From Mycobacteriales bacterium (GTDB lineage Bacteria > Actinomycetota > Actinomycetes > Mycobacteriales > SCTD01): a stretch of DNA of 64,000 nucleotides. The stretch covers positions 144,292 to 208,291 of the forward strand of contig JAUJOY010000003.1 of NCBI GenBank assembly GCA_030447385.1, read 5' to 3'. Of this stretch, positions 1-64,000 are shown piece by piece. The position numbers and the translations under genes are program-made. The number at the start of each line of letters is the position of its first letter. Positions within the stretch are counted from its first letter, which is position 1. The notes beneath the pieces were generated by a model. That model searched no databases and was not told where the DNA came from. It worked only from the letters and a program-made list of their open reading frames with translations.

Positions 1-41
1 CGACGGGTTGTGGGAGCTGCTCGACTCGCTGTCCTGACGGC

Positions 42-1012
42 TCAGATGTCAGGCTGGCAGGAGCCGCGCCCCAGCGCGGCGAGGCCAGCCCGGTCGCCGG
101 CCTGATAGTCCACGATCTTCCCGCTTCCGCGCGGAGCCATGATCTGCGCCGGGTCGTCCACATGTGCGAGGCCGACGAGGTGGCCCAGCTCGTGGAGCAG
201 CACGGCTCGGGCGGCTGGCTCGCCGGCCGTCCGGCGGATCTCCTGGATCTTGCGTGGGTCGAGGTAGACCACACCGGAGACGTAGGTGACGTCACCGCTC
301 GGCGTGCGCGCCCCGCTGGGTCCGGCCTCGCCCGCGATGTCCACCCCGAAGTCCGGGACCTCGGCGCGGGTCGCCCAGGCGATGAGCACCGGTGCCCACC
401 GGTCGCCGTAGCGGTCCTTCTGGTAGCTGGAGCGGTCCTCGGACGGCGCCTCGGTAGTCGCGCCGTCGTTGACGAGCTGCAGCCCGGTCGCGAGAGACAG
501 CCGGGCTGCGGCGTCCAGGATCATCGCCTGGCCGCCGGCAGGCGCGTTGTCCGGCCGGATGACGTAGTGGAGGGGGCGGCAGGGTGACCAGGTGGTGGGT
601 CTGCGGCTGGCCCGTCGTGGCGCAGAAAGCGAAAGCCGTGCCCTTCCGGCACCGAAGCGAGCTCCGGTGCAGCGCCCAGGGGCTGCTTGGCCTCCTCGAG
701 GCCTGGCGGAGGACCGGTGGGCTCCGGCGCGACGCCCTGACCGGGAAGTGCCAGCTCACCTCGACTCGACTGCCCGTAGAGGGTCACCCCGGCCAGGACG
801 GCCGCCAGGGTGAGGCCGGTGACCAGCCCGAGCCGCGAGCGCTTCCTGCGGGGTGGTGCCGACGGCGCCTCCAGCAGCGAGGTCGTGGCCCCGCGGAAGG
901 GCACGGGGGCCACGGGTATGCCCAGAGCCTCGTCCAGCACCCACTGCGGCACCCGACCCGTGGGTGAGCTGCGCAGCCCGCTCGGTCCTGGTTGCTGCTC
1001 CCGCTTCGTCAC
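42..1012 (-). pseudogene. Matrixin-like zinc metalloprotease with N-terminal membrane anchor; the coding frame appears interrupted near 595-640
   Basis: ORF 42..524 carries the zincin motif HELGHLVGLAH. Its frame stays open upstream (reads ...PTTWSPCRPLHYVIRPDNAPAGGQAM...) but has no start codon there. ORF 521..1012, in another frame, supplies a plausible N-terminus: a basic stretch, a hydrophobic helix LGLVTGLTLAAVLAGVTLY, then ...GHGFRFLRHDG, before turning into P/R/S-rich text. Together they make ~323 codons. Confidence 0.5.
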
Positions 1013-1073
1013 CCCGCCCCCTCGTCGCGGGGCAACCTATCCTCCGCCTTCCGGATCGTCCGGCTGATGGGAA

Positions 1074-2021
1074 ATGTCACCTTCTGCCGATGCGGCGGTC
1101 ACACCTCGTAGGCTGGGCCGTGTGCCTGAGCTGAAGCGGGTGCCGGCAAACGGCATCGAGATCGCGTACGAGACCTTCGGCTCCCGAGGCGATCCCCCGA
1201 TCGTGATGGTCATGGGGCTGGGCACGCAGATGATCGCGTGGCCCGACGAGCTGTGTGAGGACCTGGTCGAGCGCGGTTTCTACGTGGTGCGCTTCGACAA
1301 CCGCGATGTGGGGGCAAGCACGCATCTGGACGGTGTCCGCGCCCCGCACGTGGCGGAGGTCCTGTCGCGGCGCCGTCGCCCCGCGTACACGATCGAGGAC
1401 ATGGCCGAGGACGCCCTCGGCCTGATCGACGCGCTCGAGGTGGGGCCGGTGCACCTCGTGGGCGCGTCGATGGGCGGCTTCATCGCGCAGACCGCTGCGG
1501 TGCGCCGGCCGGACCGGCTGCGCAGCCTCACGCTGATCATGACGTCCACGGGATCACGTCGCGTGGGTCAGGCCGATCCCCGGCTGTTCAGCCGGCTGCT
1601 CAAGGGGCGGGTGGCGGGCAGCCGCGAGGAGGCGATGGACGCGGTGGTGGAGACGTTCCGGATCATCGGCTCGAAGGGGTTCGCCTTCGACGAGGCGCGG
1701 CTGCGCGACGTCGGCTCGCGCAGCTACGAGCGCAGCCACGACCCGGCGGGCTACTTCCGGCAGCTCGCGGCAGTCGTCGGGCAACCCAACCGGACCGCCG
1801 CGCTCGCGCGGCTGGACCTGCCGACACTGATCATGCACGGGCTGCAGGACCCGCTGGTCGCGCCCAGCGGAGGGCTGGCGCTCGCCCGGGCGATCCGCGG
1901 CTCGCGCTTCGTCGGCTTCTCCGGGATGGGGCACGACCTGCCGCGCGAGCTGTGGCCGGAGTTCGCCGACCACATTGCGGCATCAGCCCGCCGCGCGGAC
2001 CGGGCTGCGCTTCCGGTCTGA
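1074..2021 (+). CDS. Alpha/beta-fold hydrolase
   Basis: 315 aa. It has the nucleophile elbow GASMGGFIAQ, an IVMVMGLG oxyanion-region motif and a C-terminal GMGHDLP (catalytic His region). The start could instead be the downstream GTG. Confidence 0.85.
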   Translation: MSPSADAAVTPRRLGRVPELKRVPANGIEIAYETFGSRGDPPIVMVMGLGTQMIAWPDELCEDLVERGFYVVRFDNRDVGASTHLDGVRAPHVAEVLSRRRRPAYTIEDMAEDALGLIDALEVGPVHLVGASMGGFIAQTAAVRRPDRLRSLTLIMTSTGSRRVGQADPRLFSRLLKGRVAGSREEAMDAVVETFRIIGSKGFAFDEARLRDVGSRSYERSHDPAGYFRQLAAVVGQPNRTAALARLDLPTLIMHGLQDPLVAPSGGLALARAIRGSRFVGFSGMGHDLPRELWPEFADHIAASARRADRAALPV

Positions 2022-2070
2022 CGCTGCGGAGGGGCGTGTCCACGCGCACCTTGCGCCCGGAAGAGCGACA

Positions 2071-2094
2071 GGAAGCGGCGCGGCTGCAGGCTTG
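2071..2094. terminator. GC-rich hairpin between the convergent hydrolase and grdA genes (candidate bidirectional terminator)
   Basis: CGGCTGCAG-gcttgg-CTGCAGCCG, a 9-bp perfect stem with a 6-nt loop, lying in the 88-nt gap between two stop codons. There is no clear U-tract. Confidence 0.4.
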
Positions 2095-2109
2095 GCTGCA
2101 GCCGGCCGC

Positions 2110-2559
2110 TCAGGCCTGCATCGAGCGCACGGCGGCCGTCAAGGCCTCGGCGTCGAGCACGTCGGCCATCAGCCCGATCTGCTCTTCCCAGACGTCGTCC
2201 GGCACCTCAGCCTTCACGGCGTCGTCAAGCACGTGGTACACCTCGAGGCCCAACTGGACCCCTGCCAAGGCACCTGCATAAGCCGGATCCCCCTTGATCA
2301 CCGTCTCGGCTGAGATCTCGGCGGCCTCCGGATCGGGGGCCCCGAGCAGCACGACCAGTGCACTGGGGTCGTTGGCTTTAGTGAGCCGGAGGATGGCCTC
2401 CTGGCTCTGCAGGTCCATGGCTCCTGACGCCGTTCAAACGAAGCACTCGGTGGCCATGAAGGCCACCTCGGCTCCGGCCGCCTTGGCGCAGGCCGCGATG
2501 GCCGTCCCCGAGATGCCGTCACGCTCTCCGAGAGCGATGACCTTCCGGTCCTGGAGCAT
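2110..2559 (-). CDS. grdA: Glycine/sarcosine/betaine reductase complex selenoprotein A (GrdA); in-frame TGA at 2434..2436 read as selenocysteine
   Basis: ATG at 2559 is preceded by GGAAGGAGG. The translation is [61 protein letters not shown]...[23 protein letters not shown]... The CFV-U-TA(A/S)GAMDL core and the AGxLAGVxLGLxVYH block match GrdA as I remember it. The ORF track only shows the part after the TGA (2110..2418). Confidence 0.88.
2386..2424 (-). promoter_or_regulatory. Candidate SECIS-type stem-loop downstream of the grdA UGA
   Basis: Starting 9 nt after the TGA: GGAG-CC-AUGG ... CCAU-C-CUCC (long-range stem). An alternative local hairpin is CC(A)GGAGG-ccau-CCUCCGG. Hand-folded only. 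Confidence 0.35.
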
Positions 2560-2562
2560 GGG

Positions 2563-2904
2563 CTAACTCACCTCCTTCCGCTGCTCGTCCAGCCACGTGT
2601 TCAGTCCTTCCGGCGACAGCGAAGGGTCGGAGAGCCGACCTACTTCCTCACCGTCACGGAACAACAAGAAGGCGGGGAGGCCCATGATGCCGAGCTCCAT
2701 GCACAGCCGACGGGCCTTGGGCGCTTCTACCTTGATCACCCTCATGTCGCCGGCGTACTTCTCGGCGAGAGCCTCGACGTGGGGGAGGAGCACCTTGCAG
2801 GGCTGACACTGGGGTCCCCACACGTCGACGAGCACGGTGCCTTCGGAGACCAGGTCGCGAAAGTCGCTTCCCGTCGCGTCCACAATGCCGGCGGAGCCGG
2901 TCAT
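2563..2904 (-). CDS. Thioredoxin-family protein (CQPC active site) embedded in the grd operon
   Basis: MTGSAGIVDATGSDFRDLV...VLVDVWGPQCQPCKVL...; 113 aa. Its ATG overlaps the grdC stop (ATGA at 2901..2904) and its stop lies 3 nt before the grdA ATG. The longer ORF-track version (to 3051) is an R/P/G-rich extension overlapping grdC. Confidence 0.85.
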   Translation of the reverse strand: MTGSAGIVDATGSDFRDLVSEGTVLVDVWGPQCQPCKVLLPHVEALAEKYAGDMRVIKVEAPKARRLCMELGIMGLPAFLLFRDGEEVGRLSDPSLSPEGLNTWLDEQRKEVS

Positions 2905-4325
2905 GCCGACACCTGATTCCGTTCCAGCATCACGCTCATCCCATCCGACAACTGGCACATCCTGCCGAGGAACAGGCTGCCCTTGGCGATCAGCATTACC
3001 CGGTCTGCCGACCCGGCCGTCAGCCGGTCCAGCGCGTGCGGAACGTAGCACAGCGACGAGGCCAGATGACCTTGCGTCGGGCTGTAGCCGGGCATCCCGC
3101 GTTCGGCGACGAAGGCGGCGATGTCGTCCTTGGCGATGTCCCCTCTGCGGGCGGCGAGGGCCGCGATCGTGCGGTAGTTCCGCTCCGGGACGTTGCCGCT
3201 GCCCTGGGGCTCGGTCAGCTCAGGGTTGTGCAGCTCCGTGGCGTAGTCGTCGACGGCCGTCATCGGCATGCCCAGGCCCGCCAGGGGCTTCACCACCAGC
3301 GCCTCCATCACCTGCGGATTGGAGCCGCCTGCGGACACCGGATGCCTGCCGACGCTGTCCAGCCGGACGCGGGGGGAGGAGCCGTCGTCGGCCTCGACGA
3401 TCATCGCCGTCCCACCGAGCAGATCTTCCAGCACGGGCATGTTGTTCTTCAGATGCCCCTGGAACTTCATCCCGAGCTTGGCCATGGAACCCCCGGCGAC
3501 GACCGCCACCCGGCCGAAGACCCCGGCCGACACGAGGCTGGCGGCGATGACCATCGCGGGAACGGGCGCGGCGCAGAAGTTCTTGACGTCGGCTCCCGAC
3601 GCCTGGCTGAGCCCGGCTGCGGCCGCGACGGCCTTGGCCATGTTGCCGCCGCCTCGCTGGTATCGGTCGCCGATGGCTTCCTCGCCGCAGCCAAGGACGT
3701 AGTCGACGGACGCCGGGTCGATGCCGGCGCTCTCGAGCAGGTGCAGCAGCGCTAACGTGGCAGTCGCCTTGGCCGCCAGATTGTCCAGCAGTACGTGGGC
3801 GCCGAGCGCCTCGTCGTCCACGTCTCCGCACCGGAAGGCGGCGCCGCCGCCGATCACGCTCAGGGCACCGGGCTCGGCCGCCGCCGCGTCCACGTCACCG
3901 CCGGCGCGCTCCACCCGTTCGAGGTCCAGCCGCTTGGCGAGCGGGTGGCGAGCCAGGTCAGCGGCGGCGCGCGCGACCGCGTCGTCGGAGAGGGTGAGCA
4001 GGTTGAAGTCGTCAACGCCCGCCAAAAGCCCGAGGAACTCCGCTTCCGGCATGATCTCGCCCGAGCGGCTCCAGCGGGAAGCACCCTCGGCTGCGGCGTC
4101 ACCCCACCAGGGACGGACCGGCAGGTCGCGCGGGTGCAGCGCGTTCACGTAGGCCTGGTTGGCGGGATAGGCGACCGCATCATCGAAGCTGCGCAACGCC
4201 GAGGTGAACTGGGCCGCCACCTCGTCGGACTTGGCCAGCTCCCGGCGGGGCTTGGAGCCATGCCGAGCCAAGGAGGGCACGTGGGCCAGCACCTGGCTGC
4301 TGCCCGAGATCACCACCTTAGGCAT
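2901..4325 (-). CDS. grdC: Glycine reductase complex protein C, beta subunit (GrdC, thiolase/KAS-like)
   Basis: MPKVVISGSSQVLAHVP..., ...FDDAVAYPANQAYV..., GCGEEAIGDRYQRGGGNMAKAVA, VKNFCAAPVPAM (acyl-Cys region), ...KGSLFLGRMCQLSDGMSVMLERN. These blocks match GrdC as I recall it. The start overlaps the grdB stop by 8 nt. Confidence 0.85.
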   Translation of the reverse strand: MPKVVISGSSQVLAHVPSLARHGSKPRRELAKSDEVAAQFTSALRSFDDAVAYPANQAYVNALHPRDLPVRPWWGDAAAEGASRWSRSGEIMPEAEFLGLLAGVDDFNLLTLSDDAVARAAADLARHPLAKRLDLERVERAGGDVDAAAAEPGALSVIGGGAAFRCGDVDDEALGAHVLLDNLAAKATATLALLHLLESAGIDPASVDYVLGCGEEAIGDRYQRGGGNMAKAVAAAAGLSQASGADVKNFCAAPVPAMVIAASLVSAGVFGRVAVVAGGSMAKLGMKFQGHLKNNMPVLEDLLGGTAMIVEADDGSSPRVRLDSVGRHPVSAGGSNPQVMEALVVKPLAGLGMPMTAVDDYATELHNPELTEPQGSGNVPERNYRTIAALAARRGDIAKDDIAAFVAERGMPGYSPTQGHLASSLCYVPHALDRLTAGSADRVMLIAKGSLFLGRMCQLSDGMSVMLERNQVSA

Positions 4326-5664
4326 GGTCCGCCCCTGCGGCTGCGGCCACCGGCATCTTCGGCGGCGTGGAGGAACGAGCCTGGCCGGCCTCGAAGACCG
4401 TGGGCTCGTCCACCGCGGTCTGCAGCGCCTCGAGGGCACAGTCGACGAGCTGGCGGCGCCACCGCTTCTCCGCGTCCGCGTCGAGCGAGGGGTCTCCCGT
4501 GGGATACGGGATGCCCCGGGTGCGCACGATGCGGGGCGCCCCCACCCGCTCGGCGATCGACACCAGATTGCAGAGCAGCGCCGTGGGGATCCCGGCCCGC
4601 TCCAACTCCTTCGCTAGCGTTGACCCGCAACGCGTTCCCGTACCTCAAGTGGCGGTCAGGATCGCGGCCCGCGCGCCGGAGCGGCGCAGGTCGGCGGCCC
4701 ACTCGACGCCGAAGCGGCGGGCATTGGCCACCGAGGTGCCGTTACCCGTGGTGACGAAGTACTCCCCGAGCAGCCCGCCGATCGCTCCCTCGGCCTCGAG
4801 CTCGCGCGCCGCGTCGAGGGGCAGGATGCGGTGAGGGTCCTCGTTCGCCCAGGCCGTCGAGAAGCCGCCGTGCACCGACATGTAGTCCCCAGGCGCCAGG
4901 GCGTCGCGGTCCTCGAGGGGGTAGCGGAGCCACTTCGTGGCACGGGCGGACTCGAGGCCGTCGGGGTTGTCGGCGACGACCAGCCCGCCTTCGGAAACGA
5001 GGGCGAGCATCACCGTGGAGGCGTCCGCAACCGGCGCCGCCGGCGTGACCCGGTCGAAGCGGGGCAGGGGGATCTCGGTCGCGGCCGCATCGCCGCCGAG
5101 CCGGGCAAGTGCCAGGTCGACGGCGCGCGTTGCCGCGTTGTCGTCGGTCACGACCGTCAGTCGCGCCGCTGCGCCGATGCGCCCGTCCTCGGCGGTCAGC
5201 GTCTCGCCGGCGAGCAGGCGCCGGATGCCGGCGGCCAGACGCTCGAGGGAGGGGGCCATCCTCCGGGCCACCTCCCCGCTGGCCACCACGGGCGCCGCGC
5301 CGGCCTCGTCCAGCCCAGGGTTGTCCTCGTGCATCGAGGCCACACTGGCCACGCCTGCCTGGTGGGCAGCGGCCACTACCCGGGCGCAGGCCAGGCCGTA
5401 GCGGCCGCTGGTGAACGCCGGACCTGCGACCACCAGGTCCGGGTCGGCCGAGCGCACCAGGCCGACGATCTCGTCGACCTTGTCCGCCGCCACGTCGTCC
5501 CCGCACCACACGGTGGCCACGATCTCGTGCTCGGGCGCCACCAGCTCGGCCAGACGCCGGCCGGGGCCTGAGGGACCGTCGAGCAGGAGCGGCCCGGTTC
5601 CCGCGGAATCCTCACCACCGACGCCGGCGAAGAACTGGTTGATGTAGTGCACGATCCTGGCCAT
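4318..5664 (-). CDS. grdB: Substrate-specific selenoprotein B subunit of a Grd-type reductase (GrdB/GrdF/GrdH family); in-frame TGA at 4645..4647 read as selenocysteine
   Basis: GGAGG lies 8 nt upstream of the ATG at 5664. The N-terminus is MARIVHYINQFFAGVGGED (typical GrdB). ORF 4645..5679 ends ...ARAAILTAT-TGA, and the same frame continues GTGTRCGSTLAKELERAGIPTALLCNLVSIAERVGAPRIV...GDPSLDADAEKRWRRQLV... (ORF 4318..4605). The TGA sits in the conserved (S/A)T-U-GT.TRCG motif. Confidence 0.88.
4617..4633 (-). promoter_or_regulatory. Candidate bacterial SECIS hairpin for the grdB UGA
   Basis: On the coding strand, 11 nt after the TGA: GCGUUG-cgggu-CAACGC. This is a 6-bp perfect stem with a 5-nt G/U-containing loop, and the spacing matches that of the E. 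coli fdhF-type element. Confidence 0.5.
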
Positions 5665-5714
5665 GACGGACACCTCCAACAGCGATCCAGGCCCATCAGG
5701 CCGAAGGGTAAACC

Positions 5715-6968
5715 TCAGCCGGAGCGGGCGGCAATGCGGCCCCAGCCGAGCGGACTGAGAGCGCAGTAGACCACGGCAGTGGGCACCTCGAACGATGCCG
5801 CCGCCGGCGCCTTCACCAGGGCGAACTGCTCCCCGCCGTACGCCTTCTCCATCTCCGGCAGGTGCAGGACATGGTCGTAGTTGCCCGTGCTGACCATCGC
5901 CGTGGCCCGCTCGGGTGCCACGACCACCGAGGGGCCGGTGCCATCGACGCCGGCCATCTCGGCGTAGAGGCCGACGGGTTGGATGCCGAGGTCGACGAGC
6001 GCGTCCATCTTCAAGGCCACGTCGGCGTCGGCGTTACCGCCGCCCTCCTTGGTGACGATGGCGGCGTCGAAGCCGGCGGCGGCACACACCTTCGCGGCGA
6101 ACAGGGAGATCAGCTCCTTGGCGCCCTGCTCGACGGGCTCCGGACAGATGACCAGGCCCGCGAACTCCACGTCGTTGCCGTGCCGGCGCCGCAGCTCATC
6201 GACGACCGGATGGTTCTGGTGCATGAAGGTCGGGTTCTTCAGGGCCGGGTGGCCGAACTGCCCACTCACCACTGCACCGTCGTCGAGCTCACCGGGATCG
6301 AGCAGGGTGGGCAAGCCGGCGCCGAAGCTGCGCCCGTAGACGAAGACGTCCTTGAACGAGCCCTGGGTCTGCAGGTTGGTGACGACGCCGATCCGGGGCA
6401 GGTCCCCGCCCCTGGCCCCGGCTGAGGGCGAGGGAAGCTCTTCGACGGCGTCAGGGGCCGCGTCCAGGGACGCCTCTGCCAGTGCGGCCGCCAGCCGAAG
6501 CGCGCCGCGGCGCAGCGCCGCGTCCACCCGTTCCCACTGTGCTCCCTGCGCGGGGGTGAACTCGACGACCAGGTTGTGCGTCGCGCCCAGCGGCGACAGC
6601 GCCGCCGCCGGCCCGCTGAGGTCGACCAGCGCCTCTTGAGCCCGCGGCAGGAACCCTGCCGTGACCACGGTGGCGCCTCGCAACACGTGCGTCTCGCCGC
6701 TGCCCTGCGGGCGGGCGGGACCGACGAAGCCGGGAAAGATGCCACCCCCGCCGGGCCCCTTGCTCCGTGGCTCGACGGCGTCGAGGACCTTGACGATGCG
6801 GGCGCTCTGGCCGGGCGAGACCCACGAGAGCTCCACGGCGGCCAGTGCCTCGTCGGCCAGCAGACCGCGGGCCTGCTCGGCCGAGACGGTCAGCACCCCG
6901 TCGGCGAAGCTCGTCCGCTGTCCGAAGCCGACCTCCCGGACCTGATGCACCAGCCTGGTGAGCGCCAC
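5715..6968 (-). CDS. grdE: GrdE/GrdG/GrdI-family subunit of Grd-type reductase protein B (possibly the unprocessed, GrdI-like type)
   Basis: ...ARIVKVLDAVEPRSKGPGGGGIFPGFVGPARPQGSGETHVLRGATVVTAG... and ...HQNHPVVDELRRRHGNDVEFAGLVI... match GrdE blocks. The GTG at 6968 gives an N-terminus (V)ALTRLVHQVREVGFG that is colinear with clostridial MRLE.G.IFIKD.QFG. An alternative ATG lies at 7001. Confidence 0.8.
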   Translation of the reverse strand: MALTRLVHQVREVGFGQRTSFADGVLTVSAEQARGLLADEALAAVELSWVSPGQSARIVKVLDAVEPRSKGPGGGGIFPGFVGPARPQGSGETHVLRGATVVTAGFLPRAQEALVDLSGPAAALSPLGATHNLVVEFTPAQGAQWERVDAALRRGALRLAAALAEASLDAAPDAVEELPSPSAGARGGDLPRIGVVTNLQTQGSFKDVFVYGRSFGAGLPTLLDPGELDDGAVVSGQFGHPALKNPTFMHQNHPVVDELRRRHGNDVEFAGLVICPEPVEQGAKELISLFAAKVCAAAGFDAAIVTKEGGGNADADVALKMDALVDLGIQPVGLYAEMAGVDGTGPSVVVAPERATAMVSTGNYDHVLHLPEMEKAYGGEQFALVKAPAAASFEVPTAVVYCALSPLGWGRIAARSG

Positions 6969-7125
6969 GTGCGCATACTGCCACCCCGGCCCGGGTGGCA
7001 TGGTTCTCGTCGTCCCTGTCCGGTCCCTCGCTCCCCCTGGGCCACGTGCGTCACCCGAGCTCGTGACCGGTCGCCGATGACTTTCCGTACACCGTCCGGT
7101 CATAGTGTCCAACCGGGAGGAAGCC

Positions 7126-8241
7126 ATGGCAGGGGTACGGGTACTGGTCGGCACGCGCAAGGGGGCCTTCGTGCTCACCAGCGACGAGAAGCGGGTGGAC
7201 TGGGAGGTCGGCGGGCCGCACTTCGGGGGCTGGGAGATGTACCACCTGAAGGCGTCCCCCGCCGACCCGGACCGGATCTACGCCTCGCAGTCCTCGGGCT
7301 GGTTCGGGCAGCTCATCCAGCGCTCGGACGACGGCGGGCGCACGTGGGACCCGGTCGGCAACGACTTCCGCTACGAGGGCGTGCCCGGCACGCACCAGTG
7401 GTACGACGGGACGCCGCACCCGTGGGAGTTCGCGCGGGTCTGGCACCTGGAGCCGTCCCTGAACGACCCCGACACGGTCTACGCCGGCGTCGAGGACGCG
7501 GCGCTCTTCTCGACCACGAACGGCGGCCGGTCCTGGCAGGAGCTCCCCGGGCTGCGCGAGCACGGCTCCGGGTCCCGCTGGCAGCCGGGCGCGGGCGGGC
7601 TGTGCCTGCACACGATCCTGCTGCACCCGAGCGACGAGCAGCGGCTCTACACGGCCATCTCCGCAGCCGGGGCCTTTCGCAGTGACGACGGCGGCGCGAG
7701 CTGGCTGCCCATCAACAAGGGGCTGCTGTCCGGCGAGATCCCCCAGCAGGAGGCCGAGGTCGGGCACTGCGTCCACAGCCTCGCCATGCACCCGGATCGC
7801 CCCGACGTCCTGTTCATGCAGAAGCACTGGGACGTCATGCGCAGCGACGACGCAGGCGGCTCGTGGTACGAGATCAGCGGGGACCTCCCGAGCGACTTCG
7901 GCTTCCCGATCGAGGTGCACGCCCACGAACCCGACACGGTCTACGTCGTGCCGATCACGAGCGACTCGCACCACTACCCGCCCGACGGCAGGCTGCGGGT
8001 CTACCGCAGCCGCACCGGTGGGGGGGACTGGGAGCCGCTGACCCGAGGGCTGCCGCAGGAGAACTGCTACGTCAACGTGCTGCGCGACGCGATGTCGATC
8101 GACCGGCTCGACGAGTGCGGCGTCTACGTCGGGACCACCGGAGGGCAGGTCTACGCTTCGGCCGACTCGGGCGATTCCTGGACGGCGATCGTCCGCGACC
8201 TGCCGCCGGTGCTGTCGGTCGAGGCGCAGACCCTGGCGTGA
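7126..8241 (+). CDS. BNR/Asp-box repeat beta-propeller protein (sialidase-fold, 'exo-alpha-sialidase-like')
   Basis: GGGAGG lies 5 nt upstream of the ATG at 7126. It has repeated SxDxGxTW-type Asp-boxes ([39 protein letters not shown]). 371 aa. Confidence 0.85.
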
Positions 8242-8531
8242 TCCGCGTCGTCCTGCCGGCCCACCTGCGGGCGGTGGCCCGGGTGTCGGGAGAGGTGCGG
8301 CTCGAGGTCCCCGCGACCACGCAGCGCGAGGTGCTCGACGCGCTCGAGGAGGGCTACCCCGCCCTCCGCGGCACGGTGCGCGACCCGGTCAGCGGCCAGC
8401 GGCGGGCGTTCGTGCGCTTCTTCGCCTGCCAGGAGGACCTGTCCCACGAGTCTCCTGACGACCCGCTCCCCGAGGCGGTCGTACGTGGGGACGAACCGCT
8501 TCTCGTGGTCGGCGCGATGGCGGGCGGCTGA
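8238..8531 (+). CDS. MoaD/ThiS-family ubiquitin-like beta-grasp protein ending in Gly-Gly
   Basis: The GTG start overlaps the upstream stop (GTGA at 8238..8241). (V)[46 protein letters not shown]...[10 protein letters not shown]-stop; 97 aa. Confidence 0.75.
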
Positions 8532-8833
8532 GCCGGCGGACGCTCAGGCGCGGCTCCCAGCCAGGTGAGCGTGGTGTCCGCGGGCCTGGATGGCGACGAG
8601 CGCGTCAGCAGCGCCCCGGAGCACGCCGCTTCCACCCGCCATGTGCAGCCCCTGCCGGAGCCTCGGCCGGGCCTGCTGGGCGGCGCCCGGCCAATCACCA
8701 GTAATGCCCGTCCTTTCGAGCCGGAAACCCGTTTCCGGCATCGTGGACTTTTCTCGCAGACAGGCGGAAGGTGTGCCCTGCGCCGCCGCCCTTCCGGACC
8801 CCCCGCCAGAGAGCGCGACGCAGGAGCTGCCCG

Positions 8834-9499
8834 ATGGATGCTGCCGCCGCACTCGAGACCCACGACCTGCCGACGGCCATGTGCGCGCCGCACGAGATGG
8901 CGTTCACGGCATTGGACGACGCGGAGGGAGGCGCCTTCGCCGCCGTCGCCTGGTGCTCCGCGCACCTGGTCGCCGCCCATCGGGTGCTCTATGCAGAGGC
9001 CGCCAAGCGGCTGCCCGACGGCGCACGGCGGGTCCGCGTGCAGCGGGCGGTCGACCACCGGCTCGAGCAGGCGGTGTGCCGGCTGGACCGCAAGCTCACC
9101 GGCGACACGCACCTGTGCGGGACGTCCGTCACCGAGCTCGCGGAACAGGTGCGGGCGGTGCTGAGCGAGCACGCGGCGACGGAGGCCGAGCTGGTGGCCG
9201 ACCTGATGGGCATCCTGGACGAGCAGGAGCAGGAGCAGGTCGCCACGCGCCTGGCAAAGGCGATGCGGTGCGCCCCCACCCGGCCGCATCCGCACACCCG
9301 CCACATGCCGCTCGGCGGCCTGGTCTCCCGGCTGGACGCGTGCATCGACCGGGCTCGCGACCTCATGGACAACCGCGTCGTCCCGACGCCCTACAACGCC
9401 CGAGCCCCCCGCACTCCCGGGCGCTGGGCGTGCTACCTGATGGGGACGCCCTACCCGACGGCTCCCGTGCACGAGGTGAGCGAGCGGGCGCAGGCCTGA
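8834..9499 (+). CDS. Hypothetical protein, possibly hemerythrin-like (HHE cation-binding type) domain
   Basis: MDAAAALETHDLPTAMCAPHEMAF...; helical, His/Glu/Asp-rich, with a ...APTRPHPHTRHMP... segment that I associate with actinobacterial hemerythrin-like proteins. Assigned from memory only. Confidence 0.5.
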   Translation: MDAAAALETHDLPTAMCAPHEMAFTALDDAEGGAFAAVAWCSAHLVAAHRVLYAEAAKRLPDGARRVRVQRAVDHRLEQAVCRLDRKLTGDTHLCGTSVTELAEQVRAVLSEHAATEAELVADLMGILDEQEQEQVATRLAKAMRCAPTRPHPHTRHMPLGGLVSRLDACIDRARDLMDNRVVPTPYNARAPRTPGRWACYLMGTPYPTAPVHEVSERAQA

Positions 9500-9592
9500 G
9501 GGCTGCCCCCCGGACCCGTCCCCGCCGAACCTGCCCCCGCCGGTCATGGAGTTGCTGCACACCCACACGCCTGCGCTCCGGGCACCCACTCC

Positions 9593-10180
9593 GTGATCAG
9601 CGCGAACGGGTGGAGGCGGCCGCTGGTCCTGCTCGACGTCGACGGGGTCCTCAACGCCGTCCCCTACTTCGGCCGGTCCGAGGCGTGGTCGGACTGGCAG
9701 GTCGGTGAGGCCGCCGCTGCCGGCTCCCGGTTCCGGATCACCTGGTCACCCTCGGTCGTCGACGCCGTCCTGTCGTGGCGGGAGGTGGCCGAGGTGCAGT
9801 GGCTGACGACCTGGGGGCGCGACGCGAACGCCTCCCTCCGGCACCTCGTCGGCCTGCCCGAGCTGCCCGTCGCCGGCACCCACGACGAGGTCGTGGCGCC
9901 GCCCGGCACCGGTGATCCCGAGGCCGGGACGCTCGCAGCGCTCACCCCGGCCGCTCCCGACCCGCTCACCGGGCGGTGGTGGAAGTTCGACGTGGTCCGC
10001 CGGCTCGTGCACGACGACCCGGACCGGCGGCTGGTCTGGATCGACGACGACCTCGCCCGGCAGGAGGACATCCGGGCGTGGATGCGGCGCGAGGCGCAGT
10101 GCCTGCTCGTGGCCCCTGAGCCGTCCTCGGGGCTGACCCCGGCGCATCTGGAGAGCGTGGACATCTTCCTGCGCAGCTGA
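9593..10180 (+). CDS. HAD-superfamily hydrolase-like protein
   Basis: GTG start. HAD motif I is LLDVDGVLN and the late acidic motif is VWIDDDL. 195 aa. Confidence 0.6.
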   Translation: MISANGWRRPLVLLDVDGVLNAVPYFGRSEAWSDWQVGEAAAAGSRFRITWSPSVVDAVLSWREVAEVQWLTTWGRDANASLRHLVGLPELPVAGTHDEVVAPPGTGDPEAGTLAALTPAAPDPLTGRWWKFDVVRRLVHDDPDRRLVWIDDDLARQEDIRAWMRREAQCLLVAPEPSSGLTPAHLESVDIFLRS

Positions 10181-10362
10181 CCGCGTCCGGCCCGCTCGGC
10201 GCCCGGACCCGCGGCGCCGGACCGCCAGCCGGGTCGCCCAGCCCGGTGCTCGCCGGCGGGGGGTGGCAAGCCCGGGCCCCTGGATCCACAGGACTGCGCC
10301 GCTGCGCACGAAGCACCTTCTGCAGCGGGGACAACGAGGTACAAAGGCGCCGTGTACTTCCC

Positions 10363-13300
10363 GTGCTGAGGCTGCACCGCGCCGAGCGCGCCGACGTGCT
10401 GGCCGACGCGCTGGCGCAGGTGCTCGCGCAGCCGTTGCCGGATCCGTTCGCTGCCGAGGTCGTGGCCGTTCCCGCAAAGGGTGTCGAGCGCTGGCTGACC
10501 CAGCGGCTGTCGACGGTCCTCGGGGCTGCTTCAGGCGGGGGGGACGGAGTCGCCGGCAACCTCCGCTTCCCCAGCCCCGCACGGCTCGTCGAGGAGTGCG
10601 TCGTGGCCGGCAGCGACGTCGTCCCCGAGGACGACCCGTGGGCGCCGGCGAGGCTGCTGTGGCGACTGCTGGAGGTGATCGACGACTGCCTCGACGAGCC
10701 GTGGTGCAGCGTCCTCTCGCGGCATCTGGGTCGGGGTGAGGACGAAGCGCGTGCCGGTCGCCGCTACGCCACCGCCGAGCACCTGCGCGACCTGTTCCGC
10801 TCCTACTCCGCGCACCGCCCGGCGATGCTCGTCGACTGGGCTGCCGGCATCGACTCGGACGGCGCGGGCCGGCCGATGGCCCCGGACCTGGCCTGGCAGG
10901 CGGAGCTGTGGCGGCGGCTGCGTACGTCCCTGGACGCGCCCAGTCCGGCAGAGCGGCTGGACGAGACCTGCGCGCGCCTGCGGGACGAGCCGCACTGCAG
11001 CGACCTGCCCGAGCGGCTGTCGCTGTTCGGCGCGACGCGGCTCACGACCGAGCAGCGCGCTGTCCTGCGGGCCCTCGGGGAACACCGCGACGTGCACCTG
11101 TGGCTGCCGCACCCGAGCCCTGCGATGTGGGCGGTGCTGCAGGAGGCGCCCGCGACCTCCCGCCGCCGTCAGGACCAGACCGTGCTGAAGGTCGGCAACC
11201 CGCTGCTGGCGAGCCTTTCCCGTGACACCCGCGAGCTCCAGCTGCTGCTTGCGGGAGTGCCCGAGACGCATCACGCCGCAGCGCACGAGCCGGACACCCT
11301 GCTCGCCGCACTGCAGGCCTCGATCCGCAACGACGCCGCGGATCCCGCGGCCGCCCGGCCGGACGGCACCGTCCAGGTCCATGCCTGTCACGGGCCGCCG
11401 CGCCAGGTGGAGGTCCTGCGCGAGGCCCTGCTTCACCTGTTCCAGCAGGACGGCACCCTCGAGCCACGCGACGTCCTGGTGATGTGCCCGGACGTCGAGA
11501 CCTACGCGCCACTGATCCGCGCCGCCTTCGGTCAGCCGGGTGCGGCCCACCCGGGGCACCGCCTGCGGGTACGCCTCGCCGACCGCTCGTTGCGCCGGAC
11601 CAACCCGCTGCTGGACACCCTGGCCGGCCTGCTGGCGCTTGCCGACGGCCGCGTGACCGCCAGCGAGGTGTTGGACCTGGCGGCCAGCGCCCCCGTACGC
11701 CGGCGCTTCGGGTTCTCCGAGGACGACCTGGAGCGGCTGCAGGACTGGGCCGCCCGGGCGAATGTGCGGTGGGGGCTCGGGCGGCAGCAGCGCGAGGCGT
11801 ACGCGCTCGGCGGGGTGCCGCAGAACACCTGGGACACCGGTCTCGACCGCATCCTGCTCGGGGTCGCCGCGGACGAGAGCGAGCTCGGCTGGCTCGGCCT
11901 CGCGCTGCCGCTCGACGACGTGGACAGCAGCGACATCGACCTCACGGGTCGGGCGGCGGAGCTGGTCGACCGGCTCGACCGGGTGCTGCGCCGGCTCCAG
12001 GGCACGGAGCCGGTCTCAGGCTGGTTCGACGCGCTGAGCGAGGCGCTCGACCTGCTCACCGAGGTGCCCGAGGACGACGCCTGGCAGCTCGCTCAGGCAC
12101 GTCGTCAGCTGGCCGAGGCCGCGGAGCACGGGCCCGACGTGGTGCTGCGGCTGGCGGACGTCCGCGCGCTGCTCGCCAGCCGCCTCGCGGGGCGCCCGAC
12201 CCGCGCGAACTTCCGCACCGGCGAGCTCACCGTGTGCACGATGGTGCCGATGCGCTCGGTGCCGCATCGCGTCATCGCCCTGCTCGGGCTCGACGACGGC
12301 GTGTTCCCACGCACCGGCGGTGTGGACGGTGACGACGTCCTGCAGCGCGACCCGTGCCTCGGCGAGCGCGACCCGCGCAGCGAGGACCGCCAGCTGCTGC
12401 TCGACGCGGTGATGTCGGCGGGGAGCCACCTGCTGCTGCTCTACACCGGTGCCGACCCGGTCACCGGGGCGACCCGCCCGCCGGCGGTGCCGCTCGGCGA
12501 GCTGCTCGACGCCGTGCGCGCCGGCGTCGGGATGGACGCGATGGCGGAGGTCGTCTCCCGTCATCCGCTGCAGCCCTTCGACGCCCGCAGCTTCCGGCCC
12601 GCCGCGCCGTTCAGCTTCGACCGCGCTGCCCTGGCGGGGGCGGTCGCCTCGGCCGCACCGCGCACGCCGGAGCCGCCGTTCCTGCCGGAGCCGCTGCCCG
12701 AACGCCCTGCCGACGTCGCACTGGCCGAGCTCGTCGCGTTCCTCGTCCACCCTCCGCGAGCCTTCCTGACCCGCCGCGTCGGCGTGCACGTCCCCGACCG
12801 GGAGGCGTCGGTCGCCGATGCGCTGCGCGCCGAGCTGGACCCTCTGCAGAAGTGGGAGGTCGGGGACCGCATGCTCGCGGCCCGGCTCGCCGGGGTGGGG
12901 GTGTCCGAGTTCGTCCAGGCGGAGTGGCGACGCGGCACGCTGCCCCCCGGACCGCTCGGGATGCGCCTGCTCGACGAGCTGGAGCGGGCGGTCGAGCCGC
13001 TGGTCGCTGCCGCTGCGCAGATCCAGGTCGGGGCACCCCGCTCGCTCGACGTCGTCGTCGAGCTCGGCGCCGGCCGGCGCCTCATGGGCACGGTGAACGG
13101 GATCTACGGCGAGGTGCTGGCCGGCACGTCGTACTCCAGGTTGGCCCCCAAGCACCGCCTCTCCGCATGGGCCGGACTGCTCGCCGCCGCCTGCTGTGGA
13201 GCGGACGCGCCCGCGACAGCGGTGACCACCGGTCGCGGGCCGCACAAGAGGCCGGTGTGGCGCTCGGTCCTCCGCGTGCCGCCGGCGCCCTTCGACGTCC

Positions 13301-13617
13301 TGCGCGATCTCGTCGCGCTGTACGACGAGGGCATGCGCGAGCCGCTGCCGGTAGCTCCCGGCGCCTCGCACGAGTACGCCACGCGGCGGCAGCGGGGGAA
13401 CAGCGCTCCGGAGGCGCTGGAGGCCGCGAGCAAGGAGTGGGACTCGCGGTACGGCGACAGCACGGACCGCCACCTGGCCTATGTGCACGGCGCCGGTGCG
13501 TCCTTCTGCGGCCTCACCGCGGCTGGCGCCCCCGGGGAGGAGACGACCCGCTTCGGTGCGCTTGCGCGGCGGCTGTGGGGACCCCTGCTGGCCGTCGAGG
13601 TCCTGGGCGCGCCATGA
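10363..13617 (+). CDS. recC: Exodeoxyribonuclease V gamma subunit (RecC)
   Basis: ~1084 aa. The N-terminus (V)LRLHRAERADVLADALAQVL is typical of RecC. It is followed by recB and recD with overlapping stop/start codons. The start is uncertain (the ORF opens at 10246). Confidence 0.85.
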   Translation: MLRLHRAERADVLADALAQVLAQPLPDPFAAEVVAVPAKGVERWLTQRLSTVLGAASGGGDGVAGNLRFPSPARLVEECVVAGSDVVPEDDPWAPARLLWRLLEVIDDCLDEPWCSVLSRHLGRGEDEARAGRRYATAEHLRDLFRSYSAHRPAMLVDWAAGIDSDGAGRPMAPDLAWQAELWRRLRTSLDAPSPAERLDETCARLRDEPHCSDLPERLSLFGATRLTTEQRAVLRALGEHRDVHLWLPHPSPAMWAVLQEAPATSRRRQDQTVLKVGNPLLASLSRDTRELQLLLAGVPETHHAAAHEPDTLLAALQASIRNDAADPAAARPDGTVQVHACHGPPRQVEVLREALLHLFQQDGTLEPRDVLVMCPDVETYAPLIRAAFGQPGAAHPGHRLRVRLADRSLRRTNPLLDTLAGLLALADGRVTASEVLDLAASAPVRRRFGFSEDDLERLQDWAARANVRWGLGRQQREAYALGGVPQNTWDTGLDRILLGVAADESELGWLGLALPLDDVDSSDIDLTGRAAELVDRLDRVLRRLQGTEPVSGWFDALSEALDLLTEVPEDDAWQLAQARRQLAEAAEHGPDVVLRLADVRALLASRLAGRPTRANFRTGELTVCTMVPMRSVPHRVIALLGLDDGVFPRTGGVDGDDVLQRDPCLGERDPRSEDRQLLLDAVMSAGSHLLLLYTGADPVTGATRPPAVPLGELLDAVRAGVGMDAMAEVVSRHPLQPFDARSFRPAAPFSFDRAALAGAVASAAPRTPEPPFLPEPLPERPADVALAELVAFLVHPPRAFLTRRVGVHVPDREASVADALRAELDPLQKWEVGDRMLAARLAGVGVSEFVQAEWRRGTLPPGPLGMRLLDELERAVEPLVAAAAQIQVGAPRSLDVVVELGAGRRLMGTVNGIYGEVLAGTSYSRLAPKHRLSAWAGLLAAACCGADAPATAVTTGRGPHKRPVWRSVLRVPPAPFDVLRDLVALYDEGMREPLPVAPGASHEYATRRQRGNSAPEALEAASKEWDSRYGDSTDRHLAYVHGAGASFCGLTAAGAPGEETTRFGALARRLWGPLLAVEVLGAP

Positions 13618-16600
13618 GCTTCGACCTCTACGGCGAGCTGCCGCGGGGCACGTCGGTCCTCGAGGCCAGCGCCGGCACGGGCAAGACCTGGACGATCGCG
13701 GCGCTCGCCACGCGCTACGTCGCCGAAGGTGTGGCCGAGCTGTCGGACCTGATGCTCGTCACGTTCGGGCGGGCCGCCACGCAGGAGCTGCGCGAGCGCG
13801 TACGCGAGCGGCTCGTCTCCACCGTGCGCGGGCTCGGACGCGACGGCGACGACCCGCTGGTGAAGCACCTGTCAAGGGCGGGGCCGGAGGAGGTGCAGCT
13901 GCGGCGGCAGCGCCTTCTCCGGGCGCTGTCGCAGTTCGATGCCGCCACCATCGCGACGACGCACAGCTTCTGCGAGCAAGTCCTGAAGGGGCTCGGCTTC
14001 GCCGGGAACGCCGATCCCGGGGCCACCCTCGTCGAGTCGGTCGACGACCTGCTGCGTGAGGTGGTCGACGACCTCTATCTGCGCAAGTTCGCCGTGCACA
14101 CGGCTGCGCCGCCGGCGATCACCGCGGGCGAAGCGAGAGAGGCCGCGCGGGCGGCGATGCGGGACCGCCAGGCCCGGCTCGAGCCGGCATCGGCCGACCC
14201 GGCGTCCGGGCCCGGTCAGCGGGTGGGGATCGCCCGCGCGGCGTGCGTCGAGCTCGCCCGGCGCAAGAGCGCGGCGGGCATCCGGGACTTCGACGACCTG
14301 CTGTTCCTGCTGCGCGACGTGCTGGTCGACCCGGCCTCCGGGCAGGCGGCCTGCGCTCGGCTGCGGGCGCGCTACCGCGTGGTGCTCGTCGACGAGTTCC
14401 AGGACACCGACCCGGTGCAGTGGGAGATCCTGCGCGTTGCGTTCCACGGCCACGCCGCGCTGGTCCTGATCGGCGACCCCAAGCAGGCGATCTACGCCTT
14501 CCGGGGAGCGGAGGTGCTCAGCTACCTGTCCGCCGTGCGCGAGGCCGACCGGCACGAGACGCTCGCCACCAACTGGCGCAGCGATGACGGACTGCTGCGC
14601 GCCCTGGACCACCTCTACGGCGGCGCTTCACTCGGCCACCGGCAGATCGTCGTCCGTCCGGTCGTGGCAGCGCACGCCGCCCGGCGTCTCGGTGATGGTG
14701 CTCCGCTGCGCCTGCGGGTGCACCCCCGCACGGGTTCCGGGCCGCTCGGGAAGAGCGGTTTCCCGGCGGTCGCGGCACTGCGCGAGACGGTTGCCGCTGA
14801 CGTGGCCGCCGACGTCGTACGCCTCCTGCACAGCGGCACCTCGCTCCGTCACCAGGGCGGGTCCCGGCCGGTACGTCCAGGCGACGTCGCGGTGCTCGTA
14901 CGCCGGCACGTGCAGGCGGCGGCCGTGCAGGCGGCGCTGGACCGAGCCGACGTGCCCTCGGTGATGTCGAGCAGCACGAGTGTCTACGCCACCCCCAGCG
15001 CGCGCGACTGGCTGTGGCTGCTGCACGCCCTCGAGCAGCCGCACCGAGCGGCACGGGTACGCCTTGCGGCGCTGACGCCGCTGCTCGGCTGGACCGCGCC
15101 ACGCCTCGACGCGGCGGGGGACTCCGGCACGGACGAGGTGGGGGCCCTGCTGCGCGAGGCGGCGCAGCTGTTCGAGCAGGCGGGCCTGGCCGCCGTGTTC
15201 GAGCGGTTCTCGGCGCGTACCCGCCTCGACAGCCGGCTGCTCGCTCAGGAGGGAGGCGAGCGGCGGCTGACCGACCTGCGACACCTCGCGCAGTCGCTGA
15301 ACCGCGCTGCGGTCGAGGGCTCGCTCGGGCTCGCGGCGCTGGTCAGCTGGCTGTCCGAGCGCGTGGAGGACCCGGAGGCGGCAAGCCTGTCCGACCGCAG
15401 CCGGCGGCTGGAGAGCGACGCTGCGGCGGTGCAGGTCGTCACGGTGCACGCCAGCAAGGGGCTGGAGTTCCCGATCGTCTACGTGCCCTACGGGTGGGAC
15501 GGCGCGAAGAACCCGTCCTCGACGACCCTGCGGCTCCACGACCCCGACGGCGCACGGGTGCTGGACATCGGCGGCAAGGACGGGCCCGGGTGGGCGCAGC
15601 GCAAGAAGACGGCTGACGTCGAGGACGACGGCGAGGAGCTGCGCCTGCTCTACGTCGCACTGACCCGGGCGCAGTGCCAGGTCGTCCTGTCCTGGGCACC
15701 GGGAGCGGTCACCGCCGGAGCCCCGCTGCACCGGCTGCTGCTGGGGCGCACGCAGGGCGAGCCCGCCCCGTCCGCGCGCGCGGCCGTTCCCGAGGACGCA
15801 GCTGCGCTCACCCGGCTCGCCGCGTGGGGGTGGCCGGAGGAGATCTCGGTGGAGCCGGTCGGAGCCGTCGCTGCGGTTCGCTGGCAGCCGGACCAGGAGG
15901 AGCCGGGGTCGCTGGCGGCGGCGCGATTCGACCGGACGCTCGACATGGCCTGGCGGCGCACGTCCTACTCGGCCCTCACCTCGACGGTGCACGACGCTCC
16001 GCGCGTCGGCAGCGAGCCCGAGGAGCCAGAGACGACCGACGAGCCGGCGTCCTCCTTCTCCCTGGCAGAGGACCTGACGCCGGCCGGGCCGCCGTCCCCG
16101 ATGAACGGCCTGGCCGGCGGCGCCGCCTTCGGCACGCTCGTCCACGGCGTGCTGGAGGCCGTCGACACCGCCGCGGACGACCTGCCCGCGGAGCTCCTCG
16201 GGCGATGCCGTGCCGCGGTGGCCTCCCGGCTGTCGTCGGCGGAGCCGGCCGCACTGGCCGCTGCGCTGCTCGCGGTGCTGCGGACCCCGCTGGGGTTCGG
16301 CACGCTCGCAGAGGTCGCCCCGGCCGACCGGCTGGTGGAGATGGACTTCGAGCTGCCGCTCGCCGGGGGCGAGGACCCCACGAGCTCACCGGTCCTGCTG
16401 CACGACATCGCCGGACTGCTGCGGCGCCACCTGCCGGCGGACGACCTCCTCCTGCCCTACGCCGACCTGCTGCAGACGGTGGACGCGCTCCCGCTGCGCG
16501 GCTACCTGTCGGGCAGCATCGACGCGGTGCTGCGGCTGCCGGGACCGGCCTACCTCGTCGTGGACTACAAGACCAACCGGCTCGGGCGGGGCGACCTGAC

Positions 16601-16868
16601 CGCGCTGCACTACACGCGCGAGGCGATGGCCGCGGAGATGCTGCGCGCGCACTACCCCTTGCAGGCGCTGCTCTACTGCGTCGCCCTGCACCGGTTCCTG
16701 CGGTGGCGCGAGCCCGGCTACGACCCGGCGGTGCACCTGGCAGGCGCGCAGTACCTGTTCCTGCGGGGGATGGTCGGGCCGGCCACCCCGACCGGCTGCG
16801 GAGTCTTCGACTGGAGGGTGCCGGCCGAGCTCGTGGTGGCCCTGTCCGACCTGCTGGCCGGGTCATGA
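13614..16868 (+). CDS. recB: Exodeoxyribonuclease V beta subunit (RecB), UvrD-like helicase plus PD-(D/E)XK nuclease
   Basis: MSFDLYGELPRGTSVLEASAGTGKTWTIAAL (Walker A), VLVDEFQDTD, and the C-terminal nuclease motif GSIDAVLRL...LVVDYKTN. The ATG overlaps the recC stop (ATGA). The ORF-track frame is open from 12354, but that part is R/P-rich shadow. Confidence 0.9.
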   Translation: MSFDLYGELPRGTSVLEASAGTGKTWTIAALATRYVAEGVAELSDLMLVTFGRAATQELRERVRERLVSTVRGLGRDGDDPLVKHLSRAGPEEVQLRRQRLLRALSQFDAATIATTHSFCEQVLKGLGFAGNADPGATLVESVDDLLREVVDDLYLRKFAVHTAAPPAITAGEAREAARAAMRDRQARLEPASADPASGPGQRVGIARAACVELARRKSAAGIRDFDDLLFLLRDVLVDPASGQAACARLRARYRVVLVDEFQDTDPVQWEILRVAFHGHAALVLIGDPKQAIYAFRGAEVLSYLSAVREADRHETLATNWRSDDGLLRALDHLYGGASLGHRQIVVRPVVAAHAARRLGDGAPLRLRVHPRTGSGPLGKSGFPAVAALRETVAADVAADVVRLLHSGTSLRHQGGSRPVRPGDVAVLVRRHVQAAAVQAALDRADVPSVMSSSTSVYATPSARDWLWLLHALEQPHRAARVRLAALTPLLGWTAPRLDAAGDSGTDEVGALLREAAQLFEQAGLAAVFERFSARTRLDSRLLAQEGGERRLTDLRHLAQSLNRAAVEGSLGLAALVSWLSERVEDPEAASLSDRSRRLESDAAAVQVVTVHASKGLEFPIVYVPYGWDGAKNPSSTTLRLHDPDGARVLDIGGKDGPGWAQRKKTADVEDDGEELRLLYVALTRAQCQVVLSWAPGAVTAGAPLHRLLLGRTQGEPAPSARAAVPEDAAALTRLAAWGWPEEISVEPVGAVAAVRWQPDQEEPGSLAAARFDRTLDMAWRRTSYSALTSTVHDAPRVGSEPEEPETTDEPASSFSLAEDLTPAGPPSPMNGLAGGAAFGTLVHGVLEAVDTAADDLPAELLGRCRAAVASRLSSAEPAALAAALLAVLRTPLGFGTLAEVAPADRLVEMDFELPLAGGEDPTSSPVLLHDIAGLLRRHLPADDLLLPYADLLQTVDALPLRGYLSGSIDAVLRLPGPAYLVVDYKTNRLGRGDLTALHYTREAMAAEMLRAHYPLQALLYCVALHRFLRWREPGYDPAVHLAGAQYLFLRGMVGPATPTGCGVFDWRVPAELVVALSDLLAGS

Positions 16869-18703
16869 GGGCGCTGCTCGCCTCCGGGCTGCTGGCCGAC
16901 TTCCACGACGCCGGGGTCCTGGCCGCGGCCGATGTCCACGTCGCCCGGCGGCTCGGGGCCCTGGCCCGCGAGGGCGCCGAGGAGGTGCTGCTCGCGGTCG
17001 CCCTGGCCGTGCGCGCCGTGCGCCTCGGGTCGACGTGCCTGGAGCTCGACCGGATGCGCCAGGTCGCGGTGGACGAGGAGCACGATGTCGACGTCTCGAC
17101 CCTGCCGTGGCCGGAGCCCGACGCCCTGCAGAGGGCGCTGCGCAGCAGCCCGCTGGTCACCGGCGCCGCAGGGGCGACCCTCCGGCCGCTGCGGCTCGCG
17201 GAGACTGACGGGGGCCCGCTGCTCTACCTCGACCGCTACTGGCGACAGGAGCAGTCCGTACGCCGGCAGCTCGACGACCGCGCGCTGACCCGGCCCCCGG
17301 CCGATCTCGAGGCGGTGCGGCGGCGGATCGCGGAGCTGTTCCCGGACCCGTCCGCGCCGGACCGTCAGCGCATCGCTGTGGCGCTCGCGGCGACGAGGTG
17401 GACCACGATCCTCGCGGGCGGGCCCGGCACGGGCAAGACGACCACGGTCGGGCGGGTGCTCGCCCTGCTCGACCGGCCGGGGCTGCGGGTGGCGCTGGCG
17501 GCTCCGACCGGCAAGGCCGCCGCTCGGCTGCAGGAGTCCGTGCGGGAGCAGGCACCCGGTCTGGGGCTGCCGGCGGAGCTCACCGCGACGACGCTGCACC
17601 GGCTCCTCGGCTGGCGGGCCGACAGCAGGACCCGGTTCCGCCACGACAGCGCCAACCGACTCCCGTACGACGTCGTCGTGGTCGACGAGACCTCGATGGT
17701 GTCGCTGACGATGATGGCCCGGCTGCTCGACGCCGTGCGGCCGGACACGCGGCTGATCCTCGTGGGCGACCCCGACCAGCTGACGTCGGTGGATGCCGGA
17801 GCCGTTCTCGCCGACCTGGTGGCGCGGCCGGTCCGGGCCGCCCCCGATGCGGCGCTCGCGCAGCTGGTGGGAGCGGATCTGGCCGGCGCGGACGACGCCG
17901 CCGAGACCGGCCTGGACCCGCAGGAGCGGTCGCGGCTGGCGAACGGCGTCGTACGGCTGACCCGTGGTCGCCGCTTCGGCGGGACGATCGCGCGGCTCGC
18001 CGTGGCGGTGCGCCTCGGCGACGCGGACCTCGCGCTGGAGCTGCTGCGGAGCGGGGCGTCGGACGTCTCCTTCGTCGAGCCGGGCGACGTCGAGGCGGTG
18101 CGTCAGGACGTCGTGTCCTGCGGGCAGGGGGTGACGGAGGCGGCGGCCGGCGGCCGGGTCGAGCTGGCGCTCGCGCGGCTGGAGGAGCACCGCCTGCTGT
18201 GCGCCCACCGGCGCGGCCCCTACGGCGTGACCGCATGGGACCGGCGGGCCGGGGAGTGGGTGGCCACCGCCCTCCGGCGGGCTCCGGAGCAGGCGCGCTG
18301 GTACGCCGGTCAGCCGCTGCTCGTGACGAAGAACGACCACGAGGCCCGGATCTACAACGGTGACACGGGAGTCGTCGTGGAGACCGGCGGGGGCGACCTG
18401 GTCGCGGCGTTCTCGCGGGGCGCCACACCCGTGCTCCTCCCGGTGGGGCGGCTCTCCGACGTCCAGACGGTCTACGCGATGACGATCCACCGGAGCCAGG
18501 GCAGTCAGTACGAGACGGTGTCGGTCGTGCTCCCGCCTCCGACGTCGTCACTGCTCACGCGGGAGCTGCTCTACACCGCGATCACCCGTGCCCGCAGGCA
18601 TGTTCGCGTGGTCGGCACCGCCGAGACCGTACGCGCCGCGATCGACCGGCAGGTGCTGCGGGCCAGCGGCTTGCGGCGGGTGGTGAGCGGAGCGGACGCC
18701 TGA
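16865..18703 (+). CDS. recD: Exodeoxyribonuclease V alpha subunit (RecD)
   Basis: MRALLASGLLADFHDAGVL..., GGPGTGKTTTV (Walker A), VVVDETSMV, YAMTIHRSQGSQY. The ATG overlaps the recB stop (ATGA). Confidence 0.9.
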   Translation: MRALLASGLLADFHDAGVLAAADVHVARRLGALAREGAEEVLLAVALAVRAVRLGSTCLELDRMRQVAVDEEHDVDVSTLPWPEPDALQRALRSSPLVTGAAGATLRPLRLAETDGGPLLYLDRYWRQEQSVRRQLDDRALTRPPADLEAVRRRIAELFPDPSAPDRQRIAVALAATRWTTILAGGPGTGKTTTVGRVLALLDRPGLRVALAAPTGKAAARLQESVREQAPGLGLPAELTATTLHRLLGWRADSRTRFRHDSANRLPYDVVVVDETSMVSLTMMARLLDAVRPDTRLILVGDPDQLTSVDAGAVLADLVARPVRAAPDAALAQLVGADLAGADDAAETGLDPQERSRLANGVVRLTRGRRFGGTIARLAVAVRLGDADLALELLRSGASDVSFVEPGDVEAVRQDVVSCGQGVTEAAAGGRVELALARLEEHRLLCAHRRGPYGVTAWDRRAGEWVATALRRAPEQARWYAGQPLLVTKNDHEARIYNGDTGVVVETGGGDLVAAFSRGATPVLLPVGRLSDVQTVYAMTIHRSQGSQYETVSVVLPPPTSSLLTRELLYTAITRARRHVRVVGTAETVRAAIDRQVLRASGLRRVVSGADA

Positions 18704-18719
18704 CGTCGCTCGGGCCGAA

Positions 18720-19217
18720 TCACTGCCGAAGGGCCGCCTCCCACAGCGCCGCCGTCTTCGGGAACAGCGCCACCAACAGCACCGTCTCGACGTCGGTCTG
18801 CGCGGCACGAAGGGCCGCGACGGAGATGCGGGCAGCGTCCTTAGGCGGGTAGCCGTACACGCCCGTCGAGATCGCGGGGAAGGCGATGCTGCGGGCGCCC
18901 ACCTCGTCGGCGCGGGCGAGCGCGGCGGTGTAGACGGCGGCCAGCGCGGGCTCGTCCTCTGGTCCTCGGTAGACCGGTCCGACAGCGTGGATGACCCACT
19001 TCGCGGTGGTCATGGAGTAGGCCGGCGTCACGACGGCCGAACCCGCCGGACACGGGGCGAGCTTGCGCGATGCCGCCACGAGCCGCGGGCCCGCCGCCGA
19101 GTGCACGGCGCCGTCGACGCCTCCACCGCCGACCAGCTCGGAGTTCGCCGCGGTCACGACGGCGTCCACCGGGATGGTGGTGATGTCGGCCCGGACCACC
19201 ACGATCTCCATGGTCAT
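18720..19217 (-). CDS. Macro-domain protein (O-acetyl-ADP-ribose deacetylase / ADP-ribose-binding, YmdB-like)
   Basis: GGAGG-type RBS before the ATG at 19217. MTMEIVVVRADITTIPVDAVVTAANSELVGGGGVDGAVH...IAFPAISTGVYGYP; 165 aa. Confidence 0.88.
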   Translation of the reverse strand: MTMEIVVVRADITTIPVDAVVTAANSELVGGGGVDGAVHSAAGPRLVAASRKLAPCPAGSAVVTPAYSMTTAKWVIHAVGPVYRGPEDEPALAAVYTAALARADEVGARSIAFPAISTGVYGYPPKDAARISVAALRAAQTDVETVLLVALFPKTAALWEAALRQ

Positions 19218-19413
19218 GCCCTCCGCCCCTCCTGGCTGGCGCGCGTCCTCCCGGCACCGCGCGGGTGCCGCGGGACTAGTCCGCCGGCCGGCGCCGGGTA
19301 GCTCCTTCTGATCGGTTTCACGTCGGGAAGTTACGGCAGGCGGCGCAACAGCCCAGCGGCAGGCATGGCGATGAGGTTCAGGACCACCCGACAGGCTGAG
19401 GAAAGCAGCGCCG

Positions 19414-20391
19414 ATGAACGAGGACGATCTGCAGCAGGCCGCGCGGGGTTCGGGCATGCGCCGCAACGTGCTGCCCTCGCTGGAGCAGGTCGAGAAGCGG
19501 CGCTTCGAGCTGTGGCTGCTGTCGACCATCCTCATGGTCGGGCTGACCCTCGGGACGGCGCTGCTGAGCATGTGGTCGCCCGCGGACCTGCACGGGCTGA
19601 TGTCCCAGCCCGTCGTGCGCTTCGGCGTCGTCGGCATGGCGCTGGTGCTCAGCGCCTACTCCATCGAGAAGGAGCGCAGCCTGCGGCGCGTCTCCCGCCT
19701 GCTGATGGACGAGCGACTGCTGACCACCGCGCTGGCGAACAGGCTGCACGAGATCACCACCCTGCTCGACGCCGGCAAGGCCGTCAACAGCACCCTCGAG
19801 CTCGACCTGGTCCTGTCCTCGATCCTCCTGGGCGCGACGGACCTCATGCCGGCCGGCGGCGGCTCGGTGATGCTGCTGGAGGGGGACGAGCTGGTCGTGG
19901 CGGCAGCAGCCGGCAACGAGGGCGCGCTCGGCCGGCGCGCGGCGGTCGGCGACGGCATCGCCGGTCACGTGGCCCGTACGAGGGAGCCGGTGCTGCTGCA
20001 CGGCCGGGCGGCGCCGTCGATGTTCCCCGGGTTGACCAAGCGGATGCAGGAGGTCGGCAGCTCCCTGTGCGTCCCCCTCATCGAACGCGGCGACCTGCTG
20101 GGGGTGCTGAACCTCCACGCCCAAGGCGCCGCGGAGTTCTCGGAGTTCGACCTGCGCGCCGTGCGCCTGTTCGCCGAGCATGCGGCCACCGCCATCAGCA
20201 AGGCCCGGCTGTACGCGCGCAGCCAGCAGCAGGCGCAGGAGCTCGAGCACGCCGCCACCCACGACGCCCTCACCGGGATCGCCAACCGCGCCCGCCATGG
20301 ACAGGGCGGAGGACGACCGCGCCGCCCTGCTGTTCCTGGACCTCGACGGGTTCAAGCAGGTCAACGACGAGCTCGGACACGCCGCGGGTGA
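19414..20391 (+). CDS. Membrane-anchored GAF-domain sensor ending in a truncated/frameshifted GGDEF domain
   Basis: Two hydrophobic helices (LWLLSTILMVGLTLGTALL, VVRFGVVGMALVLSAY), a GAF-like core (...GGGSVMLLEGDELVV...GIAGHVARTREPVLL...SSLCVPLIERGDLLGVLNLH), then the GGDEF start ATHDALTGIANRA followed by R/G/P-rich text. Confidence 0.7.
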   Translation: MNEDDLQQAARGSGMRRNVLPSLEQVEKRRFELWLLSTILMVGLTLGTALLSMWSPADLHGLMSQPVVRFGVVGMALVLSAYSIEKERSLRRVSRLLMDERLLTTALANRLHEITTLLDAGKAVNSTLELDLVLSSILLGATDLMPAGGGSVMLLEGDELVVAAAAGNEGALGRRAAVGDGIAGHVARTREPVLLHGRAAPSMFPGLTKRMQEVGSSLCVPLIERGDLLGVLNLHAQGAAEFSEFDLRAVRLFAEHAATAISKARLYARSQQQAQELEHAATHDALTGIANRARHGQGGGRPRRPAVPGPRRVQAGQRRARTRRG

Positions 20392-22267
20392 CCCCGCGAG
20401 CCCCTGCAGCCCTCGATCCGGCAGGCCTGAGATGGCCGGTGCGCGCGCGTCCGAGGACGCCGACGTTCTGCGGGCGGGAGTCGCCCGCCGCGGGGGCATC
20501 GACCGGTTCGTCGGCGGCCGGCCACCCAGAAGCGCGACGCTGCTGCTGCTGCTCCTGCTGGGCGCCGAGGCCGTGCTCGCCCAGGTGCCTGCGGCGGTGC
20601 CGGCCGCCGCCGCTCTCGGTGCTGCGCTGGCCGTCCTGGCGGCGTTGTGGACCCCGGGGCGTGCGGCGTACGGGTGGGTGGTCGCCGGCGGCCTGGTGCT
20701 GACGTCCTGGCCGGTGTCCGCATCCGGCGCTGGGGTGAGCGCGGCCGTGGCCGCAGTCCTCGTCGTGCTCGCGTGCCTGATCCGTACGCTGGTGGACCTG
20801 TTCTCGCAGGCGCAGAGCGCGGCGCTGCGGCACTACGGCGAGCGCGACGCGGTGGTACGCGAATCCCGCGCGCAGCGCAAGCAGCTGACCGTCGAGGTGC
20901 AGTACTGGGCCAGCCACGACCGGTTGTGCGAGGTCCTCAACCGCAGCGCCCTCGCGCAGCACCTCAAGGACATGGCCGCCGCCCGTACCCCCACGGGCGT
21001 GCTCGTCATCTCGGCTGCCGGCTTCGCGGTGGTCAACGACGAGCTGGGCACGGAGGTCGGCGACGAGCTGCTCACCGCGCTGGCTCAGCGCCTGCGCACC
21101 CGGGCGCGGGACAGCGACCTGATCGCCCGGCTAGGGGGCGACGAGTTCGCGGTCGTCCTGTCCGGTGTCACGGACGAGCACGCCGGTGCGGTGGCTGAGC
21201 GGCTGCTCCGCGTCCTCGCGGACCCGTTCGTGATCGGCCCGCATCTCGTCCCGCTGCGGGCCCGGTGCGGGCTGGCCGTGGACAACGGGAGCTTCGTCGG
21301 CGGCTCAGCCGAGCTGCTGCGTCAGGCGTCGTCGGCCGCCCGGTCGGCGAAGGTCGGTGGAAGCCTCGCGGTGTTCACGCCCGCTGCGGGCGCGGACTCC
21401 CACGACTCGCTGACCCTCGAGGCCGACCTGCACCGGGCGCTCGAGAACGACGAGCTGTTCCTGCTCTACCAGCCGCTGGTGTCCACGGCCACAGGCCGCA
21501 TCGAGTCGGTGGAGGCGCTGGTGCGCTGGCAGCACCCCGAGCGCGGGCTCGTTCCTCCGGACGCCTTCATCGCTGCCGCCGAGCGGAGCGGGCAGATCCT
21601 GGACATCGGGATGCGGGTGCTCGAGATGGCCGTCCGGCAGCTCCGCCTGTGGGCGGCGGCCGGGTCGGCGCTGTCCGTCGCCGTCAACGTGTCGGCCCGT
21701 CAGCTGCTCGAACCAGGGTTCGTGGACGCGGTCCGCACCGTCGTCTGGAGCTCGGGGATCAACCCCCAGCAGGTGATGCTGGAGCTGACGGAGAGCCTGC
21801 TCGTCGAGGACGGTGATGCCGCCATCGCGGCGCTCTGGCAGCTGCGGGGACTCGGGGTGCGCCTGGCCATCGACGACTTCGGCACCGGCTACTCCTCCCT
21901 GGCGCGCCTCGGCGAGCTCCCCATCGACGAGATGAAGATCGACAAGTCGTTCGTCGACCGGCTGGGGGCCCCGGCGAACGACAGCACGGCTCTGGTCACG
22001 GCCGCCGTCGCCATGGGGCACGGGCTCGGCCTGACCGTGGTGGCCGAGGGGGTCGAGACGCCCGCCCAGGCCGCCCAGCTCGGCGCGCTGAGCTGCGACC
22101 TCCTGCAGGGCTACCTGCTGGGCCGCCCGCAGGCGGCGGCCGACCTGGGGCCGCAGTTCGGGCGACGGCTGCTCGCCGACCCGACACTGATCCCGGCGCC
22201 CCGGCTCGAGAGCCCGGCCGCCGTCACACCCGTCGTGCTGCCCTCCGTTGCCCGGGCCCGCCGCTGA
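20297..22267 (+). CDS. Membrane GGDEF-EAL protein (cyclic-di-GMP turnover); the 5' end carries a relic of the preceding GGDEF domain
   Basis: The frame reads MDRAEDDRAALLFLDLDGFKQVNDELGHAAGD (middle of a GGDEF domain), then TM helices, then a complete GGDEF domain (ASHDRLCEVLNR...ARLGGDEFAVVL) and an EAL domain (VEALVRWQHP, ELTES, DDFGTGYSSL, KIDKSFV). The start is uncertain (20297 ATG, 20432 ATG or other). Confidence 0.75.
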   Translation: MDRAEDDRAALLFLDLDGFKQVNDELGHAAGDPASPCSPRSGRPEMAGARASEDADVLRAGVARRGGIDRFVGGRPPRSATLLLLLLLGAEAVLAQVPAAVPAAAALGAALAVLAALWTPGRAAYGWVVAGGLVLTSWPVSASGAGVSAAVAAVLVVLACLIRTLVDLFSQAQSAALRHYGERDAVVRESRAQRKQLTVEVQYWASHDRLCEVLNRSALAQHLKDMAAARTPTGVLVISAAGFAVVNDELGTEVGDELLTALAQRLRTRARDSDLIARLGGDEFAVVLSGVTDEHAGAVAERLLRVLADPFVIGPHLVPLRARCGLAVDNGSFVGGSAELLRQASSAARSAKVGGSLAVFTPAAGADSHDSLTLEADLHRALENDELFLLYQPLVSTATGRIESVEALVRWQHPERGLVPPDAFIAAAERSGQILDIGMRVLEMAVRQLRLWAAAGSALSVAVNVSARQLLEPGFVDAVRTVVWSSGINPQQVMLELTESLLVEDGDAAIAALWQLRGLGVRLAIDDFGTGYSSLARLGELPIDEMKIDKSFVDRLGAPANDSTALVTAAVAMGHGLGLTVVAEGVETPAQAAQLGALSCDLLQGYLLGRPQAAADLGPQFGRRLLADPTLIPAPRLESPAAVTPVVLPSVARARR

Positions 22268-22286
22268 GGTCCGGCTCTGCGCCGCT

Positions 22287-22310
22287 GCGCTGCGGGCGGA
22301 CACGCAGCGC
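22287..22310. terminator. Hairpin between the convergent GGDEF-EAL and GST-like genes (candidate terminator)
   Basis: GCGCTGCG-ggcggaca-CGCAGCGC, an 8-bp perfect stem, in the 57-nt gap between two stop codons. Confidence 0.35.
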
Positions 22311-22324
22311 CGTCCGTCCAGGGC

Positions 22325-23392
22325 TCAGCGGGACCCGCCTGCTCCGGCTCGCAGTGGCGTGTGCTCAGCCGGCACCGTCTCCTCCGGCCGGGGCGGTGGT
22401 GGTGCGGTGCCGTCGCCGAAGGGCCGGCCCCCGAGCGACTCCCGGTCGTGCGGCGTCACCCACCCCGACAGGTCCGGACCGGCGGGGACGATGCCGGTGG
22501 GGTTGATGTCGCGGTGCACCTCGTAGTAGTGCCGCTTGATGTGGTCGAAGTCGGTGGTGTCACCGAAGCCCGGGGTCTGGAACAGGTCACGGGCGTACGC
22601 CCACAGCACCGGCAGCTCGCTCAGCTTGCTCCGGTTGCACTTGAAGTGGCCGTGGTAGACGGCGTCGAACCGGGCGAGCGTGGTGAACAGCCGCACGTCG
22701 GCCTCGGTGATGGTGTCGCCCACCAGGTAGCGCTGCCCCGACAGCCGCTCGGTCAGCCAGTCCAGCCGGTCGAACAGCTGGGCGTGGGCCTTCTCGTACG
22801 CCCGCTGCGTGCCGGCGAACCCGCAGCGGTAGACGCCGTTGTTGACGTCGCGGAAGACCAGCTGGTTCACCTCGTCGATCTCCTCGCGAAGCTCCTCCGG
22901 GTAGAGCTTCGGTGCGCCGGGCCGGTGGTGCTCCACCCACTCGGTCGACAGGTCGAGGGTGATCTGCGGGTAGTTGTTGGTGACGACCTGGCCGCTCGGG
23001 ATGTCCACGATGGCGGGGACCGTGATGCCGCGGTCGTAGTCGGGGTAGCGCGCGAGGAACGCCTCCTGCAGCCGCTCGATGCCGAGCACCGGGTCGCGCC
23101 CGTCCGGATCCAGGTCGAAGGTCCAGCTGCGGGCGTCGTGCGTCGGGCCGGTGACGCCCATGGACAGCACGTCCTCGAGGCCCAGCAGCCGGCGCACGAT
23201 GATCGCCCGGTTGGCCCACGGGCACGCCCGGCTCGCCACGAGCCGGTAGCGCCCCGGTTCCACGGGATAGCCGTCGCGTCCGTCCGCGGTGATCCGGGTC
23301 GCGATGTAGCGCTGGTCCCGGCTGAACTCCCCGGAGGGGTCGACGTAGGTGCCGCCGCTGGGCGCCGCCGTCGCGGTTGCTGTGTCAGTCAT
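22325..23392 (-). CDS. yqjG: Glutathionyl-hydroquinone reductase (Xi-class GST, YqjG/ECM4 family)
   Basis: MTDTATATAAPSGGTYVDPSGEF...RYRLVASRACPWANRAIIVR (CPWA active site)...ITVPAIVD...; 355 aa. Confidence 0.88.
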   Translation of the reverse strand: MTDTATATAAPSGGTYVDPSGEFSRDQRYIATRITADGRDGYPVEPGRYRLVASRACPWANRAIIVRRLLGLEDVLSMGVTGPTHDARSWTFDLDPDGRDPVLGIERLQEAFLARYPDYDRGITVPAIVDIPSGQVVTNNYPQITLDLSTEWVEHHRPGAPKLYPEELREEIDEVNQLVFRDVNNGVYRCGFAGTQRAYEKAHAQLFDRLDWLTERLSGQRYLVGDTITEADVRLFTTLARFDAVYHGHFKCNRSKLSELPVLWAYARDLFQTPGFGDTTDFDHIKRHYYEVHRDINPTGIVPAGPDLSGWVTPHDRESLGGRPFGDGTAPPPPRPEETVPAEHTPLRAGAGGSR

Positions 23393-23467
23393 GAGGCGGT
23401 CGTTCCCCGGCGATCGACGGGTACGCAGCCCCCGCCCGATCCCGTTCGGCGCGTCGCCGTCCTCCAG

Positions 23468-24820
23468 GTGGCCGCTCATTACCCTGTCCGGGTGGCCGAC
23501 GACTTCGTCATCGCCCGCAACCCCGATCCCGGGTCGGCGTTGCCGTACCTGCTGCGCCTCCCCCTTCCTGGCCGGCCGGTCGTGCTGAAGGCCCGGGAGA
23601 CCTGGCCGCGCACCAGCAAGGTCTACTGCCACCGCGCGGAGTCCTGGCCGGACGAGCCCGACGTGGTCGAGCGCGTCCCGGTGCGGTCCTGCACGGCGCG
23701 CGGACCGGCCGTCGACCTCGTGCTCGACCGGGGCCGCGAGAACCGCAGCCAGCTGGTCTTCACCCGCCTCAAGGGCGGGCGGGAGGCGATCTTCTGGCAG
23801 AGCGCCAGGACGGCGAAGAAGGCCCGCCCAGGCGTCCGCATGCCGACTGCCCGCGCCAGCGGCGTCCAGGACCTGGAGATCGTGGTCGACAGCCGCGAGC
23901 GGTACGCCTACCGCTTCACCTCCCAGCGCGCCACCACGGTGAAGGGCTCCCTGTCCTGCGGCGACTACGGGCTGGTCCGCGAGGGCGCGGCGCTCGCGGT
24001 GGTGGAGCGCAAGTCGCTGGAGGACTTCGCGCGCAGCCTGGTGGACGGGCGACTGGGCGCCCAGCTGGGCGAGCTGGCGAGCCTCGCGTACAGCGCGGTC
24101 GTCGTGGAGGAGCGCTACTCCCGGCTGTTCACGCTGCCCTACGTCCAGCCGGGCTTCGTGGCGGACCTGCTCGTCCGGGTGCAGGTGCGCTGGCCGGGCG
24201 TGCCGGTGTTCTTCGCCGAGACGCGGCCGCTGGCGGAGGAGTGGACCTACCGCTTCCTCGCGGCGGCCGCGGCCGAGAGCACCAGCGCGCAGCGCACGCA
24301 CGTCCGCCTGGACGCTCTGGTCTCACCCGGTCCGCTGGCAGCGCCACGGCCCACGCCCGCCCAGGTGCGGGCGTGGGCGGTCGCGCAGGGGCTGCCGGTG
24401 TCGGACAGGGGACGGGTTCCCGCCGAGGTGAGCAGCGCCTACGCGCGCACTCCACCGGCCCCTGATCAGGTGCCGAGCTGCTCCGACGCCAGCCGGACGC
24501 CCTTCTCCCTGGCCGCGATCTTCTGGAACGCGATGTCGCGGGCGAAGTCGGGTGAGCCGTGCTTGGGCTTGACGTCGATGCTGAACGGGCTGAAGCCGCA
24601 GTCGTCGGTGGCTCCCAGCTGGTCCAGGGGGATGTGCTTCGCGGCGGTCACCAGATCGGCCGCGATCTGCTCGGGCGTCTCCACCTCCGGGTTGAGCGGG
24701 TCGACGACGCCGACGAAGGCCACCTGCTTCACGCCGTTCGCGTCGGCCCGGATGTTCTCGCCGATCAGCCGGTACACCCGCTCCTTGTCGTCCTCGCTGG
24801 CGAGCTGGATCAGGAAGTAG
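23468..24820 (+). CDS. ERCC4-type (XPF/Mus81-like) nuclease domain protein with an Lsr2-type C-terminal DNA-binding domain. The last ~120 codons run antisense into the next gene and are probably not genuine protein
   Basis: ERCC4 signature: VVDSRERY...CGDYGLVREGAALAVVERKSLEDFARSL (GDXnERKX3D). This is followed by RPTPAQVRAWAVAQGLPVSDRGRVPAEVSSAYA, which closely resembles the Lsr2 C-terminal domain (IREWA...G..VS.RGRIPA.V..AY). The first in-frame stop is TAG at 24818..24820. The start is a GTG at 23468 or 23492. Confidence 0.7.
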   Translation: MAAHYPVRVADDFVIARNPDPGSALPYLLRLPLPGRPVVLKARETWPRTSKVYCHRAESWPDEPDVVERVPVRSCTARGPAVDLVLDRGRENRSQLVFTRLKGGREAIFWQSARTAKKARPGVRMPTARASGVQDLEIVVDSRERYAYRFTSQRATTVKGSLSCGDYGLVREGAALAVVERKSLEDFARSLVDGRLGAQLGELASLAYSAVVVEERYSRLFTLPYVQPGFVADLLVRVQVRWPGVPVFFAETRPLAEEWTYRFLAAAAAESTSAQRTHVRLDALVSPGPLAAPRPTPAQVRAWAVAQGLPVSDRGRVPAEVSSAYARTPPAPDQVPSCSDASRTPFSLAAIFWNAMSRAKSGEPCLGLTSMLNGLKPQSSVAPSWSRGMCFAAVTRSAAICSGVSTSGLSGSTTPTKATCFTPFASARMFSPISRYTRSLSSSLASWIRK

Positions 24821-25608
24821 CCGGCGTTCATCTGGAACATCGACGGCAGCAGCTCGGCGTAGTCGACGTCCTTGCTGTGGACCGAGTCGCAGTCCCCACC
24901 CGGGCAGGTGTGGATGCCGATGTTGACCCGCTCCTCAGGGGTGAAGCGGTCGATCACGCGGTTGTTGAGGTCGATGAAGGTCTGCAGCAGGTTCTCGCCG
25001 GTCCACGGGTTGCGGGCGTCCCGCTTGTTGGCGAGGCGGCCCTCGGTGAAGTCGATGGACACGCGGGCCGCGCCCGCCGCGAAGGCCTTGCGGATGTCCT
25101 TCTCGGCCTCGTCGCACAGGTCGTCGAGGAACTGCTCGCGGCTGTAGCCCTCGAGCTCCTCCTTGAGCGGGTAGAGCAGGTAGAGCATCGACGGGGCGAT
25201 GACCGCCTGCTTCATCGGCTTCGTGGCATAGGGCAGCGACTGCTCGAGCAGGTCCGCCGCGTAGGTCTTGTAGCGGAACGGCCCACCTGTGAGGCGCGGC
25301 AGCTGCCGGTGGTGGCCGTCGTCGAAGATGGCGAAGTACTGGCCGTCGCCGGCCAGGTTCTCGGCCAGCCCGGTGCCGGCGAGGGTGTCGGTGATGGGGT
25401 ACGTCGCGAAGCTCGACGCGCGCTGCTCGCCGTCGGAGACGATCGGCGTCCCGGTGGCCTCCATCCGCTCGACGGAGTCCTTCGCGGCTGCGTCCTGCTC
25501 GGCCTTGAGCTGTTCCTGGGTGATCTCGCCCCTGTCATAGGCGGCGATGGCCTCCTGCAGCTTCATGGGCCGTGGTAGCGAGCCGACGTTCTCGGTGGGG
25601 ATGGGCAT
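24466..25608 (-). CDS. Cobalamin-independent methionine synthase family protein (MetE catalytic-domain-only type)
   Basis: MPIPTENVGSLPRP..., IGIHTCPGGDCDS and GATDDCGFSPF (Zn-ligand-type His/Cys motifs); 380 aa. Confidence 0.85.
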   Translation of the reverse strand: MPIPTENVGSLPRPMKLQEAIAAYDRGEITQEQLKAEQDAAAKDSVERMEATGTPIVSDGEQRASSFATYPITDTLAGTGLAENLAGDGQYFAIFDDGHHRQLPRLTGGPFRYKTYAADLLEQSLPYATKPMKQAVIAPSMLYLLYPLKEELEGYSREQFLDDLCDEAEKDIRKAFAAGAARVSIDFTEGRLANKRDARNPWTGENLLQTFIDLNNRVIDRFTPEERVNIGIHTCPGGDCDSVHSKDVDYAELLPSMFQMNAGYFLIQLASEDDKERVYRLIGENIRADANGVKQVAFVGVVDPLNPEVETPEQIAADLVTAAKHIPLDQLGATDDCGFSPFSIDVKPKHGSPDFARDIAFQKIAAREKGVRLASEQLGT

Positions 25609-25728
25609 GCCCTTGCGCTCCAGAGGTTGTGGCGTGCATCGGAGTGGACGCGTCGATCCGCACCCGACCACATCCCGGCCCGCGGTGGCAAGGCGGATGC
25701 GGGGCGGGAGGACGTAGCCGGCGGCCGG

Positions 25729-26466
25729 ATGTCAGGCTGGGGCATGGGCGACGCCGACCTGCACTTCTACTTCGACCCGGTGTGCCCGTTCGCGTGGATG
25801 ACGAGCAAGTGGGTGCGCCTCGTCGCCGCCCAGCGCGACTACGAGGTCGACTGGCGGTTCATCTCGCTGCGGCAGCTCAACGCCTCGGTGGACTACGACG
25901 CGCACTTCCCGCCCGAGTACGAGGCGGGCCACACGGCTGGTCTGCGGCTGCTCAGGGTCGCCGCGCGCACCCGCCTCGAGCACGGCCGGGAGTCGGTGGC
26001 GGGGCTCTACGAGGCGTTCGGCGAGCACATCTTCGAGGCGCCGCCCCAGACCGTCGACGTCCCCAGGGACCTCGACGACGGGACGCTGCTGCCGTCGATC
26101 CTGCGAGGAGCCGACCTGCCGGTCGAGCTGGGAGATGCGCTGGACGAGGCGGCCTGGGACGAGCAGATCCGCCAGGAGACCGACGAGGCGCTGGCGCTGA
26201 CGGGCAAGGACGTGGGGACGCCGATCCTGCACTTCCAGCCGCCGGAAGGCGTGGCCTTCTTCGGCCCGGTCATCAGCCGGCTCCCGACCGCGGAGCGGGC
26301 CGCCGAGTTGTGGGACCACGTCATCGGGCTCGCCGCCTTCCCGGGGTTCGCCGAGCTCAAGCGCAGCCTTCGCGAGCGGCCGCAGCTGCGGGCGTTCGGG
26401 GTCGAGAAGGGTCAGGCCGGGGTGCAGGAGGACTGGCACGGCGGCAGCCGGCGGCAGAAGAAGTAG
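25729..26466 (+). CDS. DsbA-like thioredoxin-fold protein (single-Cys CPFAW type)
   Basis: MSGWGMGDADLHFYFDPVCPFAWMTSKWV...GTPILHFQPPEGVAFFGPVIS; 245 aa. The start could be the ATG at 25744. Confidence 0.8.
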   Translation: MSGWGMGDADLHFYFDPVCPFAWMTSKWVRLVAAQRDYEVDWRFISLRQLNASVDYDAHFPPEYEAGHTAGLRLLRVAARTRLEHGRESVAGLYEAFGEHIFEAPPQTVDVPRDLDDGTLLPSILRGADLPVELGDALDEAAWDEQIRQETDEALALTGKDVGTPILHFQPPEGVAFFGPVISRLPTAERAAELWDHVIGLAAFPGFAELKRSLRERPQLRAFGVEKGQAGVQEDWHGGSRRQKK

Positions 26467-26617
26467 CGGGTGACCGTCCGGCCGCTTGACCGGGCGGCCG
26501 TCGGGCAGTGGCTCGACAGGGCACGAGCACGGCGGCGTCGCGAACGGAAGTCAGGAGTGGCCAGATGGGTCCGGTGGCGCACCTGGATCTGACGAGCGGC
26601 CCCGGCCGCCGCCCCGC

Positions 26618-27838
26618 ATGCATCGCCTGACGCCCACGTCGGCGGCGGTGGCGGTCACCGTCGTCGGGATGCTCCCGGTCTACCTGCTGGGCGGGCTTGC
26701 GGTGCAGGTGCGCGCGGACCTGGGCGCCGGGCGCACCGGACTCGGCGTGCTCGTGGCCGTGTTCTTCGCCGGCGCCGCGATCGGGTCGCTCGCCGGCGGA
26801 CGCTCGGCGGACCGGCTCGGTCCGACGCGGGTGATGCGGGTAGCCGCGGCTGCGGGCGCGGCGGCGCTGCTGGGAGCGGCGCTGGCACCGCGGACCTGGC
26901 TGCTCGCCGCCGCCCTCCTCGTGGGCGGCATCGCCAGCGGAGCGGGGCAGCCGGCATCCAACGCACTGATCGCCACTGCTGTCGCCCCGTCCCGCCGAGG
27001 GCGGGCGTACGGCGCGAAGCAGGCCGCGATCCCGGCCGGTGTGCTGCTCGGCGGGCTCGCGGTGCCGGTCTTCGGCCTCACCGTCGGCTGGCGGTGGGCG
27101 TACGCGGCTGCGGCGCTGCTCGCCGTGGCCATCCCGCTGCTGGTGCCGCCGCCGGCCGGGGCAGGCGCAGGAGAGGAACGGGTCCCCGCAGACGGCCGGT
27201 CCTCGACGAGGGCAGCACGCGCCGCAGTGGCCGCCGGGTCGTACCGCCTCGAGCCGCTCGTCGTCCTCAGCGTCGGTACCACCCTCGGGGCGGCGGTCGG
27301 CAACAGCTTCGGTGCCTTCTTCGTCGAGACCGCGGTCGCTGCCGGGCAGGAGGCGGGCAGGGCCGGGCTGCTCGCCGCAGCCGGCAGCGCCCTCGGTGTC
27401 CTGTCCCGGCTCGCGCTCGGCGTGGTCGCGGACCAACGGGAGGCACGGTGGCTGCTCGTCGTCGCGGCGATGATGCTCGCCGGTGCCCCGGCCAGCGCCC
27501 TGCTCGCCGTCGGGGCACCCGCCGCCCTGCTGCCCGCGGTCGCCCTCGCGTACGGCGTCGGATGGGCGTGGGCGGGCCTGCTCAACCACGCGGTCACCCT
27601 GATGCACCCGCAGGACCCGGGCCGGGCCACCGGCGTGACGCAGAGTGGCGTCGCCATCGGCGGTGCCCTGGGGCCGCTGGGCTTCGGCGCACTCGCGGAC
27701 GCGGTGTCCCTGACCGCCGCCTGGTCGGCCACCGGGATGCTGGCAGTGCTGGCCGCGGTGGCGGTCGTTGCCGGGCGGCGGCTGCTGCTGCGGGACCGGC
27801 CGGCGCTGGTGGCCGCCCTGCGCACCGACTCCGGCTGA
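26618..27838 (+). CDS. MFS transporter
   Basis: ~406 aa with about 12 hydrophobic segments. It has the MFS loop motif GGRSADRLGPTRVM. The N-terminal part of the ORF-track version (from 26486) looks non-coding. Confidence 0.85.
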   Translation: MHRLTPTSAAVAVTVVGMLPVYLLGGLAVQVRADLGAGRTGLGVLVAVFFAGAAIGSLAGGRSADRLGPTRVMRVAAAAGAAALLGAALAPRTWLLAAALLVGGIASGAGQPASNALIATAVAPSRRGRAYGAKQAAIPAGVLLGGLAVPVFGLTVGWRWAYAAAALLAVAIPLLVPPPAGAGAGEERVPADGRSSTRAARAAVAAGSYRLEPLVVLSVGTTLGAAVGNSFGAFFVETAVAAGQEAGRAGLLAAAGSALGVLSRLALGVVADQREARWLLVVAAMMLAGAPASALLAVGAPAALLPAVALAYGVGWAWAGLLNHAVTLMHPQDPGRATGVTQSGVAIGGALGPLGFGALADAVSLTAAWSATGMLAVLAAVAVVAGRRLLLRDRPALVAALRTDSG

Positions 27839-27962
27839 GAGCGGGCCGGCGGGGACCGCTGCACGCCGGCGCTGTGCCGACATCCGGCGCTTCGGCCGCA
27901 TGGCCGCGGGTAGCACGCACACCTCCTTCTCGACCGGCCAACCACTACAACCGAGGAGAGCG

Positions 27963-29624
27963 ATGTCCACAGCAGGCGAGGCCGCCACGCCGTCGGCCTC
28001 GACACCGACCCGCTCCGACGTCGACGCCGAGGAGGCCGCACAGGCATCCTCCGCCCGGGAGCGGGGTGGCGGTGGCCGCACGAGCACCTACCGCACGCTG
28101 GAGGAGCAGGGCAACCTCTCTCCTGCGGAGGAGCGCTTCGAGCGGGGGCGGCGCAGCGCCGGTCTGTTCGCCGGGCCGGTGCTCGCGCTGCTCGTCTACC
28201 TGTTGACCGGCGCCCTCGAGGGGCCGCAGCGCACGCTCGCGGCCGTGCTGACCCTGGTGCTCGTCTACTGGATCACCGAGGCGATCCCGATCCCGGTGAC
28301 GGCCGTCCTCGGTCTGGCTCTGGCGATCCTGCTGGGTGTCGCGCCCGCGAACGACGTCTTCGGCGCGTTCGCCTCGTCGACGATCTTCCTGTTCATCGGC
28401 GGCTTCATCATCGCCGAGGCGATGATGACCCACGGGCTGGACCGGCGCTTCGCCTTCCGCGTGCTGGCTCTGCCCGGCGTCGCGGCCTCGACCTACCGGA
28501 CCATCATCGCGTTCGGGGCCATCGCCGTGCTGCTGTCGGCGTTCATCAGCAACACCGCCGCCACCGCGATGCTGTTCCCGATCGCGCTCGGCGTCGTCGG
28601 CGCGCTGTCCGGTCTGGTCGCTCAGCAGTCCGCCGGCGACGTCGACGCCAGCCGGCTGCGCTTCAGCACGGCGCTGATGCTGATGGTGGCGTACGGCGCC
28701 AGCGTCGGCGGCCTGCTCACCCCCATCGGCAGCCCGCCGAACCTCATCGGCAGGGAGTTCATCGAGAAGGAGACCGACGCCCGCCTCCCCTTCTTCACCT
28801 GGGTGCTCAACGCCGCGCCGATCGTCCTGCTGATGTTCGTGGCGCTGTGCGTGATCCTGATCGCCCTGAACCGGCCGGAGACGAACCGCATCTCCGGCGC
28901 CGCCGACTACGTCACCGAGCAGCGCGCCCAGCTGGGCCGGATGTCCCGCGGTGAGCGCAACACCCTGTTCGCCTTCGCGGTCGCGGTGACGTTGTGGATC
29001 CTGCCCGGCGTCGTGGGGCTGGTCGTCGGCGACGACTCGACGACCTACAAGGAGGTGCAGGGCCGGCTGAACGAGGGCGTCGTGGCGATCCTGGCCGCCG
29101 GGCTGCTCTTCCTGCTGCCGACCGACTGGCAGCGGCGCCGCTTCACGCTGACCTGGAACGAGGCGGTGCGCATCGACTGGGGCACGATCCTGCTGTTCGG
29201 CTCCGGGATCGCGCTCGGCGGGCTGCTGTCCTCCACGGGACTGGCGGAGCGTCTGGGCACCTCGCTGTCGCAGTCGTTGGGGGTCGACAGCCTGTTCCCG
29301 ATCACCATCCTCGCAGTGGTGGTCGCCATCCTGATCAGCGAGACGACGAGCAACACGGCGAGCGTCGGGATCGTCGTGCCGATCGTCATCCCGATCGCGC
29401 TCGCGTCCGGTGTCAACCCGGTGATCCCCGCCCTGGCAGCGGTGTTCGGCGCGTCCTACGGCTTCATGCTCCCGGTGTCCACTCCGCCCAACGCCATCGT
29501 CTACGGCTCGGGCATGGTGCCGATCACCAAGATGGTGCGCAGCGGGGTGGTCTTCGACATCATCGGCGCGGTGCTCATCGTGCTCGGCGTGAGCGTCATG
29601 GCCAGGCTCACCGGCCTGGCGTAG
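27963..29624 (+). CDS. DASS/SLC13-family anion:sodium symporter
   Basis: GAGGAG RBS before the ATG at 27963. It has WITEAIPIPVTA, SNTAATAML and SNTASVGIV hairpin-type motifs, and it is polytopic. Confidence 0.85.
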   Translation: MSTAGEAATPSASTPTRSDVDAEEAAQASSARERGGGGRTSTYRTLEEQGNLSPAEERFERGRRSAGLFAGPVLALLVYLLTGALEGPQRTLAAVLTLVLVYWITEAIPIPVTAVLGLALAILLGVAPANDVFGAFASSTIFLFIGGFIIAEAMMTHGLDRRFAFRVLALPGVAASTYRTIIAFGAIAVLLSAFISNTAATAMLFPIALGVVGALSGLVAQQSAGDVDASRLRFSTALMLMVAYGASVGGLLTPIGSPPNLIGREFIEKETDARLPFFTWVLNAAPIVLLMFVALCVILIALNRPETNRISGAADYVTEQRAQLGRMSRGERNTLFAFAVAVTLWILPGVVGLVVGDDSTTYKEVQGRLNEGVVAILAAGLLFLLPTDWQRRRFTLTWNEAVRIDWGTILLFGSGIALGGLLSSTGLAERLGTSLSQSLGVDSLFPITILAVVVAILISETTSNTASVGIVVPIVIPIALASGVNPVIPALAAVFGASYGFMLPVSTPPNAIVYGSGMVPITKMVRSGVVFDIIGAVLIVLGVSVMARLTGLA

Positions 29625-29660
29625 GCACCCTGGTCCAGGGTCCTGGCCGGTGCACGCAGA

Positions 29661-31025
29661 CTACGACGCCTGGCTCGGGGACGACATGTTGAAGTCGGGC
29701 ACCCGCAGCGTCGGCATCCGGGTCCATGTGAAGTAGTCGCTCCACTCCCGCGGCAGGCACGGTGCGCTCCGGCCGATCTCCGCGAGGCGGCCCAGGAGGT
29801 CGATGGGGCTCTCGTTCCAGCGGAAGTTGTTGACCGCACCCACCACCTCGCCGTCCTCGACGAGGTAGACGCCGTCCCGGGTCAGGCCGGTGAGCAGCAG
29901 GGTCTCGGGATCGACCTCGCGGATGTACCACAGGCTCGTGAGCAGCAGCCCCCGGCCCGTGGCGGCGACCATCTCGTCGGTCGTCGCCCTACCGCCACCG
30001 TCGAGGCTGAGGTTGTGGACGTACGGCGTGACCGGGCTGTCCGTGGTCCTCGCAGACGCCCGGGTCTGGATCAGCGCGGTCAGCGCGCCGTCGCGCATCC
30101 AGTCGGTGGCCGGCAGCGGCAGGCCGTTGTCGAAGACGCTGGTCATGGCCGAGGACGCGGCCGCGACCACGAAGGGCGTCGTGGACAGCGCCGCGTCGTG
30201 GGGGTCGCTGTGCAGCCGCACGCCGGCCGGTGCGAGGTGCTCGCCGACGCGGGTACCGCCACCGGGCCGGCTGTAGACCGTGCGCCCCTCCGCCGCGTCA
30301 CGACCCGCGGCCGTCCAGTAGGCGTAGATCATCAGGTCGGCGACCGTGGCCGGCGGCAGCAGCGTCTCGTACCGGCCGGGGGGGAGCTCGACCGTCCGAC
30401 CGCCCCAGGCCAGCCGCCTGCGCACCTCGCGGTCGAGGGTCGGGACGTCGATGTCGGACCAGTCGCGGGTGTGCTGACCGACCCAGGTCGAGCCGCCGGC
30501 GCTCTTGCCGGTCACCTCGACGTAGCCGGTCGGCTGGACGTGTCGCCGCCGCAGGCCGGTCGACGAGCCGAGCCAGGTGGTGGTGACGTCGCGCGAGGCG
30601 TAGCCGAACAGGTTCAGCTGATCCGCCCGCGCAGCGGCGAAGCTGCTGCCAAGCTCACGCGCGACGGTTGCGAACACCTCCGGTGCGGCCTCCTGCGCAG
30701 CTGAGGAGAACCGCTCGTCGGCGGGGCCCTCGACGAGCGGCCCGGCGTCCTCTGCCGGGGTCGCGTCGCGCGCGGCCTGCTCGCTGGCGCGTACCAGCTC
30801 CTCGAGGTCGTCCACCCCGGTGACGCTGCGCACGCCGACGCACTCGCCCACCACGCTGATGACCGTGATGGAGCGGTCGCGCATCATGCCGTTGGTGGTG
30901 AGCGTGTTGTTGGCCCAGCGCAGGTTGGCGCTGCTGCTCTCGGAGACGATCACGATGCAGCCGTCCGCCCGCGACAGCCCGAGAGCCTGCTCGACGAGGT
31001 CGCCCCCGGCGGCTGCGGTGGTCAT
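29661..31025 (-). CDS. pmbA: PmbA/TldE-family protein (partner of TldD)
   Basis: 454 aa of the TldD/PmbA fold without HExxxH. Its ATG overlaps the tldD stop (ATGA at 31022..31025). Confidence 0.85.
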
Positions 31026-32539
31026 CGACCTGCCTCCCGGGCGGTGTTGAGCACGTTCACGCCCCGGAACAGCGAGCTGGGGCAGCCGTGCGACACCGGC
31101 GCGGACTGGCCGGGCTGCGCCTTGCCGCAGTTGAGCGCTCCGCCGAGCAGGTAGGTCTGCGGCCCGCCCACCGCCTCCAGAGATCTCCAGAAGTCGGTGG
31201 TCGTGGCCTGGTAGGCCACGTCGCGCAACTGCCCGACGATGCGCCCGCTGCGGATCTCGTAGAAGCGCTGCCCCGTGAACTGGAAGTTGTAGCGCTGCAT
31301 GTCGATCGACCAGCTCTTGTCGCCGACGATGTAGATGCCCCGCTCCACCCGGCCGATCAGGTCGTCGGTGGACGGCCCGCGGTCAGCCGGCTGCAGCGAC
31401 ACGTTCGCCATCCGCTGCACCGGGACGTGCGCCGGCGAGTCGGCGAAGGCACAGCCGTTGGAGCGGTCGGTGCCGAGCGCGGCAGCGTTCTGGCGGGCCA
31501 TGCGCCGGTCGAGCTGGTAGCCGACGAGCACCCCGTCGCGCACGATGTCCCAGCTCTGCGTCTGCACGCCCTCGTCGTCGTAGCCGATGCTGGCCAGGCC
31601 GTTCGGCGTCGTGCGGTCGCCGGTGACGTGCATCGCCTCCGAGCCGTAGCGCAGGGACCCGAGCTGGTCGAGCGTGGCGAAGGACGTGCCCGCGTAGGCC
31701 GCCTCATAGCCCAGCGCCCGGTCCAGCTCGGTCGCGTGGCCCACCGACTCGTGGATGGTGAGCCACAGGTTGGTCGGGTCGATCACGAGGTCGTAGCGGC
31801 CGGCCTCGACCGAGGAGGCCTTCGCCTTCTCCAGCAGCAGCGCCGGCAGCTGCGCCAGCTCGCTCTCCCAGTCCCACATGCCGCCGGTGAGGTACTCCCA
31901 TCCCCGAGCAGCCGGCGGCGCGTTGGTGCGCATGGTCTCGAACCCGCCGCTCGGGTCCACCCTTGTGGCCGTCAGCCGAGGCTGCAGCCGGATGCGCTGC
32001 TGGGTGGTGGACGTGCCTGCGGTGTCCGCGTAGAACTTGTTCTCCAGCACCTGCTCGAGGCTCGCTTCCACGTGGTCGACCTCGTCTGCGGCCAGCAGTC
32101 GGCTGCTCCAGTCGGACAGCAGAGCGACCTTCTCGGGGGCGTCGATCTCGAAGGGGTCGAGCTCGTACGCCGAGACGTACGTGGCATCGGGGTAGACCCG
32201 CTCGTCCGCCAGCTCGACCGGCTCGGCGTTGAGCGGCCTTGACGTGCGCGCCACGTCCACCGCCTGGCGCGCCAGGCGGGCAGCCTCCTCGACCGTGACG
32301 TCCGGGCTGCTCGCGAAGCCCCACGTCCCGTCGTGGATGACGCGGACAGCGAGACCGACCGTCACGGCGTCGTTTCGCCGCTCCAGCCGGGCGTTGCGCA
32401 GGGCGAGGTCCTGGCCGCGCAGGCGCTCGATGCGCACGTCGGCGTGGGAGGCGCCGGCCTCGGTCGCCGCCTGCAGGGCGGCGTCCGCGCAGGCGCGCAG
32501 GGGCAGGGCGAGGAAGTCGGGAGCGATCGGCGTGCTCAT
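31022..32539 (-). CDS. tldD: TldD-family metalloprotease
   Basis: 505 aa with the HESVGHATELD (HExxxH) motif. The C-terminus is ...GKAQPGQSAPVSHGCPS. Confidence 0.88.
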   Translation of the reverse strand: MSTPIAPDFLALPLRACADAALQAATEAGASHADVRIERLRGQDLALRNARLERRNDAVTVGLAVRVIHDGTWGFASSPDVTVEEAARLARQAVDVARTSRPLNAEPVELADERVYPDATYVSAYELDPFEIDAPEKVALLSDWSSRLLAADEVDHVEASLEQVLENKFYADTAGTSTTQQRIRLQPRLTATRVDPSGGFETMRTNAPPAARGWEYLTGGMWDWESELAQLPALLLEKAKASSVEAGRYDLVIDPTNLWLTIHESVGHATELDRALGYEAAYAGTSFATLDQLGSLRYGSEAMHVTGDRTTPNGLASIGYDDEGVQTQSWDIVRDGVLVGYQLDRRMARQNAAALGTDRSNGCAFADSPAHVPVQRMANVSLQPADRGPSTDDLIGRVERGIYIVGDKSWSIDMQRYNFQFTGQRFYEIRSGRIVGQLRDVAYQATTTDFWRSLEAVGGPQTYLLGGALNCGKAQPGQSAPVSHGCPSSLFRGVNVLNTAREAGR

Positions 32540-33153
32540 GGCGCCACCTTAGGTCGGGGGTCGCCGGCCCTCGCGACCAGGAGGAGCTCGTAGGCCGTGC
32601 CGCCCGGATCGGGCCGGCGGACCTCCTCGAGCCGTACGACCTCGAGCCCCTCTGCGCCGCGACGCAGGTCCTGCTCGGTGTGCAGGAAGGCCGGGTCCCG
32701 CGGGCCGTGCACGCCTTCGGTGAGGTTGCGCAGCGCGTGCCCGACCACGACCAGGTGCCCCCCGGGAGCGAGCCACCGACCGGTCCGCTGCAGGCCCTCC
32801 ACGCCGAGCTGGACGTAGGCGACCAGCACCAGGTCGTAGGCGGCCTCGGGCGCCCAGGTGTGGATGTCCGCGACGACCCAGTCGACCTCGCGCGAGCGCG
32901 CCTGTCCCTGCGCCACCCCGACAGCCGAGAAGTCCACCGCCGTCACCTGCCACCCGGACGCGGTCAGCCACAGCGCGTGCCGGCCCGTGCCGGTCGCGAG
33001 GTCGAGGGCCCGGCCCGGGGGCAGGCCGACCACGGCTCCGGTGACGGTGCTGCTCGGCTCGGCCGGCCACGGGCGGACGAGATCGGCGTACCGCGCGTCC
33101 CAGTGCGCCGCATCATGCCGCGAACGGGACGGGCCGCCGGCGGACGCGGACAC
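32536..33153 (-). CDS. Class I SAM-dependent methyltransferase
   Basis: ALDLATGTGRHALWL (motif I)...VTAVDFS...; 205 aa. Its stop overlaps the tldD start (4-nt overlap). Confidence 0.82.
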   Translation of the reverse strand: MSASAGGPSRSRHDAAHWDARYADLVRPWPAEPSSTVTGAVVGLPPGRALDLATGTGRHALWLTASGWQVTAVDFSAVGVAQGQARSREVDWVVADIHTWAPEAAYDLVLVAYVQLGVEGLQRTGRWLAPGGHLVVVGHALRNLTEGVHGPRDPAFLHTEQDLRRGAEGLEVVRLEEVRRPDPGGTAYELLLVARAGDPRPKVAP

Positions 33154-33162
33154 GGGGCTCCG

Positions 33163-34971
33163 CTACTCGGGGACGGATCCGGCCAGGCCGCGCAGCAGCG
33201 CGTGCTCGGTCAGGGCGGAGGGCAGGACCAGCCCGACCAGCTCCTCACGGGGCATCTGGGCGGACTCGCCGAAGACCTCGGCCATCCCCTCGAGGCACGT
33301 CAGTCCGCCGCTGAGCACCCCTCGGCGCCCGACCTTGCGCGCCAGGCGTCCGACGTCGAGGTGGGGCTCGTTCTGCAGGAAGGGGTTCAGGTCCGGGGCT
33401 GAGGGGTCGTGCTCCGGGGCTTCGCGCAGGATCGTGGCCAGCAGCCACCGGACGCTGTGCGGGCCGTTGGGGAAGGCGCCCAGCAGCTCCCGCACCTGCT
33501 GCCCCCGCAGCTCCAGGTCCTCCTGCTGGTCCAGGTGCACGAGCAGCTGCGAGGTGGCGCAGACCAGGCCGTCGAGCAGGTCCAGACCCTCGACATCGTC
33601 CTCCAGCAGCTCGGCCAGCAGGTCCACGGCCATGTCGCGCTCCATGCCCTCGAGGTAGCTCGCGGTCACGGCCTGCGCGGCCAGAGGTGAGGGCACCTGG
33701 ACCCAGCTGCCCGGACCGACGCCGGGGCGGAGCCGGACGAAGCGGCCCAGCGACAGGCACGCGCGGACCGCCGCCTCGACCGTGTCCGGCCTCGGCTCGT
33801 CGTCCTCGAGCAGCGCCTTCGCGGCCTGCAGAGCGGGCGCGATGCGGTCGGTGTTCCGACCCGCCGCCTCGAGGCTCAGCCCGACGAGCGCGGACATCGT
33901 GTCGCGCAGCCAGCCGGTACCCGGAGCTCCCTCCGCGAGCACGCGCGGGACGAGGTCCGCGGCGGCCGGGTCGTCCCGCTGCGCGGATCCGGAGGAAGCG
34001 GCGGCGAGGTCCACCCACAGCCGGGCCAGGCGGGACAGGCCGAGGTCGTCCACCATCCCGAGCAGGCGCAGCACCGCGTCGTCCGCCAGGTCTGCTCCGA
34101 ACCGCCCCCGCGCCAGGCGGGCGATGCAGCTGACGGCGGCGCGCACGGTCTCGTCGCGGTCGCTGCCCGCCAGGAGCAGCGCCATGGTGGCCTCCTGGCG
34201 CTCCGAGACCGGGGTCGAACCGATCAGGGCAGGCAGCGTCGTCAGCAGGCGGATCACCTCCGACTCGAACGGCCCGACGTCCTCGAGGACCGACCGCAGC
34301 GTGGCGGCGTCGGTCCCCTGGACGGCAGACACCAGCGCCGAGCAGAGCCGGCCCGCCAGCTCGGCGGTGTAGGTGTCAGGGGCGAGCTCCAGCGCCCGTA
34401 CGACGCCGGAGGTCGTGGGGTCGGCCGTGAGGTCACCGCGGTAGTGCGCGAGCACCGCCGACGCCAGGGTCTGCGCGGGGGAGTGGTCCACCGCGCGGTC
34501 GTGGGCGTCGTCATGGAGCAGCAGGCTCAGGTCCTCCGCCAGCCAGGGCGTGAGCCGCCCGCGCAGGGCGTCGGTGAGGTCGTCCACCGGCAGCTGCAGC
34601 TCAGCGGCCAGCTGCTCGCAGTCAGCGGGACGGGCCCAGAAGCCGGGCTCCGGTTCGGCGTCGACGACCGCGAGCAGCACCATGCGACCGGTGTCGCCGG
34701 GCTGCCCGGGAAGGGCGGCCACGAAGGGGGCCACTGGCAGTTGCCAGGACAGCGCATGGCCCTCGGTCAGCACCCGGACGGTGACGGTCTGCGAGCCGGG
34801 GCCGTCGGCGTGGATGTCGACCCGCCCGGGCGCGTCGTGCAGCTCGACGCCTCCCGGCAGGAACGTGTAGAGGAGCACCGCCGGCTCGAGCGTGTCCCCG
34901 GCGTGGGCGTGCAGGACCGCGCCGGCGGCACAGGCGTAGACGGGCGGGACGTGCTGCTGAGGTGCGGTCAC
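33163..34971 (-). CDS. Hypothetical protein (602 aa, predominantly alpha-helical, acidic, Leu/Ala-rich)
   Basis: Long ORF with coding-like composition (D/E/L-rich rather than R/P/G shadow-like). I recognise no motif. Confidence 0.65.
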   Translation of the reverse strand: MTAPQQHVPPVYACAAGAVLHAHAGDTLEPAVLLYTFLPGGVELHDAPGRVDIHADGPGSQTVTVRVLTEGHALSWQLPVAPFVAALPGQPGDTGRMVLLAVVDAEPEPGFWARPADCEQLAAELQLPVDDLTDALRGRLTPWLAEDLSLLLHDDAHDRAVDHSPAQTLASAVLAHYRGDLTADPTTSGVVRALELAPDTYTAELAGRLCSALVSAVQGTDAATLRSVLEDVGPFESEVIRLLTTLPALIGSTPVSERQEATMALLLAGSDRDETVRAAVSCIARLARGRFGADLADDAVLRLLGMVDDLGLSRLARLWVDLAAASSGSAQRDDPAAADLVPRVLAEGAPGTGWLRDTMSALVGLSLEAAGRNTDRIAPALQAAKALLEDDEPRPDTVEAAVRACLSLGRFVRLRPGVGPGSWVQVPSPLAAQAVTASYLEGMERDMAVDLLAELLEDDVEGLDLLDGLVCATSQLLVHLDQQEDLELRGQQVRELLGAFPNGPHSVRWLLATILREAPEHDPSAPDLNPFLQNEPHLDVGRLARKVGRRGVLSGGLTCLEGMAEVFGESAQMPREELVGLVLPSALTEHALLRGLAGSVPE

Positions 34972-35030
34972 CCGGTCAGTGTTGCGGATACCGCTACGCC
35001 GTGGCGATCGCGCTCGTAACCTGTCCGTTC

Positions 35031-35696
35031 ATGGCACGCACTCCGGCGGACGCCGCGGACGCCGCGGACGCCAGGACGCCCAGCACCGGTGCCGCCGGCC
35101 CCGGTGCGGCCGGCCCCGTGCCGGGCAGCGTGCGGCTGCTGCTGGACCTGTGCGCCGGCGGCGTGCGCCTCACCCCTGGCAGACGGCTCCCGAGGGTCGT
35201 CGTGCGGGGAGTCCAGGAGCGCCGGCCGCACTGGGGCTGGGACGCGGACCGTCCGGCCCAGCGCGAGGAGGACCTCCTCCCGCTGGCGATGCTCCACGAG
35301 CTGCTCCGGTCCTGCCGCCTGCTGCGGCTCGTCCACGGGGTGCTGTCCCCGACTCGCGCCGCAGCGTCGGACGCCGAGGTCCTGCGCCGCCTGCAGGCCG
35401 GGCTGTTCGACGAGAGCTTCCACGGCCAGCTGTGCCGCCTGCTGCTCGAGACGCTGAGCAACGTGGACGCGGTCGCGGAGGTCACCCTCGTCGACGCCGC
35501 GCTGCACCAGCTCGCGCCGTCCTGGCACCGCCCGGACCGGCCGTTGGACCGGGTCGACGTCCGGGTCGCCGTGGGCCGGGCCCACCACGTGCTGGTCGGG
35601 CTGGACGCCGTGACGACGTCCGGGTCGAGGCTGCGCGACTTCTGGAGCATCAGCCCGGCCGGACGTGCGCTGCTGCCCTCCGCCGTCGCGGCGTAG
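35031..35696 (+). CDS. Hypothetical protein (221 aa)
   Basis: MARTPADAADAADARTP... followed by a Leu-rich helical body. It is divergent from the 602-aa orphan. No motif recognised. Confidence 0.5.
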   Translation: MARTPADAADAADARTPSTGAAGPGAAGPVPGSVRLLLDLCAGGVRLTPGRRLPRVVVRGVQERRPHWGWDADRPAQREEDLLPLAMLHELLRSCRLLRLVHGVLSPTRAAASDAEVLRRLQAGLFDESFHGQLCRLLLETLSNVDAVAEVTLVDAALHQLAPSWHRPDRPLDRVDVRVAVGRAHHVLVGLDAVTTSGSRLRDFWSISPAGRALLPSAVAA

Positions 35697-35705
35697 CGCC
35701 GGATC

Positions 35706-36512
35706 TCAGGCGCCTGATCGGGCGGCGACGAGCGCGGTCTGCAGGGTCGTCCTGCCGGCGGTGTCCGCCACGACGGCTGTCGACGAGCCGGTACGACGGC
35801 CCGCACGCACCACCGACCCGGTCACGGTGACGCTCTCGCCGCGTGGGGTGGGCCGCAGGTAGGTGAAAGTCGAGGTCAGCGGCCGCAGCGGGCGGCCGAG
35901 GGCAGCCTCAGCCGCCAGCTGACCGGCCAGCGCGCCGACGCCCCCGTGCAGGCTGCCGAGGACGTTGCCGAGTGCCTCGCGCGCCACGAGGCCGAAGACC
36001 GGGCCGGGCTCGATGCCGAGCAGGTCCAGGAGGTCCTCGGCGGGCGGCTCCTGGACCACGTGCACGCGGTCGACCCGATCGGGCTCGGCGGTGGCCGGCA
36101 GGAACCACCCTGTGGTGCTGGCGATCTCCCGCCCGTCTGCATCGTGCAGCAGCCCCGTGGCGTGCTGCGGCCGACCGCCGTCGTAGGGAGCCGCGCGGCA
36201 GGTGGCGAGCAGCCACCCGCTGACAGGGGGGAGGCGCAGGTGGTCGACGGTCATGGCGATCGTGGTGACGCCGCGCAGGTCCGGAAGCGCGGCCAGAATC
36301 GAGGTGGTCAGGCCGAAGTCGGCCAGCAGAGCGGCGACCGCGCCCGTGACCTCGCCGCCGGGCAGCAGCAGCTCGGACGACAGCGGCAGCCGGACGGCAG
36401 TCGCTGCCGGTTCCACCCGTTCCAGGGTGGCGCCGAGCCGGCTCACCGCAGGTGGCACACCGCGGCCCTCGTCCCGCCAGCGCCGCAGGCGCTCCAGGCC
36501 GTCCTCGCTCAC
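35706..36512 (-). CDS. PaaI/hotdog-fold thioesterase-like protein with two hotdog halves
   Basis: The GTG start overlaps the GH65 stop (GTGA). Two similar halves end in ...GEVTGAVAALLADFGL... and ...GSLHGGVGALAGQLAAEA...; 268 aa. Confidence 0.7.
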   Translation of the reverse strand: MSEDGLERLRRWRDEGRGVPPAVSRLGATLERVEPAATAVRLPLSSELLLPGGEVTGAVAALLADFGLTTSILAALPDLRGVTTIAMTVDHLRLPPVSGWLLATCRAAPYDGGRPQHATGLLHDADGREIASTTGWFLPATAEPDRVDRVHVVQEPPAEDLLDLLGIEPGPVFGLVAREALGNVLGSLHGGVGALAGQLAAEAALGRPLRPLTSTFTYLRPTPRGESVTVTGSVVRAGRRTGSSTAVVADTAGRTTLQTALVAARSGA

Positions 36513-38860
36513 GGGCGCGCAGCCGGCTCCCGTCCCGGAGGCTGCGGTGGCCGGGGGAGCAGCGGCTGCCGACGGGTCCACGGCCGGACGACGGGCGAAT
36601 CCGGGGTCAGGTGGATCCGCTCGTCCGCGAGCAGGAGGTCCATGCTGGCGTCGGGGCCGTCGCGCAGGCTGAGGCGCACCTGCGTCCGGTCGACCTCGAC
36701 CAGCAGGCGCATGCCGTGCCACCGCAGGCGGAAGGTGAGGCGGTTGAGGCGTTCTGGCAGCTGGGGGTCGAGCAGCAGGCGCTCTCCGCGCAGCCGGAAC
36801 CCGCCGAAGCCGTCGACCAGGGCGATCCACGCCCCGGCCAGCGAGGCCATGTGCAGTCCGCTCCCGCTGTTGTCGTGCAGGTCGCGCAGGTCCACCAGTG
36901 CGGTCTCGTGCAGGTAGTCGTGCGCGAGCTCCAGGTGGCCCACCTCGGCGCACATCACGGCCTGCGTGCACGCTGACAGCGAGGAGTCGCGCACGGTCCG
37001 GCGCTCGTAGTAGTCCACGTTTCGCGCCTTCTCCTCAGGCGTGAAAGCGTCGCTGCACCAGTGCAGGGCGAGCACCAGGTCGGCCTGCTTGAGCACCTGC
37101 TTGCGGTAGAGGCGGACATACGGCTCGTGCAGCAGCAACGGGTAGTCGTCCTTGGAGGCCTCGAAGTCCCACTCGCCGTAGCGGGTGAACGACTGCGACT
37201 GCGGGTGGACTCCGAGCAGGGAGTCGTAGGGGATGTGGACCGCCTTCGCGGCGTCGCGCCACGCGGCGGTCTCCTCCACCGTGACGCCGAGGTCGGCGGC
37301 GAGCTGCGGGTGGCGCTGACACGCCGCGGCCGCGGCGCGCAGGTTGGCCGCCGCCATGAGGTTGGTGAAGACGTTGTCGTCCACCACGCCGGTGTACTCG
37401 TCGGGGCCGGTGACGCCGTCGATGTGCCAGCCGCCGTGGGCGTCGTGGTGGCCGAGGGAGACCCACAGCCGCGCGGTCTCGACGAGCAGCTCCAGTCCGC
37501 AGTCCCGCTCCAGCGACTCGTCGCCCGTCACGATGCGGTAGCGCTCCACCGCCATCGCGATGTCGGCGTTGACGTGGAACGCCGCCGTCCCCGCAGGCCA
37601 GTACGCCGAGCACTCCTGGCCGCGGATCGTGCGCCACGGGAAGGCCGCGCCGGCCAGGCCGAGGGTGCGGGCGCGTTCCCGGGCGAGATCGAGGGTGGAG
37701 TGCCGCCAGCGCAGGGCATCGGCCGCCGCGCTGGGCAGGGTCGCGGTCAGCACCGGGAGGACGAAGCCCTCGGTGTCCCAGAAGGCGTGCCCGTCGTAGC
37801 CCGGCCCGGTCAGCCCCTTGGCCGGCAGCGCCCGCCGCTCGGCGCGAGAGCCGCTCTGCAGGACGTGGAAGAGCCCGAACCGGACGGCCTGCTGCACCGC
37901 CGGGTCCCCCTCCACCTCGACGTCCGCGCTGTCCCAGAACTCGTCGAGGTAGTCGCGCTGGTTCGCCAGCAACCCCTCCCAGCCGGTGAACCGGGCGGCG
38001 GTGAGTCCCGCCGCCACCTGGTCGCGCACGGCTGCCGCCGAGCGGACGCTGGACCAGCCGTACGCCAGGTGCTTGACGACACGCAGTCGCTCGCCGGGCT
38101 GCAGGGTGCAGACCACGGTGGTCCGGGCCCAGTCCTCCCGCGCGTCGGTCTCCTCCGCGAACCGCCCCGGAGCCTGCACGACGTGGTCCATCCCGGCAGC
38201 CATGAGCAGCCCACTGGCCCGGGTCCGGTGCAGGAGCAGCGCCCCGTGCTGCTCGACGTCCCTGGCGACATGGTCCAGGGGGCGCTCGAGCACCGCCGAC
38301 ACCCGCGGGTCCTTGGACAGGAGGGGCTGTGACTCGTTGGCCACCAGCTCGGACTGCAAGATGATGCGCACCGGCTCGTCGGGGGCCTGCACCTCGTAGC
38401 AGATGGCGGCCACCGCCCGGTGGGCGAAGGACACCAGGCGCCTCGACGAGACCGTCACGCGCTTGCCGGCGGGGGAGGTCCAGTCGGCGTACCGGTCAAG
38501 GACGCCGGCCCGCAGGTCGAGCGTCCGCTTGTGCTCGCTGAGCTGGCCGTAGCGCACGTCGAACGGCTCGTCGTCGACGACCAGCCGCAGCAGCTTGCCG
38601 TTCGTGACGTCCACGACGGTCTGTCCGGACTCGGGGTAGCCGTATCCGGCCTCGGCGTAGGGAAGCGGGCGCAGCTCGTAGTAGGAGTTCAGGTAGGTGC
38701 CTGGGATGACGTGCGGCTCGCCCTCGTCGAGGTTGCCGCGCAGCCCGATGTGGCCGTTGGACAGGGCGAACACGGCCTCGGTCTGGCCCAGGCGGTCCAG
38801 GTCGAGCCGGGTCTCGCGTACACACCACGGGTCGATGGGGAAGATGTCCGGAGGGATCAC
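36509..38860 (-). CDS. Glycoside hydrolase family 65 disaccharide phosphorylase (trehalose/maltose/kojibiose phosphorylase type)
   Basis: 783 aa. [49 protein letters not shown]... and ...[12 protein letters not shown]... are typical of GH65. It is coupled to a beta-phosphoglucomutase gene. Confidence 0.88.
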
Positions 38861-39591
38861 AGCAGCTCCTCCAGGTCGGCCACCACGACGTCGGCGCCGG
38901 ACTCCCGCAGCGCCTGTGCCTGTCCCACGCGGTCCACCCCGACGACGAGCACGAAGCCCCCGGCCCGGCCCGCGGCGACACCCGCGAGGGCGTCCTCGAA
39001 GACGACGGCCCGGTCCGGTCCGACACCGAGATCCGCCGCTGCGGCGAGGAAGGTGTCCGGCGCGGGCTTGCCAGGGAGCGAGCGCTCGCGGGCGGTGACG
39101 CCGTCCACCCGCAGGTCGATCAGCGGCGCGAGGCCGGTCACCGCGAGGACCGACTCGGTGTTGGCGCTGCTGGACACGACCGCGCAGCGCAGGCCCGCCT
39201 CACGCGCAGCGGCCAGGTAGCGGCGGCTGCCCTCGTAGACCCGCACGCCGTCGCTGTCGATCCGCCCCAGCAGCAGCTCGTTCTTGCGGTTGCCGATGCC
39301 GTGCACCGACTCGACGCCGGGAGCATCCTCGAGGCTGCCCTCGGGCAGGGTCATCCCGCGGCTCGCGAGGAAGCTGCGTACGCCGTCCTCGCGCTTCTTG
39401 CCGTCCACGTAGGAGATGTAGTCCGCGCCCGGGTCGAACTCCACGAACGGCTCGCCGGTGCGCTCGGCCCGCTCGCGCAGGTAGTCGTCGAAGGTCTGCT
39501 TCCACGCCGCGTTGTGGACCGAGGCGGTGTCGGTGAGGACCCCGTCCAGGTCGAACAGGCAGGCGAGCACATCGTCGGGCAAGCCGAGCAC
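38857..39591 (-). CDS. pgmB: Beta-phosphoglucomutase (HAD family)
   Basis: GGAGG RBS before the GTG at 39591. [12 protein letters not shown] (motif I), [21 protein letters not shown]. 244 aa, with a 4-nt overlap with the GH65 start. Confidence 0.88.
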
Positions 39592-39664
39592 GGGACCTCC
39601 AGGAGCCGGGCCTGACGGCCCGCTACGACTGTGGAGCGGCTGACCGGCCGTATCCTAGAGGGGG

Positions 39665-42600
39665 ATGTCGAGCGGAGGCAGGCAGGAGCGCCTGGAGCGC
39701 CGGCGCGCCGCGGTACCCGCCCTGCACTTCCCGGAGTCCCTGCCGGTCACCCGGCGCAAGGACGACATCGCCGCGGCTCTGCGCAGCTCGCAGGTGGTCG
39801 TGGTCGCCGGGGAGACAGGGTCGGGCAAGACGACCCAGATCCCCAAGATCTGCCTCGAGCTGGGCCGGGGCGTGGCCGGGATGATCGGGCACACCCAGCC
39901 GCGGCGGCTCGCCGCGCGCAGCGTCGCCGAGCGCATCGCCGACGAGCTGCAGACCCCCCTCGGGAGGGCCGTCGGCTACACCGTCCGCTTCCACGACCAG
40001 GTGGGGGAGGACACCCTCGTCAAGCTCATGACCGACGGGATCCTGCTCGCCGAGATCTCGCGGGACCGCAACCTCTCCGCCTACGACACGATCATCCTGG
40101 ACGAGGCGCACGAGCGGTCGCTCAACATCGACTTCCTGCTCGGCTACCTCAAGCAGCTGCTGCCGCGGCGGCCGGACCTGAAGCTCGTCATCACCAGCGC
40201 GACCATCGACCCGCAGCGGTTCGCCGCGCACTTCGACGACGCGCCGATCGTGGAGGTGTCGGGCCGCGGCTTTCCCGTCGAGATCCGCTACCGGCCCATC
40301 CTCGACGAGGACAGCGACCAGGTCACGGCGATCGTCGAGGCCGTCGAGGAGCTCGCGGCGGAGGGACCTGGTGACGTGCTGGTGTTCCTGTCCGGCGAGC
40401 GCGAGATCCGCGACACCGCCGACGCGCTCCGGACGGAAGTCCCCGACGGGACGGAGGTCTTGCCGCTGTTCGCGCGGCTGAGTGCAGCCGAGCAGCACCG
40501 GGTGTTCGCGCCGCATCCCGGCCGCCGGATCGTCCTGGCGACGAACGTCGCCGAGACCTCGCTGACCGTTCCGGGGATCCGCTACGTCGTGGACCCGGGC
40601 ACCGCGCGGATCTCCCGCTACAGCCAGCGCACGAAGGTGCAGCGGCTGCCGATCGAGCGGATCAGCCAGGCCAGCGCCACCCAGCGGGCCGGCCGCTGCG
40701 GGCGGGTCGCGGCTGGCGTGTGCATCCGGCTCTACGAGGAGGAGGACCTGCTGGCCCGCCCCCAGTACACCGACCCGGAGATCCTGCGTACGAACCTCGC
40801 CAGCGTTCTCCTGCAGATGACCGCCCTCGACCTCGGTGAGATCACCGACTTCCCTTTCGTCGACCCGCCCGACCGGCGCAACGTGAAGGACGGCGTCGAC
40901 CTGCTGCACGAGCTGGGCGCGCTGGACCTGCGCCAGGAGGACCCTCGGCGGCGGCTGACGCGCATCGGACGGAGCCTGGCGCAGCTGCCGCTGGACCCCC
41001 GGCTGGGGCGCATGGTCGTCGAGGCCGACCGCAACGGGTGCGTACGCGACGTCCTGGTGATCACTGCCGCGCTCTCGATCCAGGACCCCCGAGAACGGCC
41101 GCAGGAGAAGTCGCAGGCGGCGGCCGAGATGCATGCGCGCTTCTCCGACGAGACGTCGGACTTCCTCACCTACCTCAACCTGTGGCGCTACCTGCAGGAG
41201 CAGCAGAAGGTCCTGTCGAGCAGCGCCTTTCGCCGGATGTGCAAGCGCGAGTACCTGAACTACCTGCGCGTACGCGAGTGGCAGGACCTGCACACCCAGC
41301 TGCGCCGCAGCCTGTCGCGGGCTGACCTCTCGCTCGACGGCGGGAAGGCCGCGGCGGACAGCATCCACAAGGCGCTGCTCGCCGGCCTGCTCAGCCACAT
41401 CGGGCTGCGCGACGCCGAGAAGCGGGAGTACGCCGGCGCGCGCAACGCCCGCTGGGCGCTGGCCCCGGGGTCGGTCCTCTCGAAGAAGACGCCGCGGTGG
41501 GTGATGGCCGCAGAGCTCGTGGAGACCACCCGCATGTGGGGGCGCATCGCCGGCCGCATCGACCCCGCCTGGGCCGAGGAGCTCGGCGCCCACCTGGTGA
41601 AGCGGCAGTACTCCGAGCCGCACTGGGAGCGCAAGCAGGCGGCCGTCATGGCGTACGAGCGGGTCACGCTCTACGGGGTCCCCCTCGTGGCGCAGCGCAA
41701 GGTCAGCTTCGGTCGCGTCGCGCCGGTGCTGTCCCGCGAGATGTTCCTGCGCTCGGCGCTGGTCGAGGGCGACTGGGACACCTTCCACGACTTCTTCGCC
41801 GCCAACCAGGCGCTGCGCAGCGAGGTCGAGGAGCTCGAGCACCGGTCGCGCCGTCGCGACATCGTCGTGGACGACGAGGCGCTCTACGCCTTCTACGACG
41901 CCAGGGTCCCGTCCGACGTCGTCTCCGGGCGGCACTTCGACAGCTGGTGGAAGCGGGCGCGACGCGAGAAGCCCGACCTGCTGACGCTCACGCTGTCCGA
42001 CCTGGTGAGCCACTCCGCCGAGGTCCTGTCGGCGCTCGACCACCCGGACGTGTGGATCTCCGGGAACCTGCGGCTGCCGCTCACCTACCAGTTCGAGCCC
42101 GGGTCCGAGGGCGACGGCGTCACGGTGCACATCCCGCTGTCGGTGCTGAACCAGGTGACCCAGGACGGCTTCGACTGGCAGGTGCCCGGGCTGCGGCAGG
42201 AGCTCGTCGTGGCGCTGCTCAAGTCGCTGCGCAAGCCGCTTCGGGTGCGGTGCGTCCCCGTACCCGACACGGCCGCGGCGCTGCTCGCCGTGCTCGAGCC
42301 GCAGCAGCGGCCGCTGCTCGAGGCCCTGGAGGCCGAGCTGCTCAACACCAGGCGGATCGACGTCCGCCGCGAGGACTGGCGGCTCGACCGGGTGCCGGAC
42401 CACCTGCGCATGACCTTCCGGGTCGAGGACGAGGTCGGCGCCCCCCTGGCGGAGGGCAAGGACCTGGCGGCGCTCCAGGCGGAGCTGCGGCCGCAGGTGC
42501 AGCGGTCCCTGTCGTCCGCCGCGCAGAGCATCGAGCGGACCGGCCTCACCACCTGGGATCTCGGGGTGCTCCCGCGACAGGTGCAGCAGGGCGCGGTGGT

Positions 42601-43393
42601 GGGCTACCCGACGCTCGTCGACGAGGGGACGACGGTGGGGGTACGCGTCGTCGGGAGCGCGGCCGAGCAGCAGGCCCAGATGTGGCGCGGCACCAGGCGG
42701 CTGCTCCGGCTGGCCCTGCCGTCACCGGTCAAGGCGCTGTCCGGCCGGTTGCCGAACGCCACCAAGCTGGCCGTCGCCGCTCATGCGCCCGGCGGCGTGC
42801 CCGCCACGCTGGAGGACTGCACGACCGCGGCGCTTGACGCGCTGATGTCGGCGGCGGGTGCGCCCGCGTGGGAGCCCGACGGTTTCGCCGGGCTCGTGGA
42901 GGGCGCGCGCCCGGACCTGCTGCGCTCGGTGGAGGAGGTGCTCTCGGTGGTGACGCAGGTCCTGGCGGGTGCGGCTGCCCTCCGCGCGCGGCTGGACGCC
43001 GAGAAGCGGCCGGCTCTGGCGGCGCCGGTGGCGGACATGCGGGCGCAGCTCGAGCGCCTGCTGCCGCCGGACGTCGCGTCCACGACCGGAGCGGCCCGGC
43101 TGCCCGACCTGCTGCGCTACCTGAAGGGCGTGGAGGTGCGCCTGGACAAGCTGCCGAACGCCCCGGCTCGTGACCGGCTCGCCATGGCTCAGGTGGCCGC
43201 GGTGCAGGCCGAGGTGGACGACGTGCTCAAACCGGTCGAGGCCGGCCGGAACCTCGATGCCGCCGGCCAGGCCGCTGAGCTGCCCTGGATGGTCGAGGAG
43301 CTGCGGATCAGCCTGTTCGCGCAGCCGATGCGGACCCGCTACCCCGTCTCGGACAAGCGGGTCTACAAGGCGATCGACGCCCTCGTCCAGTAG
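39665..43393 (+). CDS. hrpA: ATP-dependent RNA helicase HrpA (DEAH-box)
   Basis: 1242 aa with GETGSGKTTQIPK, LDEAHERSLNIDFLLG, SATID and QRAGRCGR. Confidence 0.93.
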   Translation: MSSGGRQERLERRRAAVPALHFPESLPVTRRKDDIAAALRSSQVVVVAGETGSGKTTQIPKICLELGRGVAGMIGHTQPRRLAARSVAERIADELQTPLGRAVGYTVRFHDQVGEDTLVKLMTDGILLAEISRDRNLSAYDTIILDEAHERSLNIDFLLGYLKQLLPRRPDLKLVITSATIDPQRFAAHFDDAPIVEVSGRGFPVEIRYRPILDEDSDQVTAIVEAVEELAAEGPGDVLVFLSGEREIRDTADALRTEVPDGTEVLPLFARLSAAEQHRVFAPHPGRRIVLATNVAETSLTVPGIRYVVDPGTARISRYSQRTKVQRLPIERISQASATQRAGRCGRVAAGVCIRLYEEEDLLARPQYTDPEILRTNLASVLLQMTALDLGEITDFPFVDPPDRRNVKDGVDLLHELGALDLRQEDPRRRLTRIGRSLAQLPLDPRLGRMVVEADRNGCVRDVLVITAALSIQDPRERPQEKSQAAAEMHARFSDETSDFLTYLNLWRYLQEQQKVLSSSAFRRMCKREYLNYLRVREWQDLHTQLRRSLSRADLSLDGGKAAADSIHKALLAGLLSHIGLRDAEKREYAGARNARWALAPGSVLSKKTPRWVMAAELVETTRMWGRIAGRIDPAWAEELGAHLVKRQYSEPHWERKQAAVMAYERVTLYGVPLVAQRKVSFGRVAPVLSREMFLRSALVEGDWDTFHDFFAANQALRSEVEELEHRSRRRDIVVDDEALYAFYDARVPSDVVSGRHFDSWWKRARREKPDLLTLTLSDLVSHSAEVLSALDHPDVWISGNLRLPLTYQFEPGSEGDGVTVHIPLSVLNQVTQDGFDWQVPGLRQELVVALLKSLRKPLRVRCVPVPDTAAALLAVLEPQQRPLLEALEAELLNTRRIDVRREDWRLDRVPDHLRMTFRVEDEVGAPLAEGKDLAALQAELRPQVQRSLSSAAQSIERTGLTTWDLGVLPRQVQQGAVVGYPTLVDEGTTVGVRVVGSAAEQQAQMWRGTRRLLRLALPSPVKALSGRLPNATKLAVAAHAPGGVPATLEDCTTAALDALMSAAGAPAWEPDGFAGLVEGARPDLLRSVEEVLSVVTQVLAGAAALRARLDAEKRPALAAPVADMRAQLERLLPPDVASTTGAARLPDLLRYLKGVEVRLDKLPNAPARDRLAMAQVAAVQAEVDDVLKPVEAGRNLDAAGQAAELPWMVEELRISLFAQPMRTRYPVSDKRVYKAIDALVQ

Positions 43394-43560
43394 GTCTTCG
43401 AGGGGATCGGGGCCCCGACGGGGCAGCCTGCTGCCGCCGGATGGCGCGTCGACGCGGCACGGGCAGGACCCCCCCGCATATGGTGGGGGCCGGTGCGCAA
43501 CCTCGCGGCCGACCCGGACGTCTTCTCCCCCAGAGACCCGTCCTGCTTGAGGAGCCCGCT

Positions 43561-44595
43561 GTGCGTCGCCGTACGTCTTCCGTCCTCGTCCTCGTGACCG
43601 TCGTCTCCCTGGCAGCCACCGCCTGCAGCAACGGCAGCGGTGCGCCCCGTCCGGCTGCGGTCGAGGTGGCGTCCGAGGCACTCGAGCCGGTCTCGCCCAG
43701 CCCGGAGGCCTCTCCCACCGAGACCGCCGTGTCCGCCGTGGCCGGCGCCAGCCCCTCCGCCTCCCCGTCCGCGTCGGCCTCACCCAAGCCGAAGCCGAGC
43801 CCGAAGCCGGCCTTCGTCTACGACGTGGCCGCAGTGCAGCGCAAGCTGACCGAGCTGCGCTACTTCGTCGCGCCGATCGACGGCCGGCCCAGCCCCGCGC
43901 TGCGCAGCTCGGTCATGGCGTTCCAGAAGGTGCAGGGGATGCGCATCGACGGGGTCGTCGGGCCTCCCACGATCGCCGCTCTCGCCGCACCGAAGCTGCC
44001 TGCCCTTGCCGGCGGCGGCCCCCCGGACCGGGTCGAGGTGGACCTGACCAAGCAGGTCCTGTACGTCGTGAAGGGCGGCCAGCTCTCGCGGATCATGCCC
44101 GTGAGCTCGGGCAACGGCGCCACGTACACGCAGAAGAACAGCCGGACCAAGGCCCGCGCCCTCACGCCCACCGGCTACTACAAGATCGAGCGCCGGATCA
44201 TCGGTGAGCGAATCGCCGACCTCGGCACGCTCTACGACCCGCAGTACTTCTACCGCGGGTGGGCCATCCACGGCTCGAACAGCGTGCCGGCCGGCCCCGC
44301 CTCGCACGGCTGCGTACGCGTGACGCGCACCGACGCGAAGTACCTGCTGCAGGTCCTGAGCGTGGGCATGACGGTGCACCTGTACGGCGGCAAGCACATC
44401 TTCGCCGCGGGCAGCAGCGCACCCGGGACGGACAACCCGACCGGTGACACCGCTGCCGATGCGCCGCCGCCGCCCCCGCCGCCACCCCCGCCGCCCCCTG
44501 CCGCACCGGTCCCCGCCCCGTCGCCGTCCGAGCAGAGCCCGAGCCCCCAGCCCAGTCCGGCCCAGCTGCTGCCGAGCGCGAGCCCGCCGCCCTGA
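43561..44595 (+). CDS. L,D-transpeptidase lipoprotein (peptidoglycan-binding domain + YkuD domain) with a Pro-rich tail
   Basis: GAGGAG RBS before the GTG at 43561. Lipobox VVSLAATAC; PG-binding-like VAAVQRKLTELRYF...MAFQKVQGMRIDGVVGP; catalytic HGSNSVPAGPASHGCVRV; the tail is PPPPPPPPPPPPPAAPVPAPSPS.... Confidence 0.85.
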   Translation: MRRRTSSVLVLVTVVSLAATACSNGSGAPRPAAVEVASEALEPVSPSPEASPTETAVSAVAGASPSASPSASASPKPKPSPKPAFVYDVAAVQRKLTELRYFVAPIDGRPSPALRSSVMAFQKVQGMRIDGVVGPPTIAALAAPKLPALAGGGPPDRVEVDLTKQVLYVVKGGQLSRIMPVSSGNGATYTQKNSRTKARALTPTGYYKIERRIIGERIADLGTLYDPQYFYRGWAIHGSNSVPAGPASHGCVRVTRTDAKYLLQVLSVGMTVHLYGGKHIFAAGSSAPGTDNPTGDTAADAPPPPPPPPPPPPAAPVPAPSPSEQSPSPQPSPAQLLPSASPPP

Positions 44596-44737
44596 TCAGC
44601 GGGCCGTGAGGGCTCCCCCGACCTTGGGGGCGTCGGGGGCCGGGGCGGCCGCGAGGACGTCCAGGCCTCGAGGGCGCCGGGTCGCCGGGGACGTGGGGGG
44701 CTGGGGCTTGGCTGGGCCTCAGGACCCGGTGGGCCGC

Positions 44738-44947
44738 TCAGGGCACCGGGCGCTCGAAGGTCGCCAGCAGTCCCTCGGTGCCGCCGGGCCCGACGCGGCC
44801 GCGGACCTCGACAGCCGTCAGCGTCTTGAGCTGCCAGCCGTTGCCTGCCTTGTCGTTCAGCACCTTCTCCACCTTGTCGCCGGACATCTTGCCGCCGATC
44901 ATCCCCTCGCGGATCTCGACCACGAGGTACTCGTACCGCTGCGCCAT
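44738..44947 (-). CDS. DUF4177-like small protein
   Basis: MAQRYEYLVVEIREGMIGGKMSGDKVEKVLNDKAGNGWQLKTLTAVE...; GGGAG RBS 6 nt upstream of the ATG at 44947. Confidence 0.75.
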   Translation of the reverse strand: MAQRYEYLVVEIREGMIGGKMSGDKVEKVLNDKAGNGWQLKTLTAVEVRGRVGPGGTEGLLATFERPVP

Positions 44948-45273
44948 GACCACTCCCTGTCCCTACGGCCCGCGCGGCCGCAGGAGGGGAGTGTGCACCG
45001 GTGCGTCCGGATGAGCGACGGATCCTCGGGCGCTGGCGGGTCGATGCGCCCGGAGCCGGGGCCGGGCGGGAACCGGGAGCCGGCGCTGTGGTGTGCGGGT
45101 CACCGGCGAGGTCCTCGAGGTAGCGCCCGCTTCTACGGGGCAGCGGATGGCACGCGTGCGGCCCCGGGCCCTGTCGTCGACCGTGGATCTTGCGAATCGT
45201 GGGCTGGGTATCGACACGCCGGCGCGTCCTGTGCCAGACCACGATTCACGTGATCGCTCGCCCGAGCGAACGA

Positions 45274-46545
<1,272 letters not shown>

Positions 46546-46709
46546 GGGTGGTCCTCCTGGAACAGCACGCGGTACGTGGCACGTCATCCTTTCCCCAGCC
46601 CGGTACCCGACACCCCGTGGGCTACCCGGTCGGGGGCCGGGCGGGGGCCAGGTGCTGCATGCGAGCCTGGTCACACCGGCTGGGATCGGCCGTGGGGCAG
46701 GATCGGGGG

Positions 46710-47288
46710 ATGACGTCCCCCGGCGCCGACGCCGGCACCGGGCTGCCTGCCGAGGTCCGCAAGGCGAGGGTGGGCGACGTCGCGGGCATCCAGCGCCTGG
46801 TCGACACCTACGTCCCGGACCGCCGGCTGCTGCGCAAGGCGCCCGTGACCCTGTACGAGGACGTCCAGGAGTTCTTCGTCGCCGTGGACGGGGAGCGAGT
46901 GGTCGGCTGCGGCGCCCTGCACGTGCTGTGGAAGGACCTCGCGGAGGTGCGCACCCTCGCTGTGGCTCCCGACGCCCAGGGGGCGGGCGTCGGGTCGGGC
47001 CTGCTGGCCCGCCTCATGGACCACGCCCTCGAGCTGGGGGTGCGCCGGCTGTTCTGCCTGACCTTCGAGACGGGCTTCTTCGCCCGGCACGGCTTCGTCC
47101 CGCTGGACGAGGCCGTCGTCGACCCGGAGGTGCAGTCCGAGCTGCTGCGGTCCACCGACGAGGGCGTCGCGGAGTTCCTCGACCTCGAGCGGGTGAAGCC
47201 GAACACGCTCGGCAACACCCGGATGCTCGCCGTCCTCGACGGCAGCCCGCACACGTCCCTGGAATCAGGGGCGGCCGTCCATCGTTGA
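46710..47288 (+). CDS. argA: Amino-acid N-acetyltransferase (short, mycobacterial-type ArgA; GNAT)
   Basis: VRKARVGDVAGIQRLVDTYV...TLYEDVQEFFVA...VVGCGALHVLWKDLAEVRTLAV...FCLTFETGFFARHGF...GVAEFLDLERVKPNTLGNTRM. This is very close to my recollection of M. tuberculosis Rv2747. Confidence 0.85.
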   Translation: MTSPGADAGTGLPAEVRKARVGDVAGIQRLVDTYVPDRRLLRKAPVTLYEDVQEFFVAVDGERVVGCGALHVLWKDLAEVRTLAVAPDAQGAGVGSGLLARLMDHALELGVRRLFCLTFETGFFARHGFVPLDEAVVDPEVQSELLRSTDEGVAEFLDLERVKPNTLGNTRMLAVLDGSPHTSLESGAAVHR

Positions 47289-47331
47289 CCAGGTCGGTTG
47301 CGCATGCAATCACCGGTCGAGGAGCCACTCC

Positions 47332-48300
47332 ATGCCTGCTGTCACCGCCGACACCCTCACCCTCGCTCGCGTCCCGCGGCCGGGACTCGGCGACGTGGAG
47401 CGTCCCGTCCTGAAGGTGGTGACCGCGCCGCAGGGCTTCGAGGGTGAGGGCTTCCCGGTGCGCCGGGCGTTCGCCGGGATCTCGTCCCACCTCCTGGACC
47501 CCTTCCTCATGATGGACCAGATGGGCGAGGTGGAGTACGCGCCGGGCGAGCCCAAGGGGACCTCCTGGCACCCGCACCGCGGTTTCGAGACCGTCACCTA
47601 CATCCTCGACGGCGCCTTTCAGCATCAGGACAGCCACGGCGGCGGTGGCTTCATCCGCGATGGCGCGACGCAGTGGATGACCGCCGGTGGCGGGATCCTG
47701 CACATCGAGACCCCGCCGGTCGAGCTCGTCCGCTCCGGCGGTGTCTTCCACGGGATCCAGCTGTGGGTCAACCTGCCGGCGGCGCTGAAGATGACCGACC
47801 CGGCGTACCAGAACCTCGAGGGGCGCGACGTCGTGCTGCTGTCCTCCGACGACGGCGGCTCGCTGCTGCGGGTCATCGCCGGCGACGTTGCCGGGCACCG
47901 CGGGCCGGGCTCCACCCGCACCCCGATCAGCCTCGTCCACGCCTCGGTGTCGCCCGGCGCGCGGCTGTCGCTCCCGTGGCGCCCCGACTTCAACGCGCTC
48001 GTCTACGTGCTGTCCGGCTCCGGCCGCCTCGGCGCCGAGGGACGTCCGGTGCGCTCCGGGCAGACGGCGGTTCTCGGTGCCGGGGACCACCTGACGATCC
48101 GGGCGGACGACGTCCAGGAGACGCGGCACCCGCAGCTCGAGGTGCTGCTCCTCGGCGGGAAGCCGATCGGCGAGGCGGTGGCGCAGTACGGCCCGTTCGT
48201 CATGAACACCAGGGCTGAGCTGCAGCAGGCGGTCGAGGACTTCCAGTCCGGGCGCTTCGGCCAGATCCCGGCTGGCGCCCTCATGCCGCACACCGGCTGA
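47332..48300 (+). CDS. Pirin-family protein
   Basis: WHPHRGFETVTYILDG, WMTAGGGILHIE; 322 aa with a bicupin layout. Confidence 0.9.
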   Translation: MPAVTADTLTLARVPRPGLGDVERPVLKVVTAPQGFEGEGFPVRRAFAGISSHLLDPFLMMDQMGEVEYAPGEPKGTSWHPHRGFETVTYILDGAFQHQDSHGGGGFIRDGATQWMTAGGGILHIETPPVELVRSGGVFHGIQLWVNLPAALKMTDPAYQNLEGRDVVLLSSDDGGSLLRVIAGDVAGHRGPGSTRTPISLVHASVSPGARLSLPWRPDFNALVYVLSGSGRLGAEGRPVRSGQTAVLGAGDHLTIRADDVQETRHPQLEVLLLGGKPIGEAVAQYGPFVMNTRAELQQAVEDFQSGRFGQIPAGALMPHTG

Positions 48301-48305
48301 CCCCC

Positions 48306-48947
48306 CTACCTCCGGTAGAGGGCCGCAGCCGTGGCCGTCGCCAGGTTGAGGCTGCTCACCCCCGGCCGCATCGGCAGGGCGAGGACCAGGTCGGCGCGGG
48401 CCCGCAGGCCGGCGCCCACCCCGGTGCGCTCGCTGCCGACGACCAGCACCGCGTCGTCGGGCAGCGGCGCCGCCGGATCCCCGTCGGCGTCCAGGACGAC
48501 GACCGGCCCGGTCAGCTCCGCCTCCTCCACCCGTAGCACGGGCAGCGCGTAGTGCAGCCCGGCGCTTCCGCGCAGCACGCCCGGATGCCACGGGTCGAGC
48601 GTTCCGGTGACGGCGACACCGGAGGCGTACGCGGCGGCCGCGACCCGCACCACCGCCCCCACGTTGCCCGGCGAGCGCGGGCGGTCCAGGACCACCAGGG
48701 GGCGGGTACGGGTGCGCAGCACCCCCCGCTGCTCGGCCGGGATGCGCCCGACCGCCTCGATCCCGGTGTGGTGGGCCACCGCTGCCTCACTGGCCGCTGA
48801 CAGCAGCAGCTCCGTGATGTCCGGGGCGAGCCGGTCGGCCAGCGCGCGAGCGCCGTCGAGGCTGCGGACGCGTACGCCCGACACCGCGCCAGGAGCGAAG
48901 CGCAGCGCGTGCTTGACGGCGTGGAAGCCCTCGATGCGGACGGTCAT
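48306..48947 (-). CDS. TrmH/SpoU-family RNA 2'-O-methyltransferase
   Basis: PRSPGNVGAVVRVAAA, LVVGSERTGV, MRPGVSSLNLATATAAALY. Confidence 0.85.
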   Translation of the reverse strand: MTVRIEGFHAVKHALRFAPGAVSGVRVRSLDGARALADRLAPDITELLLSAASEAAVAHHTGIEAVGRIPAEQRGVLRTRTRPLVVLDRPRSPGNVGAVVRVAAAAYASGVAVTGTLDPWHPGVLRGSAGLHYALPVLRVEEAELTGPVVVLDADGDPAAPLPDDAVLVVGSERTGVGAGLRARADLVLALPMRPGVSSLNLATATAAALYRR

Positions 48948-48993
48948 GCTCGCCAGCCTGCCCCGCGACCTGCGCCAGGGGCGCAGCGAGCGA

Positions 48994-49902
48994 CTAGGAG
49001 CCCTCCTCCGCCTGCTGGGCGAGGAACTGCTCCAGCTCGTCCCCGAGCTCGTCGGCGGTCGGCAGCGAGCCGCCCATCTCCGCCAGCAGGCCGCGCGAGG
49101 CGCCGGTGCGGTAGGCGTCGTACTGCACCTCGAGGGCCCGCACCACGGCCGTGACCTCTTCGGCGTCGTTCACCTGCTTGTCCACCTCGGCGCGCACCTC
49201 GCGCGCGGACTCCTCCAGCTGCTGCGTGGTCAGTGACAGGCCGGTCAGCCCCGCCACGCTGTCGAGCAGGGCGACGGCCGCGGCGGGGTAGCCCGCCTCG
49301 GACAGGTAGTGGGGCACAGCCACGGCGAAGCCGGCGGCGTCGTGACCGGCCTGCCCGAGGCGGTACTCCAGCAGGTGACCGGCGCTCGCCGGCACCTGGA
49401 CCGTCCCGACCCAGCGCTCGGTGCCGGCCACGAGCTCGGGCCGGGTGGCGTGGGCGATGATGCCGAGCGGCCGGGTGTGCGGGACGGCCATGGCGATCGC
49501 GTTGAGGCCCACGGTCAGGCGTACCCCCAGCTGCTCGACGAGCCGGCGCACCGCTTCGGTGAAGGCCTCCCACTGCACGTCGGGCTCAGGACCGGCAAGA
49601 AGCAGGAAGGGCGTCCCGTTGCTGTCGCGAAGCAGGTGCAGGGCGAGCTGCGGGTCGGCGTAGTCGGACCAGTGGTCGATGTCGAAGGTCATGATCGGTC
49701 GGCGGGCGCGGTAGTCCAGGAGGGTGTCGACGTCGAACGTCGCGATCACCTTGGACTCGTGCGCCGCCAGCAGGTGCTCGCGGGCGAGGCGCTTGGCGGC
49801 TCCGGCGTCGACGAAGCCGTCCAGCGCCTGGATCAGCACCGGCTTGCCGAGCTCGGGCCGGTCGGGATCCAGCACGTAGAGCTCGCGCGGGTCGCTGCTC
49901 AC
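48994..49902 (-). CDS. PAC2-family (proteasome-assembly-chaperone-like) protein
   Basis: AGGAG RBS 6 nt upstream of the GTG at 49902 (alternative ATG at 49935). ...ELYVLDPDRPELGKPVLIQALDGFVDAGAA...FLLLAGPEPDVQWEAF... Confidence 0.78.
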   Translation of the reverse strand: MSSDPRELYVLDPDRPELGKPVLIQALDGFVDAGAAKRLAREHLLAAHESKVIATFDVDTLLDYRARRPIMTFDIDHWSDYADPQLALHLLRDSNGTPFLLLAGPEPDVQWEAFTEAVRRLVEQLGVRLTVGLNAIAMAVPHTRPLGIIAHATRPELVAGTERWVGTVQVPASAGHLLEYRLGQAGHDAAGFAVAVPHYLSEAGYPAAAVALLDSVAGLTGLSLTTQQLEESAREVRAEVDKQVNDAEEVTAVVRALEVQYDAYRTGASRGLLAEMGGSLPTADELGDELEQFLAQQAEEGS

Positions 49903-50054
49903 GGATGCTCCTGCTCTGTGGGGGCCGTTCCCCATGCAGAACGTCTGGCCCACGAAGCCTTGTTCCGGTGGCCGCCGGCGCCGGGCCCCCGCCACGCACA
50001 GGCTCGCCCCGATGGGCCGTCCGGAGCACCCGCCGGCCGCTAGCGTGGCTCGGC

Positions 50055-52136
50055 GTGGCGCAGGTGCATGCGGAGAAGGCCTTGCGGGCGCTGGACGCGG
50101 CGCTCGGAGCCGTCCCCGGCTCGCAGGAGCGGCCGGGGCAGCGGCAGATGGTGCAGGCCGTGGCCGCGGCGCTCGCCACGCAGGAGCACCTGCTGGTGCA
50201 GGCCGGGACGGGAACCGGGAAGTCGCTGGCATACCTCGTGCCGGCCCTGACCTCGGGCAAGCGCGTGGTCGTCGCGACGGCGACGAAGGCCCTGCAGGCC
50301 CAGCTGGTCGACAAGGACCTGCCCCGCCTGGTCACGGCGCTCGCACCCGTGCTGGGGCGTACGCCGACGTACGCCCTGGCCAAGGGGCGCGGGAACTACC
50401 TGTGCCTGCAGCAGGCGCACGGCGGCCCCGGCGCGCGGGCGGACGAGCAGGAGAGCCTGTTCGACGGCCCGCAGAGCTCGCTCGGCGCGCAGGTGTTGCG
50501 GCTGCGCGAGTGGGGCGAGCAGACCGAGACCGGTGACCGCGACGAGGTGCCGTTCCCGGTGCCGGACCGCGCCTGGCGCCAGGTGTCGGTCAGCGCGCGC
50601 GAGTGCCTCGGCGCGAAGTGCCCCGACCGGATGGATTGCTTCTCGGAGAAGGCGCGGGAGGCAGCGAGGTGGGCCGACATCGTCATCGCCAACCACACCC
50701 TGCTCGCGCTCGACGTGTTCACCGGCGTGCAGGTGCTCCCCGAGCGGGACGCCGTGGTGCTGGACGAGGCCCACGAGTTCGCGGACTCGGTCACCGGCGC
50801 GCTCTCGCACGAGCTGTCCGGAGCCGACGTGAAGCGCGCCGTCGCCGCCGCCGCCGACCTCGTCGCGGCAGCGACCCTGCAGCGGCTCGAGGAGGCCCGC
50901 GACGGCGTCGAGGGCATCCTCGGCGTCCTCCCGCCCGGCTGGGTGCCGCAGCTCGACCGGCACTCGCTCGACGTCCTCGGCCTGCTCGACGTCACGGCAG
51001 GAGCGGCCGTCAGCGAGATCACCCGAGGCAGCGCGGAGGTCGCGGACGACGACGTCGAGCTGGCCCGGCGTGAGCGTGCCCGCGGCGGGCTCAGCGCCGT
51101 CCTCGAGGCCGCGCGGGAGATCGGCACCCCCTCGGTGCCCTCCGCGGTCTACGTCGTCGCGGACGGGACGACCACGCGGCTGCGGGTGTCGCCGCTGCGG
51201 GTGGGGGGCGCACTGGGCAGCACGCTGTTCGGCAGCACGACGGTCATCGCGACCTCCGCCACCCTGACCCTCGGCGGGTCCTTCCGGCACGCCGCCGCCG
51301 AGCTCGGCCTGGCCTGGCTCGCCGGCCGTCCGGTGGGCGACAGGGCCGAGCCCGACGGGCGCGACCCGGTTGCGGTGGACGAGGTCCTGGAGCGGGACGA
51401 CCCGTCACCCCGGTGGAGGCACCTGGATGTCGGCAGCCCGTTCGACTACTCCAGGCAGAGCCAGCTCTGGGTGGCGCGCTCCCTGCCCGACCCCGGCCGG
51501 AGCGGCGTCTCCTGGGCGCGCGAGGTGGACGAGCTGCTGGTCGAGCTGGTGCAGGCAGCCGGAGGCCGCACGCTCGCGTTGTTCAGCTCGACGGCTGCGG
51601 CCACACGCGCCGCGGCCGCCGTACGCGCAGCGACGGACCTGCCGATCCTGCTGCAGGGCGAGGACTCGCCCGGCGCCCTGCAGCACCGCTTCGCGGCGGA
51701 GGCGCGCACCTGCCTGTTCGGCACCCGGTCGTTCTGGCAGGGCGTGGACACCCCGGGCAGCGCCTGCCAGCTGGTCGTCCTGGACCGCATCCCGTTCGGC
51801 CACGTGGAGGACCCGCTGAGCAAGGCGCGCCTCGCGGCCGCCGCGGCCGCCGGCCGCAACGGCTTCCTCGAGGTCACCCTTCCCCCGGCGGCCGTCCTGC
51901 TCGCGCAGGGAGCCGGGCGGCTGGTCCGCTCCACCACCGACCGCGGCGTCGTCGTCGTGCTCGACCCGCGGCTCGAGACCGCGGGCTACTCCGGTGTCCT
52001 GCTGAGCAGCCTGCCGCCGTTCTACCGGGCGCGTTCGAAGGAGGCGGTCCTCGCCTCGCTGCGGGCCATCGACGCCGATGCTCCGCCCGTGCTCGCCTGC
52101 GGGCCACCGCCCTCGGAGCGCCGCCGCGCGGGCTGA
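50055..52136 (+). CDS. dinG: DinG/XPD-family ATP-dependent DNA helicase
   Basis: RPGQRQMVQAV...LLVQAGTGTGKSLAYLVPA (Walker A), VVLDEAHEF (DEAH), and C-terminal SFWQGVD.PG...LVVLDRIPF. The start is uncertain (GTG at 50055/50064; the ORF opens at 49905). Confidence 0.85.
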   Translation: MAQVHAEKALRALDAALGAVPGSQERPGQRQMVQAVAAALATQEHLLVQAGTGTGKSLAYLVPALTSGKRVVVATATKALQAQLVDKDLPRLVTALAPVLGRTPTYALAKGRGNYLCLQQAHGGPGARADEQESLFDGPQSSLGAQVLRLREWGEQTETGDRDEVPFPVPDRAWRQVSVSARECLGAKCPDRMDCFSEKAREAARWADIVIANHTLLALDVFTGVQVLPERDAVVLDEAHEFADSVTGALSHELSGADVKRAVAAAADLVAAATLQRLEEARDGVEGILGVLPPGWVPQLDRHSLDVLGLLDVTAGAAVSEITRGSAEVADDDVELARRERARGGLSAVLEAAREIGTPSVPSAVYVVADGTTTRLRVSPLRVGGALGSTLFGSTTVIATSATLTLGGSFRHAAAELGLAWLAGRPVGDRAEPDGRDPVAVDEVLERDDPSPRWRHLDVGSPFDYSRQSQLWVARSLPDPGRSGVSWAREVDELLVELVQAAGGRTLALFSSTAAATRAAAAVRAATDLPILLQGEDSPGALQHRFAAEARTCLFGTRSFWQGVDTPGSACQLVVLDRIPFGHVEDPLSKARLAAAAAAGRNGFLEVTLPPAAVLLAQGAGRLVRSTTDRGVVVVLDPRLETAGYSGVLLSSLPPFYRARSKEAVLASLRAIDADAPPVLACGPPPSERRRAG

Positions 52137-52146
52137 CCGGCCGGTC

Positions 52147-53016
52147 GTGGAGCATGCCGTCGTGGACCGCACACGCGAACACCTCGCCGAGGCGCTCGGT
52201 CAGGTCGCCGGGCAGATCGTCCTCACCCGCACCGGCGGCGTCGTCACCCTCGCCTTCGCCCGGCCGGACAAGCACAACGCCATCTCCTACGCGATGTGGC
52301 AGGCCCTGTCGCGGGTGATGCCGGTGCTGGCCGCTGACGAGGGCTGCGACGTCGTGGTCGTACGCGGTACCCCGGGCGGCCCGTTCTCCTCCGGGGCGGA
52401 CATCGGGGAGTTCTCCACCCTGCGTGCCGGGCCGGACGGTGCCCGCCGCTACGGGGAGGCCGTCGAGGCGGGGGAGCAGGCGCTGATCGGCTTCCCGAAG
52501 CCGACCGTCGCCCTGATCGAGGGCTTCGCCATCGGCGGGGGCACGCAGGTCGCCCTCGCCTGCGACCTGAGGGTCTGCGGGACCGGCTCCCGCTTCGGCA
52601 TCCCGCCGGCCAAGCTGGGCATCGTCTACGCCCTGGGCTCGACCGCGCGGCTGGTCGAGACGGTGGGCCCGGCCTGGGCCCGGTGGATCCTGCTGACAGG
52701 TGACCTGGTCGACGCCTCCACCGCGCTGCGGATCGGACTGGTGCACGAGGTGGTGGGCACCGGAGAGGTGGCGGACCGGGCGTACGCGCTGGCTGCGGGA
52801 CTGGCCTCCCGCGCACGGGTCTCGCTGGTCGGTGGCAAGCAGCTGGTGGCGCGGCTGGCCCGGGGGGAGCGCGAGGAGGATGACGCGGTCCGCGAGCTGT
52901 ACCACCAGTCCTGGGGGAGCGAGGAGTACGCAGAAGGCGTGGCGTCGTTCCTGGACAAGCGGGCACCCGACTTCCCGGCGGCGCGCAGGCGCCGGTCGGC
53001 CCCCCCGCGCTCCTGA
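52147..53016 (+). CDS. Enoyl-CoA hydratase/isomerase (crotonase) family protein
   Basis: LAFARPDKHNAIS, GGPFSSGADIGEF, ALIEGFAIGGGTQVALACDLRV. The start is probably the GTG at 52147. Confidence 0.85.
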   Translation: MEHAVVDRTREHLAEALGQVAGQIVLTRTGGVVTLAFARPDKHNAISYAMWQALSRVMPVLAADEGCDVVVVRGTPGGPFSSGADIGEFSTLRAGPDGARRYGEAVEAGEQALIGFPKPTVALIEGFAIGGGTQVALACDLRVCGTGSRFGIPPAKLGIVYALGSTARLVETVGPAWARWILLTGDLVDASTALRIGLVHEVVGTGEVADRAYALAAGLASRARVSLVGGKQLVARLARGEREEDDAVRELYHQSWGSEEYAEGVASFLDKRAPDFPAARRRRSAPPRS

Positions 53017-53028
53017 CGGGCTGCGCCG

Positions 53029-53862
53029 TCAGCGGTGGAACAGGTCCGGCGGCGGACGAGGCGAGCTGCGCGCGTTCGCGTCGGTGACCGGGGCAGCGCC
53101 ACCGGTGAAGTCGCGCAGGTCCTGACCGCTCACGAGCCGCGCCCGGGTGCGCCCGCCGGCGCCGGCTGCGCGCCGGGTCAGCAGGTCCACGGGCAGCGGC
53201 CCTGCGCCGGCCGCCAGCACCAGGTTGGCGAACCGGCGTCCGCGGAGCACCGACGGGTCCGCGAGCAGCACGACGTGCTCGAAGGCCGCGAGCAGTGTCG
53301 CGACCTGCGCCTTCGCGAACGGCAGGGGCCGACCGTCGGCGACGTTGACGACGTACACGCCCTCGGGGCGCAGGAGCCGCCGCACCTCGAGCAGCCACTC
53401 CAGGGTGGTGACGTGGACCGGCATCAGCGCCGCCTCGAACAGGTCGGCCACGACGAGATCGCTCTCGCCCGGCCGCAGCCGGGCGAGCTCCGCCCGGGCC
53501 TCACCGATCCGCAGCCGGAAGCCGGTCGTCCCGAAGCTGGTGCGCACCAGCTCGGCCAGCGCCGCGTCCGCCTCGATCACCAGCTGGCGAGACCCCGGCC
53601 GGGTGGCCGCGACGTAGCGCGGCAGCGTGCATGCGCCGCCCCCCAGGTGCACCGCCTGCAGCGGACCTTCCGGGAGGAGGCAGTCGACCACGTCACCCAT
53701 GAGGCGCACGTAGTCGAACTCGAGGTGCGTCGGGTCGGCCAGGTCGAGGTAGGACTGCGGCACGCCGTCGACGGTCAGCAGCCAGCCGTCGTCGCGGTCG
53801 GCGTCGCGCAGCAGCTCCGCCGCACCGAAGGCGGCCGGCCAGCGTCCTGGGACAGCGCTCAT
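53029..53862 (-). CDS. Spermidine-synthase-like SAM-dependent methyltransferase-fold protein
   Basis: ...LLTVDGVPQSYLDLADPTHLEFDYVRLM...AVHLGGGACTLPRY...VVADLF...; 277 aa. Confidence 0.75.
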   Translation of the reverse strand: MSAVPGRWPAAFGAAELLRDADRDDGWLLTVDGVPQSYLDLADPTHLEFDYVRLMGDVVDCLLPEGPLQAVHLGGGACTLPRYVAATRPGSRQLVIEADAALAELVRTSFGTTGFRLRIGEARAELARLRPGESDLVVADLFEAALMPVHVTTLEWLLEVRRLLRPEGVYVVNVADGRPLPFAKAQVATLLAAFEHVVLLADPSVLRGRRFANLVLAAGAGPLPVDLLTRRAAGAGGRTRARLVSGQDLRDFTGGAAPVTDANARSSPRPPPDLFHR

Positions 53863-53907
53863 GGAGGAAGCTGCCGCAGGCGGGCCCGCCGAAAAGGCGG
53901 GTGCAGC

Positions 53908-54801
53908 TCAGGTCTCCGGCTCGTTGTCGCGGTGACGGCGCAGGAGCCTTCTTCCGGGCAGACCGGTCGCGACGCGGTGCAGGTCCTCGACCAGCTCGAG
54001 CAGGTCGTGCAGCTCGGGCCCGACGTTGCCGAGCTGCCGCATCACCGGGAGCACGTCCTCGACGAGGACCAGCACGTCCGGCAGCTTGTCGATGAGCAGC
54101 ACCGCCGCGTCGACCTCGTGCGGCTCGAGGGTCTCTGCCAGCCGCTTCAGCACCGGCATCATCTGCTCGATCGGCCCCTTCGCCAACCCGAGCAGGTAGT
54201 CGGCGTTGTCGACCAGACCCCCTGCGCCGACCAGCACCTGCGAGGTGCGGCTGACCGTCCGGCCCACCTTGTGCAGGAGCGCAGTGGTGTCCGTCACCGC
54301 TGCCTCCGCGGATCCGAGGACCCCCTCGGCGCGCTGCACCGACGTGGTGGCGGCTCCGATCACCCCGTCGACCTGCCGCACGGAACCGGTCGCGGCCGAG
54401 ACGATCCCGTCGACGCTGGCGACCGTCACGTCGACCCGGGTCAGCAGGCCGTCCACGCGCTGCACCGAGCGGTCGGCTCCGTCGAGGACCGGGCCCACCC
54501 GGGTCACCGAGCCCTCTACGAGGTCGACGACCGGCTCGATCCGGCGCAGCAGCCCGGCGGCGTCCGACAGCAGCGGCCCGGTGGCCGTCACCATCGCGTC
54601 GGCATCGACGGCGACCTGCTCGATGGTGGTCACCGCAGCATCGGCCCGCGCGAGCAGCCCCTCGACGCGCAGGACCGCGTCCTCGAGCCGCGGGACCAAG
54701 GCGATGGCACCGGTGGCTGCGCGGCCGAGCGAGGTGGCCGCTGCGGCCACGTCGCGTACTGCGTGAGCAAGGTCGAGCGGGCCGGGCAGGGGCAGGCGCA
54801 C
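53908..54801 (-). CDS. Hypothetical protein with a long degenerate ~11-residue repeat region (V/D/G/A/T-rich helical repeats)
   Basis: GTG start. Residues ~35-200 read as consecutive 11-mers, e.g. SVQRVDGLLTR / VDVTVASVDGI / VSAATGSVRQV / DGVIGAATTSV / QRAEGVLGSAE. The C-terminal part is Leu/Asp/Glu-rich and helical. Confidence 0.6.
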   Translation of the reverse strand: MRLPLPGPLDLAHAVRDVAAAATSLGRAATGAIALVPRLEDAVLRVEGLLARADAAVTTIEQVAVDADAMVTATGPLLSDAAGLLRRIEPVVDLVEGSVTRVGPVLDGADRSVQRVDGLLTRVDVTVASVDGIVSAATGSVRQVDGVIGAATTSVQRAEGVLGSAEAAVTDTTALLHKVGRTVSRTSQVLVGAGGLVDNADYLLGLAKGPIEQMMPVLKRLAETLEPHEVDAAVLLIDKLPDVLVLVEDVLPVMRQLGNVGPELHDLLELVEDLHRVATGLPGRRLLRRHRDNEPET

Positions 54802-54912
54802 CGTGGAACCGTACGCCCGCCGCCGCAGCCGCGGCTTGGCGGACGCGCTGCCGGGGTAGCCCGCCAGGCAGCGCCACCCGACCGGGGCGGCCTCGCGAAG
54901 GAGCTGCTGTCG

Positions 54913-55032
54913 ATGGCACGACGTTCGGTCAGGGTCCGGCCACTCGGCGGCGGGATCGGCTGCCTCGCGATGATCGTGTTCTCGGTGCTCGCCTCGATCC
55001 TGCTGAGCGTCCTGCTCAACACCATCCTGTAG
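54913..55032 (+). CDS. Candidate small membrane protein (39 aa)
   Basis: GAAGGAG lies ~10 nt upstream of the ATG. MARRSVRVRPLGGGIGCLAMIVFSVLASILLSVLLNTIL is a basic head plus one TM helix. It is the only convincing part of the long shadow ORF 53035..55032. Confidence 0.45.
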   Translation: MARRSVRVRPLGGGIGCLAMIVFSVLASILLSVLLNTIL

Positions 55033-55065
55033 GGCCGCCGTCCTGCTGCAAGGACTGGGAGCGGG

Positions 55066-56385
55066 TCAGGCGAAGCCGGGCAGCCACCTCTGCAGCACCG
55101 AGCGGACGGGCACCGTCGCCTCGAGCTGGCACAGCACCCCGACCATGCCCAGCCACACTCGGTGGGTGAACAGGTGCTCGGCCGGCAGGTCCAGCTTCAG
55201 CGCCACGGCGAACTCCGGGTTGCGCGGGTCGTTCACCCGCGCGAACTCCCCGCGCAGCCACTCCCGGCTGAAGGAGAAGGTCTCCTCCCGCGCGGGGACG
55301 GAGAACGGCGACATGTAGTCCATCAGCTTGGCGACGTCGACGCAGACGCCTGGCCGCACGAAGCCGTCCTCGCGCAGGCGCTGCAGCACCAGGTCGGGGT
55401 CCTCGTCGAGCAGCGCGCGCAGCAGCCGGCCGAACGTCACCGGCATCTGCGGCAGCTCGAGCGACGAGCCGAAGTCGAGGACGCCCAGCCGGCCGTCCGC
55501 CAGCAGCCGGAAGTTGCCCGGATGCGGGTCGGTGTGCAGCAGCCCCGCCCGGGCGGGTCCGCTGACGAGGAAGCGCTGGTAGAGCCCGGCGGCCGCGTCG
55601 CGCGCGCTCTGCGTGCCCTCTCGCGCGACAGCGGACAGCGGGGTCCCGTCCATCCAGTCCATGACCAGGACGCGCGAGGCGGCGCGTAGGACCGACGGCA
55701 CGACCACGTCGGGGTCGTCCGCGTACGCGGTGGCGAAGCGGGTCTGCGTGCGCGCCTCGTGCAGGTAGTCGAGCTCCTCGGTCAGCCGGTCCCGCAGCTC
55801 GGCCACCAGCGGTGGAAGGGCCAGCCCGCGGGCGACCAGCGCGGCGCCACGGGACATCAGGGACAGCACCCGCACGTCGGAGGACAGCGCCTCCCGCACG
55901 CCGGGGTACTGCACCTTGACGGCCACCCGCCGGCCATCGGCCCAGACGGCGGAGTGCACCTGCCCGATGGACGCGGCCGCCACCGCCTGCTCGTCGAAGT
56001 CCCGGAACAGCTCGCGCCAGCCGTCGCCGAGCTCCGCGACCAGGACCGGCAGCACCTCGGTGAAGGGGAGAGCGGTGTTGCTCTCCTGCAGGCCCGAGAG
56101 CGCCTCGCGCCAGGTGGACTCGGGATCCTGCGGGAACAGCGCCTCGACGGTGGACAGCAGCTGCCCGGCCTTGAGCGCTCCCCCCTTCAGGTCGCCCAGA
56201 ACCCGGCGCGTGCGCGCGGCGTTGCGCTCGCGCAGCAGCGCGGTCACCTGCTCACGGTCCTGACCGGCAAGCCGGCGGGCCGCCCCCTCGGCGGCCAGCG
56301 CCGCCGCACCGGCCGGCAGCGACAGCAGGCGGACGGTCCGTACGACGCGGGCGGTGGGCAGGGTGGTCGGGGCTCGGGTGGGCAT
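55066..56385 (-). CDS. ABC1/UbiB/AarF-family atypical kinase
   Basis: AAASIGQVHSAV...RRVAVKVQYPGV, HTDPHPGNF, GVLDFG; 439 aa. Confidence 0.88.
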   Translation of the reverse strand: MPTRAPTTLPTARVVRTVRLLSLPAGAAALAAEGAARRLAGQDREQVTALLRERNAARTRRVLGDLKGGALKAGQLLSTVEALFPQDPESTWREALSGLQESNTALPFTEVLPVLVAELGDGWRELFRDFDEQAVAAASIGQVHSAVWADGRRVAVKVQYPGVREALSSDVRVLSLMSRGAALVARGLALPPLVAELRDRLTEELDYLHEARTQTRFATAYADDPDVVVPSVLRAASRVLVMDWMDGTPLSAVAREGTQSARDAAAGLYQRFLVSGPARAGLLHTDPHPGNFRLLADGRLGVLDFGSSLELPQMPVTFGRLLRALLDEDPDLVLQRLREDGFVRPGVCVDVAKLMDYMSPFSVPAREETFSFSREWLRGEFARVNDPRNPEFAVALKLDLPAEHLFTHRVWLGMVGVLCQLEATVPVRSVLQRWLPGFA

Positions 56386-56448
56386 GGCTCCAGCCTGCCC
56401 GTCAGCCGCCTCGGCACGCCGCAGGCCCCGTCGGATCCGCCCCTCGGG

Positions 56449-57156
56449 TCAGACCGCGCAGCTGTCCCCGTCACAGCCCGGAGCCGTACCCGCCCCCGCA
56501 GGAGAAGCTCCCACCGTCGGACGGCTGTGCTCCCAGCCCTGCTCGAGCAGCGCGCGAAGGACCTCGGGCGGCTGCGCCCCGGAGACGCCGAGCCGGCCGT
56601 CGACGACGAAGAACGGAACCCCGCTGATGCCGTGGGCCCGGGCCTGCCGCTCGTCGGCGCGGACCTGCTCCCCGTAGCGCTCGGAGGCCAGCACGGCCGC
56701 GACCTCCTCGACATCCAGGCCGGTATCGACCGCGAGGCGGGAAAGGGTCGACGCGTTCCCGATCGGCTCGCCCTCGCTGAAGGTGGCCAGGAGCAGGCGC
56801 TCCTTCAGGGCGTCCTGCACCCCGCGCTCGTGCGCGAGGTGCAGCAGCCGGTGGGCGTCGAAGGTGTTGCCCACCCGGGCGATGCCGAAGTGGAAGTCGA
56901 GCCCCTCCGCTGCGGCGGCGGCGGTCATCGTGTCGATCATCTGCTGGCCCTGCTCCACCGGGACGCCGTACTTCGCGGCGAGCATGACGGCGTAGTCCCC
57001 GAGGCGCTCCTGCGGCGCCTGCGGGTCCAGCTCGAACGAGCGCCAGACCACCTCCACCTCCGCGCGGTGCGGGAAGCCCGCGAGGGCGCTCTCGAAGCGG
57101 CGCTTGCCGACGTAGCACCACGGGCAGACGACGTCGGACCAGATCTCGACCCTCAT
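56449..57156 (-). CDS. DsbA/FrnE-family dithiol oxidoreductase
   Basis: MRVEIWSDVVCPWCYVGKRRFE (CPWC)...GISGVPFFVVDG; 235 aa. Confidence 0.88.
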   Translation of the reverse strand: MRVEIWSDVVCPWCYVGKRRFESALAGFPHRAEVEVVWRSFELDPQAPQERLGDYAVMLAAKYGVPVEQGQQMIDTMTAAAAAEGLDFHFGIARVGNTFDAHRLLHLAHERGVQDALKERLLLATFSEGEPIGNASTLSRLAVDTGLDVEEVAAVLASERYGEQVRADERQARAHGISGVPFFVVDGRLGVSGAQPPEVLRALLEQGWEHSRPTVGASPAGAGTAPGCDGDSCAV

Positions 57157-57254
57157 GGCGGGTGCAACGCCCCGGGGCTCCTCTGGACTTCCCTTGACCT
57201 GAACCACGGTTGAGGTCGCATGCTGGGCCGATGGACATGGAGGTCACGGCGTGG

Positions 57255-59174
57255 ATGTCGATGTACAACACGATGCACGCCCAGCAGGACAAGCGGCCGT
57301 TCTCCCGGGCGACGCTCCGGCGGATCGGCGCGTTCGCGCGGCCGCACCGCGCCCGGCTGGGGTGCTTCCTCGTGCTGACCGTCGTGATGGCGGTGCTGGC
57401 CGTGGCCACCCCGGTGCTCGCCGGCCGGGTGGTCAACGCGATCGTCGAGGGCTCGGACCCCTCGGTCGTCTTCGCCCTCACCGCCCTGATCGCCGTCATC
57501 GCGCTGGCGGAGGCCGGACTCGGCCTGGTCACCCGGTGGCTGTCCGCGCACATCGGGGAGGGGCTCATCCTTCACCTGCGGACGGCGGTCTTCGACCACG
57601 TCCAGCGCATGCCGGTGGCGTTCTTCACGCGTACCCGCACCGGCGCCCTGGTGAGCCGGCTCAACAACGACGTGATCGGAGCGCAGCGCGCGTTCAGCGA
57701 CACCCTGTCCGGCGTGCTCGGCAACCTGGTCACCCTCCTGCTGACGCTGATCGTCATGATCGGCATCTCCTGGCAGATCACGCTGCTCGCGCTGGTGCTG
57801 CTGCCGGTCTTCGTCGTCCCCGCCCGGCGCATGGGAACGCGCCTGGCGCGCCTCGAGCGGGAGGCGGCCAACCACAACGCGACCATGAGCACGCAGATGA
57901 CCGAGCGCTTCTCCGCTCCCGGAGCGACCCTGGTCAAGCTGTTCGGGCGGCCCTCGCAGGAGTCGGCGGAGTTCGCCGCCCGAGCATCACGGGTGCGCGA
58001 CATCGGTGTGCGCACGGCGATGGTCCAGTCGGTGTTCATCACCGCGCTGACGCTGGTCTCCGCGCTCGCACTGGCGATCGTCTACGGCCTCGGCGGCTTC
58101 TACGCGCTGACGGGCAGCCTGGATCCCGGCGCGGTCGTCGCGCTGGCGCTGCTGCTCACACGGCTGTACGCGCCGCTGACCTCTCTGGCGAGCGCGCGCG
58201 TCGAGGTGATGAGCGCGCTGGTCAGCTTCGAGCGGGTCTTCGAGGTGCTCGACCTGGTGCCGCTCGTCGAGGACCCGCCCGTTCCGCGGGACCTGCCGCC
58301 CGGTCCGCTGTCGGTCGAGCTGGATGGGGTCTTCTTCGCCTACCCCTCGGCCGACAAGGTGTCCCTGGCGTCGCTGGAGGAGGTGGCCCAGCTCGACACC
58401 CGCGGCGGTGTCGAGGTGCTGCACGACGTGTCCTTCCGGGTCGAGCCCGGCCAGCTCGTCGCGCTGGTCGGTTCCTCCGGTGCGGGCAAGTCGACGATCG
58501 CACAGCTGCTCCCGCGGCTCTACGACGTGGACGCCGGCGCCATCCGCCTCGGCGGCATCGACATCCGGGAGCTGTCCGCGCAGGCCATCCGCGAGGCGCT
58601 GGGGATGGTGACCCAGGACGGCCACCTGTTCCACGAGTCCGTGCGCGCCAACCTGCTCCTGGCGCGTCCCGAGGCCGACGAGGACGCACTGTGGGAGGTG
58701 CTGCAGCGGGCCCGGCTGGCCGAGCTGGTCCGCTCGCTGCCCGACGGCCTCGACACCGTGGTCGGCGAGCGCGGCTACCGCCTGTCCGGTGGTGAGCGGC
58801 AGCGGCTGACGATCGCCCGCGTCCTGCTGGCCCGCCCCCGGGTGGTCGTGCTGGACGAGGCCACCGCGCACCTGGACTCCACCTCCGAGGCGGCGGTGCA
58901 GGCAGCCCTGGCCGAGGCGCTCCAGGGGCGTACGGCGGTCGTCATCGCGCACCGGCTGTCGACGGTCCGGGCTGCCGACCTCATCCTGGTGGTCGAGCAG
59001 GGCCGCATCGTGGAGCGCGGCACGCACACCGAGCTGCTGGCCCGCAGCGGCCGTTACGAGGAGCTCTACCGGACGCAGTTCGAGGATCAGGTGAGCGCGA
59101 GCCCGGCGAGCCACGTGCCGACCATGAGCACGCCGGCCGTGAGCTCGGCGAGGATCCCCAGCCCGACGGCCTGA
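57255..59174 (+). CDS. ABC exporter, fused permease/ATPase (multidrug/lipid exporter type)
   Basis: Six-TM N-terminal domain, Walker A GSSGAGKST, signature LSGGERQR, Walker B VVVLDEATAHLD. The start is uncertain (57210 TTG to 57261 ATG). Confidence 0.9.
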   Translation: MSMYNTMHAQQDKRPFSRATLRRIGAFARPHRARLGCFLVLTVVMAVLAVATPVLAGRVVNAIVEGSDPSVVFALTALIAVIALAEAGLGLVTRWLSAHIGEGLILHLRTAVFDHVQRMPVAFFTRTRTGALVSRLNNDVIGAQRAFSDTLSGVLGNLVTLLLTLIVMIGISWQITLLALVLLPVFVVPARRMGTRLARLEREAANHNATMSTQMTERFSAPGATLVKLFGRPSQESAEFAARASRVRDIGVRTAMVQSVFITALTLVSALALAIVYGLGGFYALTGSLDPGAVVALALLLTRLYAPLTSLASARVEVMSALVSFERVFEVLDLVPLVEDPPVPRDLPPGPLSVELDGVFFAYPSADKVSLASLEEVAQLDTRGGVEVLHDVSFRVEPGQLVALVGSSGAGKSTIAQLLPRLYDVDAGAIRLGGIDIRELSAQAIREALGMVTQDGHLFHESVRANLLLARPEADEDALWEVLQRARLAELVRSLPDGLDTVVGERGYRLSGGERQRLTIARVLLARPRVVVLDEATAHLDSTSEAAVQAALAEALQGRTAVVIAHRLSTVRAADLILVVEQGRIVERGTHTELLARSGRYEELYRTQFEDQVSASPASHVPTMSTPAVSSARIPSPTA

Positions 59175-59563
59175 AGCACCTGTACGGTCGAGCGACGGGC
59201 TTCCGGGCCGTTGCCGTGCCGGCGCGCCTCCGTGAGGTAGACGCCGGCGACCCCTCCGATCAGCAGCCCGAACGGCGGGAGCACGAAGAACCCGATCAGC
59301 GCCCCGAGGCCCCCGAGGAGCAGGGTCTGCCGCGGCAGCTGCCCCGACAGGCGGCGGCCCGGCAGGGCGTACTTCAGGGCGAAGCCGGCCAGGAACAGCG
59401 CGGTCATGACGCCCACGACGACCCACCGCCCGGTGCCCTCCTCGGCCACGAGCACCGCCCAGCCGATCCCCGCGGCGAGGATGAGAGCCGTCCCGGGCAG
59501 CAGCGGGATCACGACCCCGAACAGGCCGACCACCATCACGGTCCCGACCAGCACGGATCCCAC
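59087..59563 (-). CDS. DUF456-like integral membrane protein
   Basis: (V)GSVLVGTVMVVGLFGVVIPLLPGTALILAAGIGWAV... with four hydrophobic helices. The GTG start lies just after the SDR stop. Its 3' end overlaps the convergent ABC gene by 88 nt. Confidence 0.7.
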   Translation of the reverse strand: MGSVLVGTVMVVGLFGVVIPLLPGTALILAAGIGWAVLVAEEGTGRWVVVGVMTALFLAGFALKYALPGRRLSGQLPRQTLLLGGLGALIGFFVLPPFGLLIGGVAGVYLTEARRHGNGPEARRSTVQVLQAVGLGILAELTAGVLMVGTWLAGLALT

Positions 59564-59565
59564 GG

Positions 59566-60492
59566 CTAGACCGGCAGGGGGTAGCCGAGGATGTCCTCGG
59601 TGAGCTCCCAGAGCCGGGCGGCGGCGGCGGGGTCCTTGCCGGTGGGGTAGACGTCGAGGAGCTCCGGCCGGCCCCTGACCTGCCCGAACCGGGCCGGGCC
59701 CACGAACGCGCCGCTCGGGGTGGCGTGGTCCAGCGCGCGCAGCGTGGGCAGCGCCCCGGCCTGCGCCGACTGCAGGAAGAGGTTCATCGCGACCCGGGAG
59801 GCGCCCACGAGGCGCGGCTGGCCGAGCTCCTGCACCAGCCGGGGGAACAGGTTGGTGGCGCTGACCCCCGGATGGGCGGCGACGGCGGAGACCGGGGACC
59901 CGGCCCGACCGGCGCGTCGAGCGAGCTCCTGGGCGAACAGCAGGTTGGCCTGCTTGGTGTTCTGGTAGACCAGCCGCCCGTCGTAGGGGGCCGGCTCGAC
60001 GAGGTCCTGCCGGGTCGTGCCCGCGGACAGCCGCCCGCCGCGGGCGGCGATGCTGGAGACCATCACGACGCGTCCTCCGGCGGCGTGCAGCAGGGGCCAC
60101 AGGGCGCTGACGAGGGCGGCGTGGCCGAGGTGGTTGGTGGCCATCTGCCGCTCGAAGCCCTGTGCGGTGAGCAGGAAGGGCCCTCCCATGACCCCCGCGT
60201 TGCAGACGAGCGCCGAGAGCCCGGTCCGCTCGGCGAGCACCGTCTTGGCGAAGGCGGCGACCGAGTCGAGATCGGCGAGGTCGAGCTCGAGGACGCTCGA
60301 GGTGCCCTGGCCGGTCAGGGTGCCGCGCGCCTGCTCACCCTTGCGGGTGTCCCGGACGGCGAGGATCACGTCGCCTCCGCGGGCGACGAGGTCGCGCGCC
60401 GCCTCGAGCCCGATCCCGCTGTTGGCGCCGGTGATGACGAAGCTCCGGCCGATCTGCTGGGCCAGCTGCCGCGGATGCCAGGACATGCGCAC
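59566..60492 (-). CDS. Short-chain dehydrogenase/reductase (SDR)
   Basis: VITGANSGIGLEAA (TGxxxGxG), NAG, YQNTKQANL (YxxxK); 308 aa. Confidence 0.9.
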   Translation of the reverse strand: MRMSWHPRQLAQQIGRSFVITGANSGIGLEAARDLVARGGDVILAVRDTRKGEQARGTLTGQGTSSVLELDLADLDSVAAFAKTVLAERTGLSALVCNAGVMGGPFLLTAQGFERQMATNHLGHAALVSALWPLLHAAGGRVVMVSSIAARGGRLSAGTTRQDLVEPAPYDGRLVYQNTKQANLLFAQELARRAGRAGSPVSAVAAHPGVSATNLFPRLVQELGQPRLVGASRVAMNLFLQSAQAGALPTLRALDHATPSGAFVGPARFGQVRGRPELLDVYPTGKDPAAAARLWELTEDILGYPLPV

Positions 60493-60567
60493 GAGCGTAC
60501 GGGTGGGGCCGCTGCGCCCGCGGCGGGAAGCCGCTGGGCCGCCTGCCGTCCAGGCGACCCTCTGTCG

Positions 60568-62697
60568 TCAGCCGACCGTCGCGAGGACGAGCGGGAGCAC
60601 CGGCCCGCTCCCGGCCTCCCGCAACACCCGGGCCGCCTCGGTCACGGTCCAGCCGGTGTCGAGGTGGTCGTCGACAAGGAGGACGGGGCTGCCGTCCAGC
60701 ACCATCCCGCGCGGCACCGCGAAGGAGCCGTGGACCGCGCGGAGCCGCTGCGCGCTGTTGCTGCGACCGCCGCCGCCGTCGGTCGAGCGGGCGCGGTCGA
60801 GCGCCCCGAGCAGCGGCAGCCGCCCCACCTCGGCGATCCGGGCGGCGAGGCTGCCGACGAGCAGGGGTCGTGACCGGGAGGGCACCGCGAGGACCCCGCC
60901 GGGGCGCTGCGGCCAGTCCCACCCGGCCAGCACGTCGACGACGGCCCGAAGCACGTCGTCGGGAACCGGCGCGTCGTCCACGGCAGTCCCTGGCGCGATC
61001 AGGGCCCGCAGGCGGGTGCCCCATCCCACGTCGGACAGCCGGCCCAGCGCCCGGCCGCTGTCGGCCTGCAGCCCGGCCGGGATGCGGCCCGAGAGCGCGA
61101 TGCCGGCAGCGGCCAGACCTGGAGGCCACATCCGGCGGGGCTCGATCTCGACGCCTGGACGCCCGAGTGCCCGCTGGGCGGCCCGCAGCGTGTCGGGGGA
61201 CACCGCGGTGGGCGCCGGCGTCCCGGTGCAGCGGTCGCAGCGCCCGCACGCGACCGCGGTGCCGTCGAGGACCTGCGGGTCGTCGAGCTGGGAGCGCAGG
61301 AAGAGCATCCTGCAGCCGGGCGCCCCGGCGTAGTCGCGCATGGCCGACTGCTCGGCGCTGCGGTCCGCGGCGACCCGTGCGTAGCGCTCGGCGTCGTAGT
61401 GCCACGGCTTCCCGGTCGCGGTCCAGCCACCGCTGACCCGCCGGACGGCCCCGTCGACGTCGAGCACCTTGAGCATCGTCTCCAGGCGGGTGCGCCGCAG
61501 GTCCACCGACACCTCGAGCGCGGCGGTGGACAGCGGCCTGCCCGCGGCGGACAGGACGTCCAGCACCTGGCGGACCTGCTCCTCCGACGGGAACCCGAGC
61601 GAGGCGAAGTAGCGCCAGATCGCCTCGTCCTCCGGCCCGGGCAACAGCACCACCTCGGCCCTGCGCACGCCACGTCCCGCCCGGCCCACCTGCTGGTAGT
61701 AGGCGATCGGCGACGGTGGTGCGCCCAGGTGCACGACGAAGCCGAGGTCGGGCTTGTCGAAGCCCATGCCGAGGGCGCTGGTGGCGACCAGGGCCGTGAT
61801 GCGGTTGGCGAGCAGGTCGTCCTCGGCCCGCCGGCGCTCGGCGTCGTCGGTCCGTCCGGAGTAGGCCGCTGCCGAGATGCCCCGGCTGCGCAGGAACGAG
61901 GCCACCTCGTCGGTGGCCGCGACCGTGAGGCAGTAGACGATGCCGCTGCCCGGCAGGTCGCGCAGGTGGTCGGCCAGCCAGGCCCAGCGGTGCTCCGCGG
62001 TCGGCAGCGTCAGCACGCTCAGGTGCAGCGACTCGCGGTCGAGGGCCCCGCGCAGGACCAGCGTCTGGCCGCCGCCTGTGGCCAGCTGCTCGGCGACGTC
62101 CGCCACGACGCGCGCGTTGGCCGTGGCGGTCGTCGCCAGCACCGGCGTGCCGGTCGGCAGCTCGGCGAGCAGCGTGCGGATCCGCCGGTAGTCCGGGCGG
62201 AAGTCGTGGCCCCAGTCGGAGATGCAGTGCGCCTCGTCCACCACGAGCAGACCCGCCGACGCCGCGAGCCTTGGCAGGACCGCGTCGCGAAAGCCGGGGT
62301 TGTTGAGCCGCTCGGGGCTGACGAGCAGCACGTCGACCTCGCCGCTCTCGACCTGCGCGTAGACCGCCTGCCAGTCCTCGACGTTGCTGGAGTTGACGGT
62401 GACCGCGCGGATGCCGGCCCGCCCCGCCGCCGCGATCTGGTTGCGCATCAGCGCCAGCAGCGGGCTGACGATGACCGTCGGGCCCGCGCCGCCCGCCCGC
62501 AGCATCGCGGTGGCCACGAAGTAGACCGCGGACTTGCCCCAGCCGGTGCGCTGGACGACCAGCGCCCGCCGCCGGTCCCGCACGAGCGCGTCGATCGCCG
62601 TCCACTGGTCCTCGCGCAGCCGAGCGGAGTCTCCGGCCAGCGCGCGCAGGTGCCGCTCCGCCTCCTCGCGCCCGGGCGCGGGCGCGGTCGTCGTCAT
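60568..62697 (-). CDS. RecQ-like ATP-dependent DNA helicase with C-terminal ComF/phosphoribosyltransferase-like domain (RqlH type)
   Basis: QRTGWGKSAVYF (Walker A), VVDEAHCISDWGHDFRPDY (DEAH), ATSALGMGFDKPD, Cys cluster ACGRCDRC, and C-terminal PVLLVDDHLDTGWTVTEAARVL (PRTase-like). The ATG is at 62697. Confidence 0.88.
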   Translation of the reverse strand: MTTTAPAPGREEAERHLRALAGDSARLREDQWTAIDALVRDRRRALVVQRTGWGKSAVYFVATAMLRAGGAGPTVIVSPLLALMRNQIAAAGRAGIRAVTVNSSNVEDWQAVYAQVESGEVDVLLVSPERLNNPGFRDAVLPRLAASAGLLVVDEAHCISDWGHDFRPDYRRIRTLLAELPTGTPVLATTATANARVVADVAEQLATGGGQTLVLRGALDRESLHLSVLTLPTAEHRWAWLADHLRDLPGSGIVYCLTVAATDEVASFLRSRGISAAAYSGRTDDAERRRAEDDLLANRITALVATSALGMGFDKPDLGFVVHLGAPPSPIAYYQQVGRAGRGVRRAEVVLLPGPEDEAIWRYFASLGFPSEEQVRQVLDVLSAAGRPLSTAALEVSVDLRRTRLETMLKVLDVDGAVRRVSGGWTATGKPWHYDAERYARVAADRSAEQSAMRDYAGAPGCRMLFLRSQLDDPQVLDGTAVACGRCDRCTGTPAPTAVSPDTLRAAQRALGRPGVEIEPRRMWPPGLAAAGIALSGRIPAGLQADSGRALGRLSDVGWGTRLRALIAPGTAVDDAPVPDDVLRAVVDVLAGWDWPQRPGGVLAVPSRSRPLLVGSLAARIAEVGRLPLLGALDRARSTDGGGGRSNSAQRLRAVHGSFAVPRGMVLDGSPVLLVDDHLDTGWTVTEAARVLREAGSGPVLPLVLATVG

Positions 62698-62781
62698 GAC
62701 GGGACTCTCATGGGCAGCAACCCTGCCAGAGCCCGCCGACGTCACGAGCGCCCTCCACAGGCCTGCGTCTCGGCCCCCGGC

Positions 62782-63621
62782 CTACGGAGGCGGGAGCGGC
62801 AGGCTCTGCCCGCGCTCCACGAGGCGTACGCCCTGCAGGCCCCGGCGCTCCACCTCGGCCAGGAAGGCCGACAGGGGGCTGCGCATCACGGCGTAGTCCT
62901 CGTAGTGGATCGGCACCGTGCGCGCCGGCCCGACCAGCTCGAGCAGATCGGCGCCCTGCCGGCCGTCCATCGTCACCAGCACGCCCAGCCCGAAGGCGCC
63001 CGGTATCCGCGTGCCGCCGAGGTGCCACAACCCGACGTCCAGATCCGGGTGACGACGCGGGATCTCGCGCAGGTCGTCGTGCACGAGCGTGTCGCCGGTG
63101 ATGTAGACCGACAGCGGATCCTCGTCCCCTATCGGCGTGAACTCGAGGACGCTGCCCATGACCGGCGGCAGGAGCGCCTGCAGCGCCCCCAGGGCGTGCC
63201 GGCCGGGCGCGGCGGTGATGGTGAGGCTGGCGCCGTCCTTGTACACGGTGTGGCTCTGCCAGGTGTCCAGCGCCACCGTGTTCCCGAAGCCCCACACGCG
63301 CAGCGTGCGCGCCGCCTGCCGCGTGGTCACGATCAGGGTGTCACGGGGCAGCCCGCGACGCGCCCGCCGGTCGAAGTGGTCGCCATGCAGGTGCGACAGC
63401 ACGACGACGTCGAGCGGCGGAAGCTCGTGCGGCTGCAGCGAGGGCTCAGACAGGCGGCGGGACCACAGCCCCTTGCCCAGGTAGGCCCGCTCGCCCCGGT
63501 GCAGGAAGTTCGGGTCCGTGAGAACGGTGAAGCCGCCGTAGTCGATCAGCGTCGTGGCGGTGCCCACCCAGGAGATCTGTCCGGTCATGTGGCGCCCGCT
63601 ACCCCCTGGCCGGCGGCTCAT
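62782..63621 (-). CDS. MBL-fold metallo-hydrolase
   Basis: GGAGG lies 9 nt upstream of the ATG at 63621. VVLSHLHGDHFD (HxHxDH); 279 aa. Confidence 0.85.
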   Translation of the reverse strand: MSRRPGGSGRHMTGQISWVGTATTLIDYGGFTVLTDPNFLHRGERAYLGKGLWSRRLSEPSLQPHELPPLDVVVLSHLHGDHFDRRARRGLPRDTLIVTTRQAARTLRVWGFGNTVALDTWQSHTVYKDGASLTITAAPGRHALGALQALLPPVMGSVLEFTPIGDEDPLSVYITGDTLVHDDLREIPRRHPDLDVGLWHLGGTRIPGAFGLGVLVTMDGRQGADLLELVGPARTVPIHYEDYAVMRSPLSAFLAEVERRGLQGVRLVERGQSLPLPPP

Positions 63622-63838
63622 CCGGGATGACCTCCGTAGGTGCCGCGTCGGCGGTGGAGCGCTCGCTGCGCGGCTGCTGCGCCAGGAACACCGCTGACCC
63701 GACGACCGTCTCGACGGCGAGCAGGATGAGGGCGAGCTGCGGGAGCCCCACGGCCGCGAGCAGCGCCGCGCCGACGGTGACCGGGAGCACGTACACCAGC
63801 AGCAGGAGGGTCAGCTCGAACGGGTCGCGCGGCGCCAT
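63599..63838 (-). CDS. Small membrane protein (79 aa, two TM helices)
   Basis: MAPRDPFELTLLLLVYVLPVTVGAALLAAVGLPQLALILLAVETVVGSAVFLAQ...; overlaps the MBL start by 23 nt. Confidence 0.5.
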   Translation of the reverse strand: MAPRDPFELTLLLLVYVLPVTVGAALLAAVGLPQLALILLAVETVVGSAVFLAQQPRSERSTADAAPTEVIPDEPPARG

Positions 63839-63966
63839 GGGGCCAGTCTCGCCGACGGTGTTCCCGTGCCGCCCGGGCCCGGATCGGCGAGGATGGTGCC
63901 TGCGCGGTCCTGCGGGGCCGCAGAGGCGTGCCGAACGGGTGCTCCGCGACACCGGAAGCGAGCAGC

Positions 63967-64000
63967 ATGAGCGAGTGGGGCCGGATCGACGACGAGGGCA
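63967..64000 (+). CDS. Partial CDS (5' end only), possibly a DUF349-family protein
   Basis: ATG at 63967 gives MSEWGRIDDEG..., reminiscent of the WGRVDDDGTVYVR N-termini of actinobacterial DUF349 proteins. Only 11 codons are visible. Confidence 0.3.
   Translation, partial: MSEWGRIDDEG

Follow-up and report, generated by a model that had tools for sequence, protein, structure and literature searches.

A Grd-family selenoprotein operon with a GrdI/FarE-type B partner in a Frankiales/Mycobacteriales-like actinomycete

The operon described here lies on the minus strand of a 64,000-nucleotide stretch of DNA from a Mycobacteriales bacterium (GCA_030447385.1; hereafter, the window), where five co-directional genes are present at the coordinates given in the original prediction, which had been made from the sequence alone (Table 1). 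They encode, in order, an unprocessed B-component partner of the GrdI/FarE type, a GrdB-type selenoprotein, GrdC, a thioredoxin with the active site CQPC, and GrdA. A gap of 50 nt separates the first two genes. The remaining junctions are as tight as had been claimed: there is an 8-nt overlap between the end of grdB and the start of grdC, a 4-nt overlap between the end of grdC and the start of the thioredoxin gene, and 3 nt lie between the thioredoxin stop and the grdA start. An in-frame ATG at 7001, upstream of the GTG start of the first gene, is not conserved in the related loci L002, L003 and L005. A motif of the form TGn + mAnnAT is kept at a constant 6–7 nt before the GTG or ATG start in ∼17 of the closest loci, among which the sequence further upstream is unrelated; this suggests that a promoter travels with the operon and that the first gene is leaderless. 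A generic sigma-70 promoter scan gave no match. The hairpin beyond grdA may serve as a terminator, and a terminator scan requiring a T-run found none.

Table 1. Coordinates of the operon and of associated features, counted from the first nucleotide of the window.
Feature	Position	Strand	Remarks
Nucleotide homology block common to L002, L003 and L004	2093..7011	-	blastn, 86-95% identity
Extended -10-like motif TGG-CAGTAT	6975..6983	-	6 nt upstream of GTG start
B-component partner gene (PF09338), GrdI/FarE-like unprocessed type	5715..6968	-	GTG start at 6968
Minimum recombination tract	2206..6722	-	245/253 differences from sister strain GCA_030446855.1
GrdB-type selenoprotein B gene	4318..5664	-	448 codons; Sec340, U-G-T-G-T-R-C (UxxGxxC)
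Sec codon of GrdB-type protein, in-frame TGA	4645..4647	-	residue 340, ILTAT-U-GTGTRCG
grdB SECIS element	4607..4644	-	core hairpin GCGUUG-CGGGU-CAACGC at 4617-4633, starts 11 nt after UGA
grdC, component C beta subunit	2901..4325	-	NF040746, 543 bits vs cut-off 450
Operon thioredoxin, atypical active site CQPC	2563..2904	-	PF00085, 64 bits
grdA, selenoprotein A	2110..2559	-	149 residues; Sec42 in CxxU motif (ECFV-U)
Sec codon of GrdA, in-frame TGA	2434..2436	-	residue 42, ECFV-U-TASGAMD
grdA SECIS-like hairpin AGCC-A-GGAGG-CCAU-CCUCC-GGCU	2383..2407	-	in minimum-free-energy fold
8-bp GC-rich hairpin (GGCUGCAG...CUGCAGCC)	2082..2103	-	begins 7 nt past grdA stop, without U-tract

Profile searches agree with the Grd family membership first proposed for the locus, in that GrdA (NF040748, 192 bits against a cut-off of 130; PF04723, 189.5 bits), GrdC and the GrdB-type protein (TIGR01918, 406 bits against 65) pass curated thresholds and the B partner matches PF09338 over its full length at 342 bits. 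The thiolase/KAS-like Cys of GrdC (VKNFCAAP) is conserved in 74/74 loci. The thioredoxin gene, whose top NCBIfam match is clostridial TrxA (85 bits vs a cut-off of 140), occurs in 53 loci, mostly with a CxPC active site; Grd-linked reference thioredoxins carry CEPC. Both selenoprotein genes are split at a TGA by the ORF caller, as had been noticed at the outset, with grdB appearing as pieces of 344 and 95 aa and grdA as pieces of 41 and 102 aa. The anticipated fragmentation is also evident in public gene calls, where the best 120 homologues are nearly all 335–345 aa in length and end at the TGA. The identity of the operon and its Sec codons are far beyond chance.

The designation grdB-like stands at the level of the broad GrdB-type family (TIGR01918) but not below it, as the protein fails the equivalog cut-offs for GrdB (TIGR01917, 369 bits vs 602), GrdF (407 vs 800) and GrdH (exception model NF040795, 359.5 bits vs 775). 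The sequence U-G-T-G-T-R-C is identical in 81/81 loci and departs from the UxxCxxC pattern of the references, given that A. noterae GrdB, Enterococcus gilvus GrdH and locus L087 all have U-G-T-C-T-R-C. A relative from the Firmicutes (L085) has U-G-T-D-T-R-C, and thus the position of the first Cys of UxxCxxC varies within the wider family.

The first gene had been read as grdE-like, implying Stickland-type glycine reduction, and this reading does not agree with the cleavage column. GrdE-type sequences carry SGN↓C at residues 239–246, whereas Phe238 of the B partner occupies the position of the pyruvoyl-forming Cys; the motif is SGSF in E. gilvus GrdI and SGQF in the window, and the column holds F, Y or L in 80/80 loci. 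Absence of the cleavage-site Cys has served as the criterion for an unprocessed, non-pyruvoyl partner (PMC10838667). A pyruvoyl group cannot arise on such a partner. By analogy, glycine and sarcosine are therefore less likely substrates than a quaternary amine of the betaine type or some other molecule whose leaving group is good, and the complex probably does not act on glycine. This reading rests on one negative feature, the missing Cys, and the genes near the operon include no transporter or catabolic neighbour that would support it.

Betaine reductase was first characterised in Eubacterium acidaminophilum, and the annotated operon on E. gilvus pCR1A (L089), in which GrdH and GrdI are encoded with GrdA, GrdC, GrdD, Trx and TrxB, was used as comparator. 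The two systems share an unprocessed B partner with Phe at the cleavage column, the Sec of the B protein at the same column, GrdA with CxxU, GrdC, and a CxPC thioredoxin. They differ in that the window proteins are only 35% identical to GrdI and 39.5% to GrdH, and in that the window operon and its flanks are without grdD, trxB and a BCCT transporter. Gene order differs as well, with the B genes first and grdA last in the window but grdA-grdC-grdD ahead of the B genes in E. gilvus. By way of precedent, the fluoroacetate reductase FarE/FarB of Cloacibacillus porcorum is a Grd B-pair that likewise combines an unprocessed partner with an altered CxxC, acts on a non-amine X-CH2-COO- substrate, and uses the shared GrdA and GrdC (PMC10838667). 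FarB is without both Cys residues of the CxxC (PMC10838667), whereas the window protein keeps the second, and the B partner scores 145 bits against a FarE cut-off of 675. As for sarcosine reductase (GrdF/GrdG), GrdG is the top NCBIfam match of the B partner, but its score of 245 bits is far short of the 780-bit cut-off.

These comparisons bear on whether the complex could instead be a canonical Stickland-type glycine reductase (GrdABCE) converting glycine to acetyl phosphate, an interpretation that we regard as improbable. For glycine reductase, GrdABCDE as in Acetoanaerobium (Clostridium) sticklandii, the operon of A. noterae (L090) served as comparator. The window has members of all four Grd protein families, with the same Sec positions, JGI labels many homologues "glycine reductase", and the window GrdB has slightly higher identity to GrdB of A. 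noterae (41.5%) than to GrdH of E. gilvus. On the other hand, the proprotein Cys is replaced throughout the related loci, the TIGR01917 score falls short, the GrdB motif is UxxGxxC, and identity to the reference GrdE is 35%. The reference operon also has grdD and trxB; two reference GrdD queries (E. gilvus and A. noterae) and E. coli PlsX gave no tblastn match anywhere in the 64 kb of the window or among 81 related loci (flanks ≤10 kb), a TrxB homologue was likewise found in neither set, and an Rfam search of the window returned no glycine riboswitch.

The two in-frame TGA codons fall where the catalytic selenocysteines were predicted to lie. The column is TGA in 81/81 grdB and 72/72 grdA loci, and the positions (Sec340 and Sec42) correspond to Sec350 of GrdB and Sec44 of GrdA in glycine reductase (PMC3091704). 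Similarity does not end at either codon: single tblastn alignments continue across the TGA, frame and downstream peptide are conserved, and the related loci contain no other stops or frameshifts. Comparison of the loci shows each UGA to be followed by a conserved hairpin of SECIS type. In grdB, six pairs of the stem show no variation among 77 distinct sequences, codons 344–349 are frozen at their synonymous third positions (H ∼0 vs a gene mean of 1.11 bits), and E. gilvus grdH and A. noterae grdB have the same hairpin in the same register. The element corresponds to Rfam SECIS_4 (RF01990) in its position directly after the UGA and in its core hairpin, CGUUGC-GGN-GCAACG. The window copy is weaker than those of most relatives and scores below threshold (19.5 bits, E = 1.1), the flanking pairs of the model being lost and a GCA-to-UCA change breaking the loop-closing pair and widening the loop; its counterpart in L025, directly after the TGA of that locus, passes the gathering score (39.3 vs 38). 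In the grdA hairpin, 88% of cells are paired, against ≤56% when the partners are slid, compensatory changes occur at 2–3 pairs, and synonymous sites are constrained in codons 47–54 and 57–58 but free in codons 43–46.

Could the UGAs be read as something other than selenocysteine, either through reassignment, for example to Trp as in Eggerthellaceae (PMC13462651), or as the ends of separate polypeptides, two per gene? An ATG (Met48) does follow the grdA TGA, and searches of the window and of the 81 related loci revealed no selA, selB, selC or selD, so the ability of the host to decode Sec rests on indirect evidence. Nevertheless, UGA is the normal stop, terminating 23/31 host genes, no in-frame TGA lies outside the catalytic Sec columns, and SECIS elements are present. 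Between the TGA and Met48, residues 43–47 of GrdA are conserved at the amino-acid level while the third positions of their codons are free to vary, and this region is therefore translated. Non-Sec decoding is accordingly very unlikely. Sec decoding had been considered unexpected in this setting, but it has already been reported in Actinobacteria (PMC1794560), including Frankineae/Nakamurella relatives (PMC5029168) and Actinomarinales (bioRxiv 10.64898/2026.04.03.716425).

As first described, the surroundings of the operon are those of an ordinary actinomycete chromosome; they include RecBC, PAC2 and an Rv2466c-like protein. The best named matches of the host citrate synthase are to Mycobacteriales (88%) and Frankiales (81–83%), those of HrpA are to Frankiales (78% and 75%), and Acidimicrobiales are absent from the named matches of both searches; by these markers, the host belongs to a Frankiales/Mycobacteriales-like lineage of the class Actinomycetes, not to Acidimicrobiales. 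The operon sequence, on the other hand, nests inside the Acidimicrobiales radiation in an NJ tree that was built from one protein and has no bootstrap support, and its GC3 is 0.871 vs 0.927 for the host (p = 0.002). Homology to L002, L003 and L004 stops near the operon ends; beyond those points, none of the three can be aligned to the window, and operon contexts differ among related genomes, so that the operon acts as a self-contained unit of transfer. Horizontal acquisition by this actinomycete, which the original prediction had raised as something to be examined, is therefore supported by tree position, composition, homology limits and strain differences confined to the operon. The sister strain GCA_030446855.1 is near-identical except in the operon, which differs by ∼5%, with 8 differing sites in ∼10.8 kb of flanks and 99.99% identity over window positions 37665–45393; allelic replacement between the two strains was confined to the operon.

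The same data speak to a possible assembly or binning artefact, in which an Acidimicrobiales fragment has been joined into an actinomycete MAG contig. The sources are indeed MAGs, and the operon is unlike its flanks in composition and phylogeny. Yet two long contigs (498,689 and 372,132 bp), assembled independently of each other, have the operon at the same site with host sequence to its left and right and hold different operon alleles, and MAGs labelled Mycobacteriales (L002, L004) also have the operon. Furthermore, the divergent tract ends inside coding region and identical operon ends lie beyond it, a pattern of homologous recombination and not of a chimeric join. An artefact is thus a highly doubtful explanation. 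Finally, a decaying locus in which both TGAs are inactivating nonsense mutations is scarcely credible: stops do interrupt both genes and gene callers give fragments, but the TGAs keep the same columns throughout the related loci, synonymous constraint coincides precisely with the hairpin that follows each TGA, and pN/pS between the operon alleles of the two strains is 0.15–0.24 in all five genes, which argues for purifying selection.

We therefore favor, as the likely explanation of the locus as a whole, an intact operon under purifying selection that would encode a thioredoxin-dependent selenoenzyme complex of the Grd family. By analogy to the clostridial enzymes, the GrdB selenolate would attack the α-carbon of an X-CH2-COO- substrate and expel X, after which the carboxymethyl group would pass to the Sec of GrdA. 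A Cys of GrdA would then resolve the carboxymethyl-Sec to give an acetyl thioester on GrdC, from which the acetyl group might leave as acetyl phosphate, acetyl-CoA or acetate, and the operon thioredoxin would re-reduce the oxidised (Se-S) GrdA via a housekeeping thioredoxin reductase and NADPH. A housekeeping trxB is expected elsewhere in the genome. As no GrdD, PlsX-like or TrxB gene is within reach, the full canonical cycle cannot be assembled from the visible genes.

A Grd pathway had seemed out of place in such a chromosome, but the operon type proved to be common, as it is carried by at least 282 genomes at species level, most of them Acidimicrobiales MAGs (taxon labels as given by the MAG submitters). 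The window proteins stay below the cut-offs for GrdB, GrdF, GrdH, GrdG and FarE, their identity to both the glycine and the betaine references is 33–35% and 39–41%, and the next relatives of the B partner are ≤47% identical in a library of 50%-identity representatives. Judged by these scores and identities, the operon represents a previously undescribed subfamily of its own, one that occurs widely among uncultured Acidimicrobiales.

The operon comprises five closely packed minus-strand genes, and all five reading frames, together with their junctions, lie where the original prediction had placed them. grdB and grdC overlap by 8 nt and grdC and the thioredoxin gene by 4 nt, a 3-nt gap separates the latter from grdA, and 50 nt lie between the B partner gene and grdB. 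Profile searches against the Grd families place GrdA, GrdC, and the GrdB-type protein above their curated cut-offs and assign the B partner to PF09338; some of these proteins already carry generic names at NCBI. The reading frames of grdB and grdA are each interrupted by one in-frame TGA. The gene order (B partner, grdB, grdC, an optional thioredoxin gene, grdA) is kept across related loci. Some relatives are called as a single protein of about twice the usual length (P0116, 760 aa; P0163, 798 aa; P0206, 774 aa; P0255, 789 aa), and P0116 contains both PF09338 and PF07355 domains, so in that case the genes for the B partner and GrdB are either fused or read through.

Genes of the Grd operon and the in-frame TGA codons, in window coordinates
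Feature	Position	Strand	Family match or context
B partner gene	6968->5715	minus	PF09338, 342 bits
GrdB-type selenoprotein gene	5664->4318	minus	TIGR01918, 406 bits (cut-off 65)
grdB in-frame TGA	4645-4647	minus	residue 340, ILTAT-U-GTGTRCG
grdC	4325->2901	minus	NF040746, 543 bits (cut-off 450)
Thioredoxin gene	2904->2563	minus	PF00085
grdA	2559->2110	minus	NF040748, 192 bits (cut-off 130)
grdA in-frame TGA	2434-2436	minus	residue 42, ECFV-U-TASGAMD

A protein search returned more than 1000 GrdB-type homologues, and nearly all of the best 120 are 335–345 aa long and end at the same codon, the fragmentation by automated annotation that had been anticipated. Scanning a single genome per species revealed close relatives in at least 282 species-level genomes, of which 80 loci, together with that of the sister strain GCA_030446855.1, were compared. 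Single tblastn alignments span both TGAs across these loci, and the peptide 3′ of each is conserved. The column predicted to hold the catalytic selenocysteine (Sec) is TGA in 81/81 grdB and 72/72 grdA genes, with no further stops, which excludes a decaying locus. Nor is UGA reassigned in this host, since 23 of 31 host genes use TGA as their ordinary stop codon.

RNA structure adds to this picture. A hairpin in grdB (GCGUUGC-GGG-GCAACGC) begins 11 nt 3′ of the UGA; across 77 distinct sequences six base pairs never vary, and the third positions of codons 344–349 are frozen, with an entropy near 0 against a mean of 1.11 bits over 202 conserved four-fold columns, only 2% of which fall below 0.1. 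The UGAs of grdH in the betaine reductase operon of Enterococcus gilvus and of grdB in the glycine reductase operon of Acetoanaerobium noterae are followed by the same hairpin in the same register. The Rfam model SECIS_4 matches the grdB element directly 3′ of the TGA, scoring 39.3 in one related locus (L025) against a gathering score of 38; the match in the window (4607-4644) reaches 19.5 bits, below that score, and Rfam at the gathering threshold gives no match within the window. Downstream of the grdA TGA lies a 10-bp interrupted hairpin (2383-2407), with 88% of cells paired compared with at most 56% in slid controls and with compensatory changes at two to three pairs. Synonymous sites are constrained in grdA codons 47–54. 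At codons 43–46 the amino acids are kept while third positions vary freely, which indicates that these codons are translated. Given the codon conservation, the hairpins, the synonymous constraint, and the normal use of TGA as a stop, decoding of both UGAs as Sec appears to be the only economical reading.

The decoding machinery was sought in the window and in all 81 loci: tRNA scans found no tRNA-Sec, and tblastn with E. coli queries gave no match to SelA, SelB, or SelD. Two 96-nt ARAGORN tRNA calls (L025 and L041) were dropped, as Rfam gave no confirmation. Sec decoding is already established in Actinobacteria (PMC1794560, PMC5029168), so the earlier view that this capacity is unexpected in an actinomycete does not hold; a recent report describes Sec decoding as universal throughout Actinomarinales, the order sister to Acidimicrobiales (bioRxiv 10.64898/2026.04.03.716425). 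Elsewhere in the window, 88 codons lacking a start codon (54802-55065) follow in frame the TGA at 55066 of an ABC1-kinase gene; this second read-through candidate was rejected because third-position GC falls to 0.60-0.70 just downstream.

The GrdB-type protein scores below every substrate-specific cut-off (GrdF, 407 vs 800; GrdB, 369 vs 602; GrdH, 360 vs 775), as does the B partner (GrdG, 245 vs 780; FarE, 145 vs 675). Reference operons were drawn from annotated records: that of E. gilvus pCR1A (betaine) is ordered trxB-trx-grdA-grdC-grdD-grdI-grdH-BCCT and that of A. noterae (glycine) trxB-trxA-grdE-grdA-grdB-grdC-grdD. The window proteins are about equidistant from both (partner, 35% and 35%; selenoprotein, 41% and 40%). 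The pyruvoyl group required for glycine and sarcosine arises in GrdE and GrdG through self-cleavage of a proprotein at a Cys that GrdI and FarE lack (PMC10838667). At the cleavage column, GrdE-type proteins read SGN|C (Cys at residues 239-246), E. gilvus GrdI reads SGSF, and the window reads SGQF; the column is F, Y, or L in 80/80 related loci. The B partner thus resembles its betaine reductase counterpart in having no pyruvoyl-forming Cys, and the original grdE-like label, with the Stickland-type glycine reduction it would imply, does not fit, both on this ground and on the score against the GrdB model. The selenoprotein motif is UxxGxxC in 81/81 loci, in contrast to UxxCxxC in the glycine and betaine references; one Firmicutes relative (L085) carries UxxDxxC, and the middle position therefore varies elsewhere in the family. 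The thioredoxin site, CQPC, resembles the CEPC of Grd-linked references. Neither GrdD (two GrdD references and E. coli PlsX as queries) nor TrxB (one reference) gave a match in the 64-kb window or around the 81 loci. The failed cut-offs, the equal distance to the references, the F at the cleavage column, the UxxGxxC motif, and the lack of GrdD and TrxB matches together define what is, at the level of sequence, a Grd-family complex of a separate subfamily outside all characterized substrate classes. No solved structure was found for the B partner, GrdB, or GrdC. Two Firmicutes loci contain stand-alone GrdE/GrdB pairs (L085:10001-12602 and L087:9001-11577); grdA, grdC, and grdD are missing from their surroundings, where sigma-54 activators and amino-acid catabolic genes lie, and the pairs look like further uncharacterized substrate-specific B components.

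If the complex works as its clostridial counterparts do (PMC13188914, and work by Andreesen cited therein), the GrdB selenolate would attack the substrate α-carbon, and the carboxymethyl group would then be transferred to the Sec of GrdA. The GrdA Cys would resolve this group to yield an acetyl thioester on GrdC, and GrdA would be re-reduced by the thioredoxin. As the B partner lacks a pyruvoyl group, glycine and sarcosine seem less plausible substrates than compounds from which a good leaving group can depart, for instance glycine betaine or other quaternary amines, or haloacetate-like molecules.

The titles of the 80 best loci name almost exclusively Acidimicrobiales, Acidimicrobiia, or unclassified Actinomycetota MAGs; the label Mycobacteriales is attached to L002 and L004, which are among the closest. 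The housekeeping proteins of the window point away from Acidimicrobiales: the best named matches of its citrate synthase are Mycobacteriales (88%), Frankiales (81-83%), and Pseudonocardiaceae (81%), and those of its HrpA are Frankiales (78% and 75%), followed by Motilibacter, Micromonospora, Actinomadura, and Streptomyces (62-64%). The Grd proteins share 74-84% identity with their counterparts in the nearest Acidimicrobiales-labelled locus, L005, and in an outgroup-rooted neighbor-joining tree of the B partner only, the window groups with L001–L004 deep within the Acidimicrobiales radiation. Operon GC is 71.0% vs 73.5% in the flanks, and GC3 is 0.871 vs 0.927 in 30 host genes (p = 0.002); most Acidimicrobiales loci show an operon GC equal to or slightly above that of the flanks. 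The nearest other carriers (L002, L003, and L004) align to the window solely over 2093-7011. The nested tree, the lower GC3, and the confined homology bear out the suspicion of horizontal acquisition, and the operon appears to have moved into a Frankiales/Mycobacteriales-like actinomycete. Plasmid carriage was rejected, since the sole matching replicons, at 39-42% identity, come from Firmicutes and Photobacterium.

The flanks are poorly conserved: across the window and the 81 loci, even the commonest neighbor cluster is shared by only 16. Flank clusters encode a Cu-amine-oxidase-like protein in 16 loci, a SAM methyltransferase in 12, an ODP di-iron protein in 8, and a serine recombinase in 6; the window contains none of the four, nor any transporter that might reveal the substrate. 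The ODP-family gene (oxygen-binding di-iron, metallo-β-lactamase fold; e.g., L035:13594-14334) is co-directional and lies ∼60 nt after grdA, and its product may serve in oxygen sensing or protection of the selenoenzyme. The large serine recombinase gene (e.g., L075:456-1445) adjoins the operon ∼33 nt upstream on the same strand, which hints that the operon is able to travel on integrative elements. In L002 (14748-14836) and L003 (8348-8435), grdA is followed after 1.2-1.9 kb by a tRNA-Ser(UGA) gene; these loci are 88% identical from the tRNA onward and 93% in the operon, with an unrelated intervening segment, and this points to a variable insertion region beside the tRNA. The actinobacterial sRNA family Ms_AS-4 (RF02464) matches the flank of an Acidimicrobiia locus (L042:17700-17781, 91.7 bits). 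The window itself also contains GAF-domain and GGDEF-EAL proteins in overlapping frames (19414-22267, plus strand), possibly one longer signalling protein, and two paralogous TldD/PmbA genes in tandem (29661-32539).

The window, which comes from a 498,689-bp NCBI contig, is nearly identical to JAUJMM010000003.1 of the sister strain GCA_030446855.1 (loci L001 and L086), both being long MAG contigs, with 99.99% identity over 37665-45393 and 8 differences in ∼10.8 kb of operon flank. Within window 1-15664, 245 of the 253 differences sit inside the operon (2206-6722), a divergence of ∼5%. The pattern is that expected if homologous recombination had swapped the operon for a diverged allele in one of two near-clonal strains. 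The alternative is strain mixing in a consensus assembly, which would still imply two alleles coexisting at one site. Both alleles are functional as judged by pN/pS, which is 0.15-0.24 in all five genes.

Sequences upstream of the operon are unrelated between genomes save for a motif, TGn-CAGTAT (window 6975-6983), that is fixed 6-7 nt 5′ of the GTG/ATG start and retained in ∼17 of the closest loci. As we read it, the motif is compatible with an extended −10 promoter and a leaderless first gene. The constant spacing, and the lack of conservation of the in-frame ATG at 7001, support GTG 6968 as the start of the B partner. L007 (near L007:4630-4673) carries two tandem copies of TGCCAGTATGG ∼20-45 nt before the start codon of the B partner, and because of this repeat TGnCAGTAT could be a regulator-binding site instead of, or besides, a −10 box. 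Downstream of grdA there is an 8-bp GC hairpin without a U-tract (2082-2103); generic promoter and terminator scans of the window reported nothing.

Within the Grd family, this subfamily is distinct, widespread, and laterally mobile. One joint reading of these data, which we offer tentatively and consider rather improbable in its entirety, is that it constitutes a fourth or fifth Grd substrate class that lacks both the pyruvoyl group and GrdD, has a UxxGxxC site, and operates in largely aerobic soil and sediment Actinomycetota. On this reading, an abundant X-CH2-COO− compound such as glycine betaine, which would yield trimethylamine, would undergo reductive cleavage, and its acetyl unit would reach metabolism without passing through acetyl phosphate made by GrdD. 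The operon, a self-contained cassette with its own promoter and leaderless first gene, would move from one actinobacterial class to another.

Grd enzymes and their two selenoproteins are regarded as hallmarks of strictly anaerobic amino-acid fermenters. Aerobic bacteria seldom retain selenoproteins (reviewed in PMC13188914). Our literature search found no paper tying Acidimicrobiia/Acidimicrobiales or this actinomycete group to glycine or betaine reductase. Surveys of Actinomycetota selenoproteomes and pathways undercount such systems because public protein sets almost always hold truncated fragments. A distinct Grd subfamily is carried by hundreds of uncultured Acidimicrobiales species. If its substrate is betaine-like, the carriers could be an unrecognized source of trimethylamine and an osmolyte sink in soils and sediments; any other substrate would mean that the chemistry of the Grd family is wider than known.

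Follow-up and report, generated by a model that had tools for sequence, protein, structure and literature searches.

GrdA is one of the earliest-described bacterial selenoproteins, and its UGA is itself textbook knowledge. The question raised by this locus is therefore less whether the UGA in grdA is read as selenocysteine (Sec) than which part of the mRNA signals that reading. The window is the whole stretch of DNA that was analysed, 64,000 nucleotides (64 kb). Positions with a plus sign count from the U of the UGA in question.

The grdA gene and its in-frame UGA

2110..2559, minus strand: grdA, selenoprotein A, 149 codons including Sec (translation, Pfam and NCBIfam)
2434..2436, minus strand: UGA, codon 42, Sec in CFV-U-TA (TGA shared by 160/160 orthologues; both flanks conserved as coding sequence)

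The reading frame that the initial annotation had drawn through the TGA was reproduced on the minus strand with the same coordinates and codon counts. It opens with the ATG at 2559..2557, runs for 41 sense codons to the TGA at 2436..2434 and continues for 107 sense codons to the stop at 2112..2110. Both halves had been called GrdA-like, and they form one full-length match. When U is entered as C, the 149-aa protein matches the Pfam GRDA family (PF04723) end to end (E = 3.6e-56, 189.5 bits against a threshold of 22; residues 2-147 on profile positions 1-146 of 147) and the NCBIfam equivalog NF040748, 'reduct_selen_A' (192 bits, cutoff 130; residues 2-148 on positions 1-147 of 151). The CxxU redox motif, ECFV-U-TA, spans the codon as described, its U being encoded by the in-frame TGA. 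Relatives were found by two scans (332 and 418 or more), and 80 were kept from each. TGA occupies the Sec codon in 80/80 Acidimicrobiales-type and 80/80 clostridial-type grdA orthologues, a conservation that is far beyond chance. The 38 codons 5' of the TGA are conserved as coding sequence, with column identities of 0.89/0.90/0.72 at codon positions 1/2/3 and no in-frame stop in 80 sequences. The reductase partners of grdA adjoin it, in a grdE-grdB(UGA)-grdC-trx-grdA operon.

5715..7001 (start approximate), minus strand: grdE/grdG-like component B proprotein (Pfam PF09338, E = 1.6e-101)
4318..5664, minus strand: grdB-type selenoprotein B gene with an in-frame TGA at 4647..4645 (Pfam PF07355; TIGR01918, 406 bits)
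4607..4644, minus strand: canonical local SECIS belonging to grdB (its stem starts at +15/+16, with GGG in the loop at +22..+24)
2901..4325, minus strand: grdC, component C subunit beta (NCBIfam NF040746, 542.5 bits, cutoff 450)
2563..2904, minus strand: thioredoxin (trx) with CQPC (Pfam PF00085); its start and the grdC stop overlap in ATGA

The grdE/grdG-like protein has NCBIfam matches under every substrate-specific cutoff, and the best NCBIfam match of the thioredoxin, clostridial TrxA, is also under its cutoff. Pfam scans of the ORFs found no grdD in the 64-kb window. The grdB TGA is present at the matching codon in all 69 sources with grdB (the window and 68 loci). The grdB element matches Rfam RF01990 (SECIS_4) over its full length, beginning right after the UGA, with 19.5 bits and E = 0.65, short of the gathering score of 38 bits; the homologous element reaches 39.3 bits in one related locus (L021) and 44-61 bits in clostridial loci. 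Rfam gave no match in the window at the gathering threshold and only this SECIS_4 at E up to 10.

The grdA UGA is almost certainly decoded as Sec, to give selenoprotein A of a glycine/sarcosine/betaine-type reductase. That the TGA is a true stop, in a broken gene or one with only 41-aa and/or 102-aa products, is scarcely credible. Gene callers do give only a 102-105-aa fragment in almost all relatives, and Sec machinery is not visible in the 64-kb window, where no tRNA was found and Pfam scans of ~45 ORFs detected no selA, selB or selD. However, the TGA falls exactly at the catalytic Sec position in 160/160 orthologues, the upstream codons stay in frame and stop-free, the operon's grdB likewise carries a conserved TGA with a SECIS, and a short product would miss the CxxU redox centre. 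Another Acidimicrobiia order is reported to have Sec machinery (bioRxiv 10.64898/2026.04.03.716425). The initial annotation had named synthesis of the 102-aa fragment alone as the alternative; this is unsupported, and grdA is annotated as such a fragment because gene callers stop at the TGA. No tRNA-Sec was found in 80 related loci, two odd 96-nt ARAGORN calls (L015, L021) being unconfirmed by Rfam. Cys forms were sought among the clostridial full-length GrdA proteins in the database, all of which have W at the site, i.e., TGA read with code 4.

Local folds downstream of the UGA

2383..2407, minus strand: hairpin H1 (+30..+54), GAGCC-A-GGAGG CCAU CCUCC GGCUC (minimum free energy (MFE) fold; orthologue pairing)

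Two folds had been proposed for the mRNA just after the UGA. The first, GGAG-CC-AUGG...CCAU-C-CUCC, gained nothing from the orthologues, in which it is 82.1% paired against 82.1% in shuffled columns and shows no covariation. It was rejected on this count over 78 orthologues. One of its pairs is open in 53/78 sequences, and it competes with both better-supported helices. The second, CC(A)GGAGG-CCAU-CCUCCGG, fared better. Folding the stretch returned H1 as the MFE hairpin, and H1 is the extended form of this fold, which makes up its core. It is a real, mostly conserved hairpin with two covarying pairs, which several orthologues and all clostridial grdA lack. H1 has a 4-nt loop, 5 bp over the bulge and 10 bp in total, and the loop starts 37 nt after the UGA.

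In the window, the 71-nt stretch that includes H1, taken by itself, folds no more stably than its shuffles (z = -1.38, 18/200 shuffles), and when the window peptide was synonymously recoded 9% of the trials matched the energy of H1. Synonymous-codon support for H1 is weak (mean z = -1.3). The evidence for H1 beyond chance therefore comes from the orthologues. Across 78 of these, 87.8% of cells are paired, compared to 56% or less in slid controls, and pairs 36-60 and 46-51 of alignment A2 covary, with G-C/C-G and G-C/A-U/C-G/U-A exchanges. H1 is thus a real, mostly conserved hairpin. It is weak or absent in seven TGA-bearing sequences (L003, L016, L058, L062, L063, L077 and L082), it is dropped from the RNAalifold consensus, and it has no equivalent in 79 clostridial-type grdA genes.

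In the consensus model of the bacterial SECIS (bSECIS), the apical loop lies 16-37 nt from the UGA, the loop measures 3-9 nt and its upper stem 4-16 bp, and one of the two leading loop bases is a G, mostly with a G or U after it (Zhang and Gladyshev, summarised in PMC13188914). H1 is within these loop and stem sizes (4 nt, 5 bp) and, at 37 nt, at the upper limit of the spacing. Its loop is CCAU in the window, with no G as its first or second base, and thus departs from the loop rule; some relatives have CGAU or AGUU, and CCAU is equally common. No SECIS family matched the grdA region at E up to 10 in Rfam, either in the window or in the clostridial loci. A longer lower stem for H1 (+16..+26 with +59..+69) is 78% paired, shows no covariation, is poor in the window and was superseded by the long-range helix LR. 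RNAalifold on a 90-nt alignment returned only an invariant 5-bp CC.UGG/CCA.GG pairing, which carries no information.

The long-range helix and the distal hairpin

2408..2421, minus strand: 5' strand of LR (+16..+29, GCCAUGGACCUGCA; duplex energy, pair probability)
2264..2278, minus strand: 3' strand of LR (+159..+173, UGCAGGUGCCUUGGC; encodes Y-A-G-A-L-A, rare codons)
2245..2262, minus strand: hairpin H2 (+175..+192), GGGGUCC AGUU GGGCCUC, loop at 2252..2255, one base 3' of LR

LR is a 13-bp helix that begins 12 nt after the UGA. Its 5' strand includes the internal AUG (+19..+21) picked by gene callers, with U20 unpaired. The LR duplex of the window has an energy of -22.8 kcal/mol, and 0/200 synonymous recodings of the 3' strand were as stable. 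Across 80 orthologues the energy is -21.1 kcal/mol vs. -15.3 kcal/mol when recoded (mean z = -1.9, 56/80 at or below 0.05), the mean pair probability is 0.62-0.84 and 86.7% of cells are paired. LR is present both in the MFE fold of +1..+197 in the window and in the RNAalifold consensus. Ala +53, in the 3' strand, is encoded by GCA in 78/80 sequences, a codon that accounts for 5% of Ala codons in the window's genes, and position +171 is a G in 79/80. Covariation in LR is sparse because the A-M-D-L peptide dictates the 5' strand. The distant TGA-bearing homologue L082 has LR with a compensatory change from A29-U159 to C29-G159, plus C30-G158; it also keeps H2, and has a weak, different local fold where H1 would be. 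The start of LR at +16 is about that of the grdB SECIS stem (+15/+16).

H2 has 7 bp and a 4-nt loop, AGUU, at a chain distance of 178 nt from the UGA. It is paired in 100% of cells across 79 distinct sequences, and the three variable pairs are all compatible (GU/AU, GC/GU/AU and CG/UG/UA). It is held by rare codons: Leu +61 is TTG in 80/80 (TTG being 2% of Leu codons); CTC occurs in 80/80 and GGG in 66/66. Synonymous recoding reduces the stability from -14.6 to -8.7 kcal/mol (mean z = -2.5; 69/80 sequences reach 0.05 or lower). The mean pair probability is 0.93-0.96 in 80 orthologues, and H2 is kept in the RNAalifold consensus. The loop has the G of the bSECIS model in 79/79 distinct sequences (alignment A3), and the loop and stem sizes (4 nt, 7 bp) also agree with that model; the spacing of 178 nt is outside it. 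A DNA palindrome or operator, GGCCCA-GT-TGGGCC, is disfavoured as an explanation of H2 (26/79 with only a U-G wobble, 65 as G-U). No H2-like motif was found in the 64-kb window outside grdA, although the pattern is short and its absence uninformative.

The structure composed of LR, H1 and H2 is 90.2% paired, compared to 49.7% or less in slid controls. The fold of +1..+197 in the window has z = -3.24, and all three helices occur in both the MFE and the centroid structure. Selection acts on LR and H2 as RNA, as seen in the fixed rare codons, the lower stability of recoded sequences and the compatible pairs. The initial annotation had looked only at 2386..2436; the best-conserved RNA features, LR and H2, lie outside, and they make the stronger candidates for the recoding signal's core.

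The clostridial GrdA proteins (Clostridium sticklandii, E. acidaminophilum, C. litorale grdAB) belong to the same family, with a CFVU-TA(A/S)GAMDL motif, a UGA-encoded Sec and the same length from U to GVQLGL; grdB(UGA), grdC, grdE and thioredoxin are partners common to both. The window grdA differs in its high-GC Acidimicrobiales host, its ~50-55% protein identity and its extra H1, and the locus differs in its order (grdE-grdB-grdC-trx-grdA), the lack of grdD in 64 kb and B components under the substrate-specific cutoffs. LR and H2 are common to the window and most clostridial-type grdA (45% GC), in which they recur with a slightly shifted register. The clostridial H2 loop keeps G183-U184-U185 even though the preceding codon varies (CAG, TCG, CCG). 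Most clostridial-type grdA have no conserved local hairpin in +1..+60. The exception is the MDLE[I/V]Q subgroup, nine sequences with a canonical local hairpin, UGGAUC-UGGA-GAUCCA or the equivalent GGACC-UGGA-GGUCC, which has its loop at +26..+29 and uses the same 5' strand as LR. By the H2-plus-LR criterion, the distal element occurs in 0/9 of these. The association between a local hairpin and the lack of a distal element in the clostridial set is modest (Fisher p = 0.025, with a loose definition and kinship ignored), and the local-hairpin energy is not significantly correlated with the energy of LR and H2 (rank correlation rho = 0.14). Eleven of 79 clostridial sequences have neither a local hairpin nor H2 plus LR by these criteria, although L131, L147 and L149 among them have LR.

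Two homologues lack Sec at the site. The Gly homologue (GGA at the Sec position) has none of LR, H1 and H2. The only Cys homologue (TGC; L081), on a single 1.2-kb metagenomic contig, keeps LR and H2 and has a degraded H1. This is the pattern expected if H1 were Sec-specific and LR and H2 were otherwise employed; L081 could also be a recent conversion or an error.

A candidate split SECIS and its alternatives

We put at about even the chance that the grdA recoding signal is a split SECIS, with the predicted SelB-binding loop in H2. The wider proposal, which we make more tentatively and at somewhat below even, is that grdA of at least two phyla, Actinomycetota and Bacillota, has a discontinuous SECIS, its SelB hairpin ~175 nt downstream being docked by an 11-13-bp helix from +16. 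In such a signal, +16..+29 would pair with +159..+173 12 nt after the UGA, the position at which the grdB SECIS stem starts. LR would set the base of H2, one base past its 3' strand, beside +16. The distance in space of the H2 loop from the UGA (a 12-nt spacer and 7 bp) would then be about that of a canonical SECIS loop, and the loop, AGUU, has the G-U typical of SelB-binding loops. SelB-GTP-Sec-tRNA(Sec) would bind H2, and Sec would be delivered as the ribosome with the UGA in its A site abuts LR. H1 extends the LR 5' strand and probably stacks on LR, which may stabilise LR in this lineage. We infer the binding of SelB to H2, and this spatial geometry, from the conserved helices and the loop. 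Against the proposal, the linear distance of 178 nt violates the 16-37 nt rule, and translating ribosomes would melt LR, so that the signal could re-form only once each ribosome clears +192.

One alternative, rather unlikely in our estimation, is that H1 alone is the SECIS, a canonical local hairpin at the far end of the spacing, and that LR and H2 serve another role. H1 is the dominant local structure, it is 87.8% paired in 78 orthologues with exchanges at two pairs, its loop at 37 nt is still within the bSECIS range, and it is H1 that is degraded in the Cys homologue while LR and H2 persist. The 5' bulge, 5 bp and 4-nt loop also resemble the minimal E. coli fdhF element. This reading is opposed by the seven TGA-bearing orthologues with a weak or absent H1, the lack of a counterpart in 79 clostridial-type genes, the window loop without the expected G, the weak synonymous support and the loss of H1 from the RNAalifold consensus. 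In addition, its 26-nt spacer exceeds the one in the grdB SECIS by 15 nt, though the same SelB must serve both. In another arrangement, which we consider improbable, LR and H1 would form one long coaxial stack that serves as the SECIS, with SelB on the H1 loop, a lower stem whose 3' strand comes from +159..+173, and H2 as only a clamp that steadies the junction. Apart from U20, which is unpaired, and A35, which is bulged, the 5' strand is continuous from +16 to +40; SECIS stems start where LR does, and all three helices occur together in the MFE and the centroid structure. However, what speaks against a universal H1 does so here too, the H1 loop would be ~23 bp from the ribosome, compared to ~7 bp for grdB, and clostridial grdA have LR and H2 with nothing atop LR.

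LR and H2 could also be unrelated to Sec, serving to hide the SD-like GGAG and AUG (+13..+21) so that no truncated protein is made, or governing mRNA stability or processing, with H1 or a weak local fold as the SECIS. Burial of the internal AUG, the one chosen by every gene caller, offers a possible Sec-independent reason for LR, and the Cys homologue retains both LR and H2. The window holds no second target that would point to a trans-acting factor (16/17 distinct Acidimicrobiales-type H2 bases are absent elsewhere in it), which is uninformative. This reading is improbable, as it leaves unexplained the invariant G-U-U of the H2 loop across two phyla and the absence of LR and H2 in the Gly homologue. 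Clostridial genes with a canonical local SECIS lose LR and H2 yet keep the same AUG, and most clostridial grdA would be left without a recognisable SECIS.

The split SECIS would resemble the canonical bSECIS (E. coli fdhF) in its location within the coding region 3' of the UGA, with the first helix 11-12 nt after the UGA, in the small 4-nt G-U loop of H2 on a 7-bp stem and in the bulge-plus-tetraloop shape of H1. It would differ in being discontinuous, enclosing ~130 nt of coding sequence, with H2 brought near by LR. SECIS_4 (RF01990) shares the operon, the SelB and the UGA-to-stem distance of LR, and likewise has a short loop, G-rich and closed by C-G; it is a simple contiguous element of 38 nt and has no match in grdA. 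Archaeal and eukaryotic SECIS elements are built differently, on kink-turn or GAA_A motifs, and work through SBP2 or other factors. They too are Sec hairpins distant from the UGA in sequence, but they lie in the 3' UTR, outside the ORF, while the grdA element would be within the ORF and tethered beside the UGA by pairing. In plant RNA viruses, recoding requires long-distance RNA-RNA pairing (Tombusviridae readthrough, BYDV -1 frameshift). There, likewise, a local stimulator is active only when paired with a distal sequence, but on eukaryotic ribosomes, over kilobase distances and with no dedicated elongation factor, so that the likeness is an analogy only.

No bacterial SECIS is known to act via a distal docked hairpin. 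A literature search, thin on 1990s work on grdA in subscription journals, found no paper on a long-range or distal grdA SECIS, and no Rfam family covers the LR/H2 element. The split SECIS may thus be an undescribed form of the bacterial Sec insertion signal. The accepted rule of a hairpin 16-37 nt past the UGA is built into prediction tools, and if the hairpin is ~175 nt off and docked, SECIS-based selenoprotein finders would overlook such genes or assign them wrongly. To express clostridial or actinobacterial GrdA in another host, the ~200 nt that follow the UGA would have to be left intact, synonymous positions included. The geometry of SelB delivery would be satisfied by the tertiary arrangement of the RNA instead of by chain distance, and the absence of a convincing local SECIS in most clostridial-type grdA would be explained. 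The local-hairpin and distal-element grdA genes provide a natural contrast, which makes the split SECIS directly testable. The UGA itself carries a practical point, namely that gene callers shorten GrdA; the database relatives of grdA are nearly all fragments of 102-105 aa.

The grdA gene and its UGA codon

The grdA gene is the final gene of a minus-strand cluster, where it follows:

about 7001..5715, minus strand: grdE/grdG-like proprotein (profile matches)
5664..4318, minus strand: selenoprotein-B gene (grdB), which also has an in-frame TGA (4647..4645)
4325..2901, minus strand: grdC, above its equivalog cutoff
2904..2563, minus strand: thioredoxin, CQPC (profile match)

Start and stop codons overlap at grdC/thioredoxin (ATGA, 2901..2904) and at grdB/grdC (8 nt, 4318..4325), an arrangement that suggests translational coupling along the operon. 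A Shine-Dalgarno-like AAGGAGG lies 5′ of the grdA ATG, within the 3′ end of the thioredoxin gene. The B components (GrdB and GrdE) match the subfamily model only, scoring too low for any of the NCBIfam cutoffs specific to glycine, sarcosine or betaine. We did not find grdD (component C alpha), a tRNA, selA, selB or selD within the 64-kb window. Tandem recC-, recB- and recD-like genes (10246..18703, plus strand; Exonuc_V_gamma/RecC_C, UvrD-helicase with PD-(D/E)XK, and RecD_N with AAA_30 domains) are unrelated to the grdA finding.

Translation reproduced the frame of the initial annotation, which runs on the minus strand from the ATG at 2559 through 41 sense codons, the TGA (2436..2434) and 107 further codons to the stop at 2112..2110. 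Its assignment to GrdA was also borne out: read with the TGA as Cys, the 149-residue product aligns to Pfam GRDA from end to end (E=3.6e-56), the conserved motif lies on both sides of the TGA as had been claimed, and the NCBIfam equivalog for "glycine/sarcosine/betaine reductase complex selenoprotein A" scores 192 bits (curated cutoff 130). The gene is a GrdA family member and its UGA is the known selenocysteine (Sec) codon. None of this is new except the host lineage; a literature search found no paper joining Acidimicrobiia and glycine reductase.

Database relatives of the product are nearly all fragments of 102-105 residues, with the first Met six codons past the TGA, because gene callers halted at that codon. 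TGA occupies the Sec codon in 80/80 parsable sequences (79 loci and the window) from a first set of 80 fetched genomic loci, mainly Acidimicrobiales MAGs with 64-97% protein identity, and again in 80/80 of a second, metagenomic set of 80 clostridial-type loci. The 38 codons 5′ of the TGA are stop-free, and their codon-position conservation (0.89/0.90/0.72) resembles that of the C-terminal part (0.87/0.92/0.71). The grdB TGA is kept wherever the motif could be located, in the window and 68 loci. The hairpin directly 3′ of it (4607..4644) matches Rfam SECIS_4, a family for this mRNA signal for Sec insertion, at 19.5 bits (gathering score 38); relatives reach 39.3 bits (L021) and 44-61 bits (clostridial loci), and the low window score reflects divergence of its high-GC sequence from the clostridial consensus. 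The genes selA, selB, selC and selD have been reported for another Acidimicrobiia order (bioRxiv 10.64898/2026.04.03.716425, 2026 preprint). Judged from sequence, the grdA UGA is almost certainly decoded as Sec. The alternative that only the 102-aa fragment is made is essentially excluded.

Several minor features were seen at the related loci. One metagenomic contig (L138) carries a tandem grdA pair (1612-1817 and 2112-2317) with TGA in both. ARAGORN called a 96-nt "tRNA-Thr(cgt)" and a "tRNA-???" about 2 kb 3′ of grdA (L015:8323-8418 and L021:8013-8108); Rfam sees no tRNA at either place, so both calls are probably spurious rather than tRNA-Sec. Near another grd locus (L025:10611-10692, minus strand), Rfam matches the actinobacterial sRNA Ms_AS-4 at 91.7 bits.

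Local and long-range helices 3′ of the UGA

Positions are numbered from the U of the UGA as +1; subtracting a position from 2437 gives its window coordinate. The initial annotation had drawn two small stem-loops here. The first was rejected: across 78 sequences its paired cells (82.1%) equal those of shuffled columns (82.1%), without covariation, and one pair is open in 53/78. The second survives as the core of a local hairpin three pairs longer, H1 (GAGCC-A-GGAGG CCAU CCUCC GGCUC, +30..+54, window 2407..2383), in the MFE fold of the 71 nt past the TGA. In 78 distinct orthologues 87.8% of H1 cells are paired, against at most 56% with slid partners, and both the outermost pair (G-C 37, C-G 22) and the top pair (G-C 44, A-U 11, G-U 5, C-G 2, U-A 1) covary. 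The peptide QSQEAILRL yields much of H1 under any codon choice; 9% of synonymous recodings of the window sequence match its energy (-17.3 kcal/mol), the mean recoding z across all sequences is only -1.3, and the 71-nt stretch folded alone is unremarkable (z=-1.38). Support from orthologues is not universal, as H1 is little developed or absent in the TGA-bearing L003, L016, L058, L062, L063 and L077 and in the more distant L082. A separate predicted hairpin, GUGGCC-UUCAU-GGCCAC (window 2450..2466, minus strand), sits on the other side of the UGA, 13-29 nt 5′ of it; its pairs average a probability of about 0.47 in 80 relatives.

Codon usage along the gene revealed a stretch in which synonymous sites are fixed or nearly so, about 175 nt 3′ of the TGA. 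All 80 sequences use TTG for Leu +61 (2% of Leu codons in the window genes) and CTC for Leu +63; Gly +58 is always GGG (66/66), and 78/80 have GCA for Ala +53 (5% of Ala codons). This stretch forms a distal hairpin, H2 (GGGGUCC-AGUU-GGGCCUC, +175..+192, window 2262..2245). All cells of its seven pairs are standard in 79 distinct sequences; three pairs vary, each compatibly (G-U/A-U; G-C/G-U/A-U; C-G/U-G/U-A), and Thr-ACC at +59 is invariably accompanied by Gly-GGT at +62. When -30..+303 of all 80 sequences was folded as an ensemble, the H2 pairs had a mean probability of 0.93-0.96, and a long-range helix, LR, was predicted at 0.62-0.84, in which +16..+29 (GCCAUGGACCUGCA, window 2421..2408) pairs with +159..+173 (window 2278..2264). 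In the window, LR comprises 13 pairs with a single bulge and a single 1x1 loop (-22.8 kcal/mol). LR pairing accounts for three sequence features: the otherwise rare GCA (A162-U26), a G at +171 that hardly varies (paired with C18), and GCC at codon +5.

Synonymous recoding weakened both elements, from -14.6 to -8.7 kcal/mol for H2 (mean z=-2.5; <=0.05 in 69/80) and from -21.1 to -15.3 kcal/mol for the LR 3′ strand (mean z=-1.9; <=0.05 in 56/80); for the window LR, 0/200 recodings equalled the native sequence. LR, H1 and H2 together are 90.2% paired, against at most 49.7% for slid controls, and form both the MFE and the centroid structure of window +1..+197 (z=-3.24, 1/200 shuffles). RNAalifold on a 206-column alignment retained LR and H2 and dropped H1.

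Clostridial-type genes and divergent homologues

Both LR and H2 are seen in the clostridial-type ensemble (79 distinct sequences, 45% GC). LR pairs +17..+27 with +161..+171 (CAAUGGACCUG/CAGGUCCAUUG, mean probability 0.39-0.72) and H2 pairs +176..+181 with +187..+192 (about 0.5); a conserved local hairpin within +1..+60 was not seen in most of the 79. These pairs fill 84.5% of cells, against at most 51% in slid controls, with synonymous-recoding z of -1.6 (H2) and -1.5 (LR). The codon preceding the H2 Leu varies (CAG 32, TCG 19, CCG 9), yet is G-ending in 62/79, and U185 never changes. This makes the loop AGUUA or C-GUU-G, with G-U-U always shown, in a codon setting that otherwise favours A or U at the third position.

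Three homologues differ at or around the Sec codon. The distant TGA form L082 (74% nucleotide identity to its closest relative) retains H2 (-14.5) and LR (-22.8), the latter with A29-U159 changed to C29-G159 and a new C30-G158, changes that stem from Tyr-to-Trp and Gln-to-Ser replacements; the H1 site has merely a weaker, different local fold (-8.4). L081 has TGC (Cys) at the Sec codon (277-279), with LR and H2 present and H1 degraded (CAA, AAG, GCC). L083 has GGA (Gly; YCFVG) and lacks H1, LR and H2. According to 2005-2006 papers GrdA has no known Cys homologues; metagenomes do contain Cys and Gly forms, on one short contig each.

A candidate split SECIS

The bacterial consensus model (bSECIS) has a loop of 3-9 nt on a stem of 4-16 bp, a G as first or second loop base, with G or U next in most cases, and 16-37 nt from UGA to loop (PMC13188914); some bacterial selenoprotein genes depart from it (PMC13188914). 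H1 agrees in loop and stem size, lacks the loop G in the window (CCAU) and lies at the spacing limit (37 nt). H2 agrees in size and loop G in every sequence and is too distant (178 nt). LR starts at +16, within one base of the grdB SECIS stem (+15/+16), and H2 begins one base past the final LR pair, so the base of H2 would lie beside +16. The resulting 12-nt spacer and 7 bp to the loop are much like the 11-nt spacer and 6-7 bp of the grdB SECIS. This geometry and the comparison with the bSECIS rules favour a composite, split SECIS, to which we give about even odds and which would be the most likely arrangement. LR would substitute for the contiguous SECIS stem, H2 would provide the loop bound by the elongation factor SelB, and H1 may prolong the LR 5′ strand, stabilising LR in the Acidimicrobiales lineage.

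That H1 alone is the SECIS seems unlikely. Its covariation speaks for it, and the Cys homologue, a single 1.2-kb contig, is the chief datum for H1 as a Sec-specific element; its patchy occurrence among TGA-bearing genes and its loop speak against. The objections to H1 hold equally for a stack of LR and H1 with SelB on H1, which is the least probable of these readings. LR and H2 might instead serve a role unrelated to Sec, e.g., hiding the internal AUG at +19..+21. Their presence in the Cys form would suit this, their absence from the Gly form and the G-U-U that the H2 loop keeps in both phyla would not, and we consider it improbable, if slightly less so than the stack.

Rfam holds a family for the grdB element; with E allowed to reach 10, no family matched grdA in the two phyla. 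Searchable papers draw grdA solely with local hairpins (PMC1242214), and we found no long-range or distal grdA element in a literature search that mostly did not cover the 1990s grd work in subscription journals. An ordinary selenoprotein gene in itself, grdA is potentially significant as a possible case of a bacterial SECIS acting at a distance via RNA folding.

In nine clostridial sequences with the peptide MDLE(I/V)Q (L105, L116, L121, L132, L133, L135, L140, L148 and L154) the LR 5′ strand self-folds as UGGAUC-UGGA-GAUCCA (+20..+35; GGACC-UGGA-GGUCC in L121). With G-G in its loop (+26..+29), this is a textbook bSECIS. The distal element, scored jointly as H2 plus LR, occurs in 0/9. The subgroup shows one 5′ strand able to pair near or far; if local hairpins are defined loosely, the local and distal elements exclude each other only modestly (Fisher p=0.025, ignoring phylogeny). 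Codons and residues at its H2 site (I/V-E/A-L-G-L-A) are relaxed. Eleven clostridial sequences fit neither the local nor the distal definition; LR is present in three, and in others of the eleven +13..+32 pairs with alternative distal segments. L102, L117 and L097 have no standard distal element, and their +12..+32 pairs with +86..+108 or +147..+159 at high predicted probability, which hints at further variants.

Follow-up and report, generated by a model that had tools for sequence, protein, structure and literature searches.

A probable selenocysteine codon and SECIS_4-like hairpin in the grdB-family gene of a divergent, apparently mobile actinobacterial reductase operon

The SECIS of E. coli fdhF is the textbook SelB-binding hairpin: it carries a bulged U and a GGUC loop, acts by tethering SelB, and shows the 11-nt spacing between UGA and hairpin that is the rule for E. 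coli SECIS elements. In the bSECISearch model of bacterial SECIS elements, an upper stem of 4-16 bp carries an apical loop of 3-9 nt; loop position 1 or 2, or both, is a G, with G or U usually coming next, and the minimum free energy does not exceed -7.5 kcal/mol (PMC13188914, Fig. 2). The loop lies 16-37 nt from the UGA (PMC13188914). In the selenoprotein B family, a UxxCxxC motif follows selenocysteine (Sec) (PMC6778437, PMC13188914). The closest described systems are the canonical reductase operons with grdF in P. acidaminophilum, grdH in E. gilvus and grdB in A. noterae, which combine a component B alpha subunit, selenoprotein B, selenoprotein A with a CxxU site, GrdC and a thioredoxin.

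We analysed a 64-kb stretch of DNA with 73% GC (hereafter the window), which encodes these same components on its minus strand, with the probable Sec at the homologous position of selenoprotein B. The features are as follows.

5715..6968, minus strand: component B alpha-subunit homologue (GrdE/GrdG/GrdI-like), 417 aa, GTG start at 6968; Pfam Gly_reductase, 340 bits
4318..5664, minus strand: GrdB/GrdF/GrdH-family selenoprotein B gene (grdB), 448 codons including the probable Sec codon; from translation, Pfam GRDB, TIGR01918 and homologue lengths
4645..4647, minus strand: in-frame UGA, read as probable Sec, residue 340 of GrdB; conserved in relatives and aligned with the grdF/grdH UGA
4607..4644, minus strand: full stretch aligning to Rfam RF01990 SECIS_4, model positions 1-38, starting immediately 3' of the UGA
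4617..4633, minus strand: putative SECIS core hairpin GCGUUG-CGGGU-CAACGC, perfect 6-bp stem, 5-nt loop CGGGU; from sequence, RNAalifold, pairing and synonymous entropy
2901..4325, minus strand: grdC, component C beta subunit; NF040746, 542 bits (cut-off 450)
2563..2904, minus strand: thioredoxin-like gene, 113 aa, active site CQPC; Pfam Thioredoxin, and 84 bits against the clostridial TrxA model
2110..2559, minus strand: grdA, selenoprotein A, 149 codons, motif ECFVU-TASGAMD; found by translating all six frames with U for TGA, conserved in 71 loci
2434..2436, minus strand: second in-frame UGA of the operon, in grdA, probable Sec at residue 42 of GrdA; TGA in 71 of 71 grdA-bearing sequences, window included
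2400..2413, minus strand: low-confidence candidate grdA SECIS, 4-bp stem CCUG/CAGG with loop CAGAGC; RNAalifold consensus

Our main reading, to which we assign a probability of roughly 0.9, is that the UGA at 4647..4645 is a Sec codon in a GrdB-family subunit, with a bacterial SECIS whose core is the hairpin at 4633..4617. The grdC ATG overlaps the grdB stop (ATGCCTAA), and the ATG of the thioredoxin-like gene overlaps the grdC stop (ATGA). The start of the alpha subunit was placed from its alignment to one of the related loci (L012).

The preliminary description of this DNA had reported an in-frame TGA at 4647..4645 with a continuing frame that reconstitutes a GrdB-family protein of about 448 aa, and our analysis of the minus strand bears this out. 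The frame reads ...AAILTAT up to the TGA and continues as GTGTRCGSTLAKELERAGIP... beyond it, so that the rejoined protein consists of 339 aa, Sec and 108 aa. Of the limits proposed for the upstream ORF, the stop at the TGA holds, but the TTG start at 5679 is replaced by the ATG at 5664, which has GGAGG upstream and agrees with database homologues that measure 339 aa up to the TGA. All 120 homologues among the matches listed end at this codon. The C-terminal part begins at 4644, directly after the TGA and not at the TTG of the ORF at 4318..4605, and runs to the TAA at 4320..4318.

With the TGA translated as Cys, GrdB scores 406.3 bits against TIGR01918 (cut-off 65.45); the score against Pfam GRDB is 345.9 bits (cut-off 22). 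The substrate-specific equivalogs all stay below their cut-offs (GrdF 406.7 of 800, GrdB 368.9 of 602 and GrdH 359.5 of 775 bits), and a PDB sequence search with GrdB returned no solved relative. Identity to the canonical proteins is about 40% at the amino acid level. In the alignment, the UGA falls on those of the annotated grdF of P. acidaminophilum and grdH of E. gilvus.

For comparison we used 80 related actinobacterial loci, 79 of which cover the grdB Sec site at 64-96% amino acid identity. TGA is present in 79 of these 79, and past it the frame stays open for 71-157 codons. Entropies at the three codon positions after the TGA (0.36, 0.26 and 1.02 bits) follow the pattern of a translated region, and the five operon genes show pN/pS values of 0.06-0.26 when the window is compared with its closest relative. 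Most long frames in the window terminate in TGA, those of grdC and grdA included, so UGA is not reassigned here.

These data bear on the alternative that grdB is inactivated here, by a nonsense mutation or as a pseudogene, with the hairpin a chance product of GC-rich DNA. SECIS-like hairpins do follow about 7% of arbitrary window positions. Against it stand the TGA shared by all 79 relatives, the intact downstream frame under purifying selection and the position of the hairpin where synonymous constraint in the gene is strongest, and we give this explanation next to no weight. Judged from the 79 loci and the translated-region pattern downstream, the grdB TGA is not a nonsense mutation, and the case of a lone mutant among Cys-encoding orthologues, raised in the preliminary description, does not apply.

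The hairpin begins exactly 11 nt past the TGA, with GGUACGGGAAC as spacer, which confirms the earlier observation of GCGUUG-cgggu-CAACGC at this distance. The loop is thus 17 nt from the UGA (11 nt of spacer and 6 nt of stem). This distance, the 5-nt loop and the 6-bp stem lie within the limits of the model, and the G at loop position 2 followed by another G is found in 80 of 80 sequences; the proposed fit of spacing and loop to a bacterial SECIS is therefore upheld, the 17 nt falling within the published 16-37 nt (PMC13188914).

How often such a hairpin arises by chance depends on the rule that is applied. Perfect stems of 6 bp that enclose a loop of 3-9 nt and start exactly 11 nt downstream are found at 0.6% of all window positions and after 4 of the 988 TGA triplets in the window, and looser SECIS-like rules qualify 6.6% of positions. 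Folding energy does not separate the hairpin from shuffled sequence (z about +0.5), a test that is uninformative in 73% GC DNA. The minimum-energy fold of the 71-nt context prefers other pairings and does not use the hairpin. The 17-mer alone folds at -5.8 kcal/mol and the majority (Ala) variant of the relatives at -9.0; the window's own variant also has a competing fold at -8.6, and in the 45 nt that follow the UGA the hairpin forms together with a second small stem at -8.7. On its own the hairpin is weak evidence for a SECIS, standing out only modestly against chance. Its significance comes from its conservation in relatives and not from its fold.

Across the 80 related genomes the hairpin is preserved almost base for base. 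Over 76 distinct sequences 99.8% of its cells are paired, and departures in the stem are limited to one terminal mismatch and two cases of U-A becoming U-G. The RNAalifold consensus is precisely GCGUUG-CGGGU-CAACGC, with no other conserved structure within 75 nt. In most relatives the stem has 7 bp, the additional C-G pair closing a GGG triloop; the window has the CGGGU pentaloop because its Ser codon UCA, in place of the Ala codon GCA of the relatives, opens this closing pair.

The constraint is seen most clearly at synonymous positions. The hairpin is formed by codons +4 to +9, whose third positions average 0.055 bits of entropy compared to a gene mean of 0.94; this is the minimum among the 295 six-codon windows in grdB. 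Among 259 four- and six-fold degenerate codons, the five most constrained are +4, +5, +7, +8 and +9, and the constraint coincides with the stem and loop and ends at the hairpin edges. Rare codons are fixed in the hairpin: CGT is found there in 76 of 76 sequences and makes up 9% of the Arg codons of the operon, while GCA and TCA account for 9% of Ala and 7% of Ser codons, respectively. These patterns indicate that an embedded RNA signal is holding rare codons fixed against the 73% GC bias.

Wherever the TGA is kept, then, the hairpin is kept too, paired, nearly devoid of synonymous variation and in register with the curated Rfam family SECIS_4, which is the behaviour that the preliminary description had looked for. 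The covariation it had called for among orthologues is found in part only. Within the clade there are no compensatory changes, since the stem does not vary and none can be counted, and the evidence is one of invariance. Between the canonical genes and the clade, however, the flanking pair has changed on both sides with pairing kept: three of the four canonical genes have U-A there (Photobacterium has A.A), and the clade has G-C.

As judged by alignment, the element is homologous to SECIS_4. The family core CGUUGC-GGN-GCAACG, which encodes R-C-G-A-T, is common to low-GC Bacillota, Photobacterium and the 73% GC clade, and the window is identical to it except that the closing C-G is C.U. The canonical grdF, grdH and grdB genes score 47-65 bits on SECIS_4 at the equivalent place. 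The window scores 19.5 bits (E 0.54), under the gathering score of 38, so that Rfam at the gathering threshold gave no match in the window and SECIS_4 surfaced only with E-value reporting. Two clade orthologues pass the threshold (L030 with 41 bits, L024 with 39.3 bits), and 23 of the 25 loci tested do not. The clade differs from the family in its lower helix, which is not kept (62% of cells paired, with the 9-33 pair at chance level), in the G-C rather than U-A base of the stem and in its loop, GGG or, in the window, CGGGU.

The likeness to E. coli fdhF is of a more general kind. Both are small hairpins within the coding region that start about 11 nt past the UGA and have a G-rich apical loop, the window hairpin would likewise work by tethering SelB, and their 17-mers are of similar stability (-4.2 kcal/mol for fdhF compared to -5.8 for the window). 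The window hairpin, however, has no sequence similarity to fdhF and no bulged U, and CGGGU, or GGG in the clade, stands in place of the GGUC loop. The Sec site with its SECIS is a high-GC version of a known SECIS type; UGA recoding is textbook, and no new mechanism is involved.

One could accept Sec at the UGA and still doubt the function of the hairpin, which might be conserved for mRNA stability, for pausing or for a codon-pair effect at the active-site motif while SelB recognises something nearby. Such an explanation would accommodate a hairpin no stabler than shuffled sequence, the lack of compensatory covariation within the clade and the one Cys variant that retains the hairpin. This variant (L086, TGC) is the only real GrdB homologue among 6 hits of a metagenome pattern scan (n=1). 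But a synonymous constraint that matches stem and loop exactly and stops at their edges, a core kept across phyla with opposite GC bias together with its U-A to G-C flanking change, and the identity of the hairpin with the curated SECIS_4 element, the only conserved structure within 75 nt, all argue against it, and we regard it as improbable.

If the hairpin is a SECIS, the UGA would enter the ribosomal A site while the hairpin, 11 nt downstream with its loop at 17 nt, sits near the mRNA entry. SelB tethered to the hairpin would deliver Sec-tRNA(Sec) in competition with release factor, and translation would go on for 108 codons, through the ...GTGTRCG... active-site stretch.

We searched for the genes of this machinery using NCBIfam scans of the long window ORFs, motif regexes, and tblastn with E. 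coli SelA, SelB and SelD on the window and the 80 loci. No tRNA-Sec, selA, selB or selD was found in the 64-kb window or adjoining the operon in the 80 related loci; odd 96-nt 'tRNAs' reported by ARAGORN in two loci (L024 and L040) were unconfirmed by Rfam as tRNA-Sec. The Sec machinery of the genome is therefore assumed: we infer that selA/B/C/D lie elsewhere in the genome, that SelB binds the hairpin and that Sec is actually inserted. We count the lack of nearby Sec genes against our reading, along with the ordinary stability of the hairpin, the absence of covariation in the clade, the loss of the SECIS_4 lower helix, the sub-threshold Rfam score and the single Cys homologue, in which the hairpin persists although the UGA does not.

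A window devoid of Sec machinery would also suit readthrough that does without SelB, with near-cognate Trp, Cys or Arg insertion stimulated by the hairpin, or re-initiation at the TTG of the ORF at 4318..4605, which would give polypeptides of 339 and about 95 aa. The 13 codons between the UGA and this TTG (GTGTRCGSTLAKE) show, however, some of the strongest conservation in the protein and include a conserved Cys, and no conserved ribosome-binding site or start is found at the TTG. Moreover, the UGA occupies the Sec position of annotated grdF and grdH, grdA of the same operon has a classical CxxU Sec site, and Cys replacements are extremely rare, with one in the metagenome-wide pattern scan. 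We consider SelB-free decoding or re-initiation very unlikely.

These results have consequences for annotation. Gene callers stop grdB at the TGA, leaving the 120 homologues among the matches listed truncated at 339 aa, and the Rfam threshold overlooks the SECIS in the window and in the 23 clade loci that fall below it. Selenoproteins B and A are therefore likely mis-annotated across the actinobacterial clade, which a clade-aware SECIS model would repair.

The operon is divergent from the canonical ones and apparently mobile. At the Sec site the window and all 79 loci read U-G-T-G-T-R-C (UxxGxxC), whereas the four canonical genes read U-G-T-C-T-R-C. The alpha subunit has SGQF where GrdE and GrdG have SGNC, and resembles the SGSF of betaine-type GrdI. 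Unlike in canonical operons, there is no linked grdX, grdD or trxB (targeted tblastn for the latter two covered the window and 10 kb around the operon in 80 loci), and no glycine riboswitch was found; GrdD and TrxB may be encoded elsewhere in the genome. The grd operon also behaves like a cassette; a search for terminal repeats flanking it gave chance-level matches only.

Several features may set this operon apart: UxxGxxC where UxxCxxC is supposedly required, an alpha subunit that, like GrdI, is without the Asn-Cys pyruvoyl-forming site, the missing linked GrdD, TrxB and glycine riboswitch, and transfer as a 4.9-kb cassette. Tentatively, and with rather more doubt than confidence, we suggest that these five genes, for the alpha subunit, selenoprotein B, GrdC, Trx and GrdA, might define an uncharacterised GrdB-type substrate class, widespread in soil and sediment Acidimicrobiales-like actinobacteria, and might move between genomes as a precise 4.9-kb cassette. 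A literature search on glycine reductase in Acidimicrobiia found no papers.

Finally, a strong SECIS was rejected for grdA, where only a 4-bp consensus stem was found. Rfam has no match to a grdA SECIS in the window, and no Rfam family covers this element even in canonical operons. The candidate hairpin, an RNAalifold consensus from 58-67 sequences, lies 20 nt after the UGA, and grdA codons +5 to +12 show reduced synonymous entropy.

The operon under study and its elements, in order of transcription, are:

6968..5715, minus strand, homologue of the alpha subunit (component B), first gene of the operon
5664..4318, minus strand, selenoprotein B gene, from ATG 5664 to TAA 4320..4318, 448 codons including the TGA
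4644..4607, minus strand, alignment to Rfam SECIS_4 (RF01990), starting with the base that follows the UGA, 19.5 bits
4633..4617, minus strand, SECIS core hairpin GCGUUG-CGGGU-CAACGC, perfect 6-bp stem and 5-nt loop, 11 nt after the TGA
4325..2901, minus strand, grdC, its start overlapping the grdB stop (ATGCCTAA)
2904..2563, minus strand, thioredoxin with W-G-P-Q-C-Q-P-C (CQPC), its start overlapping the grdC stop (ATGA)
2559..2110, minus strand, grdA, the second selenoprotein gene, carrying an in-frame TGA of its own (2436..2434) within a classical ECFVU motif (ECFVU-TASGAMD)
2400..2413, minus strand, weak consensus hairpin after the grdA TGA, 4 bp CCUG/CAGG with loop CAGAGC

The selenoprotein B frame, preceded by a GGAGG 8 nt upstream of its ATG, reads ...RSGARAAILTAT up to the TGA at 4647..4645 and continues as GTGTRCGSTLAKELERAGIP... 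until the TAA. The preliminary description had proposed that this in-frame TGA divides a grdB gene for a protein of about 448 aa, and the open frame bears this out. Two boundaries are revised: the start is the ATG rather than a TTG at 5679, and the C-terminal part begins immediately after the TGA rather than as an ORF at 4318..4605. With the TGA translated as Cys, the product scores 346 bits against Pfam GRDB and 406 bits (cut-off 65) against TIGR01918, the model for ‘glycine/betaine/sarcosine/D-proline family reductase selenoprotein B’, and reaches none of the three equivalog cut-offs (GrdB, GrdF, GrdH). UGA is the common stop codon elsewhere in the window, so the genetic code is not reassigned.

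A protein search returned 1035 homologues of selenoprotein B. The 120 listed are cut at the TGA codon (306-388 aa, 69-76% query coverage), except for a 760-aa entry (P0116), one predicted protein made by joining the alpha-subunit gene to grdB and carrying both Pfam domains. A similar 761-aa open frame, spanning the alpha-subunit gene plus the N-terminal portion of grdB, is found at 8738..11023 of L055, a related locus which also has GNAT acetyltransferase and F420H2-dependent quinone-reductase-like genes inserted between grdB and grdC (11300..12400).

A scan with one genome per species gave 80 loci (64-96% amino acid identity), all from metagenome-assembled genomes labelled Acidimicrobiales, Actinomycetota or Mycobacteriales. 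The alternative that orthologues encode Cys here and this copy is a nonsense mutant, raised in the preliminary description, does not hold: TGA stands here in each of the 79 loci extending this far, and the frame goes on with GTGTRCG[S/A]TLAKELE.... Translation beyond the TGA is demonstrated at the sequence level: the relatives have 71-157 further codons before a stop, and entropy at codon positions 1, 2 and 3 is 0.36, 0.26 and 1.02 bits, the signature of a translated region. Compared with its closest relative, the window has pN/pS values of 0.06-0.26 across the five operon genes. The universal TGA, the open downstream frame with its coding entropy pattern and these pN/pS values exclude a pseudogene.

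Taken by itself, the hairpin is weakly meaningful. Its 11-nt spacing, perfect 6-bp stem and pentaloop are all as first described, and 11 nt is also the spacing rule of the E. coli SECIS. In the window, whose GC content is 73%, 0.6% of positions and 4 of 988 TGA triplets are followed, exactly 11 nt on, by a perfect stem of 6 bp with 3-9 nt in its loop; looser SECIS-like rules accept 6.6% of positions. The folding energy is no different from that of shuffled sequence (z = +0.5), and the hairpin is missing from the best fold predicted for its 71-nt context. The 17-mer alone reaches -5.8 kcal/mol, and a rival fold within the window's own 38 nt reaches -8.6.

Conservation of the hairpin in orthologues that keep the TGA is, by comparison, demonstrated. 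Its 17 nt are nearly invariant across 80 sequences, the exceptions being CAACGC to CGACGC in two (U-A to U.G), a terminal G to A in one and a loop change in one. The flanking synonymous sites vary freely (GGN ACN GGN on the 5′ side, CTN GCN AAR GAR on the 3′ side). Third-position entropy over codons +4 to +9, counted from the UGA, averages 0.055 bits where the whole gene averages 0.94; none of the other six-codon windows, 295 in all, is as low, and codons +4, +5, +7, +8 and +9 are the five most constrained of its 259 four-fold or six-fold degenerate codons. These positions hold disfavoured codons: CGT stands in 76/76 sequences but accounts for 9% of operon Arg codons, and GCA and TCA, both used in the hairpin, make up 9% of Ala and 7% of Ser codons. 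Among 76 distinct sequences, 58 follow the Gly codon with Ala GCA, so that a further C-G pair, the seventh, closes a GGG triloop (-9.0 kcal/mol). Ser UCA takes this place in the window and in 17 more, leaving the pentaloop CGGGU.

The proposed check by covariation was borne out for pairing and not for compensation. The RNAalifold consensus is exactly the hairpin and 99.8% of cells are paired, but there are no compensatory changes because the stem does not vary; the support within the clade is therefore purifying selection at the RNA level rather than covariation. When metagenomes were scanned by pattern for Cys variants, a single genuine homologue (TGC) came up:

699..730 of L086 (contig Ga0214473_10314297), minus strand, Cys variant of the GrdB clade retaining the hairpin GCGUUG-UGGGG-CAACGC

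This is as expected of a recent Sec to Cys change. Since the hairpin is still present, it offers no natural control in which the constraint is released.

Comparison with SECIS_4 demonstrates homology to a known element. The SECIS_4 consensus GGuACcUGUACUCGUUGCGGUGCAACGAUgGUuAAAGA translates as GTCTRCGATMVKE, the canonical GrdB motif. The threshold is 38 bits; the window and 23 other clade loci fall below it, while two orthologues exceed it (L024, 39.3 bits; L030, 41 bits). Canonical genes from annotated megaplasmid or chromid records (P. acidaminophilum grdF, E. gilvus grdH and the grdB-like genes of A. noterae and Photobacterium) reach 47-65 bits in the equivalent place. Although their GC bias is the opposite, the core CGUUGC-GGN-GCAACG is common to them and the window. 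The pair at the stem base is U-A in three of these four genes (ACU...AUG), A.A in Photobacterium and G-C in the window (ACG...CUN), so both sides have changed with the pair preserved. A published bacterial model asks for a loop of 3-9 nt, a stem of at least 4 bp, a G in the first two loop positions and 16-37 nt from UGA to loop (PMC13188914); the window element agrees in loop, stem, loop G and distance and is borderline in energy. It is an element of a known kind in a known selenoprotein family, new as a GC-rich member mostly missed by the Rfam threshold.

The finding of a Sec codon and SECIS in grdB is thus well supported, and we consider standard SelB-dependent recoding the best explanation, with a probability of roughly 0.9. 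SelB, GTP and Sec-tRNA(Sec) would bind the apical loop; with the UGA in the A site, the hairpin would lie at about the mRNA entrance and Sec would be inserted instead of termination (reviewed in PMC13188914). We infer that SelB binds here and that the genome has selABCD; tRNA-Sec, selA, selB and selD are found neither in the 64-kb window nor near the operon in the 80 loci. The Sec machinery is documented for other actinobacteria, mycobacteria among them (bioRxiv 10.64898/2026.03.03.709296).

The second selenoprotein gene, grdA, keeps its TGA in 71/71 grdA-bearing sequences, window included. Synonymous variation is lowered at its codons +5 to +12, and Rfam gives no grdA SECIS match, canonical operons included. 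The start/stop overlaps from grdB through grdC to thioredoxin suggest translational coupling.

Several active sites differ from the canonical ones. The motif after Sec is UxxGxxC (U-G-T-G-T-R-C) in 80/80 clade sequences (4624..4647, minus strand, in the window and 79 loci) compared to UxxCxxC (U-G-T-C-T-R-C) in canonical GrdB/GrdF/GrdH; one paper describes UxxCxxC as required and reads its loss as a pseudogene sign (PMC6778437). The thioredoxin has CQPC instead of the usual CGPC. The alpha subunit has SGQF where GrdE/GrdG have SGNC, the Asn-Cys site that forms the pyruvoyl group. In this it resembles the GrdI of E. gilvus, which is betaine-type and has SGSF, pointing to an unprocessed, betaine-like or novel substrate type. 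Canonical queries run with tblastn detect no grdD, trxB or grdX either in the window or in the roughly 10 kb around the operon of each of the 80 loci, whereas the E. gilvus order is trxB-trx-grdA-grdC-grdD-grdI-grdH. The A. noterae operon has a glycine riboswitch upstream (L089 2060..2158, plus strand, 59 bits); in the window Rfam finds no riboswitch or other family at threshold.

The window operon is 95%, 92% and 86% identical in nucleotides to its nearest relatives L002, L001 and L003. Similarity is confined to 2093..7011, exactly the five-gene operon, with margins of 17 nt beyond grdA and 43 nt ahead of the alpha-subunit start. The window flanks (alpha/beta hydrolase, BNR/sortilin-like protein, RecBCD) lie beside the operon in none of the loci, and no terminal repeats were found around 2093..7011. 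This pattern points to cassette-like transfer or, alternatively, to a chimeric assembly. L001 and L003 are titled ‘Mycobacteriales bacterium’ and nearly all others Acidimicrobiales/Acidimicrobiia, which means either inconsistent taxonomy of the bins or passage of the operon from one actinobacterial class to another.

The rest of the window is the usual gene content of a high-GC actinobacterial chromosome:

10246..18703, plus strand, recC-recB-recD cluster, upstream of the operon
20111..22267, GGDEF-EAL protein
39659..43393, hrpA
45274..47013, citrate synthase

A DinG/YoaA-like helicase and a RecQ-family helicase are also encoded in the window.

Follow-up and report, generated by a model that had tools for sequence, protein, structure and literature searches.

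What substrate can a Grd-type reductase act on when its substrate-binding subunit lacks the residues from which the pyruvoyl group is made? Textbooks present enzymes of this type as the selenoproteins of Stickland fermentation in anaerobes, and to our knowledge only five substrates have been described for them: glycine, sarcosine, betaine, D-proline and, recently, fluoroacetate. The 64-kb stretch of DNA analysed here (the window), from an actinobacterial metagenome-assembled genome (MAG), contains a Grd-type operon in which the Asn-Cys cleavage dipeptide of the E subunit appeared to be missing. The initial annotation took this as a sign that the complex may reduce betaine or another N-substituted or non-glycine compound.

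The operon consists of five genes on the minus strand, in the order grdE-like (5715–7001), grdB-like with an in-frame TGA (4318–5664), grdC (2901–4325), thioredoxin (2563–2904) and grdA with a second in-frame TGA (2110–2559). The grdC product, the component C beta subunit, scored 541 bits against NF040746 (cut-off 450) and carries PF19364 (DUF5940). The thioredoxin has the active site WGPQCQPC (PF00085, E=1.1e-17), and selenoprotein A (149 aa; PF04723, E=3.6e-56) scored 192 bits against NF040748 (cut-off 130). By scanning a set in which each GTDB species is represented by a single genome, we recovered 79 related loci, of which 77 fell in the clade of the window operon (56–98% identity, all MAGs). 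The gene order E-B-C-(Trx)-A was kept across this clade, in ~70 species-level MAGs. Elsewhere the window encodes housekeeping functions (RecBCD, HrpA, GH65 phosphorylase and citrate synthase, among others), G+C is 70–76%, and third-position G+C is coding-like at 0.86–0.88. Within the 64 kb we found no selenium-insertion genes and no tRNA, tRNA-Sec included, and Rfam searches of the whole window, with a permissive search of the operon, returned no riboswitch and no annotated SECIS family.

The grdE-like gene encodes a component B substrate-binding subunit of 428 aa that matched PF09338 over its full length (340 bits, E=1.6e-101). The protein is 100% identical to one NCBI entry (P0001), which agrees with the start at the ATG at 7001; most orthologues are 415–417 aa long and start ~11 codons further in. 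Close relatives with 70–98% identity come from MAGs, the named ones being Acidimicrobiales, Acidimicrobiia or Actinomycetota. As references we used three E/B pairs, namely grdG/grdF of P. acidaminophilum (the source of the characterised sarcosine reductase), GrdE/GrdB of Acetoanaerobium noterae and GrdE/GrdB of a Photobacterium, together with the GrdI orthologues of Enterococcus gilvus and A. noterae. Each GrdI gene lies directly upstream of GrdH and a BCCT-type transporter, neighbours that are annotated in the E. gilvus record and were recognised from sequence in A. noterae. GrdI of P. acidaminophilum was not found on its megaplasmid, where the best place was GrdG.

At the cleavage site, A. 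noterae GrdE reads LSGNCVSACDKNPT and the annotated GrdG of P. acidaminophilum reads TSGNCVAPCDKVTT, and the clostridial motif SGN/CVSACDKN given in the initial annotation is correct; the two GrdI orthologues have Phe in the place of Cys (SGSFMPCSSKWST). The grdE-like protein reads ...DGAVVSGQFGHPALKNPTF..., which is colinear without gaps with ...DGAILSGNCVSACDKNPTY... in GrdE from Acetoanaerobium and with ...SGNCVAPCDKVTT... in GrdG from P. acidaminophilum. Over 45 residues round the site the ungapped alignment comprises DGAILSGNCVSACDKNPTYVHMNNPVI (GrdE), DGAITSGNCVAPCDKVTTFHHLNNPVI (GrdG), DGAMISGSFMPCSSKWSTYDFQNFPMI (GrdI) and DGAVVSGQFGHPALKNPTFMHQNHPVV (grdE-like protein). In this register, the loop VVSGQFGHPALKNPTF (6225–6272, minus strand) takes the place of the cleavage and pyruvoyl-forming motif SGN/CVSACDKNPT. 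Positions 6255–6266 of the minus strand are the codons for S246-G-Q-F249; Q248-F249 falls on the Asn-Cys dipeptide of GrdE and GrdG, and A253 on their second conserved Cys. Because the flanking blocks DGA..SG, KN.T and N.PV are common to the protein and the references, as had been noted from the sequence, the register of the alignment is beyond doubt. The protein has three cysteines only (286, 306 and 413), the nearest of them 37 residues from the site. The substitution of Gln-Phe for Asn-Cys, with no Cys nearby, is thus as originally described.

Among 69 full-length orthologues from MAGs, nearly all labelled Acidimicrobiia or Actinomycetota, the loop was near-invariant, with the pattern VVSGQ[F/Y/L]GHP[A/S/G]LKNPT. 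Seven residues (Q248, G250, H251, P252, L254, K255 and N256) were identical in 69 of 69, and position 249 was Phe in 46, Tyr in 16 and Leu in 7, with Cys, Ser or Thr in none. Such near-invariance indicates strong purifying selection on the replacement loop and argues that the Cys-less loop is a selected alternative state rather than the outcome of decay. Presumably the substrate site owes its shape to this invariant loop, Q-x-G-H-P-x-L-K-N. Sequence and profile searches of the PDB found no solved relative of the E subunit, and Foldseek, queried with a confident AF2 model of the protein (mean pLDDT 94.3), returned nothing at E<=0.001.

Absence of the cleavage cysteine turned out to be far less unusual than the initial annotation implied. 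When 1.84 billion cluster representatives were searched exhaustively with HMMER, 942 clusters were identified at E<=0.001. Among the 122 full-length representatives from the best 150 of these 942 clusters, a sample biased towards the query, just 8 had Cys at the column of F249; 7 of the 8 showed it in a G-N-C-V context, and Tyr or Phe was usual elsewhere. Even so, these counts show that the Cys-less state is common in the E-subunit family. Trees built by neighbour joining gave 96–100% bootstrap support to the window clade (which includes P0121, P0127 and P0125) and 100% to the GrdI clade, and the two were joined in 0 of 100 replicates. GrdI was instead placed, with weak support (48/100), with the N-C proteins GrdE and GrdG. 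It therefore appears that GrdI lost its Cys within the classical group. The grdE-like protein belongs to a separate, broad and generally Cys-less radiation. The E subunit scored below the cut-offs of the GrdG model NF040793 (244 vs 780), the FarE model NF053623 (144 vs 675) and the PrdA model TIGR04480 (34 vs 700). The names that JGI gives to close homologues, 'glycine reductase' and 'sarcosine reductase', were assigned automatically. We found no publication on this clade that links Acidimicrobiia to glycine, betaine or sarcosine reductase or to selenocysteine.

The grdB-like gene encodes a selenoprotein of 448 aa including selenocysteine (PF07355, E=1.5e-103), with the active site T-U-G-T-G-T-R-C. 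Reading through the in-frame TGA at 4645–4647 gives the C-terminal part of GrdB, and a TGA stood at this position in all 71 loci in which the motif was found. The TGA of grdA (2434–2436, context ECFV-U-TASG) was likewise kept in 60 of 60 loci with the motif found. After the grdB-like TGA, RNAalifold left a single hairpin, GCGUUG-CGGGU-CAACGC (4617–4633, minus strand; clade consensus GCGUUG-CGGGK-CAACGC), which begins 14 nt after the U of the UGA and is a candidate bacterial SECIS. All six third-codon positions between +12 and +31 after this TGA were frozen (>=99%) in 70 distinct sequences, and wobble positions on both sides of the hairpin varied freely. Frozen synonymous sites of this kind are the signature expected of a functional RNA element, here at the position predicted for a bacterial SECIS. 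A hairpin is also present at grdA, where pairing was 82% against 72% in a slid control, and we do not claim a SECIS there. Given the conserved loop, the retention of both TGA codons and the constrained hairpin after the grdB-like TGA, the operon is a maintained selenoprotein system and not a relic.

The B-like subunit passed the broad subfamily model TIGR01918 at full length (406 bits, cut-off 65), but fell below the models for every named substrate class to which it was compared: GrdB (TIGR01917, 369 vs 602; 946 for the A. noterae GrdB control), GrdF (NF040794, 407 vs 800), GrdH (NF040795, 360 vs 775; 798 for the E. gilvus GrdH control) and PrdB (TIGR04483, 69 vs 300). Neither of the substrate motifs of Nobu et al. 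(PMC9751293) was matched: 3 of the 6 elements of the GrdB motif fail, and the GrdF motif is likewise absent, while the A. noterae GrdB and P. acidaminophilum GrdF controls match their own. The TxGNxTxV element, which is glycine-type in the Nobu et al. motif and reads GTGT in GrdF and GrdH, is retained, so the substrate could be small and glycine-like. Round the selenocysteine, every clade member has T-U-G-T-G-T-R-C. The motif was U-G-T-C-T-R-C at 7 of 7 classical loci (GrdB, GrdF and GrdH) and U-G-T-G-T-R-C or -S in 5 of 5 sampled non-classical systems, namely the window clade, one Chloroflexota MAG and three other metagenome contigs. Taken together, the model scores, motifs and trees indicate that the system has no orthologue among the enzymes that act on glycine, sarcosine, betaine, fluoroacetate or proline.

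We then considered what the gene neighbourhood says about substrate and product. GrdD, the component C alpha subunit (PF02504), catalyses the final acetyl-phosphate step of the classical complex. Using tblastn with two GrdD queries, we found no grdD in the 64 kb of the window, nor in the 10 kb around the operon at any of the 77 clade loci, and the same queries recovered grdD at all classical control loci. A grdD may lie elsewhere in these genomes, so the end product may or may not be acetyl phosphate. One query each for trxB and a BCCT transporter likewise gave no hit, either in the window or up to 10 kb from the operon at the 77 loci. No transporter or catabolic gene was conserved widely enough beside the operon among the clade loci to name a substrate; subsets of loci have a Cu-amine-oxidase-like protein and a SAM methyltransferase (~10 loci), an ODP metallo-beta-lactamase (9) or a DAO flavoprotein (6). 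Among other non-classical systems, the Chloroflexota locus has the order E-B-C-Trx-A without grdD, a soil contig has ABC transporter-IclR-E-B-C-A, again without grdD, and a contig of a sister clade carries both grdD and trxB along with a DASS transporter. The transporters at the sampled non-classical loci differ, comprising DASS, branched-chain ABC and peptide-binding proteins.

The feature makes this operon a conserved variant of an enzyme system already known. Glycine reductase of Clostridium/Acetoanaerobium sticklandii and Peptoclostridium acidaminophilum shares with the window operon the E (PF09338), B (PF07355), selenocysteine-containing A, C and thioredoxin families, the codon at which B carries its selenocysteine and the blocks beside the cleavage site, with identities of 36% (E) and 43% (B). 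The window system differs from it in the absence of Asn-Cys, in UGTGTRC instead of UGTCTRC, in the gene order E-B-C-Trx-A and in having no grdD or trxB nearby. GrdI of betaine reductase, like the window protein, has neither cysteine and carries Phe where the first would stand (SGSF vs SGQF), although the rest of the loop is dissimilar (SFMPCSSKW vs QFGHPALKN) and GrdH, unlike the window B subunit, retains UxxCxxC. In the fluoroacetate reductase FarE/FarB of Cloacibacillus porcorum (PMC10838667), E is also without processing cysteines and the GrdA/GrdC machinery is used. The likeness is partial in that FarB has lost the CxxC after selenocysteine and the window B subunit only its first Cys. The Far host is a gut Synergistota bacterium as opposed to an actinobacterium of environmental metagenomes, and no radical-SAM protein was found among the conserved neighbour clusters or the Pfam-scanned ORFs of the window. 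PrdA and PrdB of D-proline reductase are distant homologues of E and B; the classical enzyme combines a Cys-derived pyruvoyl group with a selenocysteine nucleophile but, unlike the window system, does not use GrdA or GrdC, and PrdA maturation needs Cys421 and PrdH.

On balance, we favour a pyruvoyl-independent, selenocysteine-dependent Grd-type reductase of a carboxymethyl compound, belonging to an uncultured bacterium of Acidimicrobiales type, in which the E subunit would not be made as a proprotein. Since Cys is missing from the cleavage position there would be no cysteinolysis, and hence the canonical site would bear no pyruvoyl group; a carbonyl cofactor may be formed away from it. GrdI and FarE are not proproteins because they are without the processing cysteines (PMC10838667), and the initial annotation had likewise called GrdI unprocessed; FarE is accompanied by a FarB without CxxC, and betaine requires no Schiff base (PMC10838667). 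The C421A and C421S variants of PrdA are not processed (PMC11229817). These precedents, with the absence of Cys in register and the Phe of the GrdI orthologues, make a pyruvoyl-free, non-glycine reading reasonable, and from them we infer an unprocessed E subunit and the chemistry and substrate class that follow. The uncleaved E/B pair would bind X-CH2-COO-, in which X, perhaps a halide, a sulfonium or an ammonium group (quaternary or tertiary), would depart without Schiff-base activation on displacement by the selenolate of the B subunit (T-U-G-T-G-T-R-C). By analogy with betaine reductase, selenocysteine would attack directly a carbon bearing a good leaving group. The carboxymethyl group would then pass to the selenocysteine of GrdA and be released reductively onto GrdC as an acetyl thioester, and thioredoxin would re-reduce GrdA. 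This downstream carboxymethyl chemistry is probably retained, since GrdA and GrdC score above their NCBIfam equivalog cut-offs. The substrate itself is probably something other than glycine.

Betaine is the most obvious candidate for such a substrate, and the operon might be the functional equivalent of GrdI/GrdH, converting glycine betaine to trimethylamine and acetyl phosphate. Betaine is a common osmolyte in soil. GrdI orthologues resemble the window protein in having no cysteines at the site and Phe at the Cys position, and the reaction can dispense with a Schiff base (PMC10838667). The resemblance does not extend to descent or context, however: the window and GrdI clades grouped in none of the 100 bootstraps, GrdI joining the classical N-C group weakly (48/100); the B subunit reached 360 of the 775 required by the GrdH model, for which the E. 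gilvus control gave 798; its pocket motif is GNGT as opposed to GTGT in GrdH, and its selenocysteine motif UGTGTRC as opposed to UGTCTRC; and a BCCT or betaine transporter, which adjoins both GrdI loci, occurs at 0 of 77 clade loci. We therefore regard betaine as unlikely. Of the original proposal, the pyruvoyl-free, non-glycine part stands as reasonable, but the assignment to a betaine type holds by analogy only and not by orthology, the phylogeny and the GrdH score both speaking against it.

The same GNGT element that separates the B subunit from GrdH keeps alive, as a minority possibility, glycine or sarcosine reduction in which the amine is activated in another way, for example through some other carbonyl modification or with the help of a Q-x-G-H-P loop residue. 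In keeping with this, GrdA, GrdC and thioredoxin are all present, B keeps the glycine-type TxGNxTxV, and close homologues bear the JGI names 'glycine reductase' or 'sarcosine reductase', although these are automatic. We know of no precedent for pyruvoyl-free glycine reduction, the B subunit falls short of TIGR01917 (369 vs 602) and fails 3 of the 6 elements of the published GrdB motif, and none of the 69 orthologues offers Ser, Thr or Cys at position 249, all of which makes the proposal improbable. An operon in decay, in which loss of the Cys would merely reflect loss of function, could be suspected from the lack of a nearby grdD and from a host that is uncultured. It is contradicted by intact frames, a near-invariant loop, coding-like GC3 (0.86–0.88) and the full retention, over ~70 species, of two costly TGA-selenocysteine codons with a constrained hairpin downstream; a decaying remnant is extremely improbable, and on this conservation we reject a pseudogene.

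That most of the sampled diversity of the E-subunit family is without the pyruvoyl-forming Cys makes the single gene less surprising and the whole branch more interesting. One Cys-less clade, with two conserved selenocysteine codons, is fixed in ~70 uncultured species, mostly Acidimicrobiia. It is possible, and we propose it only tentatively, that this clade belongs to a large group of 'carboxymethyl-X' reductases that depend on selenocysteine, combine an uncleaved, pyruvoyl-free E subunit with a U-G-T-G-T-R-[C/S] B subunit and act on new substrates; our sampling of the group comprises MAGs of Acidimicrobiia and Chloroflexota and several unassigned metagenome contigs. If so, substrates might include N,N-dimethylglycine, dimethylsulfonioacetate, haloacetates or other alpha-substituted acetates, and the GrdD-less versions would pass on an acetyl thioester bound to GrdC in place of acetyl phosphate. 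If these enzymes are active on new substrates, the labels 'glycine reductase' and 'sarcosine reductase' would be misleading when Stickland or reductive-glycine metabolism is deduced from MAGs, selenoenzyme chemistry would be extended and these bacteria would have an additional selenium-dependent route.

The grdB-like selenoprotein gene (4318-5664, minus strand), split by an in-frame TGA at 4645-4647, encodes a Sec motif that reads U-G-T-G-T-R-C and is invariant in 71 related loci. The grdB-like product therefore has Gly where the classical UxxCxxC has its first Cys. The UGTGTR[C/S] form is also common to four other non-classical Grd-like systems, whereas the classical GrdB, GrdF and GrdH proteins carried a Sec motif unlike UGTGTRC in all seven loci examined. 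Downstream, a 6-bp hairpin (4617-4633, minus strand) begins 14 nt after the U of the grdB UGA; across 70 sequences, synonymous codon positions within it are frozen and adjoining wobble sites vary. Covered by no Rfam family, this hairpin is a probable SECIS element. The grdA gene for selenoprotein A (2110-2559, minus strand) likewise has an in-frame TGA, at 2434-2436 in the context ECFV-U-TASG, and its candidate downstream hairpin, at +35 to +48, showed weak covariation support.

The operon also differs from classical clusters in its gene content. In the latter, grdD (component C alpha) was adjacent in every case, whereas neither grdD nor trxB adjoined the operon in the window or lay within 10 kb of it in the 77 related loci, all of which are metagenome-assembled genomes. 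The genes for the last step, which forms acetyl phosphate, may lie elsewhere, or the step itself may be different.

For the grdE-like protein (5715-7001, minus strand), we found no sequence relatives of its family, PF09338, in the PDB, and a Foldseek search with a confident AlphaFold2 model (pLDDT 94) as query yielded nothing at E ≤ 0.001. Structurally, the fold appears to be uncharacterised. The NCBI gene model starts at the ATG at 7001, giving 428 aa, and orthologues are mostly 415-417 aa long, their start falling ~11 codons further in, at a GTG near 6968. The choice of start codon is without effect on the finding.

Several other features were recorded in the window. After a RecC gene (Exonuc_V_gamma and RecC_C) come long ORFs that occupy the RecB and RecD positions (10246-18703, plus strand); on the opposite strand of this region, ORFs of 505-590 aa matched nothing in Pfam and probably arise spuriously from the high G+C. 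In an 819-aa ORF (22361-24820, plus strand), an ERCC4 nuclease domain occurs together with a DNA-binding domain of the Lsr2 type, an unusual pairing. ORFs with coding-like GC3 and no Pfam match were seen at 8705-9499 (plus strand, 264 aa), 33163-34971 (minus strand, 602 aa) and 53029-54801 (minus strand, 277 and 297 aa). A mycothiol-dependent nitroreductase Rv2466c-like protein (25627-26466, plus strand) and a DsbA-like protein (56449-57207, minus strand) both fit a host that is actinobacterial and uses mycothiol.

Some neighbouring genes were restricted to subsets of the related loci. A Cu-amine-oxidase-like gene and a class I SAM methyltransferase lie upstream of grdE-like only in L021, L022, L028, L029, L031-L033, L044 and L081, and an ODP-family metallo-beta-lactamase occurs 3' of grdA only in L048-L052, L057, L065 and L079-L081. 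A DAO-family flavoprotein adjoins the operon only in the most divergent subclade (L063, L066, L072 and L073), where the thioredoxin gene and grdA are absent nearby.

Outside the window's clade, Cys-less E-type subunits on three metagenome contigs (L090, L091 and L092) each adjoin a different type of transporter: a DASS family member, an ABC transporter of the branched-chain type accompanied by an IclR regulator, or a family-5 solute-binding protein. In a Chloroflexota metagenome-assembled genome (L088), a LacI-family regulator is found upstream instead. These results suggest that Cys-less Grd-like selenoenzymes form a set with varied substrates.
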